Shown: positions 1 through 64,000, counted from the stretch's first letter. The stretch is DNA of 64,000 nucleotides from an uncultured Clostridia bacterium (GCA_944388695.1 CALXJT010000002.1:104-64103); one strand, 5' to 3'. Numbers and translations: made by a program. The notes: generated by a model not told the origin, from the sequence alone.

Positions 1-96
1 TATAAGGAGAAAGCATACTAAACTTTCTTTAATAAACTTTCTCCAAAAAATTTTAATAAAAATTCTTGCTGACTTTTAAAATAGACTTCTAGTTGA

Positions 97-594
97 TTAC
101 ATATTCATTGTTCCAACATCTTTACTCCATGTATTTATAACATGTTCTTTTTCTGATTTAGGAACAATTGTCATCCTATATGCTGACATTGGTTTATTAA
201 ATTTATACATAGCTTCTTCTCCGTCACTGGCTGGTTTTAGCCATCCTGTTTCATCTACAAATATTTGATAAATTACTGAAAATTCATCTTTTTCTTTTAA
301 ATCTATTGTTATTCCTGAAATCCCATATAGACATTTTGTTGATAATTCTGGGCTTATTGGATTATTTCCATTTATATCAGCAATATTCTCTCCATTTACT
401 CCGCTTCCTCCTATTTGTAAATATTTTTTATTATTTATTTCTACTAAATTACTGTTTTTGATTGTTGCCCATGAGTTTATGCCTGGATTATAACCATATT
501 TATAGATTTGACCAGTTGTAGTACATCTTGCTTGTGAACCTTCTCCCCAGTGCGTATAGATATGTGCTCTGAATTTAACAAAATCTGTATCCAT
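97..594 (-). CDS. hypothetical protein, distal gene of the SipW/TasA-like operon (called from first ATG; frame stays open upstream to 927)
   Basis: 165-aa ORF from the ATG at 594. The same frame has no stop until TAG at 928-930, adding about 110 codons (…GWSYGYGNNDIAGKEAIKKNPIF…) with no ATG/GTG/TTG. No family recognised. Confidence 0.4.
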   Translation of the reverse strand: MDTDFVKFRAHIYTHWGEGSQARCTTTGQIYKYGYNPGINSWATIKNSNLVEINNKKYLQIGGSGVNGENIADINGNNPISPELSTKCLYGISGITIDLKEKDEFSVIYQIFVDETGWLKPASDGEEAMYKFNKPMSAYRMTIVPKSEKEHVINTWSKDVGTMNM

Positions 595-892
595 GTTTCC
601 TTCTATATTAAACGCTAATGCTTCTGTTTTAAAAATCGGATTTTTCTTTATTGCTTCTTTACCTGCAATATCATTATTTCCATATCCATATGACCATCCA
701 ACATATGAATTATGTGATGCATATGTTATTTTTATATATGTTGCTTTTGTTATATTTATCTTTATTATACTTTCATTTTGTGCATAATCTATTATTGGTA
801 TCTCATATGTAATATTATTTGTGAATTCTTTTTTCCAAATTTTATTTTTTCCATCAGTATCTTCCCAGCCATCTAGTGGTCTTATTTCTTCA

Positions 893-1444
893 TTAACATT
901 TATTATTCCGATTAACTTTTCCTTTTTCTATTTCTTCCTCTATGAATTTCGCATCAGGTTTTATATTATCAATTAAAATTTTAGTTTCTATTTTTAATTC
1001 ATTGCTTTGCCATCCAGCTGTATCTGTTATTGCTCCTTTTTTGATTTCTAAAATTAATAGCCCATTTTCTGAAATTTTATTTAATTCTATTTCATATATT
1101 ATTTCATCATTTTCTCTTTTTAATTCTTTAATCTTTTTATCTTTTAATTCTATAGTTTTATCTCCAACTTTTATTACTATTTCTTTATTTTCTAATGTAT
1201 CATTTCCTATGTTTTTTTCTTTTACTTTTACTTTAATTTTTATTGTATGTGTACTATTTGCGTAATTTTCATATCCTTTATTATTATTTTCTATTCCTAA
1301 TAATTCTATTATTGGCCTTGTCCTATCAATATTTAATGTTGCTATTTCAATTTGTTCTTCACTAATATATTTTGCTTCTACTATTATGCATATGGATAGA
1401 CAAGTTAAAAATATTATAAGTGTAAAAATTATCTTTCTATTCAT
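893..1444 (-). CDS. hypothetical exported protein (N-terminal signal/anchor, Lys/Glu/Ile-rich)
   Basis: The N-terminus MNRKIIFTLIIFLTCLSICIIVEA is signal-peptide-like. The gene is co-oriented with and close to the TasA-like genes. Confidence 0.5.
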   Translation of the reverse strand: MNRKIIFTLIIFLTCLSICIIVEAKYISEEQIEIATLNIDRTRPIIELLGIENNNKGYENYANSTHTIKIKVKVKEKNIGNDTLENKEIVIKVGDKTIELKDKKIKELKRENDEIIYEIELNKISENGLLILEIKKGAITDTAGWQSNELKIETKILIDNIKPDAKFIEEEIEKGKVNRNNKC

Positions 1445-1509
1445 ATTTTTGTTTAATCCAATTAAATTTTATTATTCTTTTTTATAGATTTTGGATTATT
1501 TCTCCTTTC

Positions 1510-2136
1510 CTATATAATTTCTTCTCCTGTTGCAAATATTTCAAATTTATAACTTTCTATTTTCATTGCGTCTTTTGTATCTTGAATATTATTCTTTATG
1601 CTATTTTCATATTCCCAACTCCATTTAATAGATATTGTTTTTTCTTCTCCTTTATTTATTCTCCCTTTTAAATAATTTTCTAACTCTTCTAAATTATTTG
1701 CTTTAATATTAGTATTTTCTATTTCAAATTTTAAATTTTGTGGCTTTTGAGTTTTACTTTTAAATTTAACTTCATATATTGTATTTTGATTTGTTCTTAA
1801 GACTATATTAAATTTTCCAGATACTCCTGGTGCTATTTTTTCATTTATTAAAGTTTTTTCATTTATTGTTTCTGATAAATCTACATCTTTAAAATCTGTA
1901 TTATGATTTTTCATTTCAAATACATAAGTTGCTTTTTCGTACTTTGATATTTTCGAATTTATTATTTCTTTATTTGAACTTGTTTCTGAATTATTGGATT
2001 GTAAGTTTAAGAATTTTAAAAATAATATGTCATCTTGTGCTTTTGATATAAAATCTGTCTTTATTAAGATATAAATGATTATTAGGATTATTAAGAAAAC
2101 TATAAGGATTTTATTTTGTCTTTTTATTTTTATCAC
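1510..2136 (-). CDS. TasA/BsaA-like exported fibre-protein paralogue
   Basis: It has a basic N-terminus followed by a hydrophobic segment. It shares these blocks with 3284-3871: LIN-KIAPG--G-F-I, KPQNL-F, L-GRIN, I-W-W-YE, Y-FEI--TG. Confidence 0.55.
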   Translation of the reverse strand: MIKIKRQNKILIVFLIILIIIYILIKTDFISKAQDDILFLKFLNLQSNNSETSSNKEIINSKISKYEKATYVFEMKNHNTDFKDVDLSETINEKTLINEKIAPGVSGKFNIVLRTNQNTIYEVKFKSKTQKPQNLKFEIENTNIKANNLEELENYLKGRINKGEEKTISIKWSWEYENSIKNNIQDTKDAMKIESYKFEIFATGEEII

Positions 2137-2139
2137 CCC

Positions 2140-2886
2140 TTATATTTCTTTCTGTTCAGAATGAATTTTTATTTGTATTTTTTCTATTATGTCATAAATA
2201 CTGTTACTTTGATTTTTATCATACGATATTTTTAATATGTAATTATCTTCTTGCATTTCATTTGCTTTTAGCTCTAGAATATTTGTCTTTTGATTTTGCA
2301 GTTCTATTTTTTCATTATCTTTATATAGTTCATATTTTATACTTTCATCTGTATTTGATATTATTTCTATTGTGTATTGTATGGGTACTTCTGTAATTTT
2401 ATTTTCTTTATAATTTGTAACTTGAAATGAATATTCTCCACTGTTTTCTGTTGCAGTAATGTTTAATTTTTCATTTGTCTTTAATTCTAATATTGGTTCA
2501 GCTACTTCACCTGTTGTTTGAATTAATGTTTCTGATATAGTTTTACCTATGCTATATCCTGTTAGAAATAACATACATATGATTGCTATAATTATAATAT
2601 ATGTAATTGTTTTTAATTCTTTTTTACTTTTTAATTTATTTTTGTTTTTTATATTGTTTTTGCTTTCTAAATTTTTTCTTTTTTTATTATTTCTTTCTCT
2701 TCTTGATTGTATATTTATTTTATTTATGTTTATATTATCTCTGCTTCTTTTTTCTATGTTTCTTTTATTTATGTTTTTTTGACTAAAGCCTTTTTTATTT
2801 AAATCTATTGAATTGCTTATAAGCATATTCTCTAAACTTTTTTCTGGTAACCTTATTGCTTTAGTATTTTTTCTAAATATATTCAT
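2140..2886 (-). CDS. membrane-anchored protein with Lys/Asn/Arg-rich N-terminus and beta-rich ectodomain
   Basis: About 95 aa of K/N/R-rich low complexity, then one TM (ITYIIIIAIICMLFLTGYSIG), then GEVAEPILELKTNEKLNITATENSGEYSFQVTNY. It lies 3 nt from the next gene. Confidence 0.45.
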   Translation of the reverse strand: MNIFRKNTKAIRLPEKSLENMLISNSIDLNKKGFSQKNINKRNIEKRSRDNININKINIQSRRERNNKKRKNLESKNNIKNKNKLKSKKELKTITYIIIIAIICMLFLTGYSIGKTISETLIQTTGEVAEPILELKTNEKLNITATENSGEYSFQVTNYKENKITEVPIQYTIEIISNTDESIKYELYKDNEKIELQNQKTNILELKANEMQEDNYILKISYDKNQSNSIYDIIEKIQIKIHSEQKEI

Positions 2887-2890
2887 TTTT

Positions 2891-3271
2891 TCACTTCCTA
2901 TCTTTATAAATATATATAACTTTCCCTAATATTTGCTCTTTTTTTATTTGTTCATTGTCTTCAATATTATTATTGTCTCCTTTTGTAATAAATACATTTT
3001 CATATTTTTTTACAATTCTATGAGTAATACAATTATTTTCTTTTGATATATATGTTATAATATCTCCCTCTTCATATTCTTCTTGTTTTTTTATTATTAT
3101 TTTGTCTCCTTTATATAATGTTGGATTCATACTATTAGAAGAAATTTCTAGTATTGATATTCCAAAAGGCTGTATGGTTTTTTCTTGAATAAAAAATTTA
3201 AGAATTAAAATTGTAAGAAAGAAAATTATTGATATTATTAAAAATAAATCACTTCTATATTTTTTTATCAT
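2891..3271 (-). CDS. sipW: signal peptidase I, SipW (archaeal/ER) type
   Basis: N-terminal TM, catalytic Ser box SSNSMNPTL, His box ITHRIV and a KGDNN box. The small size (126 aa) is typical of S26B SipW. It sits immediately downstream of a TasA-like gene. Confidence 0.75.
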   Translation of the reverse strand: MIKKYRSDLFLIISIIFFLTILILKFFIQEKTIQPFGISILEISSNSMNPTLYKGDKIIIKKQEEYEEGDIITYISKENNCITHRIVKKYENVFITKGDNNNIEDNEQIKKEQILGKVIYIYKDRK

Positions 3272-3283
3272 TTTTCCTCTTTT

Positions 3284-3871
3284 CTATTCTGTTGGCACTA
3301 TTTGAGTTCCTGTTACTGATATTTCAAAATTATATGCACTTATTTGTTTTCCATTTTCTGTGTCTATTATATCATTTTTTTGTATTTCATTTTCTGTTTT
3401 TCCTGTCTCATAAGGCCATTCCCATTCTATTGTTTTTGTTATTTTCTTTTCTTCATCATTTGCATTTATTCTTCCTGATAAATCTTCTGTTAATTCTGTT
3501 ATACTATTATATTCTTTATTATTATATTTAAAGATTAAATTTTGAGGTTTATTTTGTTCGTTAATAAATTTTATTTGGTAATCTATACCAACTTCAGCTT
3601 CTGTTCCATCTACAATTATATCAAAACTTCCTTTTGTTCCTGGTGCTATTTTATTATTTATAAGTGTCTGATTATTTATTGTTGATGCTAAATTTATTTT
3701 TTGAATTTTTTCTTCACTATTATTTACTTTAAAACTCCATTTTGCTACATTTGCTGTTCCTTCTCCTTTTACTTCTGTTATATATTTTGAAAATGTTTGT
3801 CCTCCTAAAAATGCTAATAATATACTTGCTAAAATTACAATTGTAGCAATAATCTTCTTTTTTTGATTCAA
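3284..3871 (-). CDS. TasA/BsaA-like exported fibre protein (SipW-type signal peptide)
   Basis: The leader MNQKKKIIATIVILASILLAFLGGQTFSKYITEV resembles the SipW-cognate signal class (…GGT-A-F-D). A KIAPGTKGSFDI block is present. It is the first gene after a consensus promoter. Confidence 0.6.
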   Translation of the reverse strand: MNQKKKIIATIVILASILLAFLGGQTFSKYITEVKGEGTANVAKWSFKVNNSEEKIQKINLASTINNQTLINNKIAPGTKGSFDIIVDGTEAEVGIDYQIKFINEQNKPQNLIFKYNNKEYNSITELTEDLSGRINANDEEKKITKTIEWEWPYETGKTENEIQKNDIIDTENGKQISAYNFEISVTGTQIVPTE

Positions 3872-3988
3872 TAAGATTCCTCCATTCTTTTTTATATTAT
3901 TTTTGGGATTTTTTAGATTTTTAGTAAGATAAAAAATTAATTAAATGATAAAAATTTTGAATTTAAAAAAATATGAAAATGTATTTTT

Positions 3989-4017
3989 ATTATAGTTACA
4001 TAATTTTAATTTGTCAA
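3989..4017 (-). promoter_or_regulatory. sigma-A type promoter of the sipW/tasA-like operon
   Basis: The minus strand reads TTGACA (4017-4012), a 17-nt spacer, then TATAAT (3994-3989). It lies about 115 nt upstream of the ATG at 3871. Confidence 0.6.
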
Positions 4018-4321
4018 TGATTTTTTGGAAAAACTCATCGCAAAATTCGACATAATTTGCAAAATGAGCTTTAAGTTATGTTTAGATGTAAATTGTTTCT
4101 TTATGAGTTATCTTTATAAAAGCTTTATAAAAGATAGCTTTTTAAAACGACTATTTTAAATTTTTATCCAAATGAAATTAATAATCTATTTCTTTAAAAT
4201 TTAACTAATTTATTTCCTTAAATTTGAACTAATTTATCAATTTCATTTGGATATTTCTTCATAACTAAATCTACTATTCAAATAGTTTTAACTTAAGTTC
4301 TCTTTTATAAAATTTTAAAGT

Positions 4322-4720
4322 TTATTTTTGATTTACTGCTATAATTCCTCCCAATATTCCAAATACAATTCCAACTATTATTAGTATGATTGATGTAATG
4401 TTTAAAGCATAATTTCCGCTTAAAATACTTGATATTAAATATAGAATTATCATATATGTTGCTCCTACTATTCCTCCATTTAGGATTCCGTTTTTTTGTA
4501 TTTTATGATTTCCTATTGTGCTTCCTATTAATATACTTATTGCTGTTATTATCATGATAACTGGGGTTATTGTGCTTTCTGGTACATCTGTATATGCTAA
4601 TATAGCTGAAAATATGCAAAGTAATATTAATGTTGTAATTATTGATATTAAAACTCCTTTTATTATGTTTTTGCTTTTATTTATTCCTATTGTAGATATA
4701 TTTTCTATTTTAGATTCCAT
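4322..4720 (-). CDS. small polytopic membrane protein (resembles TIGR04086/YrzE-like family)
   Basis: Several Gly/Ile-rich TM segments are present. I moved the start to the ATG at 4720 (MESKIEN), which follows AAAGGAGG. The longer ORF start at 4753 has no RBS. Confidence 0.5.
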   Translation of the reverse strand: MESKIENISTIGINKSKNIIKGVLISIITTLILLCIFSAILAYTDVPESTITPVIMIITAISILIGSTIGNHKIQKNGILNGGIVGATYMIILYLISSILSGNYALNITSIILIIVGIVFGILGGIIAVNQK

Positions 4721-4847
4721 AGTATTCCTCCTTTTTATTAAATATATGCTCATCCTTTTGATATAGAATTCTATTTTTAGAAATTTTTCAAAAAGTAATA
4801 TCCGTATTTTGCCATCACTTTTGAAATATAGAGGATACTATTTTATT

Positions 4848-4887
4848 GGTTTAGAAAAAACTCGTTAAACATTATTGTTTAACGAGT
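4848..4887 (-). terminator. rho-independent terminator after the tRNA
   Basis: The minus strand reads CTCGTTAAAC-AATAAT-GTTTAACGAG followed by TTTTTTT. Confidence 0.7.
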
Positions 4888-4892
4888 TATAT

Positions 4893-4969
4893 TGGTGCTC
4901 CCTCAAGGATTCGAACCTTGGACCCACCGGTTATGAGCCGGTTGCTCTGACCAACTGAGCTAAGGGAGC
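4893..4969 (-). tRNA. tRNA with CAU anticodon (elongator Met or lysidine-dependent Ile2), CCA encoded
   Basis: A manual cloverleaf fits: acceptor GCTCCCT/AGGGAGC, D stem GCTC/GAGC, anticodon stem ACCGG/CCGGT with loop CT-CAT-AA, and T stem CAAGG/CCTTG with loop TTCGAAT. It is not initiator-like. The anticodon loop context (CTCATAAC) resembles the B. subtilis Ile2 tRNA as I recall it. Confidence 0.9.
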
Positions 4970-4990
4970 GTCTTTTCGCTGACAAGGATA

Positions 4991-5019
4991 AGTATAAACT
5001 ATTTTTAATAAATTGTCAA
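4991..5019 (-). promoter_or_regulatory. sigma-A type promoter for the tRNA
   Basis: The minus strand reads TTGACA (5019-5014), a 17-nt spacer, then TATACT (4996-4991). It lies about 20 nt upstream of the tRNA 5' end. Confidence 0.55.
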
Positions 5020-5440
5020 GCATATTTTTTAATTTTTTTAATTTTTTAATTTTTTACTTAAAATTTATTTTTTTAATTTACCACTTTATTTTAAATAAAT
5101 TTTTATTCTACTTTTTGTAAAAATTCCATATGCATATTACTTATTTTTGTAATTATTTCATACACATATTACTTATTTTTATAATCTTCTATTTGGTGTA
5201 AATACTTATTTGCTTTTAATAATTAGTTTTATATTATAAAAATTAAAATATGATGGAAATTTATTTTAAGGCTTTATAATTGTATTATATTAATTTTACT
5301 ATTAACCACCATATTTTAATTTTTTATATTTAATATCTAATATCTAATATTTTATATCTACCTTTGAATTTTATCATTTTACAATATGTTTAATTTATAC
5401 ATATTTTCTTAAATCTACTTATTCGGTCCATTTATATATT

Positions 5441-5917
5441 TTATAATGAAATTTCTAAAATTTTATATTTCATTTTTCCTGCTGGAGCTTCTACTTCTAC
5501 TGTTTGACCTTTTTTTGCTCCTAATAGAGCTGTTCCTAGTGGTGATTCATTTGATATCTTATTTTCTGCTAAATCTACTTCTGTTGAACCAACTATTATA
5601 TATGTGATTTCTTCATCAAATTCTACATCTAGTACTTTTACTTTATTTCCTATTTGTACTGTGTCTGTGTCTATTTCTTTTTCATCTATAATCTTTGCAT
5701 GTCTTAATTTATTTTCTAATTCTACTATTTTCCCTTCATTTTCAGCTTGGGCTGTTTTTGCTTCATCATATTCAGAGTTTTCAGATAAATCACCAAATCC
5801 TAATGCTACTTTTATTCTATCTGCTATTTCTGCTCTTTTTTCTGTTTTTAAATAATTTAATTCATTTTCTAAATTGTTAAATCCTTCTTGTGTAAGAATT
5901 ACTTCCTTTTCTTCCAT
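5441..5917 (-). CDS. greA: transcription elongation factor GreA
   Basis: [47 protein letters not shown] is the GreA N-terminal coiled-coil signature. The start is set at the ATG at 5917, which lies 8 nt after AAGGAGG. Confidence 0.92.
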
Positions 5918-5970
5918 TTTCTTTTCCTCCTTTGGCATTTGTGTCTAGTGCCTTAAAAAATTTCTATACT

Positions 5971-5999
5971 ATATTACGGCAGAATTTTTAATTTGTCAA
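5971..5999 (-). promoter_or_regulatory. sigma-A type promoter upstream of greA
   Basis: The minus strand reads TTGACA (5999-5994), a 17-nt spacer, then TAATAT (5976-5971). Confidence 0.5.
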
Positions 6000-6086
6000 G
6001 TTTTTTATCCTATTTTTTATTAAATATTCTATTCGGTAACTAGAAATTACTTTTTTTAATTTTACTTTTCACTTGGCCTAAATATT

Positions 6087-6683
6087 CTATTTTATTTCTA
6101 GAAGTTTTTTACTTCCTTTTAAATAATCATACCCTGAAAATATAGTTGCTATTACTTGTATTATCATTAATCCTGTAACAATTACATTTAGTATAAAGTC
6201 TCCTCCTGATAATGTTCCTTTAAAACATTCCCCAAACGCATTTAGGTCAACTATAGCAAGTACTAATGCTACCATTTGTGTTACTGTTTTTAGTTTTCCC
6301 CATTTTGAAGCAGCTATTACTTCTCCACCTTTTTCTACTGCAATTAATCTATATCCTGATACCGCAAATTCTCTTGCAAGTACTATAATTGGAATCCATG
6401 CTGGTAATCTTCCATCTTCAACTAATAGGAGCATTGCAGATAAAACCAATATTTTATCTGCTATTGGATCTAAAAATTTTCCAAAGTTTGTTACTTGATT
6501 TCTACTTCTAGCTAAATATCCATCTAATTTATCTGTTATTGATGCAATTATAAAGATGATATCTACTATAATCCATGTTATTGGAATTCCATTAAATTCA
6601 TTATTTATTCCTAATAGTGGTATTATTACCATTATTGGTACTAGAATAATTCTAAAAATTGTTAATTTATTTGGTAAATTCAT
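6087..6683 (-). CDS. pgsA: CDP-diacylglycerol--glycerol-3-phosphate 3-phosphatidyltransferase
   Basis: CDP-alcohol phosphatidyltransferase motif DKLDGYLARSRNQVTNFGKFLDPIADK. The protein is polytopic and 198 aa long. Confidence 0.9.
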   Translation of the reverse strand: MNLPNKLTIFRIILVPIMVIIPLLGINNEFNGIPITWIIVDIIFIIASITDKLDGYLARSRNQVTNFGKFLDPIADKILVLSAMLLLVEDGRLPAWIPIIVLAREFAVSGYRLIAVEKGGEVIAASKWGKLKTVTQMVALVLAIVDLNAFGECFKGTLSGGDFILNVIVTGLMIIQVIATIFSGYDYLKGSKKLLEIK

Positions 6684-6707
6684 ATCTCGACTCCTTTTTT
6701 TTATTTT

Positions 6708-7928
6708 TTATTCCATGCTTTTAACTGTTTCTATTGCTTTTTGTAATTGTGTGTCTTGGTCTTCTGGAATATTTAATATGTTTGTTACAGTTTCTGGTAA
6801 CTCAACTGTTACATCTGGTTCAATTCCTACTTCTTGTATTTTGTTATGGTTTGGTGTTTGATATTCTTCTGTTGTTATTTTCAAACCACTTCCATCTGTT
6901 AATGTAAGTATTTCTTGAATTACACCTTTTCCATATGTTTTTGTTCCAACTATTTTTGCTTTTCCATAATCTTTTAGTGCTCCTGCTAATATTTCTGATG
7001 CACTTGCAGTATTTTCATTTGTTATTATTACTATTGGCATATTTATGATTGGGTCGTTTTCTGAATTAATAACTGTTTCTTTTCCGTTTTTATCTACTTC
7101 ATATAATATTGGTTTTCCTTTTTCTATTATTAAGTCTGCGATGTCTGTTGCTTGGTCTACAAGTCCTCCTCCATTATTTCTTAAGTCTATTATTAATGAT
7201 GTTATATTTTGATTTTTCAATTCCTCGTATTTATTTTTAAAATCTTCTGCTGTTGTTTCATCAAATGAAGAAAATTCTATGTAGCCTATGTTATTTTCTA
7301 TTACTTTTCCATTAACTGGGTTTACTTTTATACTTTCCCTTTTTACTTCTAATTCTAAAATTTCTTCTCCTCTTTGAATTTGTAATTTTACTGTTGTTCC
7401 TTCTTCACCTTTTATTTTGTCAGAAACTTTTGACATTTCGTCTTTTGTATAAGTTTCTCCATCTACTGCAATTATTATATCACCTGGTTGTATTCCTGCT
7501 TGTTCTGCTGGTGAATTTTCCATTGGTGTTAAAACTTTTATTTTTCCTAAATCTTCATCTAATACCATGTATATTCCTATTCCTACATAGTTTCCCATTG
7601 TGTCTTGCATATATTCTTCCATTTCATCTTTTGAAATGTATTCTGTATATGGGTCATCTAGTCCTTCTATATATCCTTTTATTGCTCCTTCTTCTAATTT
7701 TTCTTCATCAATATCTCCTAAAAAGTATTCTTCTACTATTCCTCTATATGCTGATAATTTTGTTGCAATATCTTGCTCATCTGCCATTGTGTTTAATACC
7801 ATAGTTTTGCCGTCACCTTTTATTAGATAATTATACCCAACTATTGTTGTTATTAAAAATGTAATAAATGCTGTTAATACAATAATCATTATTGTATTAT
7901 ATACTCTATAACTTCTCTTTTCTTTCAT
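6708..7928 (-). CDS. S41 family C-terminal processing peptidase (CtpA/CtpB-like)
   Basis: N-terminal TM, a PDZ-like segment (PAEQAGIQPGDIIIAVDG), IDLRNNGGGLV and TASASEILAGALKDYGKAKIVGTKTYGKG. Confidence 0.9.
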   Translation of the reverse strand: MKEKRSYRVYNTIMIIVLTAFITFLITTIVGYNYLIKGDGKTMVLNTMADEQDIATKLSAYRGIVEEYFLGDIDEEKLEEGAIKGYIEGLDDPYTEYISKDEMEEYMQDTMGNYVGIGIYMVLDEDLGKIKVLTPMENSPAEQAGIQPGDIIIAVDGETYTKDEMSKVSDKIKGEEGTTVKLQIQRGEEILELEVKRESIKVNPVNGKVIENNIGYIEFSSFDETTAEDFKNKYEELKNQNITSLIIDLRNNGGGLVDQATDIADLIIEKGKPILYEVDKNGKETVINSENDPIINMPIVIITNENTASASEILAGALKDYGKAKIVGTKTYGKGVIQEILTLTDGSGLKITTEEYQTPNHNKIQEVGIEPDVTVELPETVTNILNIPEDQDTQLQKAIETVKSME

Positions 7929-8030
7929 GAAAGTTCTCCTTCTTTCTAGTAGTTTAATCTTGTAAAAATTTCGGGCGGATATTTTCCGCCCCTATTATTC
8001 TATGTTTTTTTATCTTTTATATTCCTTTAT

Positions 8031-9260
8031 CTATGGTAAATATTTTCTTGGATCTACTCTGTTATTATATAGTCCTGGAGATGTTCTAACTTCAAAATGT
8101 AAATGTGGTCCTGTTGAGTTTCCTGAATTTCCTACTCTCATTATTTGTTGCCCTTGTTTTACTCTTTGACCTTCTTTTACTGCTATTGAGCCTGGTTGAC
8201 CATGTGCATATAATGTATATAATCCATTATCATGTTCTATTATTATGTAATTTCCATAACTTGTTGTTAATGCTTCTGCTATTACTACATATCCATCTGC
8301 TACTGCATAAATAGGTTGCCCTGAAATTCCTCCTGATCCAAAATCTACTGCTCCATGATAACTTCCATTTGAGTAGTATAATCCTGTTGTTATTCTAGAA
8401 TATGCACTTGGAACTGGATATATAAATCCTGCTGAACTTGGATTGCTTGGTTCACTACTAGAGCCATTGTTTGAGCCCGAATTATTTGAGTTACCATTAT
8501 TTTTTTCCTCTTCTTCTTGTTTTTTCTTTGCTTCTTCTATTGCTTTTTGTCTTTCTCTTATTTTTTGGTCTATTGAAACATTTGCTTCTCTTAATTCATC
8601 TATTTGAGCTTGTAAATTTTGCTCTTCTTGTGAAAGTTGTGCCACATATTGGTCTTTTTCACTTTTAGCTGTTTTTAATTCTTGTGATACTTTTTCTTTA
8701 TCACTTCTTGCTGATGTTAATTTATTTTTACTTGCTTCTAATTCTACTTTTGCTTGCTCTATTTCTTTCTTTTGATTATCTATTTTTTCAAGTAATTCTA
8801 AATCACATTCAGCTATTTCTGAAATAATATAGTAATTAGAAATAAAGTCAGTAATACTATCTGATGATAGTAACACATCTATATATGAAGTTTCTCCTGC
8901 TTCATATAATGCTACTATTCTTGTGTTTAATGTATCTTGTTGTTCATCATAGTCTTCTTGGGCTTTTTTTAAGTTTGCTTCTTCTTCTTCTATTTTTTTA
9001 TTTGCTTCTTCTATTTGATTATCTAATTCTGCAATTTGACTTTGATATTGTGTTATTTGTTCTGATAATTGATTTACCTCTTCTATTGTTTGATTTTTTT
9101 GTTCTTGTACTTCTTCTTTTTGCTCTTGTGCTTCTGTTATTTTTTCATTATTTTCTTGTTTTTGTGTATCTAAATCACTTTCTGCTTGCGATAATCCTGT
9201 AATCGATAGCATAATTACTATCATAACTATTGATACTATTTTTTTACTCATGTTTTTCAT
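8031..9260 (-). CDS. coiled-coil M23 peptidase (EnvC/PcsB-like murein hydrolase or activator)
   Basis: Signal peptide, a long Q/E/K-rich coiled coil, an S/N-rich linker, and a C-terminal M23 domain (HGAVDFG…YAHG…GNSGNSTGPHLHFEV). Confidence 0.85.
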   Translation of the reverse strand: MKNMSKKIVSIVMIVIMLSITGLSQAESDLDTQKQENNEKITEAQEQKEEVQEQKNQTIEEVNQLSEQITQYQSQIAELDNQIEEANKKIEEEEANLKKAQEDYDEQQDTLNTRIVALYEAGETSYIDVLLSSDSITDFISNYYIISEIAECDLELLEKIDNQKKEIEQAKVELEASKNKLTSARSDKEKVSQELKTAKSEKDQYVAQLSQEEQNLQAQIDELREANVSIDQKIRERQKAIEEAKKKQEEEEKNNGNSNNSGSNNGSSSEPSNPSSAGFIYPVPSAYSRITTGLYYSNGSYHGAVDFGSGGISGQPIYAVADGYVVIAEALTTSYGNYIIIEHDNGLYTLYAHGQPGSIAVKEGQRVKQGQQIMRVGNSGNSTGPHLHFEVRTSPGLYNNRVDPRKYLP

Positions 9261-9362
9261 AAGTTCCTCCTACTTTTTCCTAATCAACTATTTTTTGGTA
9301 TTTCTCTTTGTGATAAAGAATCTTTCCTTGGAATACTTTCCAAGGAAAGTATTATTTAATCA

Positions 9363-10586
9363 TCAATATTCATCAATGGTATTATTTGAATCGGTCTCAC
9401 CTTGACTTGCTTCATCTTGTTCTGAACCTGGTACTATTCCATTTGTTATGTATGGCATTGGATTAGTTACAACACCATTTATTCTTACTTCAAAATGTGC
9501 ATGTGGTCCTGTTGCATATCCTGTTTGTCCTACTTCTAGAATACTATCCCCTCTTTTTACACTTTGTCCTACTTCTACTAATATTTTATTTCCATGTGCA
9601 TAAAGTGTTGATATTCCTCCACCGTGATCTATTATTACCATATTTCCATATGCCGTATTATACTCGGCTTTTGTTACTATTCCATCATTTGCTGCTATAA
9701 AGTTTGCTCCTAGTGGTGCTCCTATGTCTACTCCTGTATGTAATTTATATTGTCCTGTAATTGGGTGAACTCTCATTCCATATGGTGATGTAATTTTAGT
9801 ATATCCTGGTACTGGCCATGCTAGTTCTCCGCCAATATATTCTGTATCAATTCCTTGTTTTGCTAGCTCTAAAATTTGTTTATTTACTGCTTCATATTGT
9901 GCTGTTATTTCATCTATTTGAGCTTGCTTTTCCTTTTCTTCATCAGATAGTTTTGCTATATATGTCTCTCTTATTACTTTTGTATTTTCTAGTATTTTTG
10001 ATGTTCTTTGCTGTGCTGCAACTAAATCTGATAGTTCTGTTTTTTGATTATCTATCTTTTCTTTTGCAAGTGATATTTCTTTTCTTTTTTCTGATATATC
10101 ATCTAGTAATTCTTTGTCTGCTTCAGCTATTTCTGTAATTACATAATAACTTGAAAGAAATTCAGATAAATTATTTGAATTTAATAAAATATCTAAATAG
10201 TCAACTTCGCCCATTTCATATAAGGCTACTACTCGTTTTTCGAATATTTCTTCTTGCTTTTCATATTTTGTTGTTACTTCGTTTAATTCTGCTTCTACTT
10301 GCTCCATATTTGTTTTTAATTCTTCAACTTGACTATTTAATTTTTGTAATTCTTGTTCTGAATTTGAAATTTTTTCATCTAGTTTTTCTACTTGCTGCAA
10401 ATTTTCTGAAAGTTCACTTCTGGTTTCCTCTAGTTCTTGATTTGCTTCATCTATTTGATTTTTTAAATCACTTTGCTGTGTTTGCAAATCTGTTTGATTT
10501 GCAGAGTCTGTTTCATTTTCTGCATATACATATGTTATTTGCAGACAAATTAGAATGATGAAAACAATACATAATATTTTACGCAT
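9363..10586 (-). CDS. coiled-coil M23 peptidase (EnvC-like), paralogue of 8031-9260
   Basis: Signal peptide, coiled coil, and an M23 domain (HTGVDIGAP…LYAHG…GQTGYATGPHAHFEV). It lies directly downstream of ftsEX. Confidence 0.85.
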   Translation of the reverse strand: MRKILCIVFIILICLQITYVYAENETDSANQTDLQTQQSDLKNQIDEANQELEETRSELSENLQQVEKLDEKISNSEQELQKLNSQVEELKTNMEQVEAELNEVTTKYEKQEEIFEKRVVALYEMGEVDYLDILLNSNNLSEFLSSYYVITEIAEADKELLDDISEKRKEISLAKEKIDNQKTELSDLVAAQQRTSKILENTKVIRETYIAKLSDEEKEKQAQIDEITAQYEAVNKQILELAKQGIDTEYIGGELAWPVPGYTKITSPYGMRVHPITGQYKLHTGVDIGAPLGANFIAANDGIVTKAEYNTAYGNMVIIDHGGGISTLYAHGNKILVEVGQSVKRGDSILEVGQTGYATGPHAHFEVRINGVVTNPMPYITNGIVPGSEQDEASQGETDSNNTIDEY

Positions 10587-10595
10587 GTTTCCTCC

Positions 10596-11516
10596 TTATA
10601 CTTTTAAATATTTTCTCATTGAGATTACACTTCCTAGAACTCCTATTCCAATTCCTAGTATTAGGTATACTACAATCATTGATACTAGCATATCTTGTAA
10701 TGTTACTAGATGTACATTCATTATTTGCATGAAGTTAGCATTTACAATTTGTTCTGCTATTAAATTATATACTCCTCCTACTATTGCAATTGATATTAAG
10801 CTAGATATAAGACCTATTATCATACCTTCTACTATAAATGGCCAACGGATAAATCCATTTGTCGCTCCTACATATTTCATTATTGATATTTCTTTTCTTC
10901 TTGCATGTACTGTAAGTTTTATTGTATTTGAAATTATAAATATAGATATTATTATTAGCAATAGTAAAATTACTCCTGTTACAATTCTTATTCCTTTTGC
11001 TAAATCTAATAATGTTGATACTGTTTCATCACTACTTGTAATTTTTACTACATTTTCTATTTTTGAAATTTGATCTTGTATATCTTTACTTTTTGATAAA
11101 TCTGTTACTGTTACTACATATGATGTTTTAAATTGTTCTGTATCAAAACCATCTAATACTCCTTTTGTGTCTTTTAATCTTTCTCTCATGCTATCTAATG
11201 CTTGTTCTTTTGATACAAACTCTGTTGTATTTACTCCTGGTACATTTCTAATTTCTTCTCCAACTTTATCAATTTCTTCTTGAGTTGCGTCTGTTTCTAT
11301 AAATACTTGAAATCCTTGTTCTGATTTTACTTGGTCAACAAAATGATTAATATTTTCTCCTAATATGAAGAATACTCCAAATATAATCATTGTTGCACAC
11401 ATAATTATTAATGACGCTCCTGTTGATTTTTTGTTTTTGAATACGTTACTAACTCCTTCACCTATTAAATATCCTAATATGTTATATTTCACAATCATAC
11501 CCACCTTTTTTATCAT
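10596..11516 (-). CDS. ftsX: cell division permease-like protein FtsX
   Basis: Four-TM FtsX architecture with a large first extracellular loop and the C-terminal block EISIMKYVGATNGFIRWPF. It overlaps the ftsE stop. An alternative start at 11498 is possible. Confidence 0.88.
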   Translation of the reverse strand: MIKKVGMIVKYNILGYLIGEGVSNVFKNKKSTGASLIIMCATMIIFGVFFILGENINHFVDQVKSEQGFQVFIETDATQEEIDKVGEEIRNVPGVNTTEFVSKEQALDSMRERLKDTKGVLDGFDTEQFKTSYVVTVTDLSKSKDIQDQISKIENVVKITSSDETVSTLLDLAKGIRIVTGVILLLLIIISIFIISNTIKLTVHARRKEISIMKYVGATNGFIRWPFIVEGMIIGLISSLISIAIVGGVYNLIAEQIVNANFMQIMNVHLVTLQDMLVSMIVVYLILGIGIGVLGSVISMRKYLKV

Positions 11517-12168
11517 CTCTTACTATTTCGCCTTTACTAATATGAATTACTCTTTTTTTCATTTTGTCTACTATGTCTTTAGCATGTGTTGCTACAACTA
11601 CTGTTGTTCCTCTCATATTAATATCATTTAATAATGTCATTATATCCCATGCTGTGTCTGGATCCAAGTTTCCTGTTGGCTCATCTGCTATTAACATTGA
11701 TGGATTATTTACTAATGCTCTTGCAAGTGCAACTCTTTGTTGCTCTCCTCCTGATAATTCATGAGGATACATTTTTGCTTTATTACTTAATCCTACTAAT
11801 GAAAGTACCATTGGTACTTGTCTTCTTATATGTCTTGGTGTTGCTCTTACAATATACATTGCATATGCTACATTGTCATATACTGTTTTTTCTGGCAATA
11901 ATCTAAAATCTTGGAACACTACCCCCATGCTTCTTCTTAAATATGGGACTCTATTTGGCTTTAAAAATGTGGTGTCTTTTCCATTTATTATTATATTTCC
12001 TGATGTTGGTTCTTCTTCTTTTAAGATGAGTTTTATTAGTGTTGATTTTCCACTTCCTGATGATCCTACTAAAAATGCAAATTCTCCTTTTTCTATTCTG
12101 AAGTTTGCATTTTTAACTGCTTTTGTACCTGTATCATATGTTTTACTTACATTTCTAAATTCTATCAT
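11482..12168 (-). CDS. ftsE: cell division ATP-binding protein FtsE
   Basis: Walker A GSSGSGKST, ABC signature LSGGEQQRVALARAL and Walker B LIADEPTGNLD. It is 228 aa and lies upstream of ftsX. Confidence 0.92.
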   Translation of the reverse strand: MIEFRNVSKTYDTGTKAVKNANFRIEKGEFAFLVGSSGSGKSTLIKLILKEEEPTSGNIIINGKDTTFLKPNRVPYLRRSMGVVFQDFRLLPEKTVYDNVAYAMYIVRATPRHIRRQVPMVLSLVGLSNKAKMYPHELSGGEQQRVALARALVNNPSMLIADEPTGNLDPDTAWDIMTLLNDINMRGTTVVVATHAKDIVDKMKKRVIHISKGEIVRDDKKGGYDCEI

Positions 12169-12369
12169 TACTTTTTTTCCTTTCAGTATCTCTATATTTT
12201 TTCCTGTTTTGTTATGCTTTTTATTTGCCGTATTTATAATAACAATATTCTACAAATTTTGCAATACTTTTTTATTACTTTTTTAATGGAAATTGTTGGT
12301 TTTTTTCCTGTTTTTAGCCTTTTTCTTCCTTTTTTGTTTTTTTATAAAATTCACGAAAAATTCACATAT

Positions 12370-13290
12370 CTAAATCACTTTTATTATATCTTCTGCTGTA
12401 ATCCCAAAATGTTTCATTAATTCTTTTGCATTTCCTGATTTTCCAAAAGTATCTTTAATTCCTAATCTTATTAATTTAGCAGGAATTTCATCAGTTAATA
12501 CTTCTGAAATTGCAGAACCTAAACCACCTATTATATTATGGTCTTCTATTGATATTAATTTTTTTGTTTCTTTTGCACTTTTTATTATAATTTCTCTGTC
12601 AATTGGTTTTATTGTATGGATATCTACTACTCTTATATTTATTCCTTCTTTAGATAATATTTCTTGAGCTTTTATTGCTTCACTAACTGTTACACCTGTT
12701 GAAAATACAGTTGCATCATTTCCATCTCCAATTTGAATTGCTTTTCCTATCTCAAATTTTTGATTTTCTTCATATATTCTTGGCACTTCCACTCTTGCAA
12801 GTCTTAAGTATACTGGTCCATTTATTTTAGATATTTCTTTTACTGCCCATTTTGTTTCTGTGTCATCACTTGTTGAAATTACTGTCATATTTGGTAATGT
12901 TCTCATTAATGATATGTCTTCTATCATTTGATGTGTTGCTCCATCTTCACCTACTGTAATTCCTGCATGTGTTGCACATATTTTTACATTTAATTTTGGA
13001 TAACATATGCTATTTCTTATTTGATCATATGCTCTTCCTGCAGCAAAAACTGCAAATGTACTTGCATAAGGTATTTTTCCACATGTTGAAATTCCTGCTG
13101 CTGTTGACATCATATTTTGTTCTGCTATTCCCATGTCGAAAAATCTGCTTGGAAATTCTTTTGCAAATAAATTTGTTTTTGTTGCACTTGATAAGTCTGC
13201 ATCAAGAACTACAATATTTTCATTTTCTCTTCCTAATTCTAAAAGTGCCTCTCCATAACTTTGCCTTGTGGCTTTCATCTCACTATTCAT
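12370..13290 (-). CDS. transketolase, C-terminal (pyrimidine-binding) subunit
   Basis: ATRQSYGEALLELGREN…VLDADLSSATKT…FFDMGIAEQNMMSTAAG matches split transketolase subunit B. The start is set at the ATG at 13290, 6 nt after GGAGG. The TTG at 13293 is too close to the RBS. Confidence 0.88.
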   Translation of the reverse strand: MNSEMKATRQSYGEALLELGRENENIVVLDADLSSATKTNLFAKEFPSRFFDMGIAEQNMMSTAAGISTCGKIPYASTFAVFAAGRAYDQIRNSICYPKLNVKICATHAGITVGEDGATHQMIEDISLMRTLPNMTVISTSDDTETKWAVKEISKINGPVYLRLARVEVPRIYEENQKFEIGKAIQIGDGNDATVFSTGVTVSEAIKAQEILSKEGINIRVVDIHTIKPIDREIIIKSAKETKKLISIEDHNIIGGLGSAISEVLTDEIPAKLIRLGIKDTFGKSGNAKELMKHFGITAEDIIKVI

Positions 13291-13308
13291 CAATATCCTC
13301 CTTCTTTT

Positions 13309-13381
13309 TGGTCACTTAGGGACGGGTCCCAATTAACCATTTCACAAAAATGGTTAATTGGGACCCGTCCCTAAGTGACCA
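13309..13381. repeat. perfect long palindrome (31-bp core arms, extendable to 32-34 bp)
   Basis: GGTCACTTAGGGACGGGTCCCAATTAACCAT at 13310-13340 is exactly complementary to 13350-13380. Flanking and loop A:T pairs extend the stem. It is GC-rich relative to its surroundings. Confidence 0.9.
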
Positions 13382-13387
13382 TTTTTG

Positions 13388-14287
13388 CTAATTATTTGTT
13401 ATTACACTTCCGATTATTCCTGCATCATTTCCTAATATTGCTGGAACAATCGCTATTTCTTTTCTTGGATTAAATAGATATCCTTTTTCTATTATGTTCT
13501 TTTTTAACTTTTCTAATAAAATATCGCTAAAAAATACAAAACTTCCTCCAATTCCTATTATTTCTGGTTCAAATATATTTACTATATTTGAAAGTCCTAT
13601 ACTTAAATTTTCTATGTATTCATCAATTATTTTTTTGAATTTTGTATTTTTTTCATTTTTTCTTAATATATCAAGTAATTCCTGCCCTCTTGTATTTTCG
13701 TCCACACCTAATTCTTTTCTTAAATTATCTTTAAATGCTTTCATTGATGCATATTTTTCAAAACATCCTTTTTTTCCACATTTACACTCTAATCCATTTT
13801 TTTGAATTATCATATGTCCGAATTCACATCCAGGTAGGTCTCCAGTATTTAGTAATTTATCATCTATAATAACAGCTCCGCCAATCCCTGTTCCTAATGT
13901 TATAAATACTTCTCTACTATATTTTTTTAATGCTCCATATTTATTTTCTGCTAATGCTGCACATGAGCAATCATTAGCTATTTGAATAGGTATATTTATT
14001 TTTTGTTGTAATCTTTCTACTATTGGATAATTTTTTAATCCTAGATTTACAGATTTTGTTACTACATTATTTGATACAGTCCCTGGTACTGCTATTCCTA
14101 TAAGTGAAATCTCTTGTTTTTTTCTAAAATTCTCTACTTGTTCAAAAATATATTCTTCTATTACATTTTTTATATTTTTCTTATCTTTTGAAAGTAGTCG
14201 CTTTTCTACTTTTTCAACCACATAACCTTTTTCATTTACAATTCCAATTCCTATGTGACTTCCACCTAAATCAATTCCTAATTTCAT
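13388..14287 (-). CDS. glcK: ROK family glucokinase
   Basis: MKLGIDLGGSHIGIGIV (ATPase N-terminus), the ROK Cys/His cluster GCEFGHMII…GLECKCGKKGCFE, and GIGGS near the C-terminus. The start is set at the ATG at 14287 after GAGG. The 50-aa upstream extension runs through a hairpin. Confidence 0.88.
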   Translation of the reverse strand: MKLGIDLGGSHIGIGIVNEKGYVVEKVEKRLLSKDKKNIKNVIEEYIFEQVENFRKKQEISLIGIAVPGTVSNNVVTKSVNLGLKNYPIVERLQQKINIPIQIANDCSCAALAENKYGALKKYSREVFITLGTGIGGAVIIDDKLLNTGDLPGCEFGHMIIQKNGLECKCGKKGCFEKYASMKAFKDNLRKELGVDENTRGQELLDILRKNEKNTKFKKIIDEYIENLSIGLSNIVNIFEPEIIGIGGSFVFFSDILLEKLKKNIIEKGYLFNPRKEIAIVPAILGNDAGIIGSVITNN

Positions 14288-14327
14288 ATTATTACCTCTT
14301 TTTTTTATTTTTAAGAATGAATAACGA

Positions 14328-14360
14328 TCCTTTAATCCCTTTCTAGAAAGGATTAAAGGA
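14328..14360 (-). terminator. hairpin between pilC and glcK (possible terminator or attenuator)
   Basis: TCCTTTAATCCCTTTC-TA-GAAAGGATTAAAGGA forms a stem with one bulge. The downstream region is T-rich but has no clean U-tract. Confidence 0.35.
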
Positions 14361-14388
14361 CCGTTCCTCAATCCCTTGAGCGTCCCTT

Positions 14389-15732
14389 TTATAGATATGC
14401 AGAGAATAAGAAATTTCCCATATAAACTTGTATACATGGTACTAATACAACTAATACGAAGAATATTAGTACTACACCTACTATTGCATATACTACTTGT
14501 GGTAATGCTTTCATTATTTTTGTCATTATATTGTCTATATCGATTTGCATATATTCTACTAATTTTTGCATCATTTCTGATAAGTCTGTTTGCATTCCTA
14601 TTTTTAACATCTCTGTTTCCATTGGTTTTGATAATCCTGATTTTTCAAATGGCTCTATCCATGATGTTCCTACTAATATGTTGTTTATTGATGTTTCTAT
14701 CATTGCTCTCATTACTAAATTTTTAACTACGTTTTTACTTACTTCTAATGCTTCTTGTATTCTCATTCCATTTTGTAAATTTAGAAGCATCGCTTTCATT
14801 AGTCTTGAGAAGTCTAATGCATATATCAATTGTCCAAATAATGGTGCTTTGTATTTAAAATAGTGGAAATTATATTTTCCTTTTGGCGTGTGTACATAGT
14901 ATATTAATACTGCTATTACTGCGAGTACAATTCCTGCTGGTACATACCAATATGTCATTAAGTTATTTACTACTCCTTGGAACCATAATGTTGCTGCAGG
15001 TAATTTCTCTTGTGAACCTAATGATGTATATACGTTTTGAATTGCTGGTATTGCTACTATTGTTCCTACAAATAACATTACTAATAATAGTAAAAATTGT
15101 ACTATATTTGGTATTAATATTGATTTTAATTTTTTGTTTAAAGCATTTGTTTCATCAAGATATTTTACGGCTTGTTGAAGTGAGTTTGTTAATGAACCTG
15201 ATAATTCTCCAACTTTTATCATGTTTATATATATATATGGAAATATATCTGAATAATATTCCATAGTTGTATACATATTTTCTCCGGCTTCAACACCAGC
15301 TAATATATCTTCTAGCACACCTTTGAATATATAGTTTTCTGTACTATCTATTATTGTTCTTAATGCATGGATATTGTTAAAGTTTGCTTTTTTTAGTAGA
15401 TAAAAGTTTTGAGTAAATACAACTATATCTCTTGATGTTATTTTCTTTTGTTTTGCAAAATATGTCCTTACTCTTTGCATTGTTGATATTTCTTTCTTTT
15501 CTTTTACTACTTGTGTTGTATTTAAGTTTTTCATCATATCATCTACTACAGATATATTACGTTTTTGTTTATTTTGCTTTTGTAGTGTTACATATGGGAT
15601 TTTATCTACACTTATAGGTACTAATCCATTTCTTTTTAACATAGATATTAGTGCTTGTTTAGTTGATGCTTCAACTTTATTCCTTACTACAACACCTGTT
15701 CTAGTTAGTGCTTTATAAGTATATACAGCCAT
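14389..15732 (-). CDS. pilC: type IV pilus platform protein PilC (T2SS F family)
   Basis: 447-aa polytopic protein with two repeated F-type halves. It is the last gene of the pilus operon, after pilB and pilT. Confidence 0.8.
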   Translation of the reverse strand: MAVYTYKALTRTGVVVRNKVEASTKQALISMLKRNGLVPISVDKIPYVTLQKQNKQKRNISVVDDMMKNLNTTQVVKEKKEISTMQRVRTYFAKQKKITSRDIVVFTQNFYLLKKANFNNIHALRTIIDSTENYIFKGVLEDILAGVEAGENMYTTMEYYSDIFPYIYINMIKVGELSGSLTNSLQQAVKYLDETNALNKKLKSILIPNIVQFLLLLVMLFVGTIVAIPAIQNVYTSLGSQEKLPAATLWFQGVVNNLMTYWYVPAGIVLAVIAVLIYYVHTPKGKYNFHYFKYKAPLFGQLIYALDFSRLMKAMLLNLQNGMRIQEALEVSKNVVKNLVMRAMIETSINNILVGTSWIEPFEKSGLSKPMETEMLKIGMQTDLSEMMQKLVEYMQIDIDNIMTKIMKALPQVVYAIVGVVLIFFVLVVLVPCIQVYMGNFLFSAYL

Positions 15733-15786
15733 TTTTTCCTCCTTGTAAATTTGTTTTCTTCCATATTGTTATTATTTCCGATTTTT

Positions 15787-16890
15787 TTATATATTATTTT
15801 CTCTTTTAATTTTTAATTGCATTATTGTTCTGTTTAAAATTTCTATATTTTTTTCTTCTATCTGTGCTTTAGCTTGATCTAAAGTAATTTTGTCTTCTAC
15901 AAATAATTTTGCTAGTGAATTGATTAGTCCTATGCTTCCTTTTTCAAGGTTACTTTGTATAGCATCTTCTATTTCTGATACACTTATTTTTTCTTTTCTA
16001 ATAATTCCTGCAACAATGTTATCTACTACCATAACTTCAGGTACTAAAACTAGTTTTCCATCTTTTCCTCTTAATAATCTTTGTGATACAACTAGTTTTA
16101 ATAATGCTGATAATAGATATTTTATACTTGCTTGGTCTCTAACTTCATAGAAGTTTATCATTCTGTCTATTGTTTCAGCACAAGATTTTGTATGTAATGT
16201 TCCTACAACTAAATGTCCTGATTCTGCCATTTCTATAGCTGCTTCCATAGTTACTTTGTCACGAATCTCTCCTATTACTAGTATGTCACAGTCCTCTCTT
16301 AAGGCATTCTTTACACCATCACTAAAATATAAACTGTCTTGTCCTTTTCCTACTTCTTTTTGTACTATTAAACATTTTTTTGAATGATGTCTAAATTCTA
16401 TTGGGTTTTCTAGTGTTAGAATTTTCTTATTTTCATTTTCATTAACATAGTTTATTAATGCATTTAATGTTGTTGTTTTACCAGAGTTCGTTTTACCAGT
16501 TACTAGTATAAGTCCTTGTGGTTGATACATCATTCTTCTTACTATGTCTGGAACTCCTAAATCTTCATATGCTGGTAGTTCATTTTTTATCAATCTCATT
16601 GTACAAATTGGTATATCACATGAATAAGAAATGTTTACCCTGAAACGAATTGTTTTGTATTCATATGATGTATCTAGTTTTCTTGTTTCATTATATACAT
16701 CATCTTTATCTACGTCTCCTCTTACTAGATAATCATACATTTCACTCATATCTTCTGCTGTTAATTCATCAAATTCTTCTATTGGTACTAATTGTCTCGC
16801 AATTCTTAATATTGGCTTATTTCCTGCAACTAAATGTATATCTGATGCATCCTTTTCAATTGCCAAATCTAAAATTCTATCCATGTTCAT
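15787..16890 (-). CDS. pilT: type IV pilus retraction ATPase PilT
   Basis: ASDIHLVAGNKPILR, Walker A GKTNSGKTTTL, ENPIEF, VIGEIRD and GHLVVGTLHT. The 367-aa size is typical of PilT. Confidence 0.88.
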   Translation of the reverse strand: MNMDRILDLAIEKDASDIHLVAGNKPILRIARQLVPIEEFDELTAEDMSEMYDYLVRGDVDKDDVYNETRKLDTSYEYKTIRFRVNISYSCDIPICTMRLIKNELPAYEDLGVPDIVRRMMYQPQGLILVTGKTNSGKTTTLNALINYVNENENKKILTLENPIEFRHHSKKCLIVQKEVGKGQDSLYFSDGVKNALREDCDILVIGEIRDKVTMEAAIEMAESGHLVVGTLHTKSCAETIDRMINFYEVRDQASIKYLLSALLKLVVSQRLLRGKDGKLVLVPEVMVVDNIVAGIIRKEKISVSEIEDAIQSNLEKGSIGLINSLAKLFVEDKITLDQAKAQIEEKNIEILNRTIMQLKIKRENNI

Positions 16891-16973
16891 ATTTTTTTCC
16901 TCCCCAATGCTTTTGTAAATTTTTTATATTTTTAAATTTAAATATTAGATTTATCCTTTTGTATTTTAATTTA

Positions 16974-18605
16974 TTACATAAATAATAACTTATTATTTAA
17001 TTCTTCTAATGTTGTCATTCCTGCAATTACTTTCTTTATTCCATCAACAATAAGTGGTCTATAATTTTGCTTTAATGCAGTTCTTCTTATTTCCATTGTT
17101 GATGCACTATTCATTATTAATTCTTTTACTTCTTCTGTTATGTCTAGTATCTCGAAAACTCCAACCCTGCTATAGTAACCTGTACCATTACATTTTTCAC
17201 ATCCAACTGCATCATATGTTATAGCATTTTTTAGGTCTGCTGTATCTCCATATTTTCCTAATATTTTTTCTATTACTTCTTTTTCTTCTTTTGTAAATGG
17301 TCTTTCTTTTCTACAATGTGGACATATTTTTCTTACAAGTCTTTGTGAAACTGTTGTTGCTAAAATACTTGCTATATCATAGTCCGAAATTCCCATTTTT
17401 CTCAAACGGTTTATAACTTCTATACTGTCTATGGTGTGGATTGTAGATAAAACGTAGTGTCCAGTTTGTCCTGATTGTACTGCTATTTCTGCTGTTTCTA
17501 AATCACGAATCTCTCCTACTAGAATTATATCTGGATCTTGTCTTAAAACTGTTCTTAATGCTCCAGAAAATGTTGTTTTTGGTCCTATCTCTATTTGGTT
17601 TAATCCTGGTATACGAATTTCTACTGGATCCTCAATTGTTGTTATATTTATTTCGGGTCTATTTAGATAATCAATAATACTATATAGTGTTGTTGTTTTT
17701 CCTTCTCCTGTTGGAGCTGCAATTATTGTTATACTGTTTTTCTTGTTAAAACTTTTTCTTAAAGTTTCTTCTGTTCCTGGATAGCCTAATTCAAATATAT
17801 TTCTTATGTTTGCTGTTTTCTTTAAAAGTCTTAAAACAAATTTTTCTCCGTATACATTTGGTTGTGAGGATACACGGATATTGTAATCATCATAAAGTAA
17901 TATACGACCATCTTGTGATTCTTGTTTTTCTTGATGCATATTAGATATTGCTTTTAACCTTCCTACTACTTGTGATTGTTTTTCTTTTGAAATTTTAGCT
18001 GCTGTAAATAATTCACCATCTATACGATATCTTACTTTTATTTCTGTTTCTTGTGGTTCTATGTGGATATCACTTGCTCTTTTTTCCATACCTGTTTTTA
18101 TAATACTATCCACAAGTCCTGTGATTGTTCCTGAAGTCTCTGCTATATTTTCAGATGCTCCCCCTTCTAAAGATGATAAATATGCATCTATATCTTTACT
18201 AAATGTAATATATGGGTCCATTATAAGCCCTTTATTTAATACTAAAAGTCTTATAGTATCCATATTCCTATTATTTATTGTTGTTGGAAAACATATTTTT
18301 ATTTTTCCATTTTCAACTTCTATTGGTACTGCTTTGTTTCTTTTTGCTACATCTAAAGAAAAATAGTCTGTTAAATTTAATTTAACTACATCTCTACTTA
18401 ATATCATTCCTTTTGTACCTAATATTTCGGCAATTGCTTTTATAAGTTTTTCTGGATTACATACTTTTAGTTCATATAATATATCACCTAATTTCATATT
18501 AGGATTACTTCTTTGATAATCTAGTGCTCTATCTATATCTTCTTCTGTAACTACATCCCTTTTTACCAGCTCTACTCCTATTGGTTGTCTTCTTTTTAAT
18601 TCCAT
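16974..18605 (-). CDS. pilB: type IV pilus assembly ATPase PilB (GspE family)
   Basis: Walker A APTGEGKTTTL, EDPVEI, LVGEIRD, GHYVLSTIHT and the tetracysteine motif CPHCRK…CEKCNGTG. An MshEN-like segment is at the N-terminus. Confidence 0.9.
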   Translation of the reverse strand: MELKRRQPIGVELVKRDVVTEEDIDRALDYQRSNPNMKLGDILYELKVCNPEKLIKAIAEILGTKGMILSRDVVKLNLTDYFSLDVAKRNKAVPIEVENGKIKICFPTTINNRNMDTIRLLVLNKGLIMDPYITFSKDIDAYLSSLEGGASENIAETSGTITGLVDSIIKTGMEKRASDIHIEPQETEIKVRYRIDGELFTAAKISKEKQSQVVGRLKAISNMHQEKQESQDGRILLYDDYNIRVSSQPNVYGEKFVLRLLKKTANIRNIFELGYPGTEETLRKSFNKKNSITIIAAPTGEGKTTTLYSIIDYLNRPEINITTIEDPVEIRIPGLNQIEIGPKTTFSGALRTVLRQDPDIILVGEIRDLETAEIAVQSGQTGHYVLSTIHTIDSIEVINRLRKMGISDYDIASILATTVSQRLVRKICPHCRKERPFTKEEKEVIEKILGKYGDTADLKNAITYDAVGCEKCNGTGYYSRVGVFEILDITEEVKELIMNSASTMEIRRTALKQNYRPLIVDGIKKVIAGMTTLEELNNKLLFM

Positions 18606-18701
18606 AATAGTTTATCTCTCCTTTGTCTTATTGTTTACATTATAATTATAATATATTTTTTATTTTTGTTAAATACTTTTTTAGGATTACTATTTATTTC
18701 C

Positions 18702-19172
18702 TTAAACTGTTTTTCTTTCATATATTACGTCTTTTATATTATAGATTATTGCATGATCTCCTGTTCTATCAAAATCTCCAGATTTAAAATCTACATATAT
18801 TGTATATCTTCCATCCTTTAATTCATACATAAATGAACATTTGTCTACATTTTCACATATTTTTGTATCATTCCTATATATTGCTTTTGATTCTTCTGAA
18901 TATGTATATACATTATTTGAAGAAAATGCAATATAATTAGTTTTATCTGGTTTTATTCCAGCACTTATAATTTTATTTCCACTTTTGGCTATTTCTTCTC
19001 CAAAATAACTGTTAAACTGTGTGTATTGCTTCATCGCAATATTACTATCTGTAGTTAATTCTATATTTTTATAGAAATAACCTGTAACTACTGATATTAA
19101 AGCCACCACTATTAACATAGTTATTACATATATAATTAATGATGCTAGTGTAATACCTTTTTCAGATTTCAT
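18702..19172 (-). CDS. minor pilin-like protein (prepilin-type N-terminus, Ser at +5)
   Basis: MKSEKG|ITLASLIIYVITMLIVVALISV has a short basic leader, a Gly, then about 20 hydrophobic residues. Confidence 0.6.
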   Translation of the reverse strand: MKSEKGITLASLIIYVITMLIVVALISVVTGYFYKNIELTTDSNIAMKQYTQFNSYFGEEIAKSGNKIISAGIKPDKTNYIAFSSNNVYTYSEESKAIYRNDTKICENVDKCSFMYELKDGRYTIYVDFKSGDFDRTGDHAIIYNIKDVIYERKTV

Positions 19173-19173
19173 T

Positions 19174-19623
19174 TTAGCTCTCCTTTGACATTAGTGTTGA
19201 CAATTCAACTATTTGTGTATCTTGTCCTGATTTATAAGAAATTTTAACTGTTACTCTTTTTAATAAGTCTGGTACTTTTTGACTTCCTTCGCCTTCTCTA
19301 ATCTCACTATAATCTTCTACTCTGACCTCTTGATAATATCCTGTTGGATTTCCGCTTGCGTCTACTATATATTTATCTTTAAATCTTTCATCACTTATAA
19401 TATTACCATCACCTACTTTTGGTAATATATCAAATCCCTCACTTTTTACTCTTTCTAGTACCTCTACGGCATATGATGTAGCTTCTGTTCTCCTTTGGAC
19501 ATCTTGTGAGCTCTTTTGAATATTATATGATAATACTGTTATTAGTGAAATTAATATTGTTATTAATATTACAGATATTGTTATATCAACTCCTGTAACA
19601 CCTCTTTGGTCTCTTAAATTCAT
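19174..19623 (-). CDS. minor pilin-like protein (prepilin-type N-terminus, Asp at +5)
   Basis: MNLRDQRG|VTGVDITISVILITILISLITV. It is the only pilin in this locus with an acidic residue at +5. Confidence 0.5.
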   Translation of the reverse strand: MNLRDQRGVTGVDITISVILITILISLITVLSYNIQKSSQDVQRRTEATSYAVEVLERVKSEGFDILPKVGDGNIISDERFKDKYIVDASGNPTGYYQEVRVEDYSEIREGEGSQKVPDLLKRVTVKISYKSGQDTQIVELSTLMSKES

Positions 19624-19635
19624 CTTTTTCCCCCA

Positions 19636-20451
19636 CTATAATAAATATCTATTACAAAACAATGTTAATAAAAATGTTAGTAATCCATATGTTCCTAGTA
19701 GAAATCCAACTGGTATTTTTGTAGTTAATTTTTCTTTTTCTTTTACTACATTTCTTCTTTTGTTGATTAATTTATCTAATATTTTATATACTACAACTGT
19801 TATTATTGTTGAAATAATCGTTAATATAAATGCTGTTGCTCCTATAAATATTGATAATATTATTATTGTTAAAAGATTTCCATAAAAATAATTTGTTTGT
19901 GCTCTTTTTCTTAATGAAATTGTTTCAATTGCAAGTATTATTACATATATTACTAGATATATAACATATCTATAAATACTAGATTCTTCTATTATATATA
20001 GATATGCCATATATATAACAGATACTAGAACCCCATACATTAATACTGGTCGATTAATATTTATTTCTTCTTTATCTATTCCTGCCATTAATATTATAAA
20101 TGTATAAAATAATATAACAAATGCAAAATCTATTGCTTGATATATTGTTAATGTTTCTATTCTCATTCCCATACATAGAGCTGTTATCACAAAAAAGATT
20201 CCAGATAATATTTCTAAAATAAAATATCTTGGTCTTATTTTTTCTTTACAATATCTACATCTTCCTCTTAAAAATATATAACTAAATACTGGTATTAAAT
20301 CTAAAAAACCTAATTTGTGGTTACAATTTGGACAATATGAATGAGTATGTACTATATCTATTCTTTTTGGAATTCTATATACTGCTAATGTGTAAAAACT
20401 TCCAAATGTTATTCCCATTATAAATAAAATTATGTAAAATACTATGTTCAT
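19636..20451 (-). CDS. pilD: prepilin peptidase PilD (A24 family), with atypical second catalytic motif
   Basis: The N-terminal Cys pairs CPNC…CRYC match the DiS-P-DiS domain. The first Asp context is AGID(126)KEE. The C-terminal IPVGFLLG is present. The expected GxGD is read as YFYGN(192)LL. Confidence 0.75.
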   Translation of the reverse strand: MNIVFYIILFIMGITFGSFYTLAVYRIPKRIDIVHTHSYCPNCNHKLGFLDLIPVFSYIFLRGRCRYCKEKIRPRYFILEILSGIFFVITALCMGMRIETLTIYQAIDFAFVILFYTFIILMAGIDKEEININRPVLMYGVLVSVIYMAYLYIIEESSIYRYVIYLVIYVIILAIETISLRKRAQTNYFYGNLLTIIILSIFIGATAFILTIISTIITVVVYKILDKLINKRRNVVKEKEKLTTKIPVGFLLGTYGLLTFLLTLFCNRYLL

Positions 20452-20476
20452 CTTTTTTTCTTCCTTTTTATATTTT

Positions 20477-20507
20477 TAGGCATATACATTTGTCATGCAT
20501 ATGCCTA
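20477..20507 (-). other. hairpin between the pilin array and pilD (possible attenuator)
   Basis: TAGGCATAT at 20477-20485 is complementary to ATATGCCTA at 20499-20507. No U-tract follows on the minus strand. Confidence 0.3.
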
Positions 20508-20640
20508 TTGTTGCTTTTAATTTTAAAAATTATTTTATTTTGAAAAAATTAGTTTTCTAATATTATTTTATTTCTAGTATATCTGTTAAAGTTTTTAAAT
20601 TTCTTATTTAATCATTAATTATCTATACTTATTTTAGCTA

Positions 20641-21156
20641 TTAAATAGCTGGTGGAAAATCAGCTGTTTTTGACCATGTTCCTAATGCTCCATTTGCATC
20701 CAATGTTGCTTCTATAAATACTGGATCATCGTCTGTCGTTATTATTTGTACTTTCATTGATGCTCCTGAACCTATTACTTGAACTTTTGCGCCTTCTCCT
20801 TTTGTTGTAGCTTCATCATTTGAAACTTTTGTTGCATCTTCTATAAATTTTTTAGCTGTGTCTTGTGGTTTTCCAGCTACAACTTTTGTTCCTGTTCCTG
20901 CACCTGATGTATAATTATAATCGCTTTCACTTGCTCCTGCATATGTTACTGAATAATATGCATTTGTTGCTTCATTTATTGCCATTGCTACTACATCTCT
21001 TTGTGCTCCTATTGCATCTTCTTGTCTTGCTTTTGATGCATTTGTTAATATACCATTTTGTCCTCCTAATGCTGCTATTGATACTCCTGCTAATATTAAC
21101 AATACGATGATTGTTATTACAAGAGCTACTAATGTTATACCTTTATTACTTCTCAT
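20641..21156 (-). CDS. pilA: type IV pilin paralogue 3 (KG|ITLVA N-terminus)
   Basis: MRSNKG|ITLVALVITIIVLLILAGVSIA. Residues 5-74 are identical to the other two copies. It has its own AGGAGG RBS. Confidence 0.8.
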   Translation of the reverse strand: MRSNKGITLVALVITIIVLLILAGVSIAALGGQNGILTNASKARQEDAIGAQRDVVAMAINEATNAYYSVTYAGASESDYNYTSGAGTGTKVVAGKPQDTAKKFIEDATKVSNDEATTKGEGAKVQVIGSGASMKVQIITTDDDPVFIEATLDANGALGTWSKTADFPPAI

Positions 21157-21204
21157 TATTATTTCCTCCTATAAATTTATTATATTATCAGTCTTTGGTA
21201 AATT

Positions 21205-21744
21205 CTATCCACCTGCTGGGGGTGTGTATTCATCTGTTGCTGACCATGTTCCTAATGCTCCATTTGCATCTAATGTTGCTTCTATAAATACTGGATCATC
21301 ATCTGTTGTTATTATTTGTACTTTCTTTGTTCCACTAGCATCAACTACTTGAACTTTTGCACCTTCTCCTTTTGTTGTAGCTTCATCATTTGAAACTTTT
21401 GTTGCATCTTTTATAAAATTTATAGCTGTAGCTTGTGCATCTCCACCTTTTACTTTTGTATTTTTAGCTGGAGAAGCTGGTTTTAAGGCATCATTTGCAA
21501 ATGGATAATCCTCTTCGTCAGCTCCTGCATATGTTACAGAATAATATGCGTTTGTTGCTTCATTTATTGCCATTGCTACTACATCTCTTTGTGCTCCTAT
21601 TGCATCTTCTTGTCTTGCTTTTGATGCATTTGTTAAAATACCATTTTGTCCTCCTAATGCTGCTATTGATACTCCTGCTAATATTAACAATACGATGATT
21701 GTTATTACTAGAGCTACTAATGTTATACCTTTATTACTTTTCAT
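21205..21744 (-). CDS. pilA: type IV pilin paralogue 2
   Basis: The N-terminal 74 aa and the C-terminal block KVQIITTDDDPVFIEATLDANGALGTW match the neighbouring copies. The central segment is divergent. Confidence 0.8.
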   Translation of the reverse strand: MKSNKGITLVALVITIIVLLILAGVSIAALGGQNGILTNASKARQEDAIGAQRDVVAMAINEATNAYYSVTYAGADEEDYPFANDALKPASPAKNTKVKGGDAQATAINFIKDATKVSNDEATTKGEGAKVQVVDASGTKKVQIITTDDDPVFIEATLDANGALGTWSATDEYTPPAGG

Positions 21745-21793
21745 TATTATTTTCCTCCTAAAATATATTTATATTTTTAATCTTTTGCGATTA

Positions 21794-22309
21794 CTATGGT
21801 TCCACTGGAGCTGTTTTTGTCCATGTTCCTAATGCTCCATTTGCATCTAATGTTGCTTCTATAAATACTGGATCATCATCTGTTGTTATTATTTGTACTT
21901 TTGTTGAAGCTCCTGAACCTGTTACTTGAACTTTTGCACCTTCACCTTTAGTTGTTGCTTCATTATTTGAAACATATGTTGCATCTTCTATAAAGTTTAT
22001 TGCTGTAGCTTGTGCATCTCCACCTTCTACTTTAGAATCGCTTGTACTTCCTGCACCTGTAGTAAAATTATAATCACCTTCGTTAGCTCCTGCATATGTT
22101 ACAGAATAATATGCATTTGTTGCTTCATTTATTGCCATTGCTACTACATCTCTTTGTGCTCCTATTGCATCTTCTTGTCTTGCTTTTGATGCATTTGTTA
22201 AAATACCATTTTGTCCTCCTAATGCTGCTATTGATACTCCTGCTAATATTAACAATACGATGATTGTTATTACTAAAGCTACTAATGTTATACCTTTGTT
22301 GTTTCTCAT
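21794..22309 (-). CDS. pilA: type IV pilin paralogue 1
   Basis: Same architecture as the other two copies. It is the first of the three in transcription order. Confidence 0.8.
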   Translation of the reverse strand: MRNNKGITLVALVITIIVLLILAGVSIAALGGQNGILTNASKARQEDAIGAQRDVVAMAINEATNAYYSVTYAGANEGDYNFTTGAGSTSDSKVEGGDAQATAINFIEDATYVSNNEATTKGEGAKVQVTGSGASTKVQIITTDDDPVFIEATLDANGALGTWTKTAPVEP

Positions 22310-22389
22310 AATTCATCCTCCTTCTCTTTAGAATTTTATATTTGATTAGATAATCTCTTATCTAATGTTAATAACTAATCTGTTGTGTT

Positions 22390-22815
22390 CTATTTTGTAC
22401 CCCTGTCTGGGAAGTACCCTTCATCATCATTTGTTGTACTACTTGAATTTGAATTACTGTTTGAACTTGATGAACTGCTTGAACCACCTGAACTATTTGA
22501 AGTACTTGTGTTTGAATCTTCTTCTGTTGGTATAGATGCAAATGGATTACGTTTTCCTTGAACATATTCATTTGTTCTTTGGTAATTTTTTAAATCTGAT
22601 GCTGTTACTTCATATGTCATAACTATTTGATTTGCATCTGCATCTCCTTCTTGGGCAATTTCCTGTTTTGCTTCTTCTGGTGTCGTATATGATACTGTTT
22701 CTGGTAATATCTTTCCAGATGGTGAATATCCATATAGTAGAACACCCATTATCAAAATTATTGCAAGTGTAAGCAATAATATAATTGTAATTTCTTTAAT
22801 AATGTTTTTTGCCAT
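22390..22815 (-). CDS. membrane-anchored pilus accessory protein (PilP-like?) with Ser/Asn-rich tail
   Basis: N-terminal TM. The motif YVQGKRNPF resembles the PilP Y…G(R/K)RDPF motif. The C-terminal tail is SNTSTSNSSGGSSSSSSSNSNSNSSS. Confidence 0.35.
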   Translation of the reverse strand: MAKNIIKEITIILLLTLAIILIMGVLLYGYSPSGKILPETVSYTTPEEAKQEIAQEGDADANQIVMTYEVTASDLKNYQRTNEYVQGKRNPFASIPTEEDSNTSTSNSSGGSSSSSSSNSNSNSSSTTNDDEGYFPDRGTK

Positions 22816-22890
22816 TTATATCATTCCTTTCCTTAAAAGCTAGGTGAATTATGACTTCTAACTTTTAATAGGCTGTTTTGCTTTTATTTA

Positions 22891-23682
22891 TTAGTTTGAA
22901 TTTGTGTTACTACTTGTATTATTTGTGCTATTTGTGTTTGCACTATTTGTGTTATTTGTATTTGAACTGTTTGTATTAGAAGTATTTGTATTGTTTGAAT
23001 TTGTTGAATTATTAGTTGCATTTGCATTATTTGTATTAGAATTATTAGCATCTCCAGTTTCTCCGTTTGTTGCATCTGTATTTTCTGTTACTCCACTAAT
23101 TCCTTCAACTTTTATATCTTTACATACAAATGTTGCTTGTAACTCATCTTCTGAACTTCCTGTTGTCATTTTAAATTGTTCTATTCTAAATCCTAATTTT
23201 GAGTCATCTTCTATATCACTAATAAAATCTGTTATACCTATATATGGTCCTGTTACTGTAAAATCAAGGTCATATGTGTTCTCTGTACTTGATTCTCCTT
23301 TTACGAAGTCCATTTTCATAACAACACCTTCTCTTCTTGCATATGTTCCTATTTGTACCCATAAAAATGAGTTACTATATCCTTCCATCATGCTTGCTTC
23401 TTCTACTTGACTTTCTGTACTAACAGTTACCATATCTTCATATTTTTGTTTTTCTGTTTGTAGTTTTTTTACATTATTTTTTACTGATTGTTCTGCACTT
23501 GGGAAATCTGTGCTTGCCAATTTTGTTGCTTGAGTTACTGCTGTATCTAATTCTTCATTTTTCTCTTTTATACTTTGTATTCCTAATATTTCAATTGGCC
23601 CTAATTCAATTCCCTTTATAATTGTTGTAAATGTTAATAATGCAAATAATACAATAATAATTAATAGTAATAATTTTTTCAT
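22891..23682 (-). CDS. pilO: PilO-like pilus alignment protein with Asn/Thr/Ser-rich tail
   Basis: N-terminal TM, a coiled-coil segment and then a ferredoxin-like domain. It overlaps the pilMN stop by 4 nt. The roughly 60-aa C-terminal tail is N/T/S low complexity. Confidence 0.5.
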   Translation of the reverse strand: MKKLLLLIIIVLFALLTFTTIIKGIELGPIEILGIQSIKEKNEELDTAVTQATKLASTDFPSAEQSVKNNVKKLQTEKQKYEDMVTVSTESQVEEASMMEGYSNSFLWVQIGTYARREGVVMKMDFVKGESSTENTYDLDFTVTGPYIGITDFISDIEDDSKLGFRIEQFKMTTGSSEDELQATFVCKDIKVEGISGVTENTDATNGETGDANNSNTNNANATNNSTNSNNTNTSNTNSSNTNNTNSANTNSTNNTSSNTNSN

Positions 23683-25307
23683 GGTAAATCACCTTCTATC
23701 TTTACAGTAACTACATTATTTTCTTTTTGTCCTGCACTTGAAACAACATTTGTAAGAACTCCTTGATTTTCTATTTGTGCTTCAAAGAATCCTAGTTGTT
23801 CATATTTTTCTGATTGTGCAACTATTTCTATTTTTGTTCCTCCTGTATTTTCTATTGATGTAACTTGTACTCCCTCTGGAATATTATACATTATTGATGT
23901 TAAAAGATTTGGTATGGCTTTTTTTGTTTTATTTCTTTCTGCTATTTGGTCATTTATTTCTTGTAAGTTTTTTATCATACTTGAATATTCATTTGTTATT
24001 GATTTTATTTTTTCATCATCTGCTTTAGCAAGGTTAATTTGTGAAGTTGTAGATGATATTGATGTGTTGGCTTCTTCTCCTTTAGCATCCATTTGTTTAT
24101 TTAATAATGTTGAGAAAAATGTATATACTACAAATAGTATTACTAAACTAGATACTACTCTAAGTAGTGCTCTTTCTGTATTATCTAGTGGTTCTCTTAA
24201 ATCATTTGTTAATAATAATTTTGATGCTTTTGATTTTGCTTTTGATTTTCCTTTTTGTTCTGGATTAATATCTACCTTTAAAAGATTTTTAAGTTGTTCT
24301 CCAGCTGAATTACTTTTAAAGTTCATTCCTTCTATTCCTCTACCAAGATTCATTAATGCTAGAGATATAGCTGAATTCACTTCTATATAATCCTTAATAT
24401 TTGTATCTGGAGTCATTTTTATAAAATCTGGTTTTAATATTTGGCATTTTACATCCTCTAAATATTCCTCAAAATACAAATCTATATTATTTATTAAAGC
24501 CGCTGTTCCTGTAATATATACATTATCAATCTTATTTTCACTTTCATTTAGTACTTTTTTAGTTTGTCCAACTATTTCATATAAAATTGGCATTATATCT
24601 TCTAAATATGTTGCTTGTTCTTCTGTTATATCTTTACCTTCAGATGTATATATTGTTGTTTCTTTACAGATTTCATATGCCTTGCTTAATGAATTTTCTT
24701 TTGATTGGATTTTAGTAAGAAAATCATGACTTCCTATATCTAAAGTTTTTATATCATATACTTTTTGTCCAAAAATTGTTGTAATTGTAGTTTTTTCTTC
24801 AATATTTATTATAATTGCATTTTCTTTTTCATCAAAATCCGCTAAATCTGCAATTGAAACTCCTTCAGGGTATATTCCCATTAATCTATAACCTGCAAAC
24901 TGTTGTGTTTCTCTGTTAAAGTCTATTTTATTTGTACTTACATGTATTATTTTTAATTTTTCTTTTTCAAATAGACTGTTTGTAGCCGCATATCTTGATA
25001 GAAAGGCATTGCTATTATATCCTTTTTCTGCACAATATGATTCAAACTCTGTTGAGATTGCTTTTTCTAAATCTTTTTTATTTAATAAAGAAAACATATC
25101 AAAATAGTTATATGTTTCATCTAATAAGTTGAGACTTATTGGAATCTTATAACTACCCGTTTCATCTATTACTTGTTTAATTGCATCTTCTAATTTATCA
25201 TAAAAATTAACTCCAAAAGATTCTACTTTTATTTTATCTTTATCTTTTGCTACTTTGGCATATTTTATGATATTATTTTCAATATAAATTCCTAAACAAC
25301 TAGCCAT
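23679..25307 (-). CDS. pilM: PilM-PilN fusion protein
   Basis: The N-terminal ~330 aa are actin-like (MASCLGIYIENNIIKYAKV…, YITGTAALINNID). A TM follows (LLRVVSSLVILFVVYTFFSTLL), then a PilN-like coiled-coil and C-terminal domain. Confidence 0.65.
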   Translation of the reverse strand: MASCLGIYIENNIIKYAKVAKDKDKIKVESFGVNFYDKLEDAIKQVIDETGSYKIPISLNLLDETYNYFDMFSLLNKKDLEKAISTEFESYCAEKGYNSNAFLSRYAATNSLFEKEKLKIIHVSTNKIDFNRETQQFAGYRLMGIYPEGVSIADLADFDEKENAIIINIEEKTTITTIFGQKVYDIKTLDIGSHDFLTKIQSKENSLSKAYEICKETTIYTSEGKDITEEQATYLEDIMPILYEIVGQTKKVLNESENKIDNVYITGTAALINNIDLYFEEYLEDVKCQILKPDFIKMTPDTNIKDYIEVNSAISLALMNLGRGIEGMNFKSNSAGEQLKNLLKVDINPEQKGKSKAKSKASKLLLTNDLREPLDNTERALLRVVSSLVILFVVYTFFSTLLNKQMDAKGEEANTSISSTTSQINLAKADDEKIKSITNEYSSMIKNLQEINDQIAERNKTKKAIPNLLTSIMYNIPEGVQVTSIENTGGTKIEIVAQSEKYEQLGFFEAQIENQGVLTNVVSSAGQKENNVVTVKIEGDLP

Positions 25308-25494
25308 TTTTTTCTCCTTATTTTTTTCTTTTTTTAGTTTTTACTAAATCATTATAAAAATACTACATGTTTTTTCTATTTTAACAAATTTCTACTATTA
25401 TTACACTTTAATTTTATCGTTTTTTGGTAAAAAGTCAATATAGTTTAATAAAATGTAATACAAATGTAATATATCTGTAACATATGTTTTAAAG

Positions 25495-26844
25495 TTATTT
25501 TTTCCTTAATTTTTCAATAAAAAATCCATCTTTGCTCTCATCCGGCTCTATTTTAAAATATCCATTTTTTGTAAATTTTTTCTTTATATCTTCTATATTA
25601 CCTAGTGTACTAATTTCGTCTATAGAAACTCTTTCATATTCACTATGTTTTTCTAAAAACTTTTCTATTTGCTCTTCATTTTCTTCTTTTAATATACTAC
25701 AAGTTGAATATACTAAAAATCCACCTGGTTTTAAATATCTACTTATATTTTCTAAAATCTTGAATTGTAAATCTACTATTTCCTGTATATTTTTCTCACT
25801 TTTCTGCCACTTAATATCTGGCTTTCTTTTTATTACTCCTATTCCTAGACATGGAACATCTAATAAGATTTTATCAAAATAATTTTCATATTTAGGATTA
25901 AATTTTGTTGAATCTTGTGTTTCTGCTTTTATTATATCTATTCCTAATCTGTTAGCATTTTCTTTTATCAAATCTACTCTATGTTTATGTATATCACATG
26001 CAATAACTTCTCCCTTATTTTTCATCAATTCTGCCATATATGTTGTTTTTCCTCCTGGGGCAGCACAAGCATCTAGTATAATTTCGTTTTCTTTTGGAGA
26101 TAATATTTCTGCTGTCAATCCAGCTGATATATCTTGGACTGTAAAATATCCTTTTTTAAAATACTCAAAATTCTCTATATTTTTTATATTAGCATCTAGA
26201 AAATTTGGCATTTCTTCTATTCTCGAACATTTTATATCTTCTTTTTGTAATATTGTCTCTAGTTCTTCTTTTGTTGTTTTTAATGTGTTCACTCTTATTT
26301 GCACTTTTGGTCTATTATTTAAATTTTTGCAAATTTTGTCTACTTCCTCTATATTTCTATCTTTTAATAATTCTTTTATTATCCATTCTGGCATTGATCT
26401 TGTTTTTGATATTCTTTCTATATCATTTTTTATCAGGAACAGTTCATCATAATCAGACTTATTTATTTTTCTTAATATTGCATTTACAAAATTCGAACTT
26501 GCTTTATGTCCATATCTTTTTGCCAAATTTACACTTTCATTTACTGCTGCTGATTTTGGAACTTTATCTAAAAATATTATTTGATATGTTCCCATTCTTA
26601 ATACATTTAAAATCCATATGGAAATTTTTTTTATTTTAATATTAGAATATTTCTTTATTATTTCATCTAATGTCAGTTTCATAGAAATAATTCCATATAC
26701 TAATTCTGATATAAATGCTTTATCTTTTTCTGATAGAATTTTACTATTTTCTTTTATCATTTTATTTAATATTATGTTTGAATAACTTTTTTCTTGTTCT
26801 ATGCTTACTAATGTTTTTAATGCTATTTCTCTTGGTTTATCCAT
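25495..26844 (-). CDS. rsmB: 16S rRNA (cytosine967-C5)-methyltransferase RsmB
   Basis: An N-terminal NusB-like domain, the SAM motif ILDACAAPGGKT and the catalytic motifs DKILLDVPCLGIGV and YSTCS. Confidence 0.9.
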   Translation of the reverse strand: MDKPREIALKTLVSIEQEKSYSNIILNKMIKENSKILSEKDKAFISELVYGIISMKLTLDEIIKKYSNIKIKKISIWILNVLRMGTYQIIFLDKVPKSAAVNESVNLAKRYGHKASSNFVNAILRKINKSDYDELFLIKNDIERISKTRSMPEWIIKELLKDRNIEEVDKICKNLNNRPKVQIRVNTLKTTKEELETILQKEDIKCSRIEEMPNFLDANIKNIENFEYFKKGYFTVQDISAGLTAEILSPKENEIILDACAAPGGKTTYMAELMKNKGEVIACDIHKHRVDLIKENANRLGIDIIKAETQDSTKFNPKYENYFDKILLDVPCLGIGVIKRKPDIKWQKSEKNIQEIVDLQFKILENISRYLKPGGFLVYSTCSILKEENEEQIEKFLEKHSEYERVSIDEISTLGNIEDIKKKFTKNGYFKIEPDESKDGFFIEKLRKK

Positions 26845-27072
26845 TTTTTCCTCCTTTTATTTTATAATAATACTTCTTTCATTTTATAATATCTCGTTCT
26901 TTTTGGCATTTTATCATTTTTTTAAATTTTAGTAAAGTTTAATTTTTAACTATATTAAATATTATTTGCTATATTAAGTGTCTTTAAATATTTTTTCTTT
27001 TTAGTTAGTTATATTAATGTTATTTGACTATATTAAATATCATTTTTTTAACTAACAATATTTTTATTGATT

Positions 27073-27101
27073 GTATATTTTTTGTCTTTTTGGAAAAACT
27101 A
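27073..27101 (+). promoter_or_regulatory. candidate forespore (sigma-F/G type) promoter of the dodecin-spoVA operon
   Basis: GTATA, a 14-nt spacer, then GGAAAAACTA fits GYATA…GGnnAnAnTA. It lies about 28 nt upstream of the dodecin RBS. spoVA is sigma-G dependent in Bacillus. Confidence 0.4.
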
Positions 27102-27128
27102 ACTTCAAAAGATTATAGGAGGTTAATT

Positions 27129-27347
27129 ATGAATATTGAAAAACATTTAAAAATTACTGGAAATTCTGAAATTTCTTGGAAAGATGCTGTTGTAAAAGCA
27201 ATTAATGAAGCTTCAAAAACAATTGATTATTTAAGTACTGTTACTGTAGTTGAGCAAAGAGCTCGTATTGATGGAAATAAAATTGTTGAATATTTTGTAG
27301 ATTTAGATTTAAGTTTTACTTTAGACTTAAATAGAAAGGATGGATAA
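27129..27347 (+). CDS. dodecin family protein
   Basis: 72 aa. KITGNSEISWKDAVVKAINEASKTIDYL…VEQRARIDGNKIVEYFVDLDLSFTLD fits the dodecin pattern (G-S-E-S…A-KT…V-EY-V-L-V-F). The start is the ATG at 27129 after AGGAGG. Confidence 0.7.
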   Translation: MNIEKHLKITGNSEISWKDAVVKAINEASKTIDYLSTVTVVEQRARIDGNKIVEYFVDLDLSFTLDLNRKDG

Positions 27348-27350
27348 AAA

Positions 27351-27815
27351 ATGAATCCTATTGAATCAAAACAAACTTATCAAGAGTATGTAGAAAAAAA
27401 ATCACCCAATTCTCCTATATTGAAAAATTGCTTTAATGCTTTTTGGGTTGGTGGTTTAATTTGTACAATAGGTCAAATAATTTCTAATATTTGCAAGGAA
27501 CGTGGTCTTGATATTGCTACATCTGGTACTATTGTTTCTATAATATTGATTGGAATTTCTGCCTTCCTAACTGGACTTAATATATTTAATAAAATCGGAA
27601 AATTTGCAGGTGCTGGTTCTCTAATTCCTATTACAGGTTTTGCAAATTCAATAGTTTCACCTGCTATGGAATATAAATCTGAAGGTTATGTTATGGGTGT
27701 TGGTGGAAAGATGTTTACTGTTGCTGGTCCTGTTTTAGTTTTTGGAATATCTGCATCAATTTTAGTGGGTATTATTTATATGATTTTTAATACTCAATCT
27801 ATAACATTTGTTTAA
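27351..27815 (+). CDS. spoVAC: stage V sporulation protein AC
   Basis: KSPNSPILKNCFNAFWVGGLICTIGQ and IPITGFANS blocks. It has four TM segments and is 154 aa. Confidence 0.9.
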   Translation: MNPIESKQTYQEYVEKKSPNSPILKNCFNAFWVGGLICTIGQIISNICKERGLDIATSGTIVSIILIGISAFLTGLNIFNKIGKFAGAGSLIPITGFANSIVSPAMEYKSEGYVMGVGGKMFTVAGPVLVFGISASILVGIIYMIFNTQSITFV

Positions 27816-27862
27816 TATTTTTGTAAATGTTTTTATAGAAAAAATATAAAGGAGGAATTTTT

Positions 27863-28865
27863 GTGAAAAAGATAGGAAAGCAAACTATACAATTTGATAC
27901 TCCACCTACTATTTATGAATGTGCAAGTATTGTAGGTCCTAAAGAAGCGCAAGGTCCACTTTCTAAATTTTTTGACCAAACATTAGAGGATGAATTTTGG
28001 GGTGAAAAAACGTGGGAAAAGGCTGAAAGTAAAATTATAAAAGAAACTGTCAATTCTGTTATTACAAAATCTGGTATTCCTGCAAACCAAATTGATTGTT
28101 GTTTTGCTGGTGATTTATTAAATCAATGTCTTTCTTCTAGTTTTGGTTTACGAGAACTTAGTATACCTTTTTTTGGGGTTTTTGGTGCATGTTCTACTTT
28201 TGTAGAATCAATGTCACTTTCTGCAATATGTGCTGAAAGTTTTGCAGAATATGTTTTATGTGCTACCTCTAGTCATTTTTGTAGTGCTGAAAAACAATTT
28301 CGTTTTCCACTTGAACTTGGTAACCAAAGACCTCAATCTTCTCAATGGACTGTAACAGGTAGTCGGAAGTACCATAATCTCAAAAAGTGGAAATGGACCT
28401 TATATTACAACAATTACACCTGGTAAGATAGTAGATATGGGAATAAAGGATGGAAATAATATGGGTGCTGCTATGGCTCCAGCATTTGCAGACACTTTAA
28501 CTGCACATTTTTTAGACACTGGTCGTAGTCCAAATTATTATGATGCTATTATTAGTGGAGATTTAGGATATGTTGGTAAAGAGATTGTAATTGATATTAT
28601 GTCCTCTCAAGGATATAACATAAAAAATAATTATAATGATTGTGGTGTTCTAATTTTTGATAAAGATTCTCAAGATACACATTCAGGCGGTAGTGGATGT
28701 GCTTGTGCAGCAACTGTATTTTCTGGATATTTTTATAAACTTTTAAAAGAAAGAAAAATAAATAAATTACTATTAATAGCAACAGGTGCATTAATGAATT
28801 CAACAAGTTCTCAACAAGGTGAATCAATTCCAGGAATTGCTCATGCAATAAGTATTGAAAATTGA
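27863..28865 (+). pseudogene. spoVAD: stage V sporulation protein AD, interrupted by a +1 frameshift near 28364
   Basis: The two ORFs (27863-28426 and 28437-28865) are the N- and C-halves of SpoVAD. Skipping the C at 28364 restores …QWTVTGSGSTIISKSGNGPYITTITPGKIVDMGIKDGNNMGAAMAPA…. Confidence 0.8.
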
Positions 28866-28895
28866 TTAAAACTTTAATCGAGAAAGGAGTTTAAA

Positions 28896-29288
28896 ATGGA
28901 TATAGACTGGTCTCAAGTTTTTAATTTTAGTTCTCTTATAAAATGTTTCATTGTTGGTGGATTAATTTGTGTAATCGGTCAAATTTTAATTGATAAGACA
29001 AAGCTAACTCCCGCAAGAATTTTGGTTATTTTTGTAACAACAGGTGTTATACTTGGTGGAATTGGTGTTTATCAATATTTAGTTGACTTTGCAGGTTCTG
29101 GTGCAACAGTACCTTTAACAGGTTTTGGATATAATTTAGCCAAAGGCGTTATAGAAGGCGCTAAACAAAGTGGTTTAGTCGGTGTTTTTACAGGTGGTGT
29201 AAAAGCAGCTGCTGGTGGAATTGCTGCAGCAGTTTTCTTTGGATATCTTGCAGCATTAATTTCTAAACCTAAAATGAAAAAGCAGTAA
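28896..29288 (+). CDS. spoVAE: stage V sporulation protein AE (SpoVAEB-type)
   Basis: FIVGGLICVIGQILID and VPLTGFGYNLAKG blocks, paralogous to SpoVAC. 130 aa. Confidence 0.88.
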   Translation: MDIDWSQVFNFSSLIKCFIVGGLICVIGQILIDKTKLTPARILVIFVTTGVILGGIGVYQYLVDFAGSGATVPLTGFGYNLAKGVIEGAKQSGLVGVFTGGVKAAAGGIAAAVFFGYLAALISKPKMKKQ

Positions 29289-29304
29289 AAATTATTACAC
29301 ATAA

Positions 29305-29349
29305 TAAAAAACGATATAAACTCCATTTTATAAGTTCATATCGTTTTTT
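29305..29349. terminator. bidirectional terminator between spoVAE and rplT
   Basis: AAAAAACGATAT at 29305-29316 is complementary to ATATCGTTTTTT at 29338-29349. The A and T runs give a U-tract on either strand. Confidence 0.6.
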
Positions 29350-29385
29350 ATTTTGAATTTTGACTAATTTTTTTAATTTATTTAT

Positions 29386-29736
29386 CTATGCTTTTTTAGC
29401 CATTTCTACAACTTCTGTAAAAGCTTTTGGATCTGATACAGCCATTTCAGCTAGCATTTTTCTGTTTATTGTTATGTTAGCTTTTTTTAGTCCTGCTATT
29501 AATTTACTATATGTCATTCCATTCATTCTTGCAGCAGCATTAATTCTTGCTATCCATAATTTTCTGAAATTACTTTTTCTATCTTTTCTTCCAACATATG
29601 CATATGATAAAGATTTCATTACTGCTTGATTTGCATTTCTGAATCTATAATGTTTTGCACCATAATATCCTTTTGCTTGTTTTAATACTTTTTTATGTCT
29701 TGCTCTTGTTGTTCTTGCTGTTTTTACTCTTGCCAT
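29386..29736 (-). CDS. rplT: 50S ribosomal protein L20
   Basis: [28 protein letters not shown]. The start is the ATG at 29736, 8 nt after AAGGAAGG. Confidence 0.95.
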
Positions 29737-29782
29737 TTTTTTCACCTTCCTTATTTTGTTATTCTTTATTTGTTATACTTTT

Positions 29783-29986
29783 TTATCCACCATATGGTAA
29801 TAATTTTTTAATTGTATTTTTGCATGATTTATCAGCATAAGCATTTTGAATTTTTCCTGATTTTTTTTGTCTTTTTGTTTTATTTGCTAATAAATGTCTT
29901 CTGTTTGATTTTGTTCTTTTTACTTTTCCTGTTGCTGTTAATCCATATCTTTTTTTAGCAGCTTTATTTGTTTTTAATTTTGCCAT
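29783..29986 (-). CDS. rpmI: 50S ribosomal protein L35
   Basis: MAKLKTNKAAKKRYGLTATGKVKRTKSNRRHLL. 67 aa, lying between infC and rplT. Confidence 0.93.
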   Translation of the reverse strand: MAKLKTNKAAKKRYGLTATGKVKRTKSNRRHLLANKTKRQKKSGKIQNAYADKSCKNTIKKLLPYGG

Positions 29987-30032
29987 GAGTTACTCTCCTC
30001 CTTTTTGTTTTTATAACTTATTCTAAAGCATG

Positions 30033-30542
30033 TTATGCTTTTTTTGCTAAAATTGTAAACATATTTCTTCCTTCTAATTTTGGTTTCTTTTCAACTATCG
30101 CTATATCTTCTAATGCTTCAATGAATTTTTCTAGTACGACTTCTCCTGCTCTTGAATTATTTACTTCTCTTCCTCTAAATCTTACTGTAATTTTTACTTT
30201 GTTTCCGTCTTCTAGAAACTTTCTAGCATTTTTAGATTTGAATCCAAAATCATGTTCTTCAATATTAGGAGTTACTCTTAATTCTTTAATTTCTAGAGTT
30301 TTTTGCTTTTTCTTTGCTTCTTTTTCTTTTTTAGCTTGCTCAAATTTATATTTTCCATAGTTCATAATCTTACAAACTGGTGGATTTCCATTTGGAGCAA
30401 CTAAAACTAAATCTAAATTTTCTTTTTCTGCCATTTCTAAAGCTTCTTTTGTAGGTAATATTCCTACTTTTTCTCCATTTACTCCTATTAATTGAACTTG
30501 CTTTTCTCTAATTTGTCCATTGATTGGTAATTCTTGTTTTAT
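30033..30542 (-). CDS. infC: translation initiation factor IF-3 (probable non-canonical ATA start)
   Basis: INGQIREKQVQLIGVNGEKVGILPTKEALEMAEKENLDLVLVAPNGNPPVCKIMNYGKYKFEQ. GGAGGTG lies 7 nt upstream of ATA at 30542-30540. The ORF-track ATG at 30590 has no RBS and adds non-conserved residues. Confidence 0.88.
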   Translation of the reverse strand: MKQELPINGQIREKQVQLIGVNGEKVGILPTKEALEMAEKENLDLVLVAPNGNPPVCKIMNYGKYKFEQAKKEKEAKKKQKTLEIKELRVTPNIEEHDFGFKSKNARKFLEDGNKVKITVRFRGREVNNSRAGEVVLEKFIEALEDIAIVEKKPKLEGRNMFTILAKKA

Positions 30543-30698
30543 ATTAAAACACCTCCATACATAAAAAAATTGACTTTTGTTACAAGTCAATTCATCTAAA
30601 TCAATGTTAAAAGTTTTTTTACTTTTATATATAGATTTTTCTAACCTTTTTCCTTTGGATAAGGTGAGAAGATGATTCTTCTTCTTGTAACGTTAAAT
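30543..30698 (-). promoter_or_regulatory. 5' leader of infC-rpmI-rplT (candidate L20-responsive leader)
   Basis: About 150 nt of untranslated leader lie between a strong promoter and infC. Firmicutes regulate this operon through an L20-binding leader. I did not verify the fold. Confidence 0.3.
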
Positions 30699-30726
30699 AT
30701 TATATCATATTTTTTTATTTTGTCAA
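30699..30726 (-). promoter_or_regulatory. sigma-A promoter of infC operon (extended -10)
   Basis: The minus strand reads TTGACA (30726-30721), a 17-nt spacer ending in TG, then TATAAT (30704-30699). Confidence 0.6.
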
Positions 30727-30807
30727 GCGATTTTTTCAAATTTCTTTATACTAAAGTTTCAGTTACTAAATTTTAGATATTAGTTTTTTAAACTTTCAAT
30801 TAAATCA

Positions 30808-31650
30808 CTATATGCTCCGTGTTTCTGTATCTTTTACTATCCATATATGTCCCTGCTCTTCATATTCTCTCAATTCAATTTCTACATTTTCTTCTTTTGC
30901 TTTTTCTATTAAAACATGTACATCAGGATTTAAGATATCATATGTTCCAGTATATATTATTACATTTTTTAATCTTCCTAATGGTCCATCTATAGGGTTT
31001 ACTAAATAACTATCTTTTCCATCATTTCCACTATATGCTATTCCTGCAATTTTTAATGCTTCTTTTTTTAGATCTTTATCTAATGGTTCAATTTCAGTAA
31101 TTTCAGGATTTGTCATTCTTGTATCTAGCCATGGTGATATCAATATTAATTTTTCTGGAAGTTCTTTATATTCTTCTCCTAATTTTTCTTCTAATGCTAA
31201 TGCCATTCCTCCACCTGCTGAATCTCCCATCATTATTAAATTTTTTGTATCTACTTTCTCTATTATTTCTTTATATAATGGTTCTATCATATTAAATACA
31301 TCTTTATATGTATATTTAGGAGTCAATGGATAATCTGGTAAAATTATAGTATATCCAGTATCCTTACATAATTTTTCTAGAAAACTCCAATGTTCTTGTG
31401 ATGTTTCTGCTACATATGAACCTCCATGGAAATATAAGATATATTTATTTTCATCTGATTTTATTATTGGCTCTATTATAAAAACTTTTCTTCCAACAAA
31501 ATTTTTAGTTGTTATCATGCAATCTTGTTCTATACTCTTGGGATTTTTTGACTGAATATCAACTATTAGGAAATATGCAACTATCCCTAAAATTACTAGT
31601 ATTAATAATACGATAATCGCTATAAAAACTGCTACTACTCTTTTTATCAT
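30808..31650 (-). CDS. membrane-anchored alpha/beta hydrolase (esterase/lipase family)
   Basis: N-terminal TM, oxyanion motif FHGGSYV and nucleophile elbow GDSAGGG. Confidence 0.75.
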   Translation of the reverse strand: MIKRVVAVFIAIIVLLILVILGIVAYFLIVDIQSKNPKSIEQDCMITTKNFVGRKVFIIEPIIKSDENKYILYFHGGSYVAETSQEHWSFLEKLCKDTGYTIILPDYPLTPKYTYKDVFNMIEPLYKEIIEKVDTKNLIMMGDSAGGGMALALEEKLGEEYKELPEKLILISPWLDTRMTNPEITEIEPLDKDLKKEALKIAGIAYSGNDGKDSYLVNPIDGPLGRLKNVIIYTGTYDILNPDVHVLIEKAKEENVEIELREYEEQGHIWIVKDTETRSI

Positions 31651-31802
31651 ATTTATTCCTTATATATTAGATTTAGGTTTTTTAGGTTCCTATAAACCTT
31701 ATAAATTTTAAAATTATATGATTCTTTTCTTCTTTAATTTTTTATGCTTTTAAAAGTTTCTGCATTTTTATATATGCTTTTATAATTCATATCTATGGAC
31801 TT

Positions 31803-31835
31803 GAAAAAGGAAAGTTGTTACCTTTCCTCTTTCAA
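31803..31835 (-). terminator. terminator downstream of xerD and the repeat array
   Basis: The minus strand reads AGGAAAG-GTAACAA-CTTTCCT followed by TTTTC. Confidence 0.45.
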
Positions 31836-31867
31836 ATATATATTTTCATTTTTATAGATTTATTTTT

Positions 31868-32045
31868 AAATAAATTTATATTTTAGATATTTTTATTTTC
31901 TTTAATAAATTTATACTTGCATATTTATATTTTACTGAATAAACTTATACTTTGCACATTTATATTTTATTTAATAAACTTATACTTTGCATATTTATAT
32001 TCTATTCAATAATTTTATGCCTTGCATATTTATATATCTTATTGA
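31868..32045. repeat. tandem array, five copies of a ~35-bp unit
   Basis: Units start at about 31868, 31904, 31938, 31973 and 32008. The consensus is AATAAACTTATACTTTGCATATTTATATTYTATT. Confidence 0.8.
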
Positions 32046-32058
32046 TATTAATCAATTA

Positions 32059-32940
32059 TTATGCTCTTGGATGTGCTTTTCTATATGCATTTTTTATTTC
32101 TTCATCTTGAAATTGCATATATACTTGTGTAGATGAAATATCTGAATGTCCTAGCATTACTTGAATTGCTTTTAAATCTGCACCATTTTGTAATAAATGT
32201 GTTGCAAATGAATGTCTTAATACATGTGGTGTAATATCCTTTGAAATATGTGCTTGTTCCTTATAATATTTTATTATTTTCCAAAATCCTTGTCTTGTTA
32301 ATCTCTTTCCATTAATGTTAACAAATAATGCTGTTTCTTTTTCATCTTTTATTAATATATCTCTTGCTTCTTCAATATATTCTTGAACTGCTTTTAATGC
32401 TATTTTTCCTAATGGGATATTTCTTTGTTTTCCTCCATGATGACATGTTACAAAACCTTCTTCTAGATTTATGTCATCTATATCTAATGAGATAATTTCT
32501 GTAACTCTCATTCCTGTTGCATAGGCAAACTCTAACATTGCTTTATCTCTTTTTCCTTTTAAGTCTACATCTTTTGGTTGTTCTAATAATAATTCTACTT
32601 CTTTTGCTGTTAAAACACTTGGTATTCTCTTTTCAATTTTTGGTGATTGAATTTTCTCTGTTGGGTCTTTTTTTACTTTTCCTTTTTTTACTGAATATTG
32701 ATAGAATGAACGGATTGATGCTATACATCTTGAAATTGTTGAAGGTTTCTTTCCTTCCTCTTCTAAATCTTTTATGTAATCTTTTATAATATCTTCATCG
32801 ATTCTATTATAGTGAACTTCTCTATACTCTAAATATTGTCTGAATTGTTTTAAATCTCTTTTGTATGATTGTAATGTGTTATTAGATAATTTTTTCTCAT
32901 TTTCTAAAAAATCAAAAAAAAGTTTAAGTTGTTTTTCCAT
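32059..32940 (-). CDS. xerD: site-specific tyrosine recombinase XerD/XerC
   Basis: N-terminal SAM-like domain (LSNNTLQSYKRDLKQF), the catalytic blocks ATGMRVTEI, HVLRHSFATHLL and LGHSDISSTQVY. Confidence 0.88.
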   Translation of the reverse strand: MEKQLKLFFDFLENEKKLSNNTLQSYKRDLKQFRQYLEYREVHYNRIDEDIIKDYIKDLEEEGKKPSTISRCIASIRSFYQYSVKKGKVKKDPTEKIQSPKIEKRIPSVLTAKEVELLLEQPKDVDLKGKRDKAMLEFAYATGMRVTEIISLDIDDINLEEGFVTCHHGGKQRNIPLGKIALKAVQEYIEEARDILIKDEKETALFVNINGKRLTRQGFWKIIKYYKEQAHISKDITPHVLRHSFATHLLQNGADLKAIQVMLGHSDISSTQVYMQFQDEEIKNAYRKAHPRA

Positions 32941-33092
32941 TTTTTCCCCCTACCCTTACTTTAAAAATTCTATTTACATAAACTATATATGTTATATCAA
33001 ACTATTAGAAAAAAGTAAATACATTTTTTAAATTTTTTTTGTTTTTTTATTTCTCATTTTAATTTTTCTTATGTAAAATGTAAGTAAATATT

Positions 33093-33737
33093 TTAATTTA
33101 TAAAATATTTACTTACATTTTTTAATATATTAGTAGATATCATTATTTCTATGACTGCAGCTATGCATAATAATAAAAGCATTATTACTGAAAAAATTGT
33201 ATGTCTAACTATTTCTAATTTTATGTTATCTTTTCTTCTGTCTTTAATTATTGATTTATATAGTTTAATTCCACTTACTGCTAAAGCTATTATAACTGGT
33301 ATTATTATAATATTTTGTAAAAATATACTTGAAAATACAAATAATATTCCCTGACCACTTTCTAATATTGTCATACATGCTGCTATTGTATATCCCAGGC
33401 AAAATCCTCTATATAATACTATTCCGAATACAATTGGTATCCCTATGACTGTAGTTCCAAAAAACCAAATTGTAATTGCAAGTATTGAATAATTTATTAT
33501 ACTATTTTTTATTAGTCCTATATAATCTAAACTTTCTGCTTTATTTATATTTTGTATAAATTGATTTAAGTAGTTTTTCACTGTTTCAAATTGTGAATCT
33601 TCTATATTATTCATAAAAAGGACTCCTAAAAATATTCCAATTATGAATATTAATGTTACTATAAAATATTCTTTTTTATTGTTTTTTATATGTGTTATTA
33701 TTGTTTCTTTTATTTTAAAATTCTTTTCTATTCTCAT
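33093..33737 (-). CDS. spoIIM: stage II sporulation protein M
   Basis: A 214-aa polytopic protein whose N-terminus (…KEYFIVTLIFIIGIFLGVLFMN) and TM layout are typical of SpoIIM. It is adjacent to xerD, as in other sporeformers. Confidence 0.75.
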   Translation of the reverse strand: MRIEKNFKIKETIITHIKNNKKEYFIVTLIFIIGIFLGVLFMNNIEDSQFETVKNYLNQFIQNINKAESLDYIGLIKNSIINYSILAITIWFFGTTVIGIPIVFGIVLYRGFCLGYTIAACMTILESGQGILFVFSSIFLQNIIIIPVIIALAVSGIKLYKSIIKDRRKDNIKLEIVRHTIFSVIMLLLLCIAAVIEIMISTNILKNVSKYFIN

Positions 33738-33801
33738 AAAAAAACTCCTTATTTTTTGTTTCTACATAATGTCTATTCAATAAGAAGTTTTTTAGAACTA
33801 T

Positions 33802-34989
33802 TTATTCAATTTTACCGTAATTTCCGCCTCCACCGGCATGTACAATGCAATTTCCTGTTCTTGCTTTTTCTATTGCTACAGCAACTTTTTTACCTGCTAC
33901 CGCTTCTATATCATCTTGTGATAACTTGTGTAATATATTCATTTCTGTTTCAAAATTTTCTAATAATTTTTCAATTGTCTTGCCTCCAACTCCTGGTATA
34001 AATCCTAGCGGAATTTGATAAATATATGGTGGTCTATTTTCAGGGCTTTTTGTTTCCTCTTTATCTTTTATTAATTCTATTCTATCAAAAACCCCAAATG
34101 TAACATTTTTACCTCCGCAATATGGGCATGTTTCTACAGGTTCTTTTGTTTCTATTGTTTTATTACAATCATCACAATATGTTCTATGGTATTTTCCAAG
34201 TTTTGGATCTAAACCATAATTTGAAATTACTTTTCTACCATCTTCATTTTTTAGAGCTTTTACTATTTCTTTATATGATATATCTTCTAGCTTTATTTTA
34301 TTATATTCTCTCGCAATTTTAGGTAATGAATGTGCATCAGAATTTGTTAAAAATGTTTTATTTTCTAATTCTGATATTGTATCTGCTAAAAATGTATCTG
34401 AACTTAATCCTAATTCTACAGCAAAAATTTCATCATATTTTTCTTTAAATATATCTTTTAATCTATCTGTACAATTCCCATAATAGCTTTTAAATGGTGT
34501 AAAAATATGTGCTGGTATTAATATCCCATTATATTTTTTTACTATATCTATTAATTCATATCCTGATAAATCTGTTCTTTGTGTACTTAATGTTATATTT
34601 TTTAAATGATGACTTAATTCATTTGAAAATCCTTTTATATCTTTTAGATGTGGAAAATAACATAAATTATGTGCTGCTCCTTTTTTTCCATTTCTTCCAT
34701 TTTCAGATGTTTCTACTTCACTTCCTAATAATATACATACTTTATCTTTATATATTATTCCTCCATCTTGTAATTCATATGCTTCACCTGTTTCTAAAAA
34801 TTTTTCTATATCTTCAATTACATATGGTGATGCACAATCTATTATTCCTACAACTTGTATTCCTTTTTTTTCTGCACATTCTTTTGCTATATTTGCAAAA
34901 TTTAATGTTTTTGCTGCTGTTATTTTTATTGGTTTTCCATTTTCTGCTCTTCCAATATGAACATGTAAATCTGCAAAAATCTCATACAT
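33802..34989 (-). CDS. endonuclease Q-like PHP-domain protein (TIGR00375 family)
   Basis: MYEIFADLHVHIG is a PHP metal site. A Zn-ribbon (CDDCNKT…CPYCGG) and a C-terminal helix-hairpin-helix-like segment are also present. Confidence 0.65.
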   Translation of the reverse strand: MYEIFADLHVHIGRAENGKPIKITAAKTLNFANIAKECAEKKGIQVVGIIDCASPYVIEDIEKFLETGEAYELQDGGIIYKDKVCILLGSEVETSENGRNGKKGAAHNLCYFPHLKDIKGFSNELSHHLKNITLSTQRTDLSGYELIDIVKKYNGILIPAHIFTPFKSYYGNCTDRLKDIFKEKYDEIFAVELGLSSDTFLADTISELENKTFLTNSDAHSLPKIAREYNKIKLEDISYKEIVKALKNEDGRKVISNYGLDPKLGKYHRTYCDDCNKTIETKEPVETCPYCGGKNVTFGVFDRIELIKDKEETKSPENRPPYIYQIPLGFIPGVGGKTIEKLLENFETEMNILHKLSQDDIEAVAGKKVAVAIEKARTGNCIVHAGGGGNYGKIE

Positions 34990-35004
34990 TTGATATCCCT
35001 CTTT

Positions 35005-35799
35005 CTATTCCTCTTCATTTCCTAATAGATGTCCCATTACTTTTCTTGTTGTTTCTTCACTAAATAATGGTCTATTTGGATTTTCTTTAGCTAATATTTT
35101 TTTATTTTGTGCATATTGAATTCCACCTTTTTTCTCTAATAATTCATCGATTTGTGGTTCAAATTCATATACAACTGCTGTTATAAATTTTTTTTCATCT
35201 TCTGAATTTCTATATAGTTCAACCAATGCTTCTAGTGGTGTTACTTCAGCTTTTGCTATATCATATTGCATTTTCTCTAATTCCTTTATAAAATCTATAA
35301 AAGATTGCATATATCTATTATACTTGTCTTTTAAGTTTCTATATTCAAGTAATACTAATGCTTCATCTGGCTTTAACCCAATTCTTTCTGGTCTATCTAA
35401 TAACATTCCTCCAAATTGGTCTACTAATTCTAGAATATCACTTTCTTTTTCTCTTGGATTACTATTACTATATCTATTTACTTCTTCACATATTTTACAA
35501 AATCTTTTATCAAAACCAATTGAAAATAGATATTCAGCTCCTCTTTTTGCATATGATTTAATTTGCTCTAAATCTTGTGATATTTCTAATTTTTGGCAAT
35601 TACATAATAAACATGCTGTTAATATTAAATTTTTATCTATTTCTATTGGAACATAATTTAAAAATATTCTTGCTATTTCTGTTTTAAATACTACTGATTT
35701 ATCGAAAAAAATATTTCTCTTTTTAGCTAAATAATATGTAATCTCTAATTTAGCTGATATCTCTTTTTCATTTAATATATACTCTGCAAATGTTTCCAT
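35005..35799 (-). CDS. hypothetical protein (all-helical, possibly degenerate HD-like)
   Basis: A 264-aa ORF with good coding appearance. No confident motif was found. Confidence 0.5.
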   Translation of the reverse strand: METFAEYILNEKEISAKLEITYYLAKKRNIFFDKSVVFKTEIARIFLNYVPIEIDKNLILTACLLCNCQKLEISQDLEQIKSYAKRGAEYLFSIGFDKRFCKICEEVNRYSNSNPREKESDILELVDQFGGMLLDRPERIGLKPDEALVLLEYRNLKDKYNRYMQSFIDFIKELEKMQYDIAKAEVTPLEALVELYRNSEDEKKFITAVVYEFEPQIDELLEKKGGIQYAQNKKILAKENPNRPLFSEETTRKVMGHLLGNEEE

Positions 35800-35904
35800 A
35801 TCTTTTGTGATATATATAATATATATCTTTCTCCTTTATCATATATTTAGGTTTTGGGGCTCTACCTATAAACCTGATTTTATGCATTATAAATTTAATT
35901 ATTT

Positions 35905-36022
35905 AAATCTTTATACTTTAAGTTGTTTTATCTAATTTATTATACTCTAACAATTTTAGCAAACTCATTATACTTTAACTATTTTTATCAAATTCATTAT
36001 ACTTTAACTATTTTTATTTTGC
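35905..36022. repeat. tandem array, four copies of a ~29-bp unit with TTATACTYT core
   Basis: Cores are at 35911, 35940, 35968 and 35997. The last two units are nearly identical (CATTATACTTTAACTATTTTTAT). Confidence 0.75.
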
Positions 36023-36065
36023 AATATATTTTGATGATGTAATAAAAATGTAATTTTTATTTTTT

Positions 36066-36533
36066 CTATAATAATGTCTTAATTGCTTCTCTTGCAAGTT
36101 CATCACATCTATTATTATATTCATTATCACTATGTCCTTTTACTTTTATAAATTTTACTTTATGTACTTTTGTAAGATTATATAATTCTTCCCATATCTC
36201 TTTGTTTTTTACAGGTTCTTTACTTGCTGTTTTCCATTGATTTTTTTTCCAATTATAAATCCATCCTTTTTCAAATCCATTAACTAAATATGCACTATCA
36301 CTATATAATTTCACTTCACATGGATATTTTAGTAATTTTAATCCTTCTATGGCTGCTGTCAATTCCATTATGTTATTTGTAGTATCTTTCTTTCCTCCAC
36401 TTATTTCCTTTTTATGATTACCATACATTAGTATTGCTCCCCAACCTCCTGGTCCAGGATTTCCAGAACATGCTCCATCTGTGTATATTGTTACTTTTTC
36501 CACTTTTATCCTCCTTTTTTCTTTTAATTTCAT
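36066..36533 (-). CDS. rnhA: ribonuclease HI
   Basis: [31 protein letters not shown] and [17 protein letters not shown]. Confidence 0.9.
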
Positions 36534-36733
36534 TTTTCCTTTAAGAATCTATTTTTATATTATTTATTTTTTTGAGAAGTGCTTTAAAATTTTGAAATTA
36601 AACTTTATCTTATAAAATGTAACTTCTTCATTGAAACTTATTTATTGTTTTTTTAGCTTATTTATGCTATTATATCATAAATATTAATTTATACAATATA
36701 TAATTTCTTTTATTAAGAGGAGTGAATTTTATT

Positions 36734-37997
36734 ATGGATAATGTTTTAGGAATTATCGCTGAATATAATCCATTTCATAATGGTCATCTATATCATTTAG
36801 AAAAATCTAAAAAAGGTACTAATTCTAAATATTCTATTGCTGTTATTAGTGGAAACTTTACAGAGCGTGGTATTCCATCAATTGTTGATAAATGGTCTAA
36901 AGCTAAAATGGCACTTTCTGAAGGTGTTGATTTAGTTCTTGAGCTACCAGTGGTTTATTCTATATCAAGTGCTGAAAATTTTGCAGATGGTGCTATTAAT
37001 ATTTTGAATTCTCTAAAAATTGTGAATAAATTATCATTTGGTGTAGAATGTGATGATAAAGAATTGTTAAACCTGTTTGCTGATATATTATATAATGAAC
37101 CAAAAGAATTTAAAGAATATTTATCAATAGAATTAAAAAAAGGATTATCATTTCCTAAAGCTCGTGAAAATGCCATGAAAATGTATCTACCTGGTAAAGA
37201 TACCTCTGTTTTATCTTCTCCTAATAATATTTTAGCAATTGAATATTTAAAAGCATTAAAAAAATATAATAGTTCTATAGAGATTAATATGGTAAAACGC
37301 TTTGGAAGTGAGCATAATAGTTTAGATATTAATGAATTTTCTAGCAGTACTGCTATACGTAATTTGATAAACTCTATTAAGAATTCAGATGACAAGAAAT
37401 TAGATAATGTAAGCAATATTTCACAACTTTCATCACTTATTCCTAAAAATTCTTTTTCTATCTTACAAGAAAAAATTAATTCAGGTGAATATATACCATC
37501 TTTAGATAATTTTGAAAAAGAAATTTTATATGTTTTCAGAACTCTTTCTATTGAAGAAATTAGAGCTTTACCTGATGTGTCTGAAGGTCTAGAGTACGCT
37601 ATTAAAAATTCCTCAAATTCTTGTACTAATTTAAATGACTTTTTGAATTCACTAAAATCAAAACGCTATACTCGGAACAAGAATCCAACGTATTTTATTG
37701 TATGGACTTTTACAAATTTCAGAAGATGATATGATTTTATCCAAAAATATATCTCCATATATTCGTATTTTAGGATGTAATCAAAATGGAAAATATTTGA
37801 TTTCTGAAATAAAAAAACATGCTCCTAATTTACCAATAATAACTTCTGTAAAAAAATTCATTGATTCTTGTAATGATTCAAAATTGATAGATTTGTTAAA
37901 TAAAGATATTTTGGCCACAAATGTTTATACTTTAGGTTATGAGAGTAAGTCTTATGCACAATTAGATTTTACCTTACCTATAATTACTATTGATTAG
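36734..37997 (+). pseudogene. tmcAL: tRNA(Met) cytidine acetate ligase TmcAL (YlbM family), interrupted by a +1 frameshift near 37676
   Basis: The N-terminus GIIAEYNPFHNGHLYHL is present. ORFs 36722-37729 and 37698-37997 are contiguous halves. Skipping one A at 37676/37677 restores …LKSKRYTRTRIQRILLYGLLQI…, matching B. subtilis …KTKRYTWTRLQRM… as I recall it. Confidence 0.75.
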
Positions 37998-38014
37998 ATA
38001 TTTTAATTTTTTAG

Positions 38015-38047
38015 ATAGCAATTAATTTAATTGCTATTTATTTTATA
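38015..38047 (+). terminator. terminator after tmcAL
   Basis: ATAGCAATTA-ATT-TAATTGCTAT followed by TTATTTTAT. Confidence 0.6.
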
Positions 38048-38303
38048 TCTTTTTTATATTGACTTTGTTTCCATTTCGTGTTTTAATATTATTAGTTCGT
38101 TTTTATTATTGTGTATGAATTTTTTGTTCTGTTTTTAATAATTTTGTTCTAGAATTTTTTATTTTTAGTTTTATTCTATTAAATTATATTAGTATCTTTT
38201 TTATTTATTTTTCGTAATTCTATTTCTATTCGTTATATTCTTAAATTTATCTATATTTTATTATTAACTTAAAAATATTTTAATTATAAAAGGAGGTCTG
38301 AAT

Positions 38304-38981
38304 ATGGATAATTCATCTATATTAAATGAAATATTATCTACTTTAAATGCTTTTAAGGCAGAAGAAGAGAAAAGATGGGAAGAAAATGATAAGCGCTGGG
38401 AAGAAAGTGATAGGCGTTTTGCGAAAATTTTTGATATTTTGGAGGAACACTCTATTGCCCTAAATAACTTATCAGAGCGATTATCAAATTTAGAAAAAAA
38501 GGTAGACTCACTGGAAAATAGAATTTCTTTATTAGAAGATAGAGTTGCTTCTTTGGAAAATAGAATGACAGCTGTAGAAAATAGATTGGACATTATTGAA
38601 AAAAGATTAGATGCTATTGAAAATAGATTAGATATTGTTGAAAATAGATTAGATGCTATTGAAAATAGATTGGATGCTATTGAAGATAGAGTGAAATGCC
38701 TTGAAGATAACCAAACGAGCTTAAAATCAGATCATTTATTGTTAAAAAATGAATTTAAGCGAGTTATAGAAATTATTGAACAGCATTTTGAGAATTTTAA
38801 ACTTTCTATTGATAATCGATTTAATGAAATATTTTCTATTTTTGATAAGACAGAATTACGATTAAAAAAAATTGAATCAACTCAAAGATATTTTGAAAAA
38901 GTAGAAGAAACTCAATCAAATCTTATTGATTTACATAGTTTAAAATTAAGAAAAATATCACAAAAAATTAAAATTTCGTAA
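38304..38981 (+). CDS. hypothetical coiled-coil protein with ten consecutive (L/I/V)E(N/D/K)R heptads
   Basis: GGAGG RBS. The protein reads LEKKVDS-LENRISL-LEDRVAS-LENRMTA-VENRLDI-IEKRLDA-IENRLDI-VENRLDA-IENRLDA-IEDRVKC. The underlying DNA has 21-nt tandem repeats. Confidence 0.7.
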   Translation: MDNSSILNEILSTLNAFKAEEEKRWEENDKRWEESDRRFAKIFDILEEHSIALNNLSERLSNLEKKVDSLENRISLLEDRVASLENRMTAVENRLDIIEKRLDAIENRLDIVENRLDAIENRLDAIEDRVKCLEDNQTSLKSDHLLLKNEFKRVIEIIEQHFENFKLSIDNRFNEIFSIFDKTELRLKKIESTQRYFEKVEETQSNLIDLHSLKLRKISQKIKIS

Positions 38982-39015
38982 TTTTTCAATAGTTTCTTGA
39001 ATTTTCGTTAAAATA

Positions 39016-39072
39016 ATAGAGACTGTATATAAATATTTGTTTTATTTATGTACAGTCTCTATTTTTAGTTTT
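39016..39072. terminator. bidirectional terminator between the coiled-coil gene and eno
   Basis: ATAGAGACTGTA at 39016-39027 is complementary to TACAGTCTCTAT at 39051-39062, followed by TTTTTAGTTTTTT. Confidence 0.6.
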
Positions 39073-39073
39073 T

Positions 39074-40390
<1,317 letters not shown>

Positions 40391-40449
40391 TCAATTTTGA
40401 CTTTCACCGTATTATTATAATTATGCCACTAATTTATTTGTTTATACTT

Positions 40450-42081
40450 TTAGCTTGCTTTTTTATTTCTTAAATCATATGCATATTTTAGTGCTATTTC
40501 ATTTATTTCTCCTGCTGATATTCTTGCAATTTCCTTTATTGTTTCTTCTTCACTTAATAATTGTATTTGAGTATTTGTTCTATCTCCATTTACTTTTTTA
40601 CTTATAAAGTAGTGTGCATCTGACATTGCTGCAATGTTTGGTAAATGTGATATACATAGTACCTGATGACTTTTAGAAATTGCTGATAATTTTTGTGCTA
40701 CGCGATTTGCTGCATTACCACTAATTCCTGTATCTATCTCATCAAATATTAATACTGGTACACTATCTGTATCTGCTAAAACTTTTTTGATGGCAAGCAT
40801 AATCCTTGAAATTTCTCCTCCTGATGCGATTTTGGCTAATTCTTTTTCATCTTCTCCCTTATTTGTTATTATATAAAATGTTACTATATCTTTTCCATTT
40901 TTAAAAAATTCATTTTCTTTATATTCTATTTTTATATGAATATATGCATTTTTCATCTCTAAATCTTCTAATTCACTATGTATTTGTTCTTCTAATTCTT
41001 TTGATGCTTTTATACGTATTTCATGTATTTTACTTGCTATATTATTCATTTTTTCTTTTAATTTGTTTTTCTTCTTTTTTAATTTTTGATTATATTCTTC
41101 TAAATGTTCTATTCTATCTATTTCTGCACATATTTGTTCTTTATATTCTAATATTTCAGAAATATTATTTCCATATTTTCTTTTTAAAGAATATATATAA
41201 TCTAATCTTTCTTCCACAAAATTTCTTTCATCTTCATCAAAATCTATTTCTTCTACTTGTTCTGATATATCTCTTGAGATTTCTTGTAATTCATAATATG
41301 TATTTTTTAAGTTATTTCCTATTTCTGAATATTTTTCATTTATATCTTCTATTTTTTCTAGTGCTCTTATTGCTGTACTTAAACTATCTATTGTATTTTC
41401 TCCTATTGCTATATCTGCAAGCTTTAAATTTTCTGCTAATTTTTCTGAATTATGGAAGATTTTTCTTTTACTTTCTAATTCTTCTTCCTCTTCAACCTTT
41501 AAGTTTGCTTGTTTTATCTCGTTTAATTGATATTTTAGTAAGTCTAATCTTCTTTCTCTTTCTTTATCATCACCATAGTTATTTTTTAGTTCTTCTTTTA
41601 TTTGTAGATATTCATAGTAAAAATTATTATATTCGTCTTTTATTGTTTTGATTTCTTCTCCTATAAAATTATCTAGATATTTTATGTGAGATGGTTGATG
41701 AAATAATATTTGATTGTCGTTTTGGCCATGGATTTCTATAATTTGTGACATAAATTGCTTTAATTCCGCTACTGTAACCATTCTTCCATTTATTTTACAA
41801 AGATTTCTTCCAGAAGGATATACTTCTCTTGAAACTATTATATTTCCATCTATTGCTTGTTCAGATTTTGGTTCATAGAAGCATGCTTCAACATAAGAAA
41901 AGTTTTCTCCTTTTCTTATCATTTCTTTTGAAAAACGTTCTCCTGATAAAATTGATAATGAATCCATTATTAATGTTTTTCCTGCTCCTGTTTCACCTGT
42001 TAATACATTTAAGCCTTTTTGGAAATCTATACTTAAATCTTCTATAATTCCTATATTTTTTATATGTAGAGTAGTAATCAT
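40450..42081 (-). CDS. recN: DNA repair protein RecN
   Basis: Walker A LTGETGAGKT, a long coiled-coil middle region, and the C-terminal blocks ASGGEISRIMLAIK and LIFDEIDTGISG. Confidence 0.92.
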   Translation of the reverse strand: MITTLHIKNIGIIEDLSIDFQKGLNVLTGETGAGKTLIMDSLSILSGERFSKEMIRKGENFSYVEACFYEPKSEQAIDGNIIVSREVYPSGRNLCKINGRMVTVAELKQFMSQIIEIHGQNDNQILFHQPSHIKYLDNFIGEEIKTIKDEYNNFYYEYLQIKEELKNNYGDDKERERRLDLLKYQLNEIKQANLKVEEEEELESKRKIFHNSEKLAENLKLADIAIGENTIDSLSTAIRALEKIEDINEKYSEIGNNLKNTYYELQEISRDISEQVEEIDFDEDERNFVEERLDYIYSLKRKYGNNISEILEYKEQICAEIDRIEHLEEYNQKLKKKKNKLKEKMNNIASKIHEIRIKASKELEEQIHSELEDLEMKNAYIHIKIEYKENEFFKNGKDIVTFYIITNKGEDEKELAKIASGGEISRIMLAIKKVLADTDSVPVLIFDEIDTGISGNAANRVAQKLSAISKSHQVLCISHLPNIAAMSDAHYFISKKVNGDRTNTQIQLLSEEETIKEIARISAGEINEIALKYAYDLRNKKAS

Positions 42082-42445
42082 ATTTTATTTGTATGATATA
42101 TTTAATTTTTTAAATAATCATACTCTCCTTTCTCGTATAATATATTTATAAGTAAATAAGATTTACAACAAAATCTTATTTATCTATCTATTTGATAACC
42201 TGTAATATATTCTTTATTTTTATGAAATTTCTTTTGTAAAAATTTCTTTTATGAAAATTTGTTTTCTGAAAATCTGTTTGTATTATATTTCTTATTTTTC
42301 TATTTGTCAATAGTTTTTACGAACATTTTTTCTTTTTTTGCTAATGTTATATTTATCTTTTCAATTAACCTTTTTCTTAATAACTTGTAACAAAAATTTC
42401 TTTTATCACATATTAAATATAAAAATAAACTGAAAGGATGATTGT

Positions 42446-43447
42446 ATGAAAGTGATAAAAAATATTGCTATTGTAGGATGTACAGGTTTGGTTGGAAGAA
42501 CTGTTCTTAAAGTTCTTGAAGAAAAAAATTTTCCAAATTGTTCATATACTTTATTTTCATCTGAAAAATCAGCAGGTACAAAAATAACTTTTTTAGGAAA
42601 TACTTATACTGTTTGTGAATTAAAAGAAACTTCTTTTAATTTTCATTTTGATTATGCAATTTTTTGTGCTGGAGGAAAAGTTTCTGAAAAGTATATTCCT
42701 ATTGCTGTAAATTCAGGATGTATTGTTATCGATAATAGTAGTGTATTTAGAATGAAAGATGATGTACCTTTAATTGTACCTGAAATTAACGCAAATAAAA
42801 TTAAAGAAAATAATGGAATTATAGCTAATCCAAATTGTTCAACAATTCAAGCGGTCTTACCTTTAAAACCTATTGATGATAGATATGGAATAAAAAGAAT
42901 AGTATATTCTACATATCAGGCAGTATCTGGTGCTGGAAAAGGCGGTCTCGATGATTTTGAAAATGGAATTAAAGGTATTCCACCAAAAAAGTTTCCTTAT
43001 CCGATTTTTAATAATTGCTTACCACATATAGATGTCTTTGAAGATGATGGATATACAAAAGAAGAGCATAAAATGATTAATGAGACTAGAAAAATACTAG
43101 AAAAACCAAATCTGCCAATTACTGCAACTACAGTTAGAGTCCCTGTTAAAAATTGTCATAGTGAAAGTATTAATGTGGAATTAGAATCTGATTTTGATAT
43201 TTATGATATTAGAATTTTATTACAGAATTTTCCTGGAATTATTGTAGTAGACGATGTTCAAAAAAATTTCTACCCTATCGCTACTAAAGTTGATGGTAAT
43301 GATGAAGTATTTGTTGGTAGAATAAGACGAGATTATAGTATTAAAAATGGGCTTAATTTATGGGTTGTAGCAGATAATTTACGAAAAGGTGCTGCTAGTA
43401 ATGCTGTTCAAATTTTGGAAAGATTACTAATTAAAAGTGAACTTTAA
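42446..43447 (+). CDS. asd: aspartate-semialdehyde dehydrogenase
   Basis: IAIVGCTGLVGR (NAD-binding), the active-site block IANPNCSTIQ, and YQAVSGAG. Confidence 0.92.
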   Translation: MKVIKNIAIVGCTGLVGRTVLKVLEEKNFPNCSYTLFSSEKSAGTKITFLGNTYTVCELKETSFNFHFDYAIFCAGGKVSEKYIPIAVNSGCIVIDNSSVFRMKDDVPLIVPEINANKIKENNGIIANPNCSTIQAVLPLKPIDDRYGIKRIVYSTYQAVSGAGKGGLDDFENGIKGIPPKKFPYPIFNNCLPHIDVFEDDGYTKEEHKMINETRKILEKPNLPITATTVRVPVKNCHSESINVELESDFDIYDIRILLQNFPGIIVVDDVQKNFYPIATKVDGNDEVFVGRIRRDYSIKNGLNLWVVADNLRKGAASNAVQILERLLIKSEL

Positions 43448-43467
43448 GGTATATCCCTAAAGTTCAC
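43437..43467. terminator. hairpin overlapping the asd stop codon
   Basis: GTGAACTTTAAGG-TATAT-CCCTAAAGTTCAC, with one mismatch. It closely resembles the hairpin at 45410-45448. Confidence 0.5.
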
Positions 43468-43626
43468 TCACCAATCAATTTCTTAAATAAATTTTCATCA
43501 TAGAATATAGTATATAATTCCATTTTTTGCTTTTTGTCAAAATGTTTTATAATTTTTTCTTCTTTTTCAATATATATTTTTCTACATTATATATTGAAAC
43601 AATTATAGATATCATATCTTCTTGTA

Positions 43627-44250
43627 TCATTTAATATACTCCTTCAAATATGATATATTTGCTAACTGCAATATTTCAAATTTTTTATTTTCATAATCTA
43701 ATTCATTTATTGCCACATTATGCTGACAAAATTTTTCTCTTTCAAATTTAAATTCTAAATTTACAATTTTTCTTAAAAAAGCTTCAATTGCCACACCATG
43801 AGAACAAATTAATATAGTTTTTCCTTCATTTTCTTCACATATTTTTTGTATAAAATTATACATTCTATCTGAAACTTCTTTCATGGATTCTTGTTCTGGG
43901 ATTCCTTCTATGGTATTTATTTTATTTTGATTTATATTTATTTCTGGCTGTATTTTATTTACATCTTCCCATTTCCATCCATCATATATTCCGAAATACA
44001 TTTCACATAATTCTTCTTTTTTCTCTATCTCTAAATTATTTATTTCAGCTAATTTTTTAACTGTTTCTACTGTTCTTTGAGATGTGCTACAATATATTTT
44101 ATCAAATTTTATTTTTTCTAATTTCTTTGTTAATTTTTCTACAAGCTCTTTTCCTCTTTCTGTTAATTCATAATCTTTTCTGCCTGTTAATCTTTTTTCT
44201 ATATTACCTATTGTTTCTGTATGTCTAACTACAAATAGCTTAGTTTTCAT
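43627..44250 (-). CDS. histidine phosphatase family protein (phosphoglycerate mutase-like)
   Basis: FVVRHTETIGN is an RHG-type motif. SHG is present near residue 150. 207 aa. Confidence 0.75.
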   Translation of the reverse strand: MKTKLFVVRHTETIGNIEKRLTGRKDYELTERGKELVEKLTKKLEKIKFDKIYCSTSQRTVETVKKLAEINNLEIEKKEELCEMYFGIYDGWKWEDVNKIQPEININQNKINTIEGIPEQESMKEVSDRMYNFIQKICEENEGKTILICSHGVAIEAFLRKIVNLEFKFEREKFCQHNVAINELDYENKKFEILQLANISYLKEYIK

Positions 44251-45124
44251 TTTCTAATATCTCCTTATATTTATAATTTCTTTTTGGTAATAATTTTATT
44301 TTTCCTCCTTCTTTTTTGGCTCTTAAAATTGCTCCTACTCTTTTTGGCAAACTTTCTGTTTCATTTTTTATAAAACTTAATAAATATGGCTTGTACTCAT
44401 TAGGTGTAATATTATATAAATCCATAACTTCTGCAAGCATTCTATACCAATCTGAACATTTCTTTATTGAAGGTGAAGACATTACACTTCCTTCTCTGTT
44501 TCTATAATATTTGAATAATTTTATTTCTGAAGCTTTTGTATTATTAGCTAAAATAGTTCCTTTTAAACAAAATACTTCATCTTCATAATACATTCCTTCT
44601 ACAAATCTCATATTATTTTTATTTAAAAATTCTCTATTCCAACATCTACTTGATACAGAAAATGTTAAATCACATAGTAAACGAGCTTTTTTCGTTGAAT
44701 TTTCTTTAGTAGATATTCTTTCTTTTTTCTCTTGGTCCACATCTTGATATCCACAAAAAACTATTTCTGGCAAATCTTCTCCTATTGCTTCATCTGCTTT
44801 TCTTAATGTTTGGTTATCATATAATGTGTCATCTCCATCTAAAAATATTATATATTGTCCTTTTGCATTATCTATTGCTACATTTCTTGTTCCTCCTGCT
44901 GTTCCTGAATTTTTAGGCGTTTTTAAAATTCGTATTTTTTCATTTTCATATTTTTTTATTTCTTCTGATGTACCATCTGTTGAACAATCATCAACTATTA
45001 AAATTTCATAATTTTCAAAATCTTGGGAAAGGACACTTTGTACGGCTCTTCCTATGTAATCTTTAATATTATATGCACTAATTGCTATTGTGAATCTTAA
45101 TCCTTCTACTAACAATTTTATCAA
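44240..45124 (-). CDS. family 2 glycosyltransferase
   Basis: ISAYNIKDYIGRAVQSVLSQDFENYEILIVDDCSTDGT and FLDGDD (DXD motif). Confidence 0.8.
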   Translation of the reverse strand: MIKLLVEGLRFTIAISAYNIKDYIGRAVQSVLSQDFENYEILIVDDCSTDGTSEEIKKYENEKIRILKTPKNSGTAGGTRNVAIDNAKGQYIIFLDGDDTLYDNQTLRKADEAIGEDLPEIVFCGYQDVDQEKKERISTKENSTKKARLLCDLTFSVSSRCWNREFLNKNNMRFVEGMYYEDEVFCLKGTILANNTKASEIKLFKYYRNREGSVMSSPSIKKCSDWYRMLAEVMDLYNITPNEYKPYLLSFIKNETESLPKRVGAILRAKKEGGKIKLLPKRNYKYKEILENEN

Positions 45125-45409
45125 CTCCTATCTTTTTTTCATACTTCTTTATTGTATCCTTCATATTTTGATATTCTATCACATTTTAAAAAATTTTTCT
45201 AGATTTTTAAGAATTTATTAAGATGTTTTTGAAGTTAACTTCAAGTTGATTAATAGTGCAACATATCGAGATTTTTTAGCTTTAAAATATTTTATATACC
45301 TTAAAATATTTAAATATATTAAAAAATTTTAAAAATTATCCAGTTCACTTTTACTATAATATGTTTTTTAGTTATAATCAGTATTGCTATGTGTTTTTGC
45401 ATTAATTCA

Positions 45410-45448
45410 AAAAATGAACTTTAAGGCATGTCCTTAAAGTTCATTTTA
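45410..45448. terminator. terminator after spoVG (bidirectional form)
   Basis: AAAAATGAACTTTAAGG-CATGT-CCTTAAAGTTCATTTT. The A and T flanks give a U-tract on either strand. Confidence 0.65.
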
Positions 45449-45455
45449 TTTATTA

Positions 45456-45728
45456 TTATTCTGCTGATTCCTCTGTTTCTGGAGCTTCATAAGCATCTAA
45501 AATAGCTTTTTGAATTTTCTCTCTTGTTTCAGCATTGATTGGATGAGCTATATCTTTGAATTCTCCGTTTGGAGTTTTTCTGCTAGGCATAGCTATAAAT
45601 AATCCATTTTGACTTTCGATAACTTTTATATCGTGTACTGCGAATTCGTTATCGAATGTTACAGAAGCAACAGCTTTCATTCTGTTCTCTGAATTTACTT
45701 TTCTTAAACGTACGTCTGTGATTTGCAT
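45456..45728 (-). CDS. spoVG: septation/sporulation protein SpoVG
   Basis: [11 protein letters not shown]…[22 protein letters not shown]…[11 protein letters not shown]. The start is placed at the conserved MQITDV (45728). Confidence 0.92.
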
Positions 45729-45924
45729 CTTGTGTGCACCCGCCTTCCTTAAGTTTTTTTGCACATATTCGTTTAATAATATGTACTAATTATATTATTC
45801 TCTATAAAAAATCTTTTTCCTTCTTTTTTTTACAAAATTTTTATTTTTTATTTACAATTTATTCCTAATAGTATATATGATTTTTTTATTTTATTTATTC
45901 TTCATTTTCTTTATTTTTATCTGT

Positions 45925-46105
45925 TTTATCTATTCTATTTTTATTTACTTTATTTCTATCTATTTTATTTATTTTATTTTTATCTATTTTATTTTTATCT
46001 ATTTTATTTTTATTTATTTTATTTTTATTTATTTTATTTTTATCTATTTCATTTTTATTTATTTTATTTTTATTTCTATTTTTATTTCTATTTTTATCCT
46101 TCTTT
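45925..46105. repeat. tandem 15-bp (degenerating to 12-bp) T-rich repeats
   Basis: TTATYTATTTYATTT occurs about seven times, then TTATTTCTATTT twice. The array lies in the divergent spoVG-murC intergenic region. Confidence 0.8.
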
Positions 46106-46447
46106 ATTTATTCCAAATATTCTAAAAATTATTTATTATTAATATTATATAAAGTATAAAGAAATTTAAATTATTAATTTAATTTATCAAAACTATTATA
46201 GTTTATAGTTTTGGTCAATTAAAAAGTAAAATATAATTTACCCATAAAGTGTAATCTATTATAGTTTTAACATAAAATATCAAAAAACTATTGAAAAATT
46301 GGCAATAAAATTATATAATTATTCTGTTATAAACATAGACAAATAAGTTTTTTGAAAATAAAATATTAATTTTTTATTTTACTTTTTATAAAAAGAGAGA
46401 ATTATAGGTTTTCCTATATAATAAAAAATTCATTGGGAGTGTTTAAA

Positions 46448-47845
46448 ATGCCAAAAATTGATAATTTAAAAAAATATAAAAGAGTTCATATGATTGGAAT
46501 TGGTGGAGTTAGTATGAGTGGAATTGCAGCTATACTAAACAATTGGGGATTCCAAGTTACTGGTTCTGATTGGGTTCATTCAGAAACAACTGATAAATTA
46601 AATAAGATGGGAATTAAAGTTACTATAGGTCATAATATTGATGATGTTAAACAATCTGACATCGTTGTTTATTCTGCTGCAATAAAACAAGATGATCCAG
46701 AAATTATGGAAGCACATAAAAATAATATTCCAACTATTGAACGTGCAGATTTTTTAGGTGAAATAACAAGGTGTTTTAAAGATACTATTTGCATTTCTGG
46801 AACACATGGTAAAACAACTACTACATCTATGGTTTCACTTTGCTTTTTAGAAGCTTTAACAGATCCTAGCATACAAGTAGGTGCTTATTTAAAGCAAATT
46901 GATGGTAATTATAGAGTTGGAAATAGTGAACATTTTATAATTGAGGCTTGTGAATATGTTGAAAGTTTTCTAAAATTTAGTCCTAAAGCTGAAATAATCT
47001 TAAATATTGATAATGACCATTTAGATTATTTTAAAAATTTAGATAATATAAAAAAAGCTTTTGAAAAATATGTAAAACTGTTACCAGATGATGGATATCT
47101 AATATTAAATGCGGATGATGAAAATTGTTTACATTTAGCTGATTTTACAAATGCTTCTACTATTACATATGGTATTCAAAATCAAAATGCTGATTTTGTG
47201 GCTAGAAATATTGAATTTAATGATGATGGTTTTCCAAAATTTGATGTTTATTATAAAAATGAATTTTTTTCTACTATTCAATTATCTGTACCTGGAAAAC
47301 ACAATGTTTTAAATTCACTTGCATGTATAGCTTTATGTTTTAAATATAATCTTTCAAAAGATGCAATTAAAACCGCATTATTAAAATTCACTGGTGCACA
47401 TCGTAGATTTGAATTTAAAGGAAAAATAAATAATGCTAGCATATATGATGATTATGGTCATCACCCAACAGAAATATTAGCTACAGCTACATCTTTGATG
47501 AATAAAAAATATAATGAATCTTGGGTTGTTTTTCAACCTCATACATATAGTAGAACAAAGAATCTTTTAAATGATTTTGCCAACAGCTTACTTCATTTTG
47601 ACCATATTTTAGTTTTAGATATATATGCTGCAAGAGAAACAAATACTTATAATATTTCTTCTCAAGATTTAGTTAATGAAATAAATAAATTAGATAATAA
47701 AGCTATATATATATCTAATTTTGATTCTTGTGTAAACTATTTACTTGATAATGTAAAGGAAAATGATATTATATTAACACTTGGTGCTGGTACAGTTACA
47801 AATATTGGTCCTATGCTATTAGAAAAGAAATATGGTGTTGCCTAA
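46448..47845 (+). CDS. murC: UDP-N-acetylmuramate--L-alanine ligase
   Basis: VHMIGIGGVSMSGIA, GTHGKTTTTSM and DYGHHPTE. The start is the ATG at 46448 after GGGAG. Confidence 0.93.
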   Translation: MPKIDNLKKYKRVHMIGIGGVSMSGIAAILNNWGFQVTGSDWVHSETTDKLNKMGIKVTIGHNIDDVKQSDIVVYSAAIKQDDPEIMEAHKNNIPTIERADFLGEITRCFKDTICISGTHGKTTTTSMVSLCFLEALTDPSIQVGAYLKQIDGNYRVGNSEHFIIEACEYVESFLKFSPKAEIILNIDNDHLDYFKNLDNIKKAFEKYVKLLPDDGYLILNADDENCLHLADFTNASTITYGIQNQNADFVARNIEFNDDGFPKFDVYYKNEFFSTIQLSVPGKHNVLNSLACIALCFKYNLSKDAIKTALLKFTGAHRRFEFKGKINNASIYDDYGHHPTEILATATSLMNKKYNESWVVFQPHTYSRTKNLLNDFANSLLHFDHILVLDIYAARETNTYNISSQDLVNEINKLDNKAIYISNFDSCVNYLLDNVKENDIILTLGAGTVTNIGPMLLEKKYGVA

Positions 47846-47891
47846 AAATCTTTAATTATATTTAAAAAATTTATTAATATTTATATCTTTT

Positions 47892-48052
47892 ATTGAAATA
47901 AAATTATAATATTTTATACTGTAAAATAGCAAATATTCTATTATTTAAATAGTATATTTGCTATTTTATTTTATTGACAAATATTGAAATTATAATATCT
48001 TATACTATAGAATAGCAAGTATTCTATTATTTAATAGTATATTTACTATTTA
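47892..48052. repeat. two ~70-75-bp direct repeats, each carrying a hairpin
   Basis: Copy A (47892-47966) and copy B (47983-48052) share ATTGAAAT…TATAATAT…TATACT…AATAGCAA(A/G)TATTCTATTATTTAA(A)TAGTATATTT(G/A)CTATT. Confidence 0.7.
47925..47975 (+). terminator. terminator after murC
   Basis: AATAGCAAATA at 47925-47935 is complementary to TATTTGCTATT at 47955-47965, followed by TTATTTTATT. Confidence 0.5.
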
Positions 48053-48086
48053 TGTTTTATATAAATATATTATATTTATTATTGCT

Positions 48087-49418
48087 CTATTCCACACTTC
48101 TCAATTGTTTTATCATCAAATCTCCAAAAATTGCATATCCTTCATGTGGATTATTTACTAAAACGCTTGTTACAGCACCTATAAATTTTCCGTTTTGAAT
48201 AATTGGTGAACCACTCATTCCTTGTATAATGCCATTTGTTCTATTTAGTAAATCTTGGTCTGTTATTTTTATTTTCATACTTTTATTATCATAATTATTT
48301 TCTTTATAAATTTCCTCTATTTCAATTTCATATTCTTCTACTTTTCCATTTTCTAGACTGCATAATATTGCGGCTTTTCCTGTTTTTATCTCTTCTCTTA
48401 ATGCAACTTCCATCTCTTTTGATGAATCAATATTTAAACTAGATAAATTATCTACTTTACCATATATTCCGAACTTTGTATTTTTTGCAATTGTTCCTAT
48501 TTTATTTTGATTGGCTACTGTCCCCTGTATTTTTCCTGGTAATCCATCTTCACCTTTTGTTATATTTAATATTTTAGTTGTTACAAATTCTCCAGATGCT
48601 ATATCTATTAATTGTTCTGTGTCGATATCCATAATTCCATGTCCAAGTGCTGCGAATGATTTTGTTGAAGGTTCATAAAATGTTACTGTACCAACTCCTG
48701 CTGCACTATCTCTTACCCATAGTCCTAATTTATATTCATCTTCTCCTGTTTTCACTGGTGTTATACTACATTCTTTTATATTTTGATTTCTCATATATTC
48801 TATTTCTAGTTCATTTCCTTTTGAATTATTTACTGTTTGTATTAAATCTTCTGTAGATGTAATTTCAGTATCATTTATTTTTATTATTGTATCTCCTTCT
48901 TTTATATCTGTATTTTCATATGGTTTGTAATTTTTTTGATCTTCTCCTTGAATTTCTGACATACCTACTATTAAAACTCCACTTGTATATAATTTAACTC
49001 CTGCTACATTCCCTACTGGAATAACTTTGGTTTTAGGAATTACATCTATACTTACTTCTTTTACTGGAATCTTATTAAAAATATTTAAACTTATCCTTGT
49101 TGTTCCTATTTCTTCTGATAATTTTTCTGTATCTGTAGATGATGCATTAATTACTTCATTTTCTGATTGTAAACTGATTCCAAAAATAGTTTTTAAATTC
49201 ACTTTTTCACCTTCAAAGATAATAATATTATTTGGAAAATTGGTTATAAATAATATATAAATATATATTATAACTAAAGGAATAATTATTGGTATTATTT
49301 TTTTTATTTTCTTTGATGCTTTTAAATTTTTATTTCTATTTAATAATTTTTTACTTCTATCTAATAAATCTTTATTTCTATTTAATAAATTTTTATTTGT
49401 ATTTAAAAATTTTTTCAT
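48087..49418 (-). CDS. spoIVB: SpoIVB peptidase (S55)
   Basis: TM anchor, a PDZ-like segment (DIKEGDTIIKINDTEI), GLWVRDSAAGVGTVTFYEP…ALGHGI and GMSGSPII (catalytic Ser). Confidence 0.88.
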   Translation of the reverse strand: MKKFLNTNKNLLNRNKDLLDRSKKLLNRNKNLKASKKIKKIIPIIIPLVIIYIYILFITNFPNNIIIFEGEKVNLKTIFGISLQSENEVINASSTDTEKLSEEIGTTRISLNIFNKIPVKEVSIDVIPKTKVIPVGNVAGVKLYTSGVLIVGMSEIQGEDQKNYKPYENTDIKEGDTIIKINDTEITSTEDLIQTVNNSKGNELEIEYMRNQNIKECSITPVKTGEDEYKLGLWVRDSAAGVGTVTFYEPSTKSFAALGHGIMDIDTEQLIDIASGEFVTTKILNITKGEDGLPGKIQGTVANQNKIGTIAKNTKFGIYGKVDNLSSLNIDSSKEMEVALREEIKTGKAAILCSLENGKVEEYEIEIEEIYKENNYDNKSMKIKITDQDLLNRTNGIIQGMSGSPIIQNGKFIGAVTSVLVNNPHEGYAIFGDLMIKQLRSVE

Positions 49419-49588
49419 AAATTTCAGTCCTTTTCATTTGCTATATAGTTTGATAAATTTTGATTTAGTTATATTATTTTTATTATTCCTTTTTCTAGTT
49501 ATTTTATACAATTCAATTGATAAAAATAATTGGGATTCCATGGATTTAAGTAAAAATTTTTTTCATTTTAAAGACTGATATTTTTTTA

Positions 49589-49636
49589 TAAAAAAATTGA
49601 GGCAGAAAACTTTAAACTTTCAAAGTTCTCCACCTC
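49589..49636 (-). terminator. rho-independent terminator ending the Tad-like operon
   Basis: The minus strand reads GAGGUGGAGAACUUU-GAAAGUUU-AAAGUUUUCUGCCUC (15 bp including G:U pairs) followed by AATTTTTTT. Confidence 0.6.
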
Positions 49637-49752
49637 ATTATTGACATTCAATCAAAATTTTCTATCTCGATTTTGGATATTCGAATCATATTAATATTTA
49701 TACTAATCTTTTTTAGTTTCAATTATTTAGTTCGATTTTTACTTTTTATTTA

Positions 49753-52188
49753 TTAATGTACTGGTACATTAATTCTATAGAAATATGATTCTTCACTTCC
49801 ATTTGTTTTTTGGCTTACTATTTTAAATACATATGAAGCTTCTTGATTTGGTACTTGATATGTTCTATCACTTATTTTTACTACATTTTCTGTTGTTAAA
49901 TTTGTGATTTCTTGTATAGTTCCTTGACTGTCATTTGCTGTTAATGTTATTAAATAAGTATTATTTGATTCATTATATGCTAATTCGCTGTCTACTTGAA
50001 TAGTACTATCTACATTATTATTATTTCCTAAACATGCTATATTTACACTTGCAGTCTCTTGTACACCATTAATATTTGTTATCATAAATTCGTAATCTCC
50101 ATTTGCTGTAATTGTATATAGTTCATCACTTCCAGGTTGTTTTGTTATATTTTGTGTTGTTACATTAGTTATACTGCTAATTCCTCCTGCTATAGTATCT
50201 GTTGCAGTAACTCTTAATGTTAGAGATTGCATATCATCTGCTATACTTACTATTTCAAAGTTTGGTACAATATTATATGTTTTTAATGAACCCACATCTA
50301 CTCTAAATGTTTTTACATTACCTTGTGAATCTACTATTCTAAATTCATAAGATTGATTTTTATTTATTGTATAGTGATTTTGATCTATCCTATTTATTCC
50401 ATCTTGAGTAATATTTGTAATACTTGTTATCGTATTTCCTGTATTTGATGTTGCATATATTTCAAGTGATGCTGTTCCATCTCCATTATCTACTAAATTA
50501 TATGTTACATCTATTGGGTCTGGTGTTGGCTCTATAGGGCCTCCTCCTCCAGTTGATGTATCTTCTACATTTATCTTATTATCTGTTCTATACATTCCAA
50601 ATCGTTCTCTTCCTAGTGCAGTATAGTAAATCGATGCTAAATCACTATTACTATCTATAATTTCATATATATTACCCTCTTGTTCTCCTCTTCTATTTAC
50701 AATGCTTTTATAACACCCTGTTACTCCTTCTATTGGATAATAATATCTTACCATACCTTCATTGGTATAACCTCTTTTTACCTCAAAACTTATATTATAA
50801 TATCCAACAGCTCCATTTAAATAATTATATGCATCTAAATCTTCATCCTTGGCTGTATGATATGTTCCATCACTTGTTAGGATATATATTGAACTTTCTG
50901 GTACATATTCTTCTGTTTTATTATTTGATACTACAGAATATCCATTATATATCTTTCCTCCAATACTTAAACCTTGTAAGAATGTAATCATTGAGACATT
51001 AGTAGATATATCTTCCCATTCATAATCTTTTAATTCTGGCATTTTAAAATTAACATTATTATTAGCACCTTCATAATTGTTATAATTACTTATTGCTACA
51101 GATAAGTTTTTTTCTACAGAATATCTTATAATATTAGCTTTGTGAAGATAGAAGTCTGATTTTGGATCCTCTATTGCTGTTCTAGAAGAAAATAATTCAT
51201 CGAAAATTTTTGTATTATCTAATTGATATCTATCATATTTTTCCATTGTATTTAATTTAGTTCCATCAGAATCTACTGCATCACTTGCTCTAATATTTTT
51301 TAATGATGATGTGCTTATTGCTTGTTTTAAATCATATGCTTCTTGGTAATATTGTATAGCGTTATTATTATTTAGTATATCATCAGGTGTTATTTCTGTT
51401 GCTATTGTTTTTATTGTATTAAATACTGAAAATACTTCATTTGTACTTGCATCATAATAGTATTTAACTCCATTGATTTTTCTACATGGAAGTCTTCTAG
51501 GTTCAGTTTCACCTTTTATCATTACATTTTCTTTCAAATTTGTTTCAGTTCCTATTCTTATACCTCTATATGTTACATTTCCACTTGCATCTTTCTCTAC
51601 ATCAGATAATAAATATCCTTTTAAATTTACTACTTTTCCATCGCACATTCCTTTTATTGTTATATAACTATCTAAAGAATATGTGATTACTACATCATAA
51701 CTTGCACTAACATATCTGCAACTATAATAAACATATGGCTTTAATCCATATAATTTCTCTCCATTTTTATATGTTTCATCATTTGTCCCTACTATATCTA
51801 TTGTCTCTTGGTCCCAAGTATTTGTATAAGGTGAATAGATATAGTATCCATCATATAGTGTAAATACAACTGCTGGAACAAATGCTTGAATACTTTCTTT
51901 GTCTAATCCTGCTAGATCAAAACTATCTCCAATTGATGTAAAAAAACTATTTACTGAAGCTGCAACATTCTCCATTCTTGAATTTACTATGTTTGATTCA
52001 TCACTATTATATGAATTTAATTTATATGCATTAATAGCATCTGCTGTTGCCTGATCTAATTTAGAATCGTAATCTATTTGATATTTTAATGTATCAACTT
52101 TTGCATCTGTATATGCTGCTAAAACTAATGTTATAGGTAGAATAAATATTATGAACATAACTGCTAAATTCTCTAATTTCATACTCAT
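49753..52188 (-). CDS. large TM-anchored surface protein with three C-terminal ~75-aa Ig-like repeats (putative tip or adhesin subunit)
   Basis: The N-terminus is MSMKLENLAVMFIIFILPITLVLAAY. A linker GGGGPIEPTPDPI is followed by three repeats sharing L-(I/L)-AT…G-I-(S/E)ITN(I/V/L)T…Y-(I/V)…Y-F-I. Confidence 0.55.
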   Translation of the reverse strand: MSMKLENLAVMFIIFILPITLVLAAYTDAKVDTLKYQIDYDSKLDQATADAINAYKLNSYNSDESNIVNSRMENVAASVNSFFTSIGDSFDLAGLDKESIQAFVPAVVFTLYDGYYIYSPYTNTWDQETIDIVGTNDETYKNGEKLYGLKPYVYYSCRYVSASYDVVITYSLDSYITIKGMCDGKVVNLKGYLLSDVEKDASGNVTYRGIRIGTETNLKENVMIKGETEPRRLPCRKINGVKYYYDASTNEVFSVFNTIKTIATEITPDDILNNNNAIQYYQEAYDLKQAISTSSLKNIRASDAVDSDGTKLNTMEKYDRYQLDNTKIFDELFSSRTAIEDPKSDFYLHKANIIRYSVEKNLSVAISNYNNYEGANNNVNFKMPELKDYEWEDISTNVSMITFLQGLSIGGKIYNGYSVVSNNKTEEYVPESSIYILTSDGTYHTAKDEDLDAYNYLNGAVGYYNISFEVKRGYTNEGMVRYYYPIEGVTGCYKSIVNRRGEQEGNIYEIIDSNSDLASIYYTALGRERFGMYRTDNKINVEDTSTGGGGPIEPTPDPIDVTYNLVDNGDGTASLEIYATSNTGNTITSITNITQDGINRIDQNHYTINKNQSYEFRIVDSQGNVKTFRVDVGSLKTYNIVPNFEIVSIADDMQSLTLRVTATDTIAGGISSITNVTTQNITKQPGSDELYTITANGDYEFMITNINGVQETASVNIACLGNNNNVDSTIQVDSELAYNESNNTYLITLTANDSQGTIQEITNLTTENVVKISDRTYQVPNQEASYVFKIVSQKTNGSEESYFYRINVPVH

Positions 52189-52267
52189 CTTTCCTTTTGT
52201 TTATTCTTAAATAGCTTGTAATATATTTTTTATTACAAGCTATTTATGTTTTATAGAAATATTTTTA

Positions 52268-52816
52268 TTAATTCTCTGAACCAGTTGTTCTTGACATACC
52301 AGATTCACTTGATGCAATATTATATGTATCATCACCTATTACTGTATAGAAGAAGTTTCTCATTTGTTCTGATATTCCTTGACTTGCACTTCTTACAGTT
52401 ACATATATTAAATCTCCTTCTTTTAATAGATATGCTTTTGGAGTTCCTCTTTCTGGTTCTACTACATCTGTAATCTGTGATGTTTCTATATTGTAATATA
52501 GATTTTCTCCTATTTTATCTCTACTTACTTGGACTGATTTTTTACTTGGATTTTCATCTAATACCTTAACTTGAATCTCAACTACATACAAATATCCCGT
52601 AGAATTAATCTTTTGTCTAAATGTTGTAAGATCTTCTGGTGTAATTTTTCCTTTTGTACAAACATTATCCACAAATTCTCTAGTTGCTGCATCTACTGTA
52701 GCCTGTGTAATGTCATCTGCTCTATCTCCCATTGTCATTAGTGGAAAAATAAACATTAATATTACTGATAATCCTATTACAATTACTATAATTAGTGTAT
52801 CTCCTCTTTCTCCCAT
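52268..52816 (-). CDS. pseudopilin-like TM protein (ERG|DTLIIVIVIGL N-terminus)
   Basis: MGERGDTLIIVIVIGLSVILMFIFPLMTM has a short charged leader ending in Arg-Gly, followed by a hydrophobic segment. This recalls TadE/prepilin N-termini. Confidence 0.4.
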   Translation of the reverse strand: MGERGDTLIIVIVIGLSVILMFIFPLMTMGDRADDITQATVDAATREFVDNVCTKGKITPEDLTTFRQKINSTGYLYVVEIQVKVLDENPSKKSVQVSRDKIGENLYYNIETSQITDVVEPERGTPKAYLLKEGDLIYVTVRSASQGISEQMRNFFYTVIGDDTYNIASSESGMSRTTGSEN

Positions 52817-52864
52817 AATTTAATCCTCCCTTCTACGAGATTTTTAGTTGTGCTAAAATTGTAA

Positions 52865-53476
52865 TTAATTAATTTCGTAAATTATAACTCTTTTTTCTTC
52901 TTTATTTGCTTCTGGTACATCTTCTGTATCATTTGTATAATATACGCCTAATTTTTCTGTTACAGTTTTATTTTTTAATTGATCATATAAGCTTTTGTTT
53001 GGTAAAATGATATTTACACCATACCAAGTATCAAATAGTCCATTACTTCTATCTCCATAAATTATTGCGTTTAAAAAAACTTTTGAATTTTGTCTTCTAT
53101 CTGCAACAGTTAATGGTTCATAATCTATACCATTATTTGGTTCTGAACCTAAAGTTTTTCTTTTGATTAATTGTCCTCTTGTAGTTCTATATGTAAATAA
53201 TGTCTCATCATCTAGTCCTTCAAATACTACTTTATATCTCTCACTATATACTCTGTACACTGATGGAATTATTGTTTCTAATCCCACCTGTCTTTCAAGA
53301 CCTGTAGCTTCATAATAAAAATCTCCATTAATATATGTAACTTCTCTATCTTGGCTATCTATAATGGAATCTGTTGCTTCCCTTACTTGCCCAAAAGATA
53401 CAATACTAACGGAAAGTGCTATTATAAATAACATTACGGCTCCTGCCATTTTTAAAGCATCTACAGCATTTTCCAT
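52865..53476 (-). CDS. pilin-like protein, MENAVDAL-type N-terminus
   Basis: MENAVDALKMAGAVMLFIIALSVSIVSF is related to the MENASKAL paralogues. 203 aa. Confidence 0.45.
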   Translation of the reverse strand: MENAVDALKMAGAVMLFIIALSVSIVSFGQVREATDSIIDSQDREVTYINGDFYYEATGLERQVGLETIIPSVYRVYSERYKVVFEGLDDETLFTYRTTRGQLIKRKTLGSEPNNGIDYEPLTVADRRQNSKVFLNAIIYGDRSNGLFDTWYGVNIILPNKSLYDQLKNKTVTEKLGVYYTNDTEDVPEANKEEKRVIIYEIN

Positions 53477-53532
53477 TAGTATTCACCTTCCTTTATCTTA
53501 AATTATTTTGTATTTTATATATCTAACTATTC

Positions 53533-53946
53533 TTATGGACCAGTAGTTGTACCAGTTTCTTTAACAGTTATTGAATCAATACGTCCTCCTGCACCTTCAT
53601 AACTTAATTCCACGTCGTAATATGTATTATTTTCAATCCCTGTTGTAGTTGGTTGATAATTATTTGCTGCTTGACCTGGCAAAGTCATTTTTATTTTTTG
53701 TGACTCATCTTCTGTTGCATTATTATTTGCTAATACTTCTTGTATTAATGATTTAATCATTACTCCTCTTTGTTTTCCTTCATATTTTGTATATGTATTG
53801 TTAAATGTTTGAACTTCTGCTTTACTCATTCCTGAACTTGATACTGTATCTTGTGCTTGTTGAAATATCATTATTCCTAAAGAGATTAGTAATATTGCTA
53901 ATAATATAGCTCCTGCTATAATTAAGGCTTTTGATGCATTCTCCAT
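53533..53946 (-). CDS. pilin-like protein, MENASKAL family (tandem duplicate of 54007-54399)
   Basis: MENASKALIIAGAILLAILLISLGIMIF…VQTFNNTYTKYEGK. The first ~78 aa are nearly identical to the neighbour. The C-terminal block is NNTYYDV…GAGGRI…ITVK. Confidence 0.5.
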   Translation of the reverse strand: MENASKALIIAGAILLAILLISLGIMIFQQAQDTVSSSGMSKAEVQTFNNTYTKYEGKQRGVMIKSLIQEVLANNNATEDESQKIKMTLPGQAANNYQPTTTGIENNTYYDVELSYEGAGGRIDSITVKETGTTTGP

Positions 53947-54006
53947 ATTAACTCCCCCTTTTCCTTAATAATTTTCTTATTTAAAATTTGCTTTTTAAAA
54001 AATTAT

Positions 54007-54399
54007 TTAACTAGATTTTTTAACTGTAATTTTATTAATTCTTCCTCCAGCACCTTTGTATTCAAAAGATACGTCATAATATGTGTTATTTAGAATATCT
54101 TTTGTATTTGGAGATGTAGTGTCTGTACCAAGTAAAGACATAGTTATTTGTTCAGATGTATCATCTGTCGCATTATTATTTGCTAATACTTCTTGTATTA
54201 ATGATTTAATCATTACTCCTCTTTGTTTTCCTTCGTATTTTGTGTATGTGTTGTTGAATGTCTGAACCTCCGCTTTACTCATTCCTGCACTTGAAACTGT
54301 GTCTTGTGCTTGTTGGAATATCATTATTCCTAAAGATATTAATAAAATTGCTAGTAATATAGCACCTGCTATAATTAAGGCTTTTGATGCATTCTCCAT
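54007..54399 (-). CDS. pilin-like protein, MENASKAL family
   Basis: Same N-terminal half as 53533-53946, with a divergent central segment. 130 aa. Confidence 0.5.
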   Translation of the reverse strand: MENASKALIIAGAILLAILLISLGIMIFQQAQDTVSSAGMSKAEVQTFNNTYTKYEGKQRGVMIKSLIQEVLANNNATDDTSEQITMSLLGTDTTSPNTKDILNNTYYDVSFEYKGAGGRINKITVKKSS

Positions 54400-54470
54400 A
54401 TTAATTCCTCCTTTGTTTTTTTATTTTTTATATTAACTACTAAAAAATTAGTAAAATTTAAATAACTATT

Positions 54471-54899
54471 TTATGCTATTTGTTCAAAATACATATAGCT
54501 TATTAGTTTTGTTTTTTCGTGATACTCTATCTTTGTGCATTTAAAATTTATTAAACGATAATATTGTATGAAGTTTTCCATACCTCCGTTGTAAAATGAT
54601 TCCATATCATATGTTTTATCATTATCTGTCATCTTTACTTGTATTGCTATTGAATCTGTATCATTTTGCTTATAGAAACCTTTTTCATCTTTTTTTACAT
54701 TATTTTGATAATTTCTATCAATAGCTTTATTAATGATGGATGTTAATTCAAAACATGATACTTCTTTATTTAAATATGTTTCAAAATATACATTCTGTGT
54801 TTTTATGTTTTGAAATTTTACTCGATATTGAAGATATCCATAAATAATCATACATAATATCGCAATAAAAATGATAATTATTGTAATAAATTTTTTCAT
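54471..54899 (-). CDS. TM-anchored paralogue of the pilin-like family (different N-terminus)
   Basis: The N-terminus is MKKFITIIIIFIAILCMIIYG. The C-terminal FKCTKIEYHEKTKLISYMYFEQI parallels YQCTEIGYHTGTTGRVSYIKFKTI of 55029-55472. Confidence 0.4.
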   Translation of the reverse strand: MKKFITIIIIFIAILCMIIYGYLQYRVKFQNIKTQNVYFETYLNKEVSCFELTSIINKAIDRNYQNNVKKDEKGFYKQNDTDSIAIQVKMTDNDKTYDMESFYNGGMENFIQYYRLINFKCTKIEYHEKTKLISYMYFEQIA

Positions 54900-55028
54900 T
54901 TTCCATCCTTTTTATTATAACACTTTTTGAAATTTTTTTCAAGTTTTTGAATTGTTTTGTTGAATTCTGTGTAATATTTGATTAATTCTATTTTTTGATA
55001 TATTTCTTAATATATTTTTTATTATTAA

Positions 55029-55472
55029 TTATATTGTTTTAAATTTTATATAACTTACTCTTCCTGTTGTACCTGTATGATATCCTATTTCAGTGCATTG
55101 ATATAACTGATTATATCCTGCGTTTTGGATTTTTTTATCTAGCTCATCTTGAGAAAAATCTTGAATTTGTACATTGTCTAAATAAACTGTGATTTTATAA
55201 TATGTTTCATACATATTTGAGCTTTCATATTCAAGGTTATTTTGATGTGCTGCATTTGCTGTTGAAACTATATTATAAATTGTTATATCACTTCTTCCTT
55301 CATATACTGTGTATTCTGAATTAAATTCAATTAATTGTTGATTTGCATTTCTCTCATTTACTTTTGCTGCTGATGATCCAAAACTAACTATTAAATATAC
55401 TGCTAATGATAATATCATTACTCCAACTAAAACGCTTGCCGCAATTAATAATGCTTTTGATGCATTTTCCAT
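55029..55472 (-). CDS. pilin-like protein, MENASKAL family
   Basis: MENASKALLIAASVLVGVMILSLAVYLIV…LIEFNSEYTVYEGR. 147 aa. Confidence 0.5.
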   Translation of the reverse strand: MENASKALLIAASVLVGVMILSLAVYLIVSFGSSAAKVNERNANQQLIEFNSEYTVYEGRSDITIYNIVSTANAAHQNNLEYESSNMYETYYKITVYLDNVQIQDFSQDELDKKIQNAGYNQLYQCTEIGYHTGTTGRVSYIKFKTI

Positions 55473-55481
55473 AATATCCCT

Positions 55482-56162
55482 CTACTTTACAAATTCAAAT
55501 TTCATACTTTTTATTTGACCTTTATCATGATATTGAGGCTCTTCAGATATTTTAAATGTACTTGTTTTTAATACTGAATATTCTTCATAATTTTGTATTG
55601 TTTTTACTGCTTCTGCTCCTGATAATGTGTTTCCATTTTCATCTTTAAATTGTTTACCTATTATCTCTTCAATCCTTATACTTCCATCTTTTATAGAATC
55701 TAAATATGTTATTAATTGTTTCATCCCATTTAAAGTATTATTTGATTCTAATTTACGATTTTTTTCTACTATATTTAGAAATTCTTTATTAGTTCTTGAT
55801 ATTTCATATGTAGATTTTGTAAAATAATTTAAAGTTCCTCCACATTTATTCTTAAACTTGTCTCCAAGTACAATTGTTAATGTGATTGGTAAGTCATAAT
55901 CTATTTCCCCAACTGTTCCAGATCTTGTGTTATAGTCTGCAACTTTATTAGCTAATGATATCATATCTACGCCCTGTAATTTATCACGTGCATACCTTGT
56001 ATACTCTTGATTAAAATCTGCTAACTGTATGGTTGCTTTTGTATTTGTTTGTTCTTTGTTATAGTCTGAAACTTGATTAAACATTAAGAGTAATGCACTA
56101 ATTACTAATAATCCTATTAACACACCACCCGCTATTAATAAAGCTTTTGAAGCATTTTCCAT
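55482..56162 (-). CDS. pilin-like protein, MENASKAL family (largest member)
   Basis: MENASKALLIAGGVLIGLLVISALLLMF…LADFNQEYTRYARD. 226 aa. Confidence 0.5.
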   Translation of the reverse strand: MENASKALLIAGGVLIGLLVISALLLMFNQVSDYNKEQTNTKATIQLADFNQEYTRYARDKLQGVDMISLANKVADYNTRSGTVGEIDYDLPITLTIVLGDKFKNKCGGTLNYFTKSTYEISRTNKEFLNIVEKNRKLESNNTLNGMKQLITYLDSIKDGSIRIEEIIGKQFKDENGNTLSGAEAVKTIQNYEEYSVLKTSTFKISEEPQYHDKGQIKSMKFEFVK

Positions 56163-56185
56163 TATGCATTACTCTCCTTTCTATT

Positions 56186-58264
56186 TTACAAAGTTGAACC
56201 TGACATAGAATCAAATGAACTTGACATACTTGTTAATCCTATAAATACTAGTGGAATAATTAGGTATCCAACAAACATACATATCATCGGTGCAAAACCT
56301 ATTCCTCTTCCTATCATTCCTTTTGATTTTATTAATCTTTCGTTTGATTCTTTTCTCTTTTCACGATAGTATTCTCTTTCTGAATCTAATTCGTCAAAAG
56401 CGTCTTTAATTGGTATTTTTTCAACGGCTGCTTGTAGACTTTCTACAATTCTTATTAATGGTTGATATGATATTTCATTTTTCATTTCTTCTAATGCTTC
56501 CCACGCACCTGCTTCATAGTTGTTAACACATTTTGTAATTGGTTCGCGGAATATATTTGAATATCTCTCTAGCCATTCTAAAATTATTTCTACATTAACT
56601 CTTTCGATTCTCATAAGCATAAGTATAATTGTTTGGAATTGCATTACTTCATCTTCCATTTCTAGTTGTCTTATTTTCTTTTGGAAGAATAAAATCCAAA
56701 TTGGTGCCATATATCCTACTATTGCAAATACAAATGCTAATAAGAATTCAAACCACTTCATATATTCACTATTTACTATTTGTATTTTTCCATAAATTCT
56801 TTCTGCTGCTGTTTCAATTTCATCTGAAGTTGCTTCTTCATAATAATCTGAATCTTCTAGTGCTTTTGCTATTTCCTCTTGGGTTACATCCATTTGCCCT
56901 CTAAATCTGTCTAAAAATTCATTGTCTTGTTTTGTTACTTCCATCGCCTTTTCTTCTTCTTTTTCTGATAGCCCTCCTATTAAGTCATAATCTGTGGTCG
57001 GCTCTGTATATACATATTCAATTGCAACTGTATGTAGTTGTACGAATATTATTAGAGATGCAATAAAAGTTACTGCACAGAGTACTATTCTATTTATATA
57101 AAGCCACTCTATTTTTAGATATGATGCTGCATCTTTTAATAATTGAATAATTTTACGATATTCTTTTGTTCCTTCTTTTGGTATAAATAAATTTACAAAT
57201 TTGCGTATATATTTTTTCTTATATAATTTTGCCTGTATTGGATTTTCTGTGTTCTTTGTGTTCATATTTGTTGAACCGTTATCTTTTAGTTTTCTTACTA
57301 ATACATAAGATATGAATGTTAAAATCAATATTAATATTTGTACTATCATTCCTGGTTTTCCTAAATACCAACTTGCAACAAAAGAGAAGTTACTTATTGC
57401 CCAGTTTTTTAGTGGCTCTAGTAATACTATTGGTGCTATTGATATAAAAGATAAACTTTGGAATACATAGTTTAATTTATCTCTTTTTAATATTTCTAAT
57501 TGTAATTCCTGTGTAATATTATCAACGTTTTTCAAGTATAGTGATGCTCCATCAACTTTTCTATCACCAAATTCTTTTGTTAGATATGATATTCCAGCAA
57601 ATTCTTTTAAGAAACTGTTTGGTGCTATATCATAGTATTTTTCTAGTTCTGTTTCTGGGTCATCTGATATTAGTATTTCATATATCTTTTCACCCTGTCT
57701 TGATATATCTAGCTCATCGTCCTGAGAAACCTGATAAATTGCCTCTTCTACCATGTTGAATTCATGATATGCATGTCTTATTTCTGAAAAGAATTCTATT
57801 TGTTGTTTAAGTAAATTGTCATCTATTTTATCAACAGAGCCATCTATAAAGGTATCTATCATGAATATTTCAAATATAAATACTATAAACATTACTAAAT
57901 AACTTGAACGTGTAATATAAAGACTTATGATAATAATCGGAATTATTATAGCAAGTGATTTCGTTAAAATTCTTGATGCATCTTTTCTGGTATTGTACTC
58001 ATCATCTATATTTATAATCTCTAGTCTTCTTCTCAATTTTAATATGTAACGTTTTAAGAATGGTATTTTTACATAATATACATATAATTTTTGGTATAAT
58101 ATTTCCATTGAGAATGACTTTTGTTTTGTTCCTTGTTGTAATTTTTGTATCTTTTTATACTCTGATTTTTGCATTTTTTTAGAAAGAATGTAATATGCAA
58201 GTACGATAAGTACAAATGCTCCTGCTGCTACTCCCATTATGATATATATTGTTTGGTTTGACAC
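56186..58264 (-). CDS. polytopic platform protein, putative fused TadB/TadC (T2SS F-like)
   Basis: 692 aa with several TM clusters separated by helical cytoplasmic domains. It is about twice the size of a single TadB or TadC. It lies immediately downstream of the secretion ATPase. Confidence 0.5.
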   Translation of the reverse strand: MSNQTIYIIMGVAAGAFVLIVLAYYILSKKMQKSEYKKIQKLQQGTKQKSFSMEILYQKLYVYYVKIPFLKRYILKLRRRLEIINIDDEYNTRKDASRILTKSLAIIIPIIIISLYITRSSYLVMFIVFIFEIFMIDTFIDGSVDKIDDNLLKQQIEFFSEIRHAYHEFNMVEEAIYQVSQDDELDISRQGEKIYEILISDDPETELEKYYDIAPNSFLKEFAGISYLTKEFGDRKVDGASLYLKNVDNITQELQLEILKRDKLNYVFQSLSFISIAPIVLLEPLKNWAISNFSFVASWYLGKPGMIVQILILILTFISYVLVRKLKDNGSTNMNTKNTENPIQAKLYKKKYIRKFVNLFIPKEGTKEYRKIIQLLKDAASYLKIEWLYINRIVLCAVTFIASLIIFVQLHTVAIEYVYTEPTTDYDLIGGLSEKEEEKAMEVTKQDNEFLDRFRGQMDVTQEEIAKALEDSDYYEEATSDEIETAAERIYGKIQIVNSEYMKWFEFLLAFVFAIVGYMAPIWILFFQKKIRQLEMEDEVMQFQTIILMLMRIERVNVEIILEWLERYSNIFREPITKCVNNYEAGAWEALEEMKNEISYQPLIRIVESLQAAVEKIPIKDAFDELDSEREYYREKRKESNERLIKSKGMIGRGIGFAPMICMFVGYLIIPLVFIGLTSMSSSFDSMSGSTL

Positions 58265-58286
58265 TTGCTATTCACCTCCAATCCCT

Positions 58287-64000: not shown

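Follow-up and report, generated by a model that had tools for sequence, protein, structure and literature searches.

MENASKAL proteins of gut Clostridia resemble the subunits of a divergent Tad-like filament machine

Among described systems, Tad/Flp pili (type IVc; Caulobacter CpaF-CpaB-CpaE, Aggregatibacter tadZABC-flp) share several characters with the operon analyzed here: a CpaF/TadA-type ATPase, genes for SAF-domain CpaB/RcpC-like and ParA-like TadZ/CpaE proteins, and a gene order that runs from accessory genes through the ATPase and a membrane protein to small, N-terminally hydrophobic subunits. Other components differ. Flp has about 50 aa, whereas the putative subunits here have 130-226 aa and a predicted globular head. 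The membrane protein of this locus is a single one of 692 aa that is not recognisable as TadB or TadC. We did not find tadV in this locus, and its ATPase is anchored in the membrane by an N-terminal TM helix, which CpaF is not. Imam et al. 2011 (PMC3244431) described tad-like loci of Gram-positive bacteria in which no prepilin is recognisable ('no Flp' groups), and pilin candidates were not identified in them. Like the present operon, those Firmicutes loci combine tadA, tadZ and rcpC homologues with species-specific small genes of unknown function, and their biosynthetic genes are distant from other tad loci. However, they were reported with tadV and a recognisable tadC, both absent here.

The genes in question lie in a 64,000-nt stretch of DNA from an uncultured Clostridia bacterium (the window). 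They belong to a 13-gene operon on the minus strand (49753-62929) and come directly after two genes, one for a CpaF/TadA-like ATPase and the other for a polytopic membrane protein. The first gene of the operon (61814..62929) encodes a 371-aa SAF-domain (CpaB/RcpC-like) protein with an N-terminal TM helix. SAF (PF08666) matched 24 of its orthologues (best E 2.3e-5) and ChapFlgA matched 16; the gene is syntenic in 62 of 80 loci, and its plasmid orthologues are annotated 'SAF domain-containing protein'. A 281-aa ParA/MinD-like (TadZ/CpaE-like) protein (60260..61105) has CbiA/AAA_31 matches and a residual ETGKT Walker-A motif, and its Thermobacillus orthologue is annotated ParA. The 231-aa product of 61108..61803, whose position is occupied by orthologues on plasmids, might be a degenerate ParA/TadZ-like partner. 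CbiA/ParA (PF01656) matched 32 members of a mixed set of orthogroups, and as every orthogroup contributed fewer than 32 sequences, more than one of them must be represented.

The 652-aa ATPase (58287..60245) is of the T4F secretion type and CpaF/TadA-like. It matched T2SSE (PF00437) at E 7.9e-7 and, as its best NCBIfam match, the TadA family (TIGR03819) at E 1.2e-8; CpaF gave its sole PDB matches at E<=0.01 (E 2e-10). The 692-aa membrane protein (56186..58264, about 8 TM segments) occupies the position of a platform protein, and we only infer that it is TadB/TadC-like. It had no T2SSF match, no PDB match and no internal repeat, hhalign against the window's own PilC was negative, and its AF2 model was unusable (pLDDT 48.8). 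No other protein of the cluster is as conserved (76-84% mean column identity), and homologues of it occur on Firmicutes megaplasmids. At the other end, a candidate adhesin of 811 aa (49753..52188) has a TM helix and a conserved domain in its N-terminal part and three repeats of about 87 aa in its C-terminal part, and a terminator-like hairpin (49598..49637, minus strand; 18-bp stem, then a T-run) lies 3′ of its gene. The best sigma-70-like promoter match of the operon (54914..54942, minus strand; TTGAAA-17-TATAAT with a TG extension, 11/12) falls in the 129-nt gap upstream of the gene at 54471-54899. It is a consensus match only, and the total of such matches in the region equals that of shuffled sequence.

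The operon is syntenic in about 80 species-level gut Clostridia MAGs. The kept order is HAD, SAF, two ParA-like genes, ATPase, membrane protein, the genes of the 226-, 147-, 142-, 137/130- (1-3 copies), 203-, 182- and 811-aa proteins, and SpoIVB. A simpler orthologous form was found on megaplasmids of cultured Paenibacillus, Thermobacillus, Lysinibacillus, Clostridium and Butyrivibrio (pTHECO01, pPPM1a, pBsph, pBpOF4-01, C. botulinum p12/29, C. argentinense pRSJ17_1, B. proteoclasticus pCY186/pCY360); the distribution is Firmicutes only. Our literature search found no published function for these plasmid clusters. Their gene order is that of the present operon and their core components are orthologous to it, although not all were detected in each plasmid. 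Every copy of the operon carries the annotation "hypothetical", with plasmid orthologues of single components annotated by NCBI as TadA/CpaF, ParA and SAF. Five plasmid clusters were compared in full. Five core components were present in all five, among the orthologues being those of the ATPase (E 1e-116 to 1e-236), the 692-aa membrane protein (3e-49 to 2e-168) and the 182-aa protein (in 5/5 clusters, E 1e-15 to 8e-30). The count was four clusters for the second ParA-like protein and for the N-terminal domain of the 811-aa protein (E 2e-6 to 8e-20), and three for the 231-aa protein and for a pilin-like gene. The first small gene on the megaplasmids has a similar N-terminus (MSTNASKAL..., MGENARKAL...) and a Y(D/E)(N/G)...G(S/A)xV block; there are one or two pilin-like genes, against five or six on the gut-Clostridia chromosome. 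The plasmid versions also adjoin cell-wall hydrolase genes and, once, a gene for a T4SS coupling protein; unlike in the chromosomal operon, SLH/DUF5704 surface-protein and GGDEF genes come after them.

As the initial annotation had described, five ORFs begin with MENA(S/V)(K/D)AL and a hydrophobic stretch. All five are on the minus strand, and the stretch has about 21 residues. Four of them are MENASKAL-type pilin-like ORFs: 53533-53946 (137 aa), 54007-54399 (130 aa), 55029-55472 (147 aa) and 55482-56162 (226 aa; orthogroup conserved in 80 loci). The fifth, 52865-53476 (203 aa), starts with MENAVDAL and has only its first 35 or so residues in common with other members. A regex scan of all six frames found the MENA-type start at these five places only in the window. 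A Shine-Dalgarno sequence lies within about 12 nt 5′ of each ATG, GGAGG- or AGGAG-like in four cases and weaker (AGAGGGA) for 55029-55472; an in-frame stop occurs 3-8 codons 5′ of each, and public gene calls give the same boundaries. Therefore, the five start codons are sound. The F-N-x-x-Y-T-x-Y motif, present in four of the five ORFs as claimed, is part of a family-wide (F/Y)xxY(D/E)(G/N)...G..V block. Among 296 orthologues from 80 loci, there is no variation at positions 1, 2, 3 and 7 and almost none at positions 4, 8, 11 and 15. Judged by this near-invariance and by profile-profile E-values between orthogroups of 1e-10 to 1e-27, the likeness of the family is due to more than chance. The homologues of 55029-55472 comprised 151 clusters, none of them named (5257 representatives at 50% identity).

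A sixth ORF (54471-54899, minus strand; 142 aa, conserved in 76 loci) had been thought to share just a C-terminal block with 55029-55472. Its different N-terminus, an ordinary MKK plus TM signal anchor, is real; however, its homology to the 147-aa group covers nearly the whole length (hhalign probability 98.7%, E 3e-16). The 226-, 147-, 137/130- and 142-aa groups are mutually homologous (E 1e-5 to 1e-27), with E 1e-25 to 1e-26 between the 226-aa group and the 147-aa and 137-aa groups. The similarity of the 203-aa group to the others (hhalign E about 1e-10) was confined to residues 1-31 to 1-38. For the 182-aa protein (52268..52816, minus strand), profile comparison detected no relation to the MENASKAL family; with its short N-terminus, TM helix and conserved Pro, it might be a pseudopilin-like component, and it is conserved in 73 loci. 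DUF4320 gave sub-threshold matches in 8 of 150 sequences of a mixed pilin-like/182-aa set, members unspecified.

No known pilin family matched the MENA proteins. N_methyl, Flp, TadE, Pilin_N and Class_IIIsignal were absent at E<=1 from the window proteins and 150 orthologues, TadG had no Pfam match in the family, and the G|xxxxEY motif of Flp was missing, as had been noted. Profile searches of PDB sequences with the MENA proteins found no pilin. In the AF2 model of the 147-aa member (55029-55472; pLDDT 93.7, pTM 0.72), residues 2-55 form a helix and the rest a small alpha/beta head. This is the "lollipop" of pilins and agrees with the proposed reading, although the best PDB match of the model in Foldseek had an E-value no lower than 0.29.

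The 137/130-aa slot alone differs in its number of copies between species (1-3) and has a hypervariable C-terminal half, as a major subunit would. Across species, 18 of the 22 invariant columns of this group fall within residues 1-24. The two copies in the window had been taken for a tandem duplicate with a near-identical N-terminus and a divergent exposed part, and they are identical at 77 of the N-terminal 78 aa and at 27 of 59 positions beyond. Their first 240 nt differ at 18 sites, of which only one alters the protein (S38A); this points to purifying selection rather than recent duplication. The 137/130 profile was also the closest to the plasmid pilin-like gene directly 3′ of the membrane-protein gene (E 2e-14 to 1e-10; three loci matched). 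Given this proximity, the variable copy number, the invariant N-terminus and the hypervariable C-terminal half, the 137/130-aa proteins would be the major subunit, with 54007-54399 as candidate copy 1 and 53533-53946 as candidate copy 2. The 226-, 147-, 142- and 203-aa proteins would be lineage-specific minor subunits.

Together, the predicted fold, the Tad-like gene neighborhood and one copy-variable slot with a hypervariable C-terminal half support the suggestion that these are filament subunits, and the five MENA genes look like those of an uncharacterised Tad-like pilus machine. It is improbable, in our estimate, that no filament is formed and that the proteins are bitopic membrane proteins or a short pseudopilus, the periplasm- or wall-facing parts of a CpaF-driven envelope machine used, for example, in secretion, DNA transfer or cell-cell contact tied to megaplasmid biology. 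Such a machine would suit a platform protein that is not recognisably TadB/C-like, an ATPase that is itself membrane-anchored, a head domain unmatched among solved pilins, the MKK signal anchor of 54471-54899 and the kinds of genes next to the plasmid clusters. However, a 54-residue N-terminal helix with a small head is pilin architecture, and a hypervariable, copy-variable subunit with conserved minor ones and then a large repeat protein is the usual set of major pilin, minor pilins and adhesin. Also against this reading are the typing of all 35 carrier plasmids as non-mobilizable and, in gut Clostridia, the chromosomal position and vertical inheritance of the locus.

We also considered whether the N-terminal segment is removed. 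At the presumptive site A7|L8, 13 diverse homologues have Ala (8), Gly (4) or Lys (1) at -1, Leu or Ile at +1, and Lys (9), Thr (2), Ser (1) or Glu (1) at -2. As -1 is Ala or Gly in 12 of these 13, cleavage is plausible but unproven. The polar segment before -1 varies among them, as a leader would (e.g. MGENGRKG|L, MDDNATKG|L). The proposed [K/R][G/A/S]| rule holds for four of the five ORFs and fails in the 52865-53476 orthogroup, where 57 of 59 species have an acidic residue (Asp or Glu) at position 6. The conserved Gly-12, put forward as an alternative site, did not survive comparison: the 55029 orthogroup has Ala there in 55 of 72 members and the 52865 orthogroup in 34 of 59. In the gut clade, conservation is stronger at residues 1-4, 7 and 8 than in the hydrophobic core, an unusual pattern for a leader that is cut off and lost.

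These last features, together with the search for a peptidase, could be explained if the same Tad-like filament were built from subunits that no prepilin peptidase processes. MENASKAL would then be the mature N-terminus and make up the initial turns of alpha-1, with Glu2 and Lys6 (i, i+4) neutralising each other or pairing between subunits and so replacing the classical pair of Glu5 and N-terminal amine. Neither inside 92 related loci, plasmid-borne clusters included, nor in the 4-10 kb around them did we find an A24 prepilin peptidase gene. The only prepilin-peptidase-like gene in the window (19636..20451, minus strand; A24_N_bact E 2e-30) lies 33 kb away inside a separate T4a pilus cluster (about 14389-25307) and has an atypical catalytic domain: its product had no Peptidase_A24 match even at E<=10 and no GxGD motif, and it also lacks two acidic residues nearly invariant in its own clade. 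At least 120 homologues among those listed likewise have neither the match nor the motif. The window's PilD, which the initial annotation had proposed for a cleavage test, is thus without a recognisable A24 catalytic domain. Besides this PilD-like gene, the T4a cluster has PilB, PilT and PilC (T2SSF), unlike the MENA operon. Its pilins resemble the MENA proteins in a short leader without Glu at +5 (NKG|ITLVA) and in having tandem major-pilin paralogues that are identical at the N-terminus and vary in the exposed part, but their leader ends in Gly, they match N_methyl weakly and they have no homology to the MENASKAL family. Even among these near-identical paralogues the leaders vary (MRSNKG, MKSNKG, MRNNKG), whereas positions 1, 2, 3 and 7 are invariant in 296 gut-clade MENA sequences, and the spacing of positions 4, 7/8, 11 and 15 fits one helix face. 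The MENA segment has a net charge of 0 or less, with an acidic -2 throughout one orthogroup, and AF2 runs the helix continuously from residue 2.

Nevertheless, we regard unprocessed subunits as unlikely. Wider homologues vary in the polar segment while keeping Ala/Gly at -1 and Leu/Ile at +1, which is the pattern of a cleaved leader, and several resemble textbook prepilins (RKG|L, TKG|L). In T4P assembly, it is energetically unfavourable to draw a charged, uncleaved N-terminus across the membrane. Peptidase genes at a distance from the pilus locus are known, and MSH loci lack a peptidase gene (Denise et al. 2019, PMC6668835). On balance, the heptapeptide may well be a short class-III-like leader, which an A24-type peptidase with its gene elsewhere in the genome would remove at the Ala7-Leu8 bond.

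The same N-terminus had suggested an affinity with archaeal pilins, and this turned out to be resemblance only. The adhesive pilins Aap and Ups, like the MENA proteins, have a short leader-like segment in which -2 is Lys and -1 may be a small residue other than Gly, they lack Glu at +5, and their subunit of 130-160 aa has a head domain; -1 Ala with -2 Lys occurs in four of the five ORFs. We consider it highly improbable that Archaea were the source of these genes and that the proteins are Aap/Ups/Epd-like pilins matured by a class III signal peptidase of archaeal type. A sub-threshold hit to UpsA (E 0.023) scored 14.9 bits, far under the cutoff of 130, and neither Pilin_N nor Class_IIIsignal matched any of 150 sequences. 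Unlike archaeal pilins, the family breaks the -2 rule in one orthogroup, its segment is not positively charged, and it is accompanied by a bacterial Tad-type set (SAF/CpaB and ParA/TadZ) with an ATPase that had no PDB relatives at E<=0.01 other than bacterial CpaF. Its confinement to Firmicutes also speaks against such an origin. Archaeal pilin heads are typically beta-rich and Ig-like, whereas the head predicted here is alpha/beta.

We conclude that the five MENA ORFs and 54471-54899 are probably pilin-like subunits of a highly divergent, Tad-like filament machine that is related to type IVc and specific to Firmicutes. Each subunit would be made as a bitopic membrane protein, in which a 7-residue polar segment leads into a hydrophobic helix of about 21 residues and then an alpha-1 of about 55 residues carrying the alpha/beta head. 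Going by the gene content, the membrane-anchored CpaF/TadA-like ATPase might pull the subunits from the membrane via the 692-aa protein and stack them into a surface filament, with two ParA/TadZ-like proteins and the SAF/CpaB-like protein assisting assembly. The 182-aa protein and the repeat-bearing 811-aa protein may be further accessory or tip (adhesin) components.

Five open reading frames (ORFs) of the window begin with MENA(S/V)(K/D)AL followed by about 21 hydrophobic residues, as the initial annotation had described. All are on the minus strand, at 52865-53476 (203 aa), 53533-53946 (137 aa), 54007-54399 (130 aa), 55029-55472 (147 aa) and 55482-56162 (226 aa), and a six-frame pattern scan of the window revealed no further start of this kind. 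Their start codons can be trusted. All five ATGs are preceded by a Shine-Dalgarno sequence within about 12 nt, the one of 55029-55472 being weaker (AGAGGGA), and by an in-frame stop at a distance of 3-8 codons, and the public gene calls give the same boundaries. We also recovered the F-N-x-x-Y-T-x-Y motif reported for these ORFs and the C-terminal block that 55029-55472 has in common with a sixth pilin-like ORF of different N-terminus (54471-54899, 142 aa). The near-identity claimed for the N-termini of the tandem pair 53533-53946 and 54007-54399 (the 137/130 pair) is 77 of the first 78 residues, and 27 of 59 are identical in the remainder. Among the first 240 nt of the two genes, 18 positions differ and only one of them alters the protein. 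Therefore, purifying selection, and not a recent duplication, holds the N-terminus of this pair constant. Elsewhere in the window, three tandem T4a major-pilin paralogues (20641-22309, minus strand; 171, 179 and 171 aa) are identical over about their first 75 residues and variable in the middle; like the 137/130 pair, they combine a constant N-terminus with a variable exposed part. Their leaders are MRSNKG, MKSNKG and MRNNKG, and their residue +5 is Ala, not the usual Glu.

The pilin-like ORFs lie inside a tightly packed minus-strand operon that runs from 62929 to 49753, between a HAD hydrolase gene and spoIVB, with a terminator-like hairpin after its last gene. The first gene encodes a 371-aa protein with a transmembrane (TM) segment and a SAF domain. 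Next come a pair of ParA/MinD-like proteins (231 and 281 aa), an ATPase of 652 aa (58287-60245) and a polytopic membrane protein of 692 aa. The pilin-like genes follow in the order 226, 147, 142, 130, 137 and 203 aa, and the operon is completed by the genes of a 182-aa protein and an 811-aa protein (49753-52188), each of which has a TM helix at its N-terminus; the 811-aa protein also has three C-terminal repeats of about 87 aa.

An ATPase of the PilB/GspE/TadA family, as is found in type IV filament systems, is present in the operon. The 652-aa protein matched T2SSE at E 7.9e-7, which passes the Pfam cutoff; its best NCBIfam match was the TadA family model TIGR03819 (E 1.2e-8), and CpaF proteins were its sole PDB relatives at E<=0.01 (2e-10). 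This evidence points to Tad. The ATPase opens with a predicted TM helix (MTITNILLTLVVIVAAVMAVFYYIKKKKK) and carries a basic tail at its C-terminal end. It has 652 aa, compared with 423-501 aa for the matched PDB CpaF chains, and membrane anchoring is unusual in this ATPase family. The SAF and CbiA/ParA domains became visible only once many orthologues were scanned (24 and 32 orthologues, respectively). All three parts of the Tad machinery trio, CpaF/TadA, the ParA-like TadZ/CpaE and the SAF-domain CpaB/RcpC, were found, and the plasmid orthologues are annotated accordingly. Such a gene content (CpaB/RcpC-, TadZ/CpaE- and CpaF/TadA-like) characterises Tad (type IVc) systems.

The 692-aa polytopic protein sits where a platform protein of the PilC/GspF/TadB-C kind (TadB/TadC in Tad systems) would be. 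There was no T2SSF (PF00482) match in 41 orthologues and no PDB match in single-sequence or profile searches. By hhalign, a comparison with the window's own PilC was negative, and its N-terminal and C-terminal halves gave no sign of an internal repeat. Its AlphaFold model, built from a shallow alignment (78-100% identity), was unusable (pLDDT 48.8) and was left out of the fold search. In the search for TadE/TadF/TadG (PF07811, PF13400), the 182-aa and 811-aa proteins had no TadE or Tad match, and profile-profile comparison found both unrelated to the MENASKAL family, as we call the pilin-like proteins. DUF4320 matched weakly in 8 of 150 sequences of the Pfam scan (best E 0.011). The three tandem repeats of the 811-aa protein start from about residue 560, and the protein exceeds most of its orthologues (500-600 aa) in length. 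This C-terminal part looks like a variable adhesin module, and the protein may have an adhesive role. A perfect 16-bp inverted repeat (TAAATAGCTTGTAATA...TATTACAAGCTATTTA; 52208-52246) lies within the 79 nt that separate the 182-aa and 811-aa genes and may act as an internal attenuator or bind a protein.

The pilin-like character proposed in the initial annotation was upheld by structure prediction. An AlphaFold2 model of the 147-aa protein (55029-55472), based on 50 homologues, reached a pLDDT of 93.7 and a pTM of 0.72. In it, residues 2-55 form one unbroken helix, and a small alpha/beta head (61-146) comes after it. Pilins have an N-terminal helix of about 50 residues with a hydrophobic first half and then a globular head, and the predicted architecture of the 147-aa protein is that of a type IV pilin. 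In a Foldseek search of the PDB, the best hit of this model had an E of 0.29 and was not a pilin. This is weak negative evidence that the predicted head is not a known pilin head, because pilin heads are diverse. According to profile-profile comparison, the 226-, 147-, 137/130- and 142-aa groups are one family (E 1e-5 to 1e-27), and the 203-aa group has only the first 35 or so residues in common with the rest. Unrelated pilins of one system typically share the N-terminus alone, as this group does.

None of the six pilin-like proteins, and none of 150 orthologues, matched a Pfam or NCBIfam family, and single-sequence and profile searches of the PDB found nothing. No pilin, Flp, TadE or T2SSF family turned up when all locus proteins were scanned together with sets of 150, 105 and 41 orthologues. 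The bacterial prepilin site and the Flp site had been described as absent, and our results agree: N_methyl (PF07963) had no match at E<=1 in the five ORFs or the 150 orthologues. Flp (PF04964), with its length of about 50-80 aa and its G|xxxxEY site, was not matched either; the proteins have 130-226 aa and no EY motif. The sole pilin-related signal was the archaeal model UpsA, at 14.9 bits against a cutoff of 130, and no archaeal pilin model matched. Pilin_N and Class_IIIsignal also had no match in the five ORFs and 150 orthologues. The [K/R][G/A/S]| rule of archaeal prepilins held for four of the five ORFs and failed in the orthogroup of the 203-aa protein, where 57 of 59 sequences carry an acidic residue (Asp or Glu) at position 6. 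The machinery evidence is wholly bacterial and Tad-like. The archaeal flavour of the MENASKAL N-termini is no more than a resemblance.

The starts of 13 diverse homologues were MENASKAL, MSTNASKAL, MNNASSAL, MSNAQKAL, MDSVTKAI, MSGSVSTAL, MKESTSTAL, MESPVVKAI, MDSPVVKKI, MGENARKAL, MGENGRKGL, MDDNATKGL and MGGSLSEGL. Ala or Gly stands before the hydrophobic stretch in 12 of the 13 and is followed by Leu or Ile, and the 6-8 residues ahead of it differ in sequence. A varying segment before a fixed Ala/Gly and then Leu/Ile is what a leader looks like. The bacterial class III arrangement (Gly, then F/M/L/I/V, with Glu at +5) was not found: position -1 is Ala, and with cleavage between Ala7 and Leu8 residue +5 would be Gly or Ala. 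The organism's own T4a pilins (NKG|ITLVA) are likewise without Glu5. Several features, however, speak against a leader. The MENASKAL segment is not basic (net charge 0 or negative), and the acidic residue of the 203-aa orthogroup (57 of 59 members) falls at position -2. In addition, the 296 gut-clade sequences show no variation at positions 1, 2, 3 and 7 and hardly any at positions 4, 8, 11 and 15, a conservation above that of the hydrophobic core. On balance we lean slightly towards cleavage of the MENASKAL N-terminus. The alternative site offered earlier, a conserved Gly at position 12, was rejected, since the Gly is not conserved among the orthologues and most members of two orthogroups carry Ala in its place.

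The survey for prepilin peptidases also spoke against cleavage. In 92 related loci, the 4-10 kb around the cluster contained no A24 peptidase gene, and hence no TadV was present at the locus. A phmmer search of 80 loci with the window's PilD-like protein revealed no linked peptidase, and a GxGDxK motif scan yielded no candidate in the window or in 90 loci. If the subunits were unprocessed and 'leaderless', the mature protein would begin with the M-E-N-A-S-K-A-L cap, whose Glu/Lys pair would take over from the interaction between Glu5 and the N-terminal amine. This would explain both the lack of an A24 gene near the 92 loci and a cap that is invariant in five diverged paralogues and 80 species. 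Set against it is the leader-like pattern of the 13 diverse homologues. We consider an unprocessed subunit unlikely, and something other than cleavage or a leaderless subunit a little unlikelier still.

The sole A24-like gene of the window (19636-20451, minus strand) belongs to the separate T4a pilus cluster. In its PilD-like product, the zinc-ribbon domain of the A24 N-terminus was recognised (E 2e-30), but Peptidase_A24 was not matched even at E<=10, and a GxGD motif is absent. The catalytic match and the motif are likewise absent in all 120 homologues listed of the 3885 found. Two residues that are near-invariant in its clade are replaced in the window copy, Asp by Glu at position 176 and Glu by Ala at position 205 (FTGEY). 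This peptidase may be atypical or without activity.

The MENASKAL family is large. It has at least 5257 representatives at 50% identity (E<=1e-3); the 150 listed of these are close orthologues only, and remote links are not readable from them. The 147-aa protein alone accounts for 151 clusters at 90% identity, none of them named. The peptide MENASKAL occurs more than 600 times in species-representative genomes, and we took the 80 best occurrences as loci. All came from uncultured gut metagenome-assembled genomes (MAGs) labelled Clostridia or Clostridium, except one Bacilli and one 'bacterium', and the hosts were humans, mice, rabbits, chickens and sheep. In these 80 loci the entire operon is syntenic from the HAD gene to spoIVB. 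Each pilin-like 'paralogue' is a conserved orthologous slot, and the 137/130 slot alone varies, from one to three copies.

Between about a quarter and a third of the MAG loci (L004, L010, L012-L016 and others) show the 692-aa gene as two ORFs (about 436 and 251 aa), and the ATPase is often split into about 470 and 194 aa. Real splits, programmed frameshifting or assembly errors could be responsible. Between their 203-like and 182-like genes, some species (loci L005, L010 and L036) carry additional, very long ORFs of 429-1555 aa, for which the best match is the 182-aa protein. The window itself is low in GC (about 26%), has nearly all genes on the minus strand and shows negative GC and AT skew over almost its entire length, a picture that fits one replichore of a Firmicutes chromosome with strong strand bias.

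Homologues of the 692-aa protein, 25-40% identical, were found on 35 megaplasmids of cultured Firmicutes, in Thermobacillus, Paenibacillus, Cohnella, Alkalihalophilus, Cytobacillus, Sporosarcina, Lysinibacillus, Clostridium (botulinum, argentinense and beijerinckii) and Butyrivibrio. We compared the gene order in 12 of these loci. It runs SAF, hypothetical, ParA-like, TadA/CpaF and membrane protein, followed by one or two small pilin-like genes, a 182-like gene and a gene resembling the N-terminal part of the 811-aa protein. The orthology of the core components was backed by HMM and phmmer searches, with five components found in five of five plasmid loci. The pilin-like copies on the plasmids are all annotated as 'hypothetical protein'; in three loci their best match was the 137/130 profile (2e-14 to 1e-10). 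Carriers include Paenibacillus polymyxa M1 (pPPM1a; pilin-like protein WP_014600154.1), Thermobacillus composti KWC4 (WP_015256743.1), Lysinibacillus sphaericus C3-41 (pBsph; WP_012291814.1) and Butyrivibrio proteoclasticus B316. Therefore, we take the 137/130 slot to be ancestral and probably the major subunit, and the other four pilin-like slots, presumably minor subunits, to be an expansion specific to the gut clade.

SLH, DUF5704, GGDEF or cell-wall hydrolase genes often come next after the plasmid clusters. Cell-wall hydrolase genes also lie inside or beside the plasmid versions, and in Butyrivibrio pCY360 a T4SS coupling-protein gene is just downstream. These hydrolase or coupling-protein neighbours (L089, 9956-10717; L096, 6118-6876; L090, 1-1608; L097, 9116-9584) hint at a link with envelope-spanning or transfer functions. 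The 147-aa protein itself had no match in a tblastn search of plasmids, and a search for viral origin returned a single match among 2.9 million viral contigs. On these two results, and with all plasmids that carry the machine typed as non-mobilizable, we rejected an origin of the locus from a mobile element.

The best reading of these sequence comparisons is that the MENASKAL proteins are subunits of a Firmicutes-specific, highly divergent Tad-like filament system and constitute a pilin family of their own, which would assemble into filaments. This large family has no name and no Pfam or NCBIfam model, and we found no publication on it; our literature search on the MENASKAL proteins, DUF4320, DUF5704, pXO16/Tad and megaplasmid CpaF/SAF clusters found nothing relevant. 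Imam et al. 2011 (PMC3244431) did report tad-like loci of Gram-positive bacteria in which no prepilin could be recognised. Motif-based finders and the tested Pfam and NCBIfam models miss it because of the Ala at -1, the lack of Glu5, the non-basic leader and the lack of a linked peptidase, and the rules for finding pilins would be widened by these same four features. If the MENASKAL proteins did without a prepilin peptidase, their leader having been lost or never present, they would be the first subunits of a type IV filament to do so, which we consider unlikely; the view that every type IV filament needs an A24 peptidase would then have to change. Cultured Paenibacillus, Lysinibacillus, Clostridium botulinum/argentinense and Butyrivibrio carry the same machine on megaplasmids, which opens it to laboratory work. 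The MENASKAL system is probably a surface structure of an abundant group, the widespread, uncultured, low-GC gut Clostridia of humans, mice, rabbits, chickens and sheep, and would be their surface filament.
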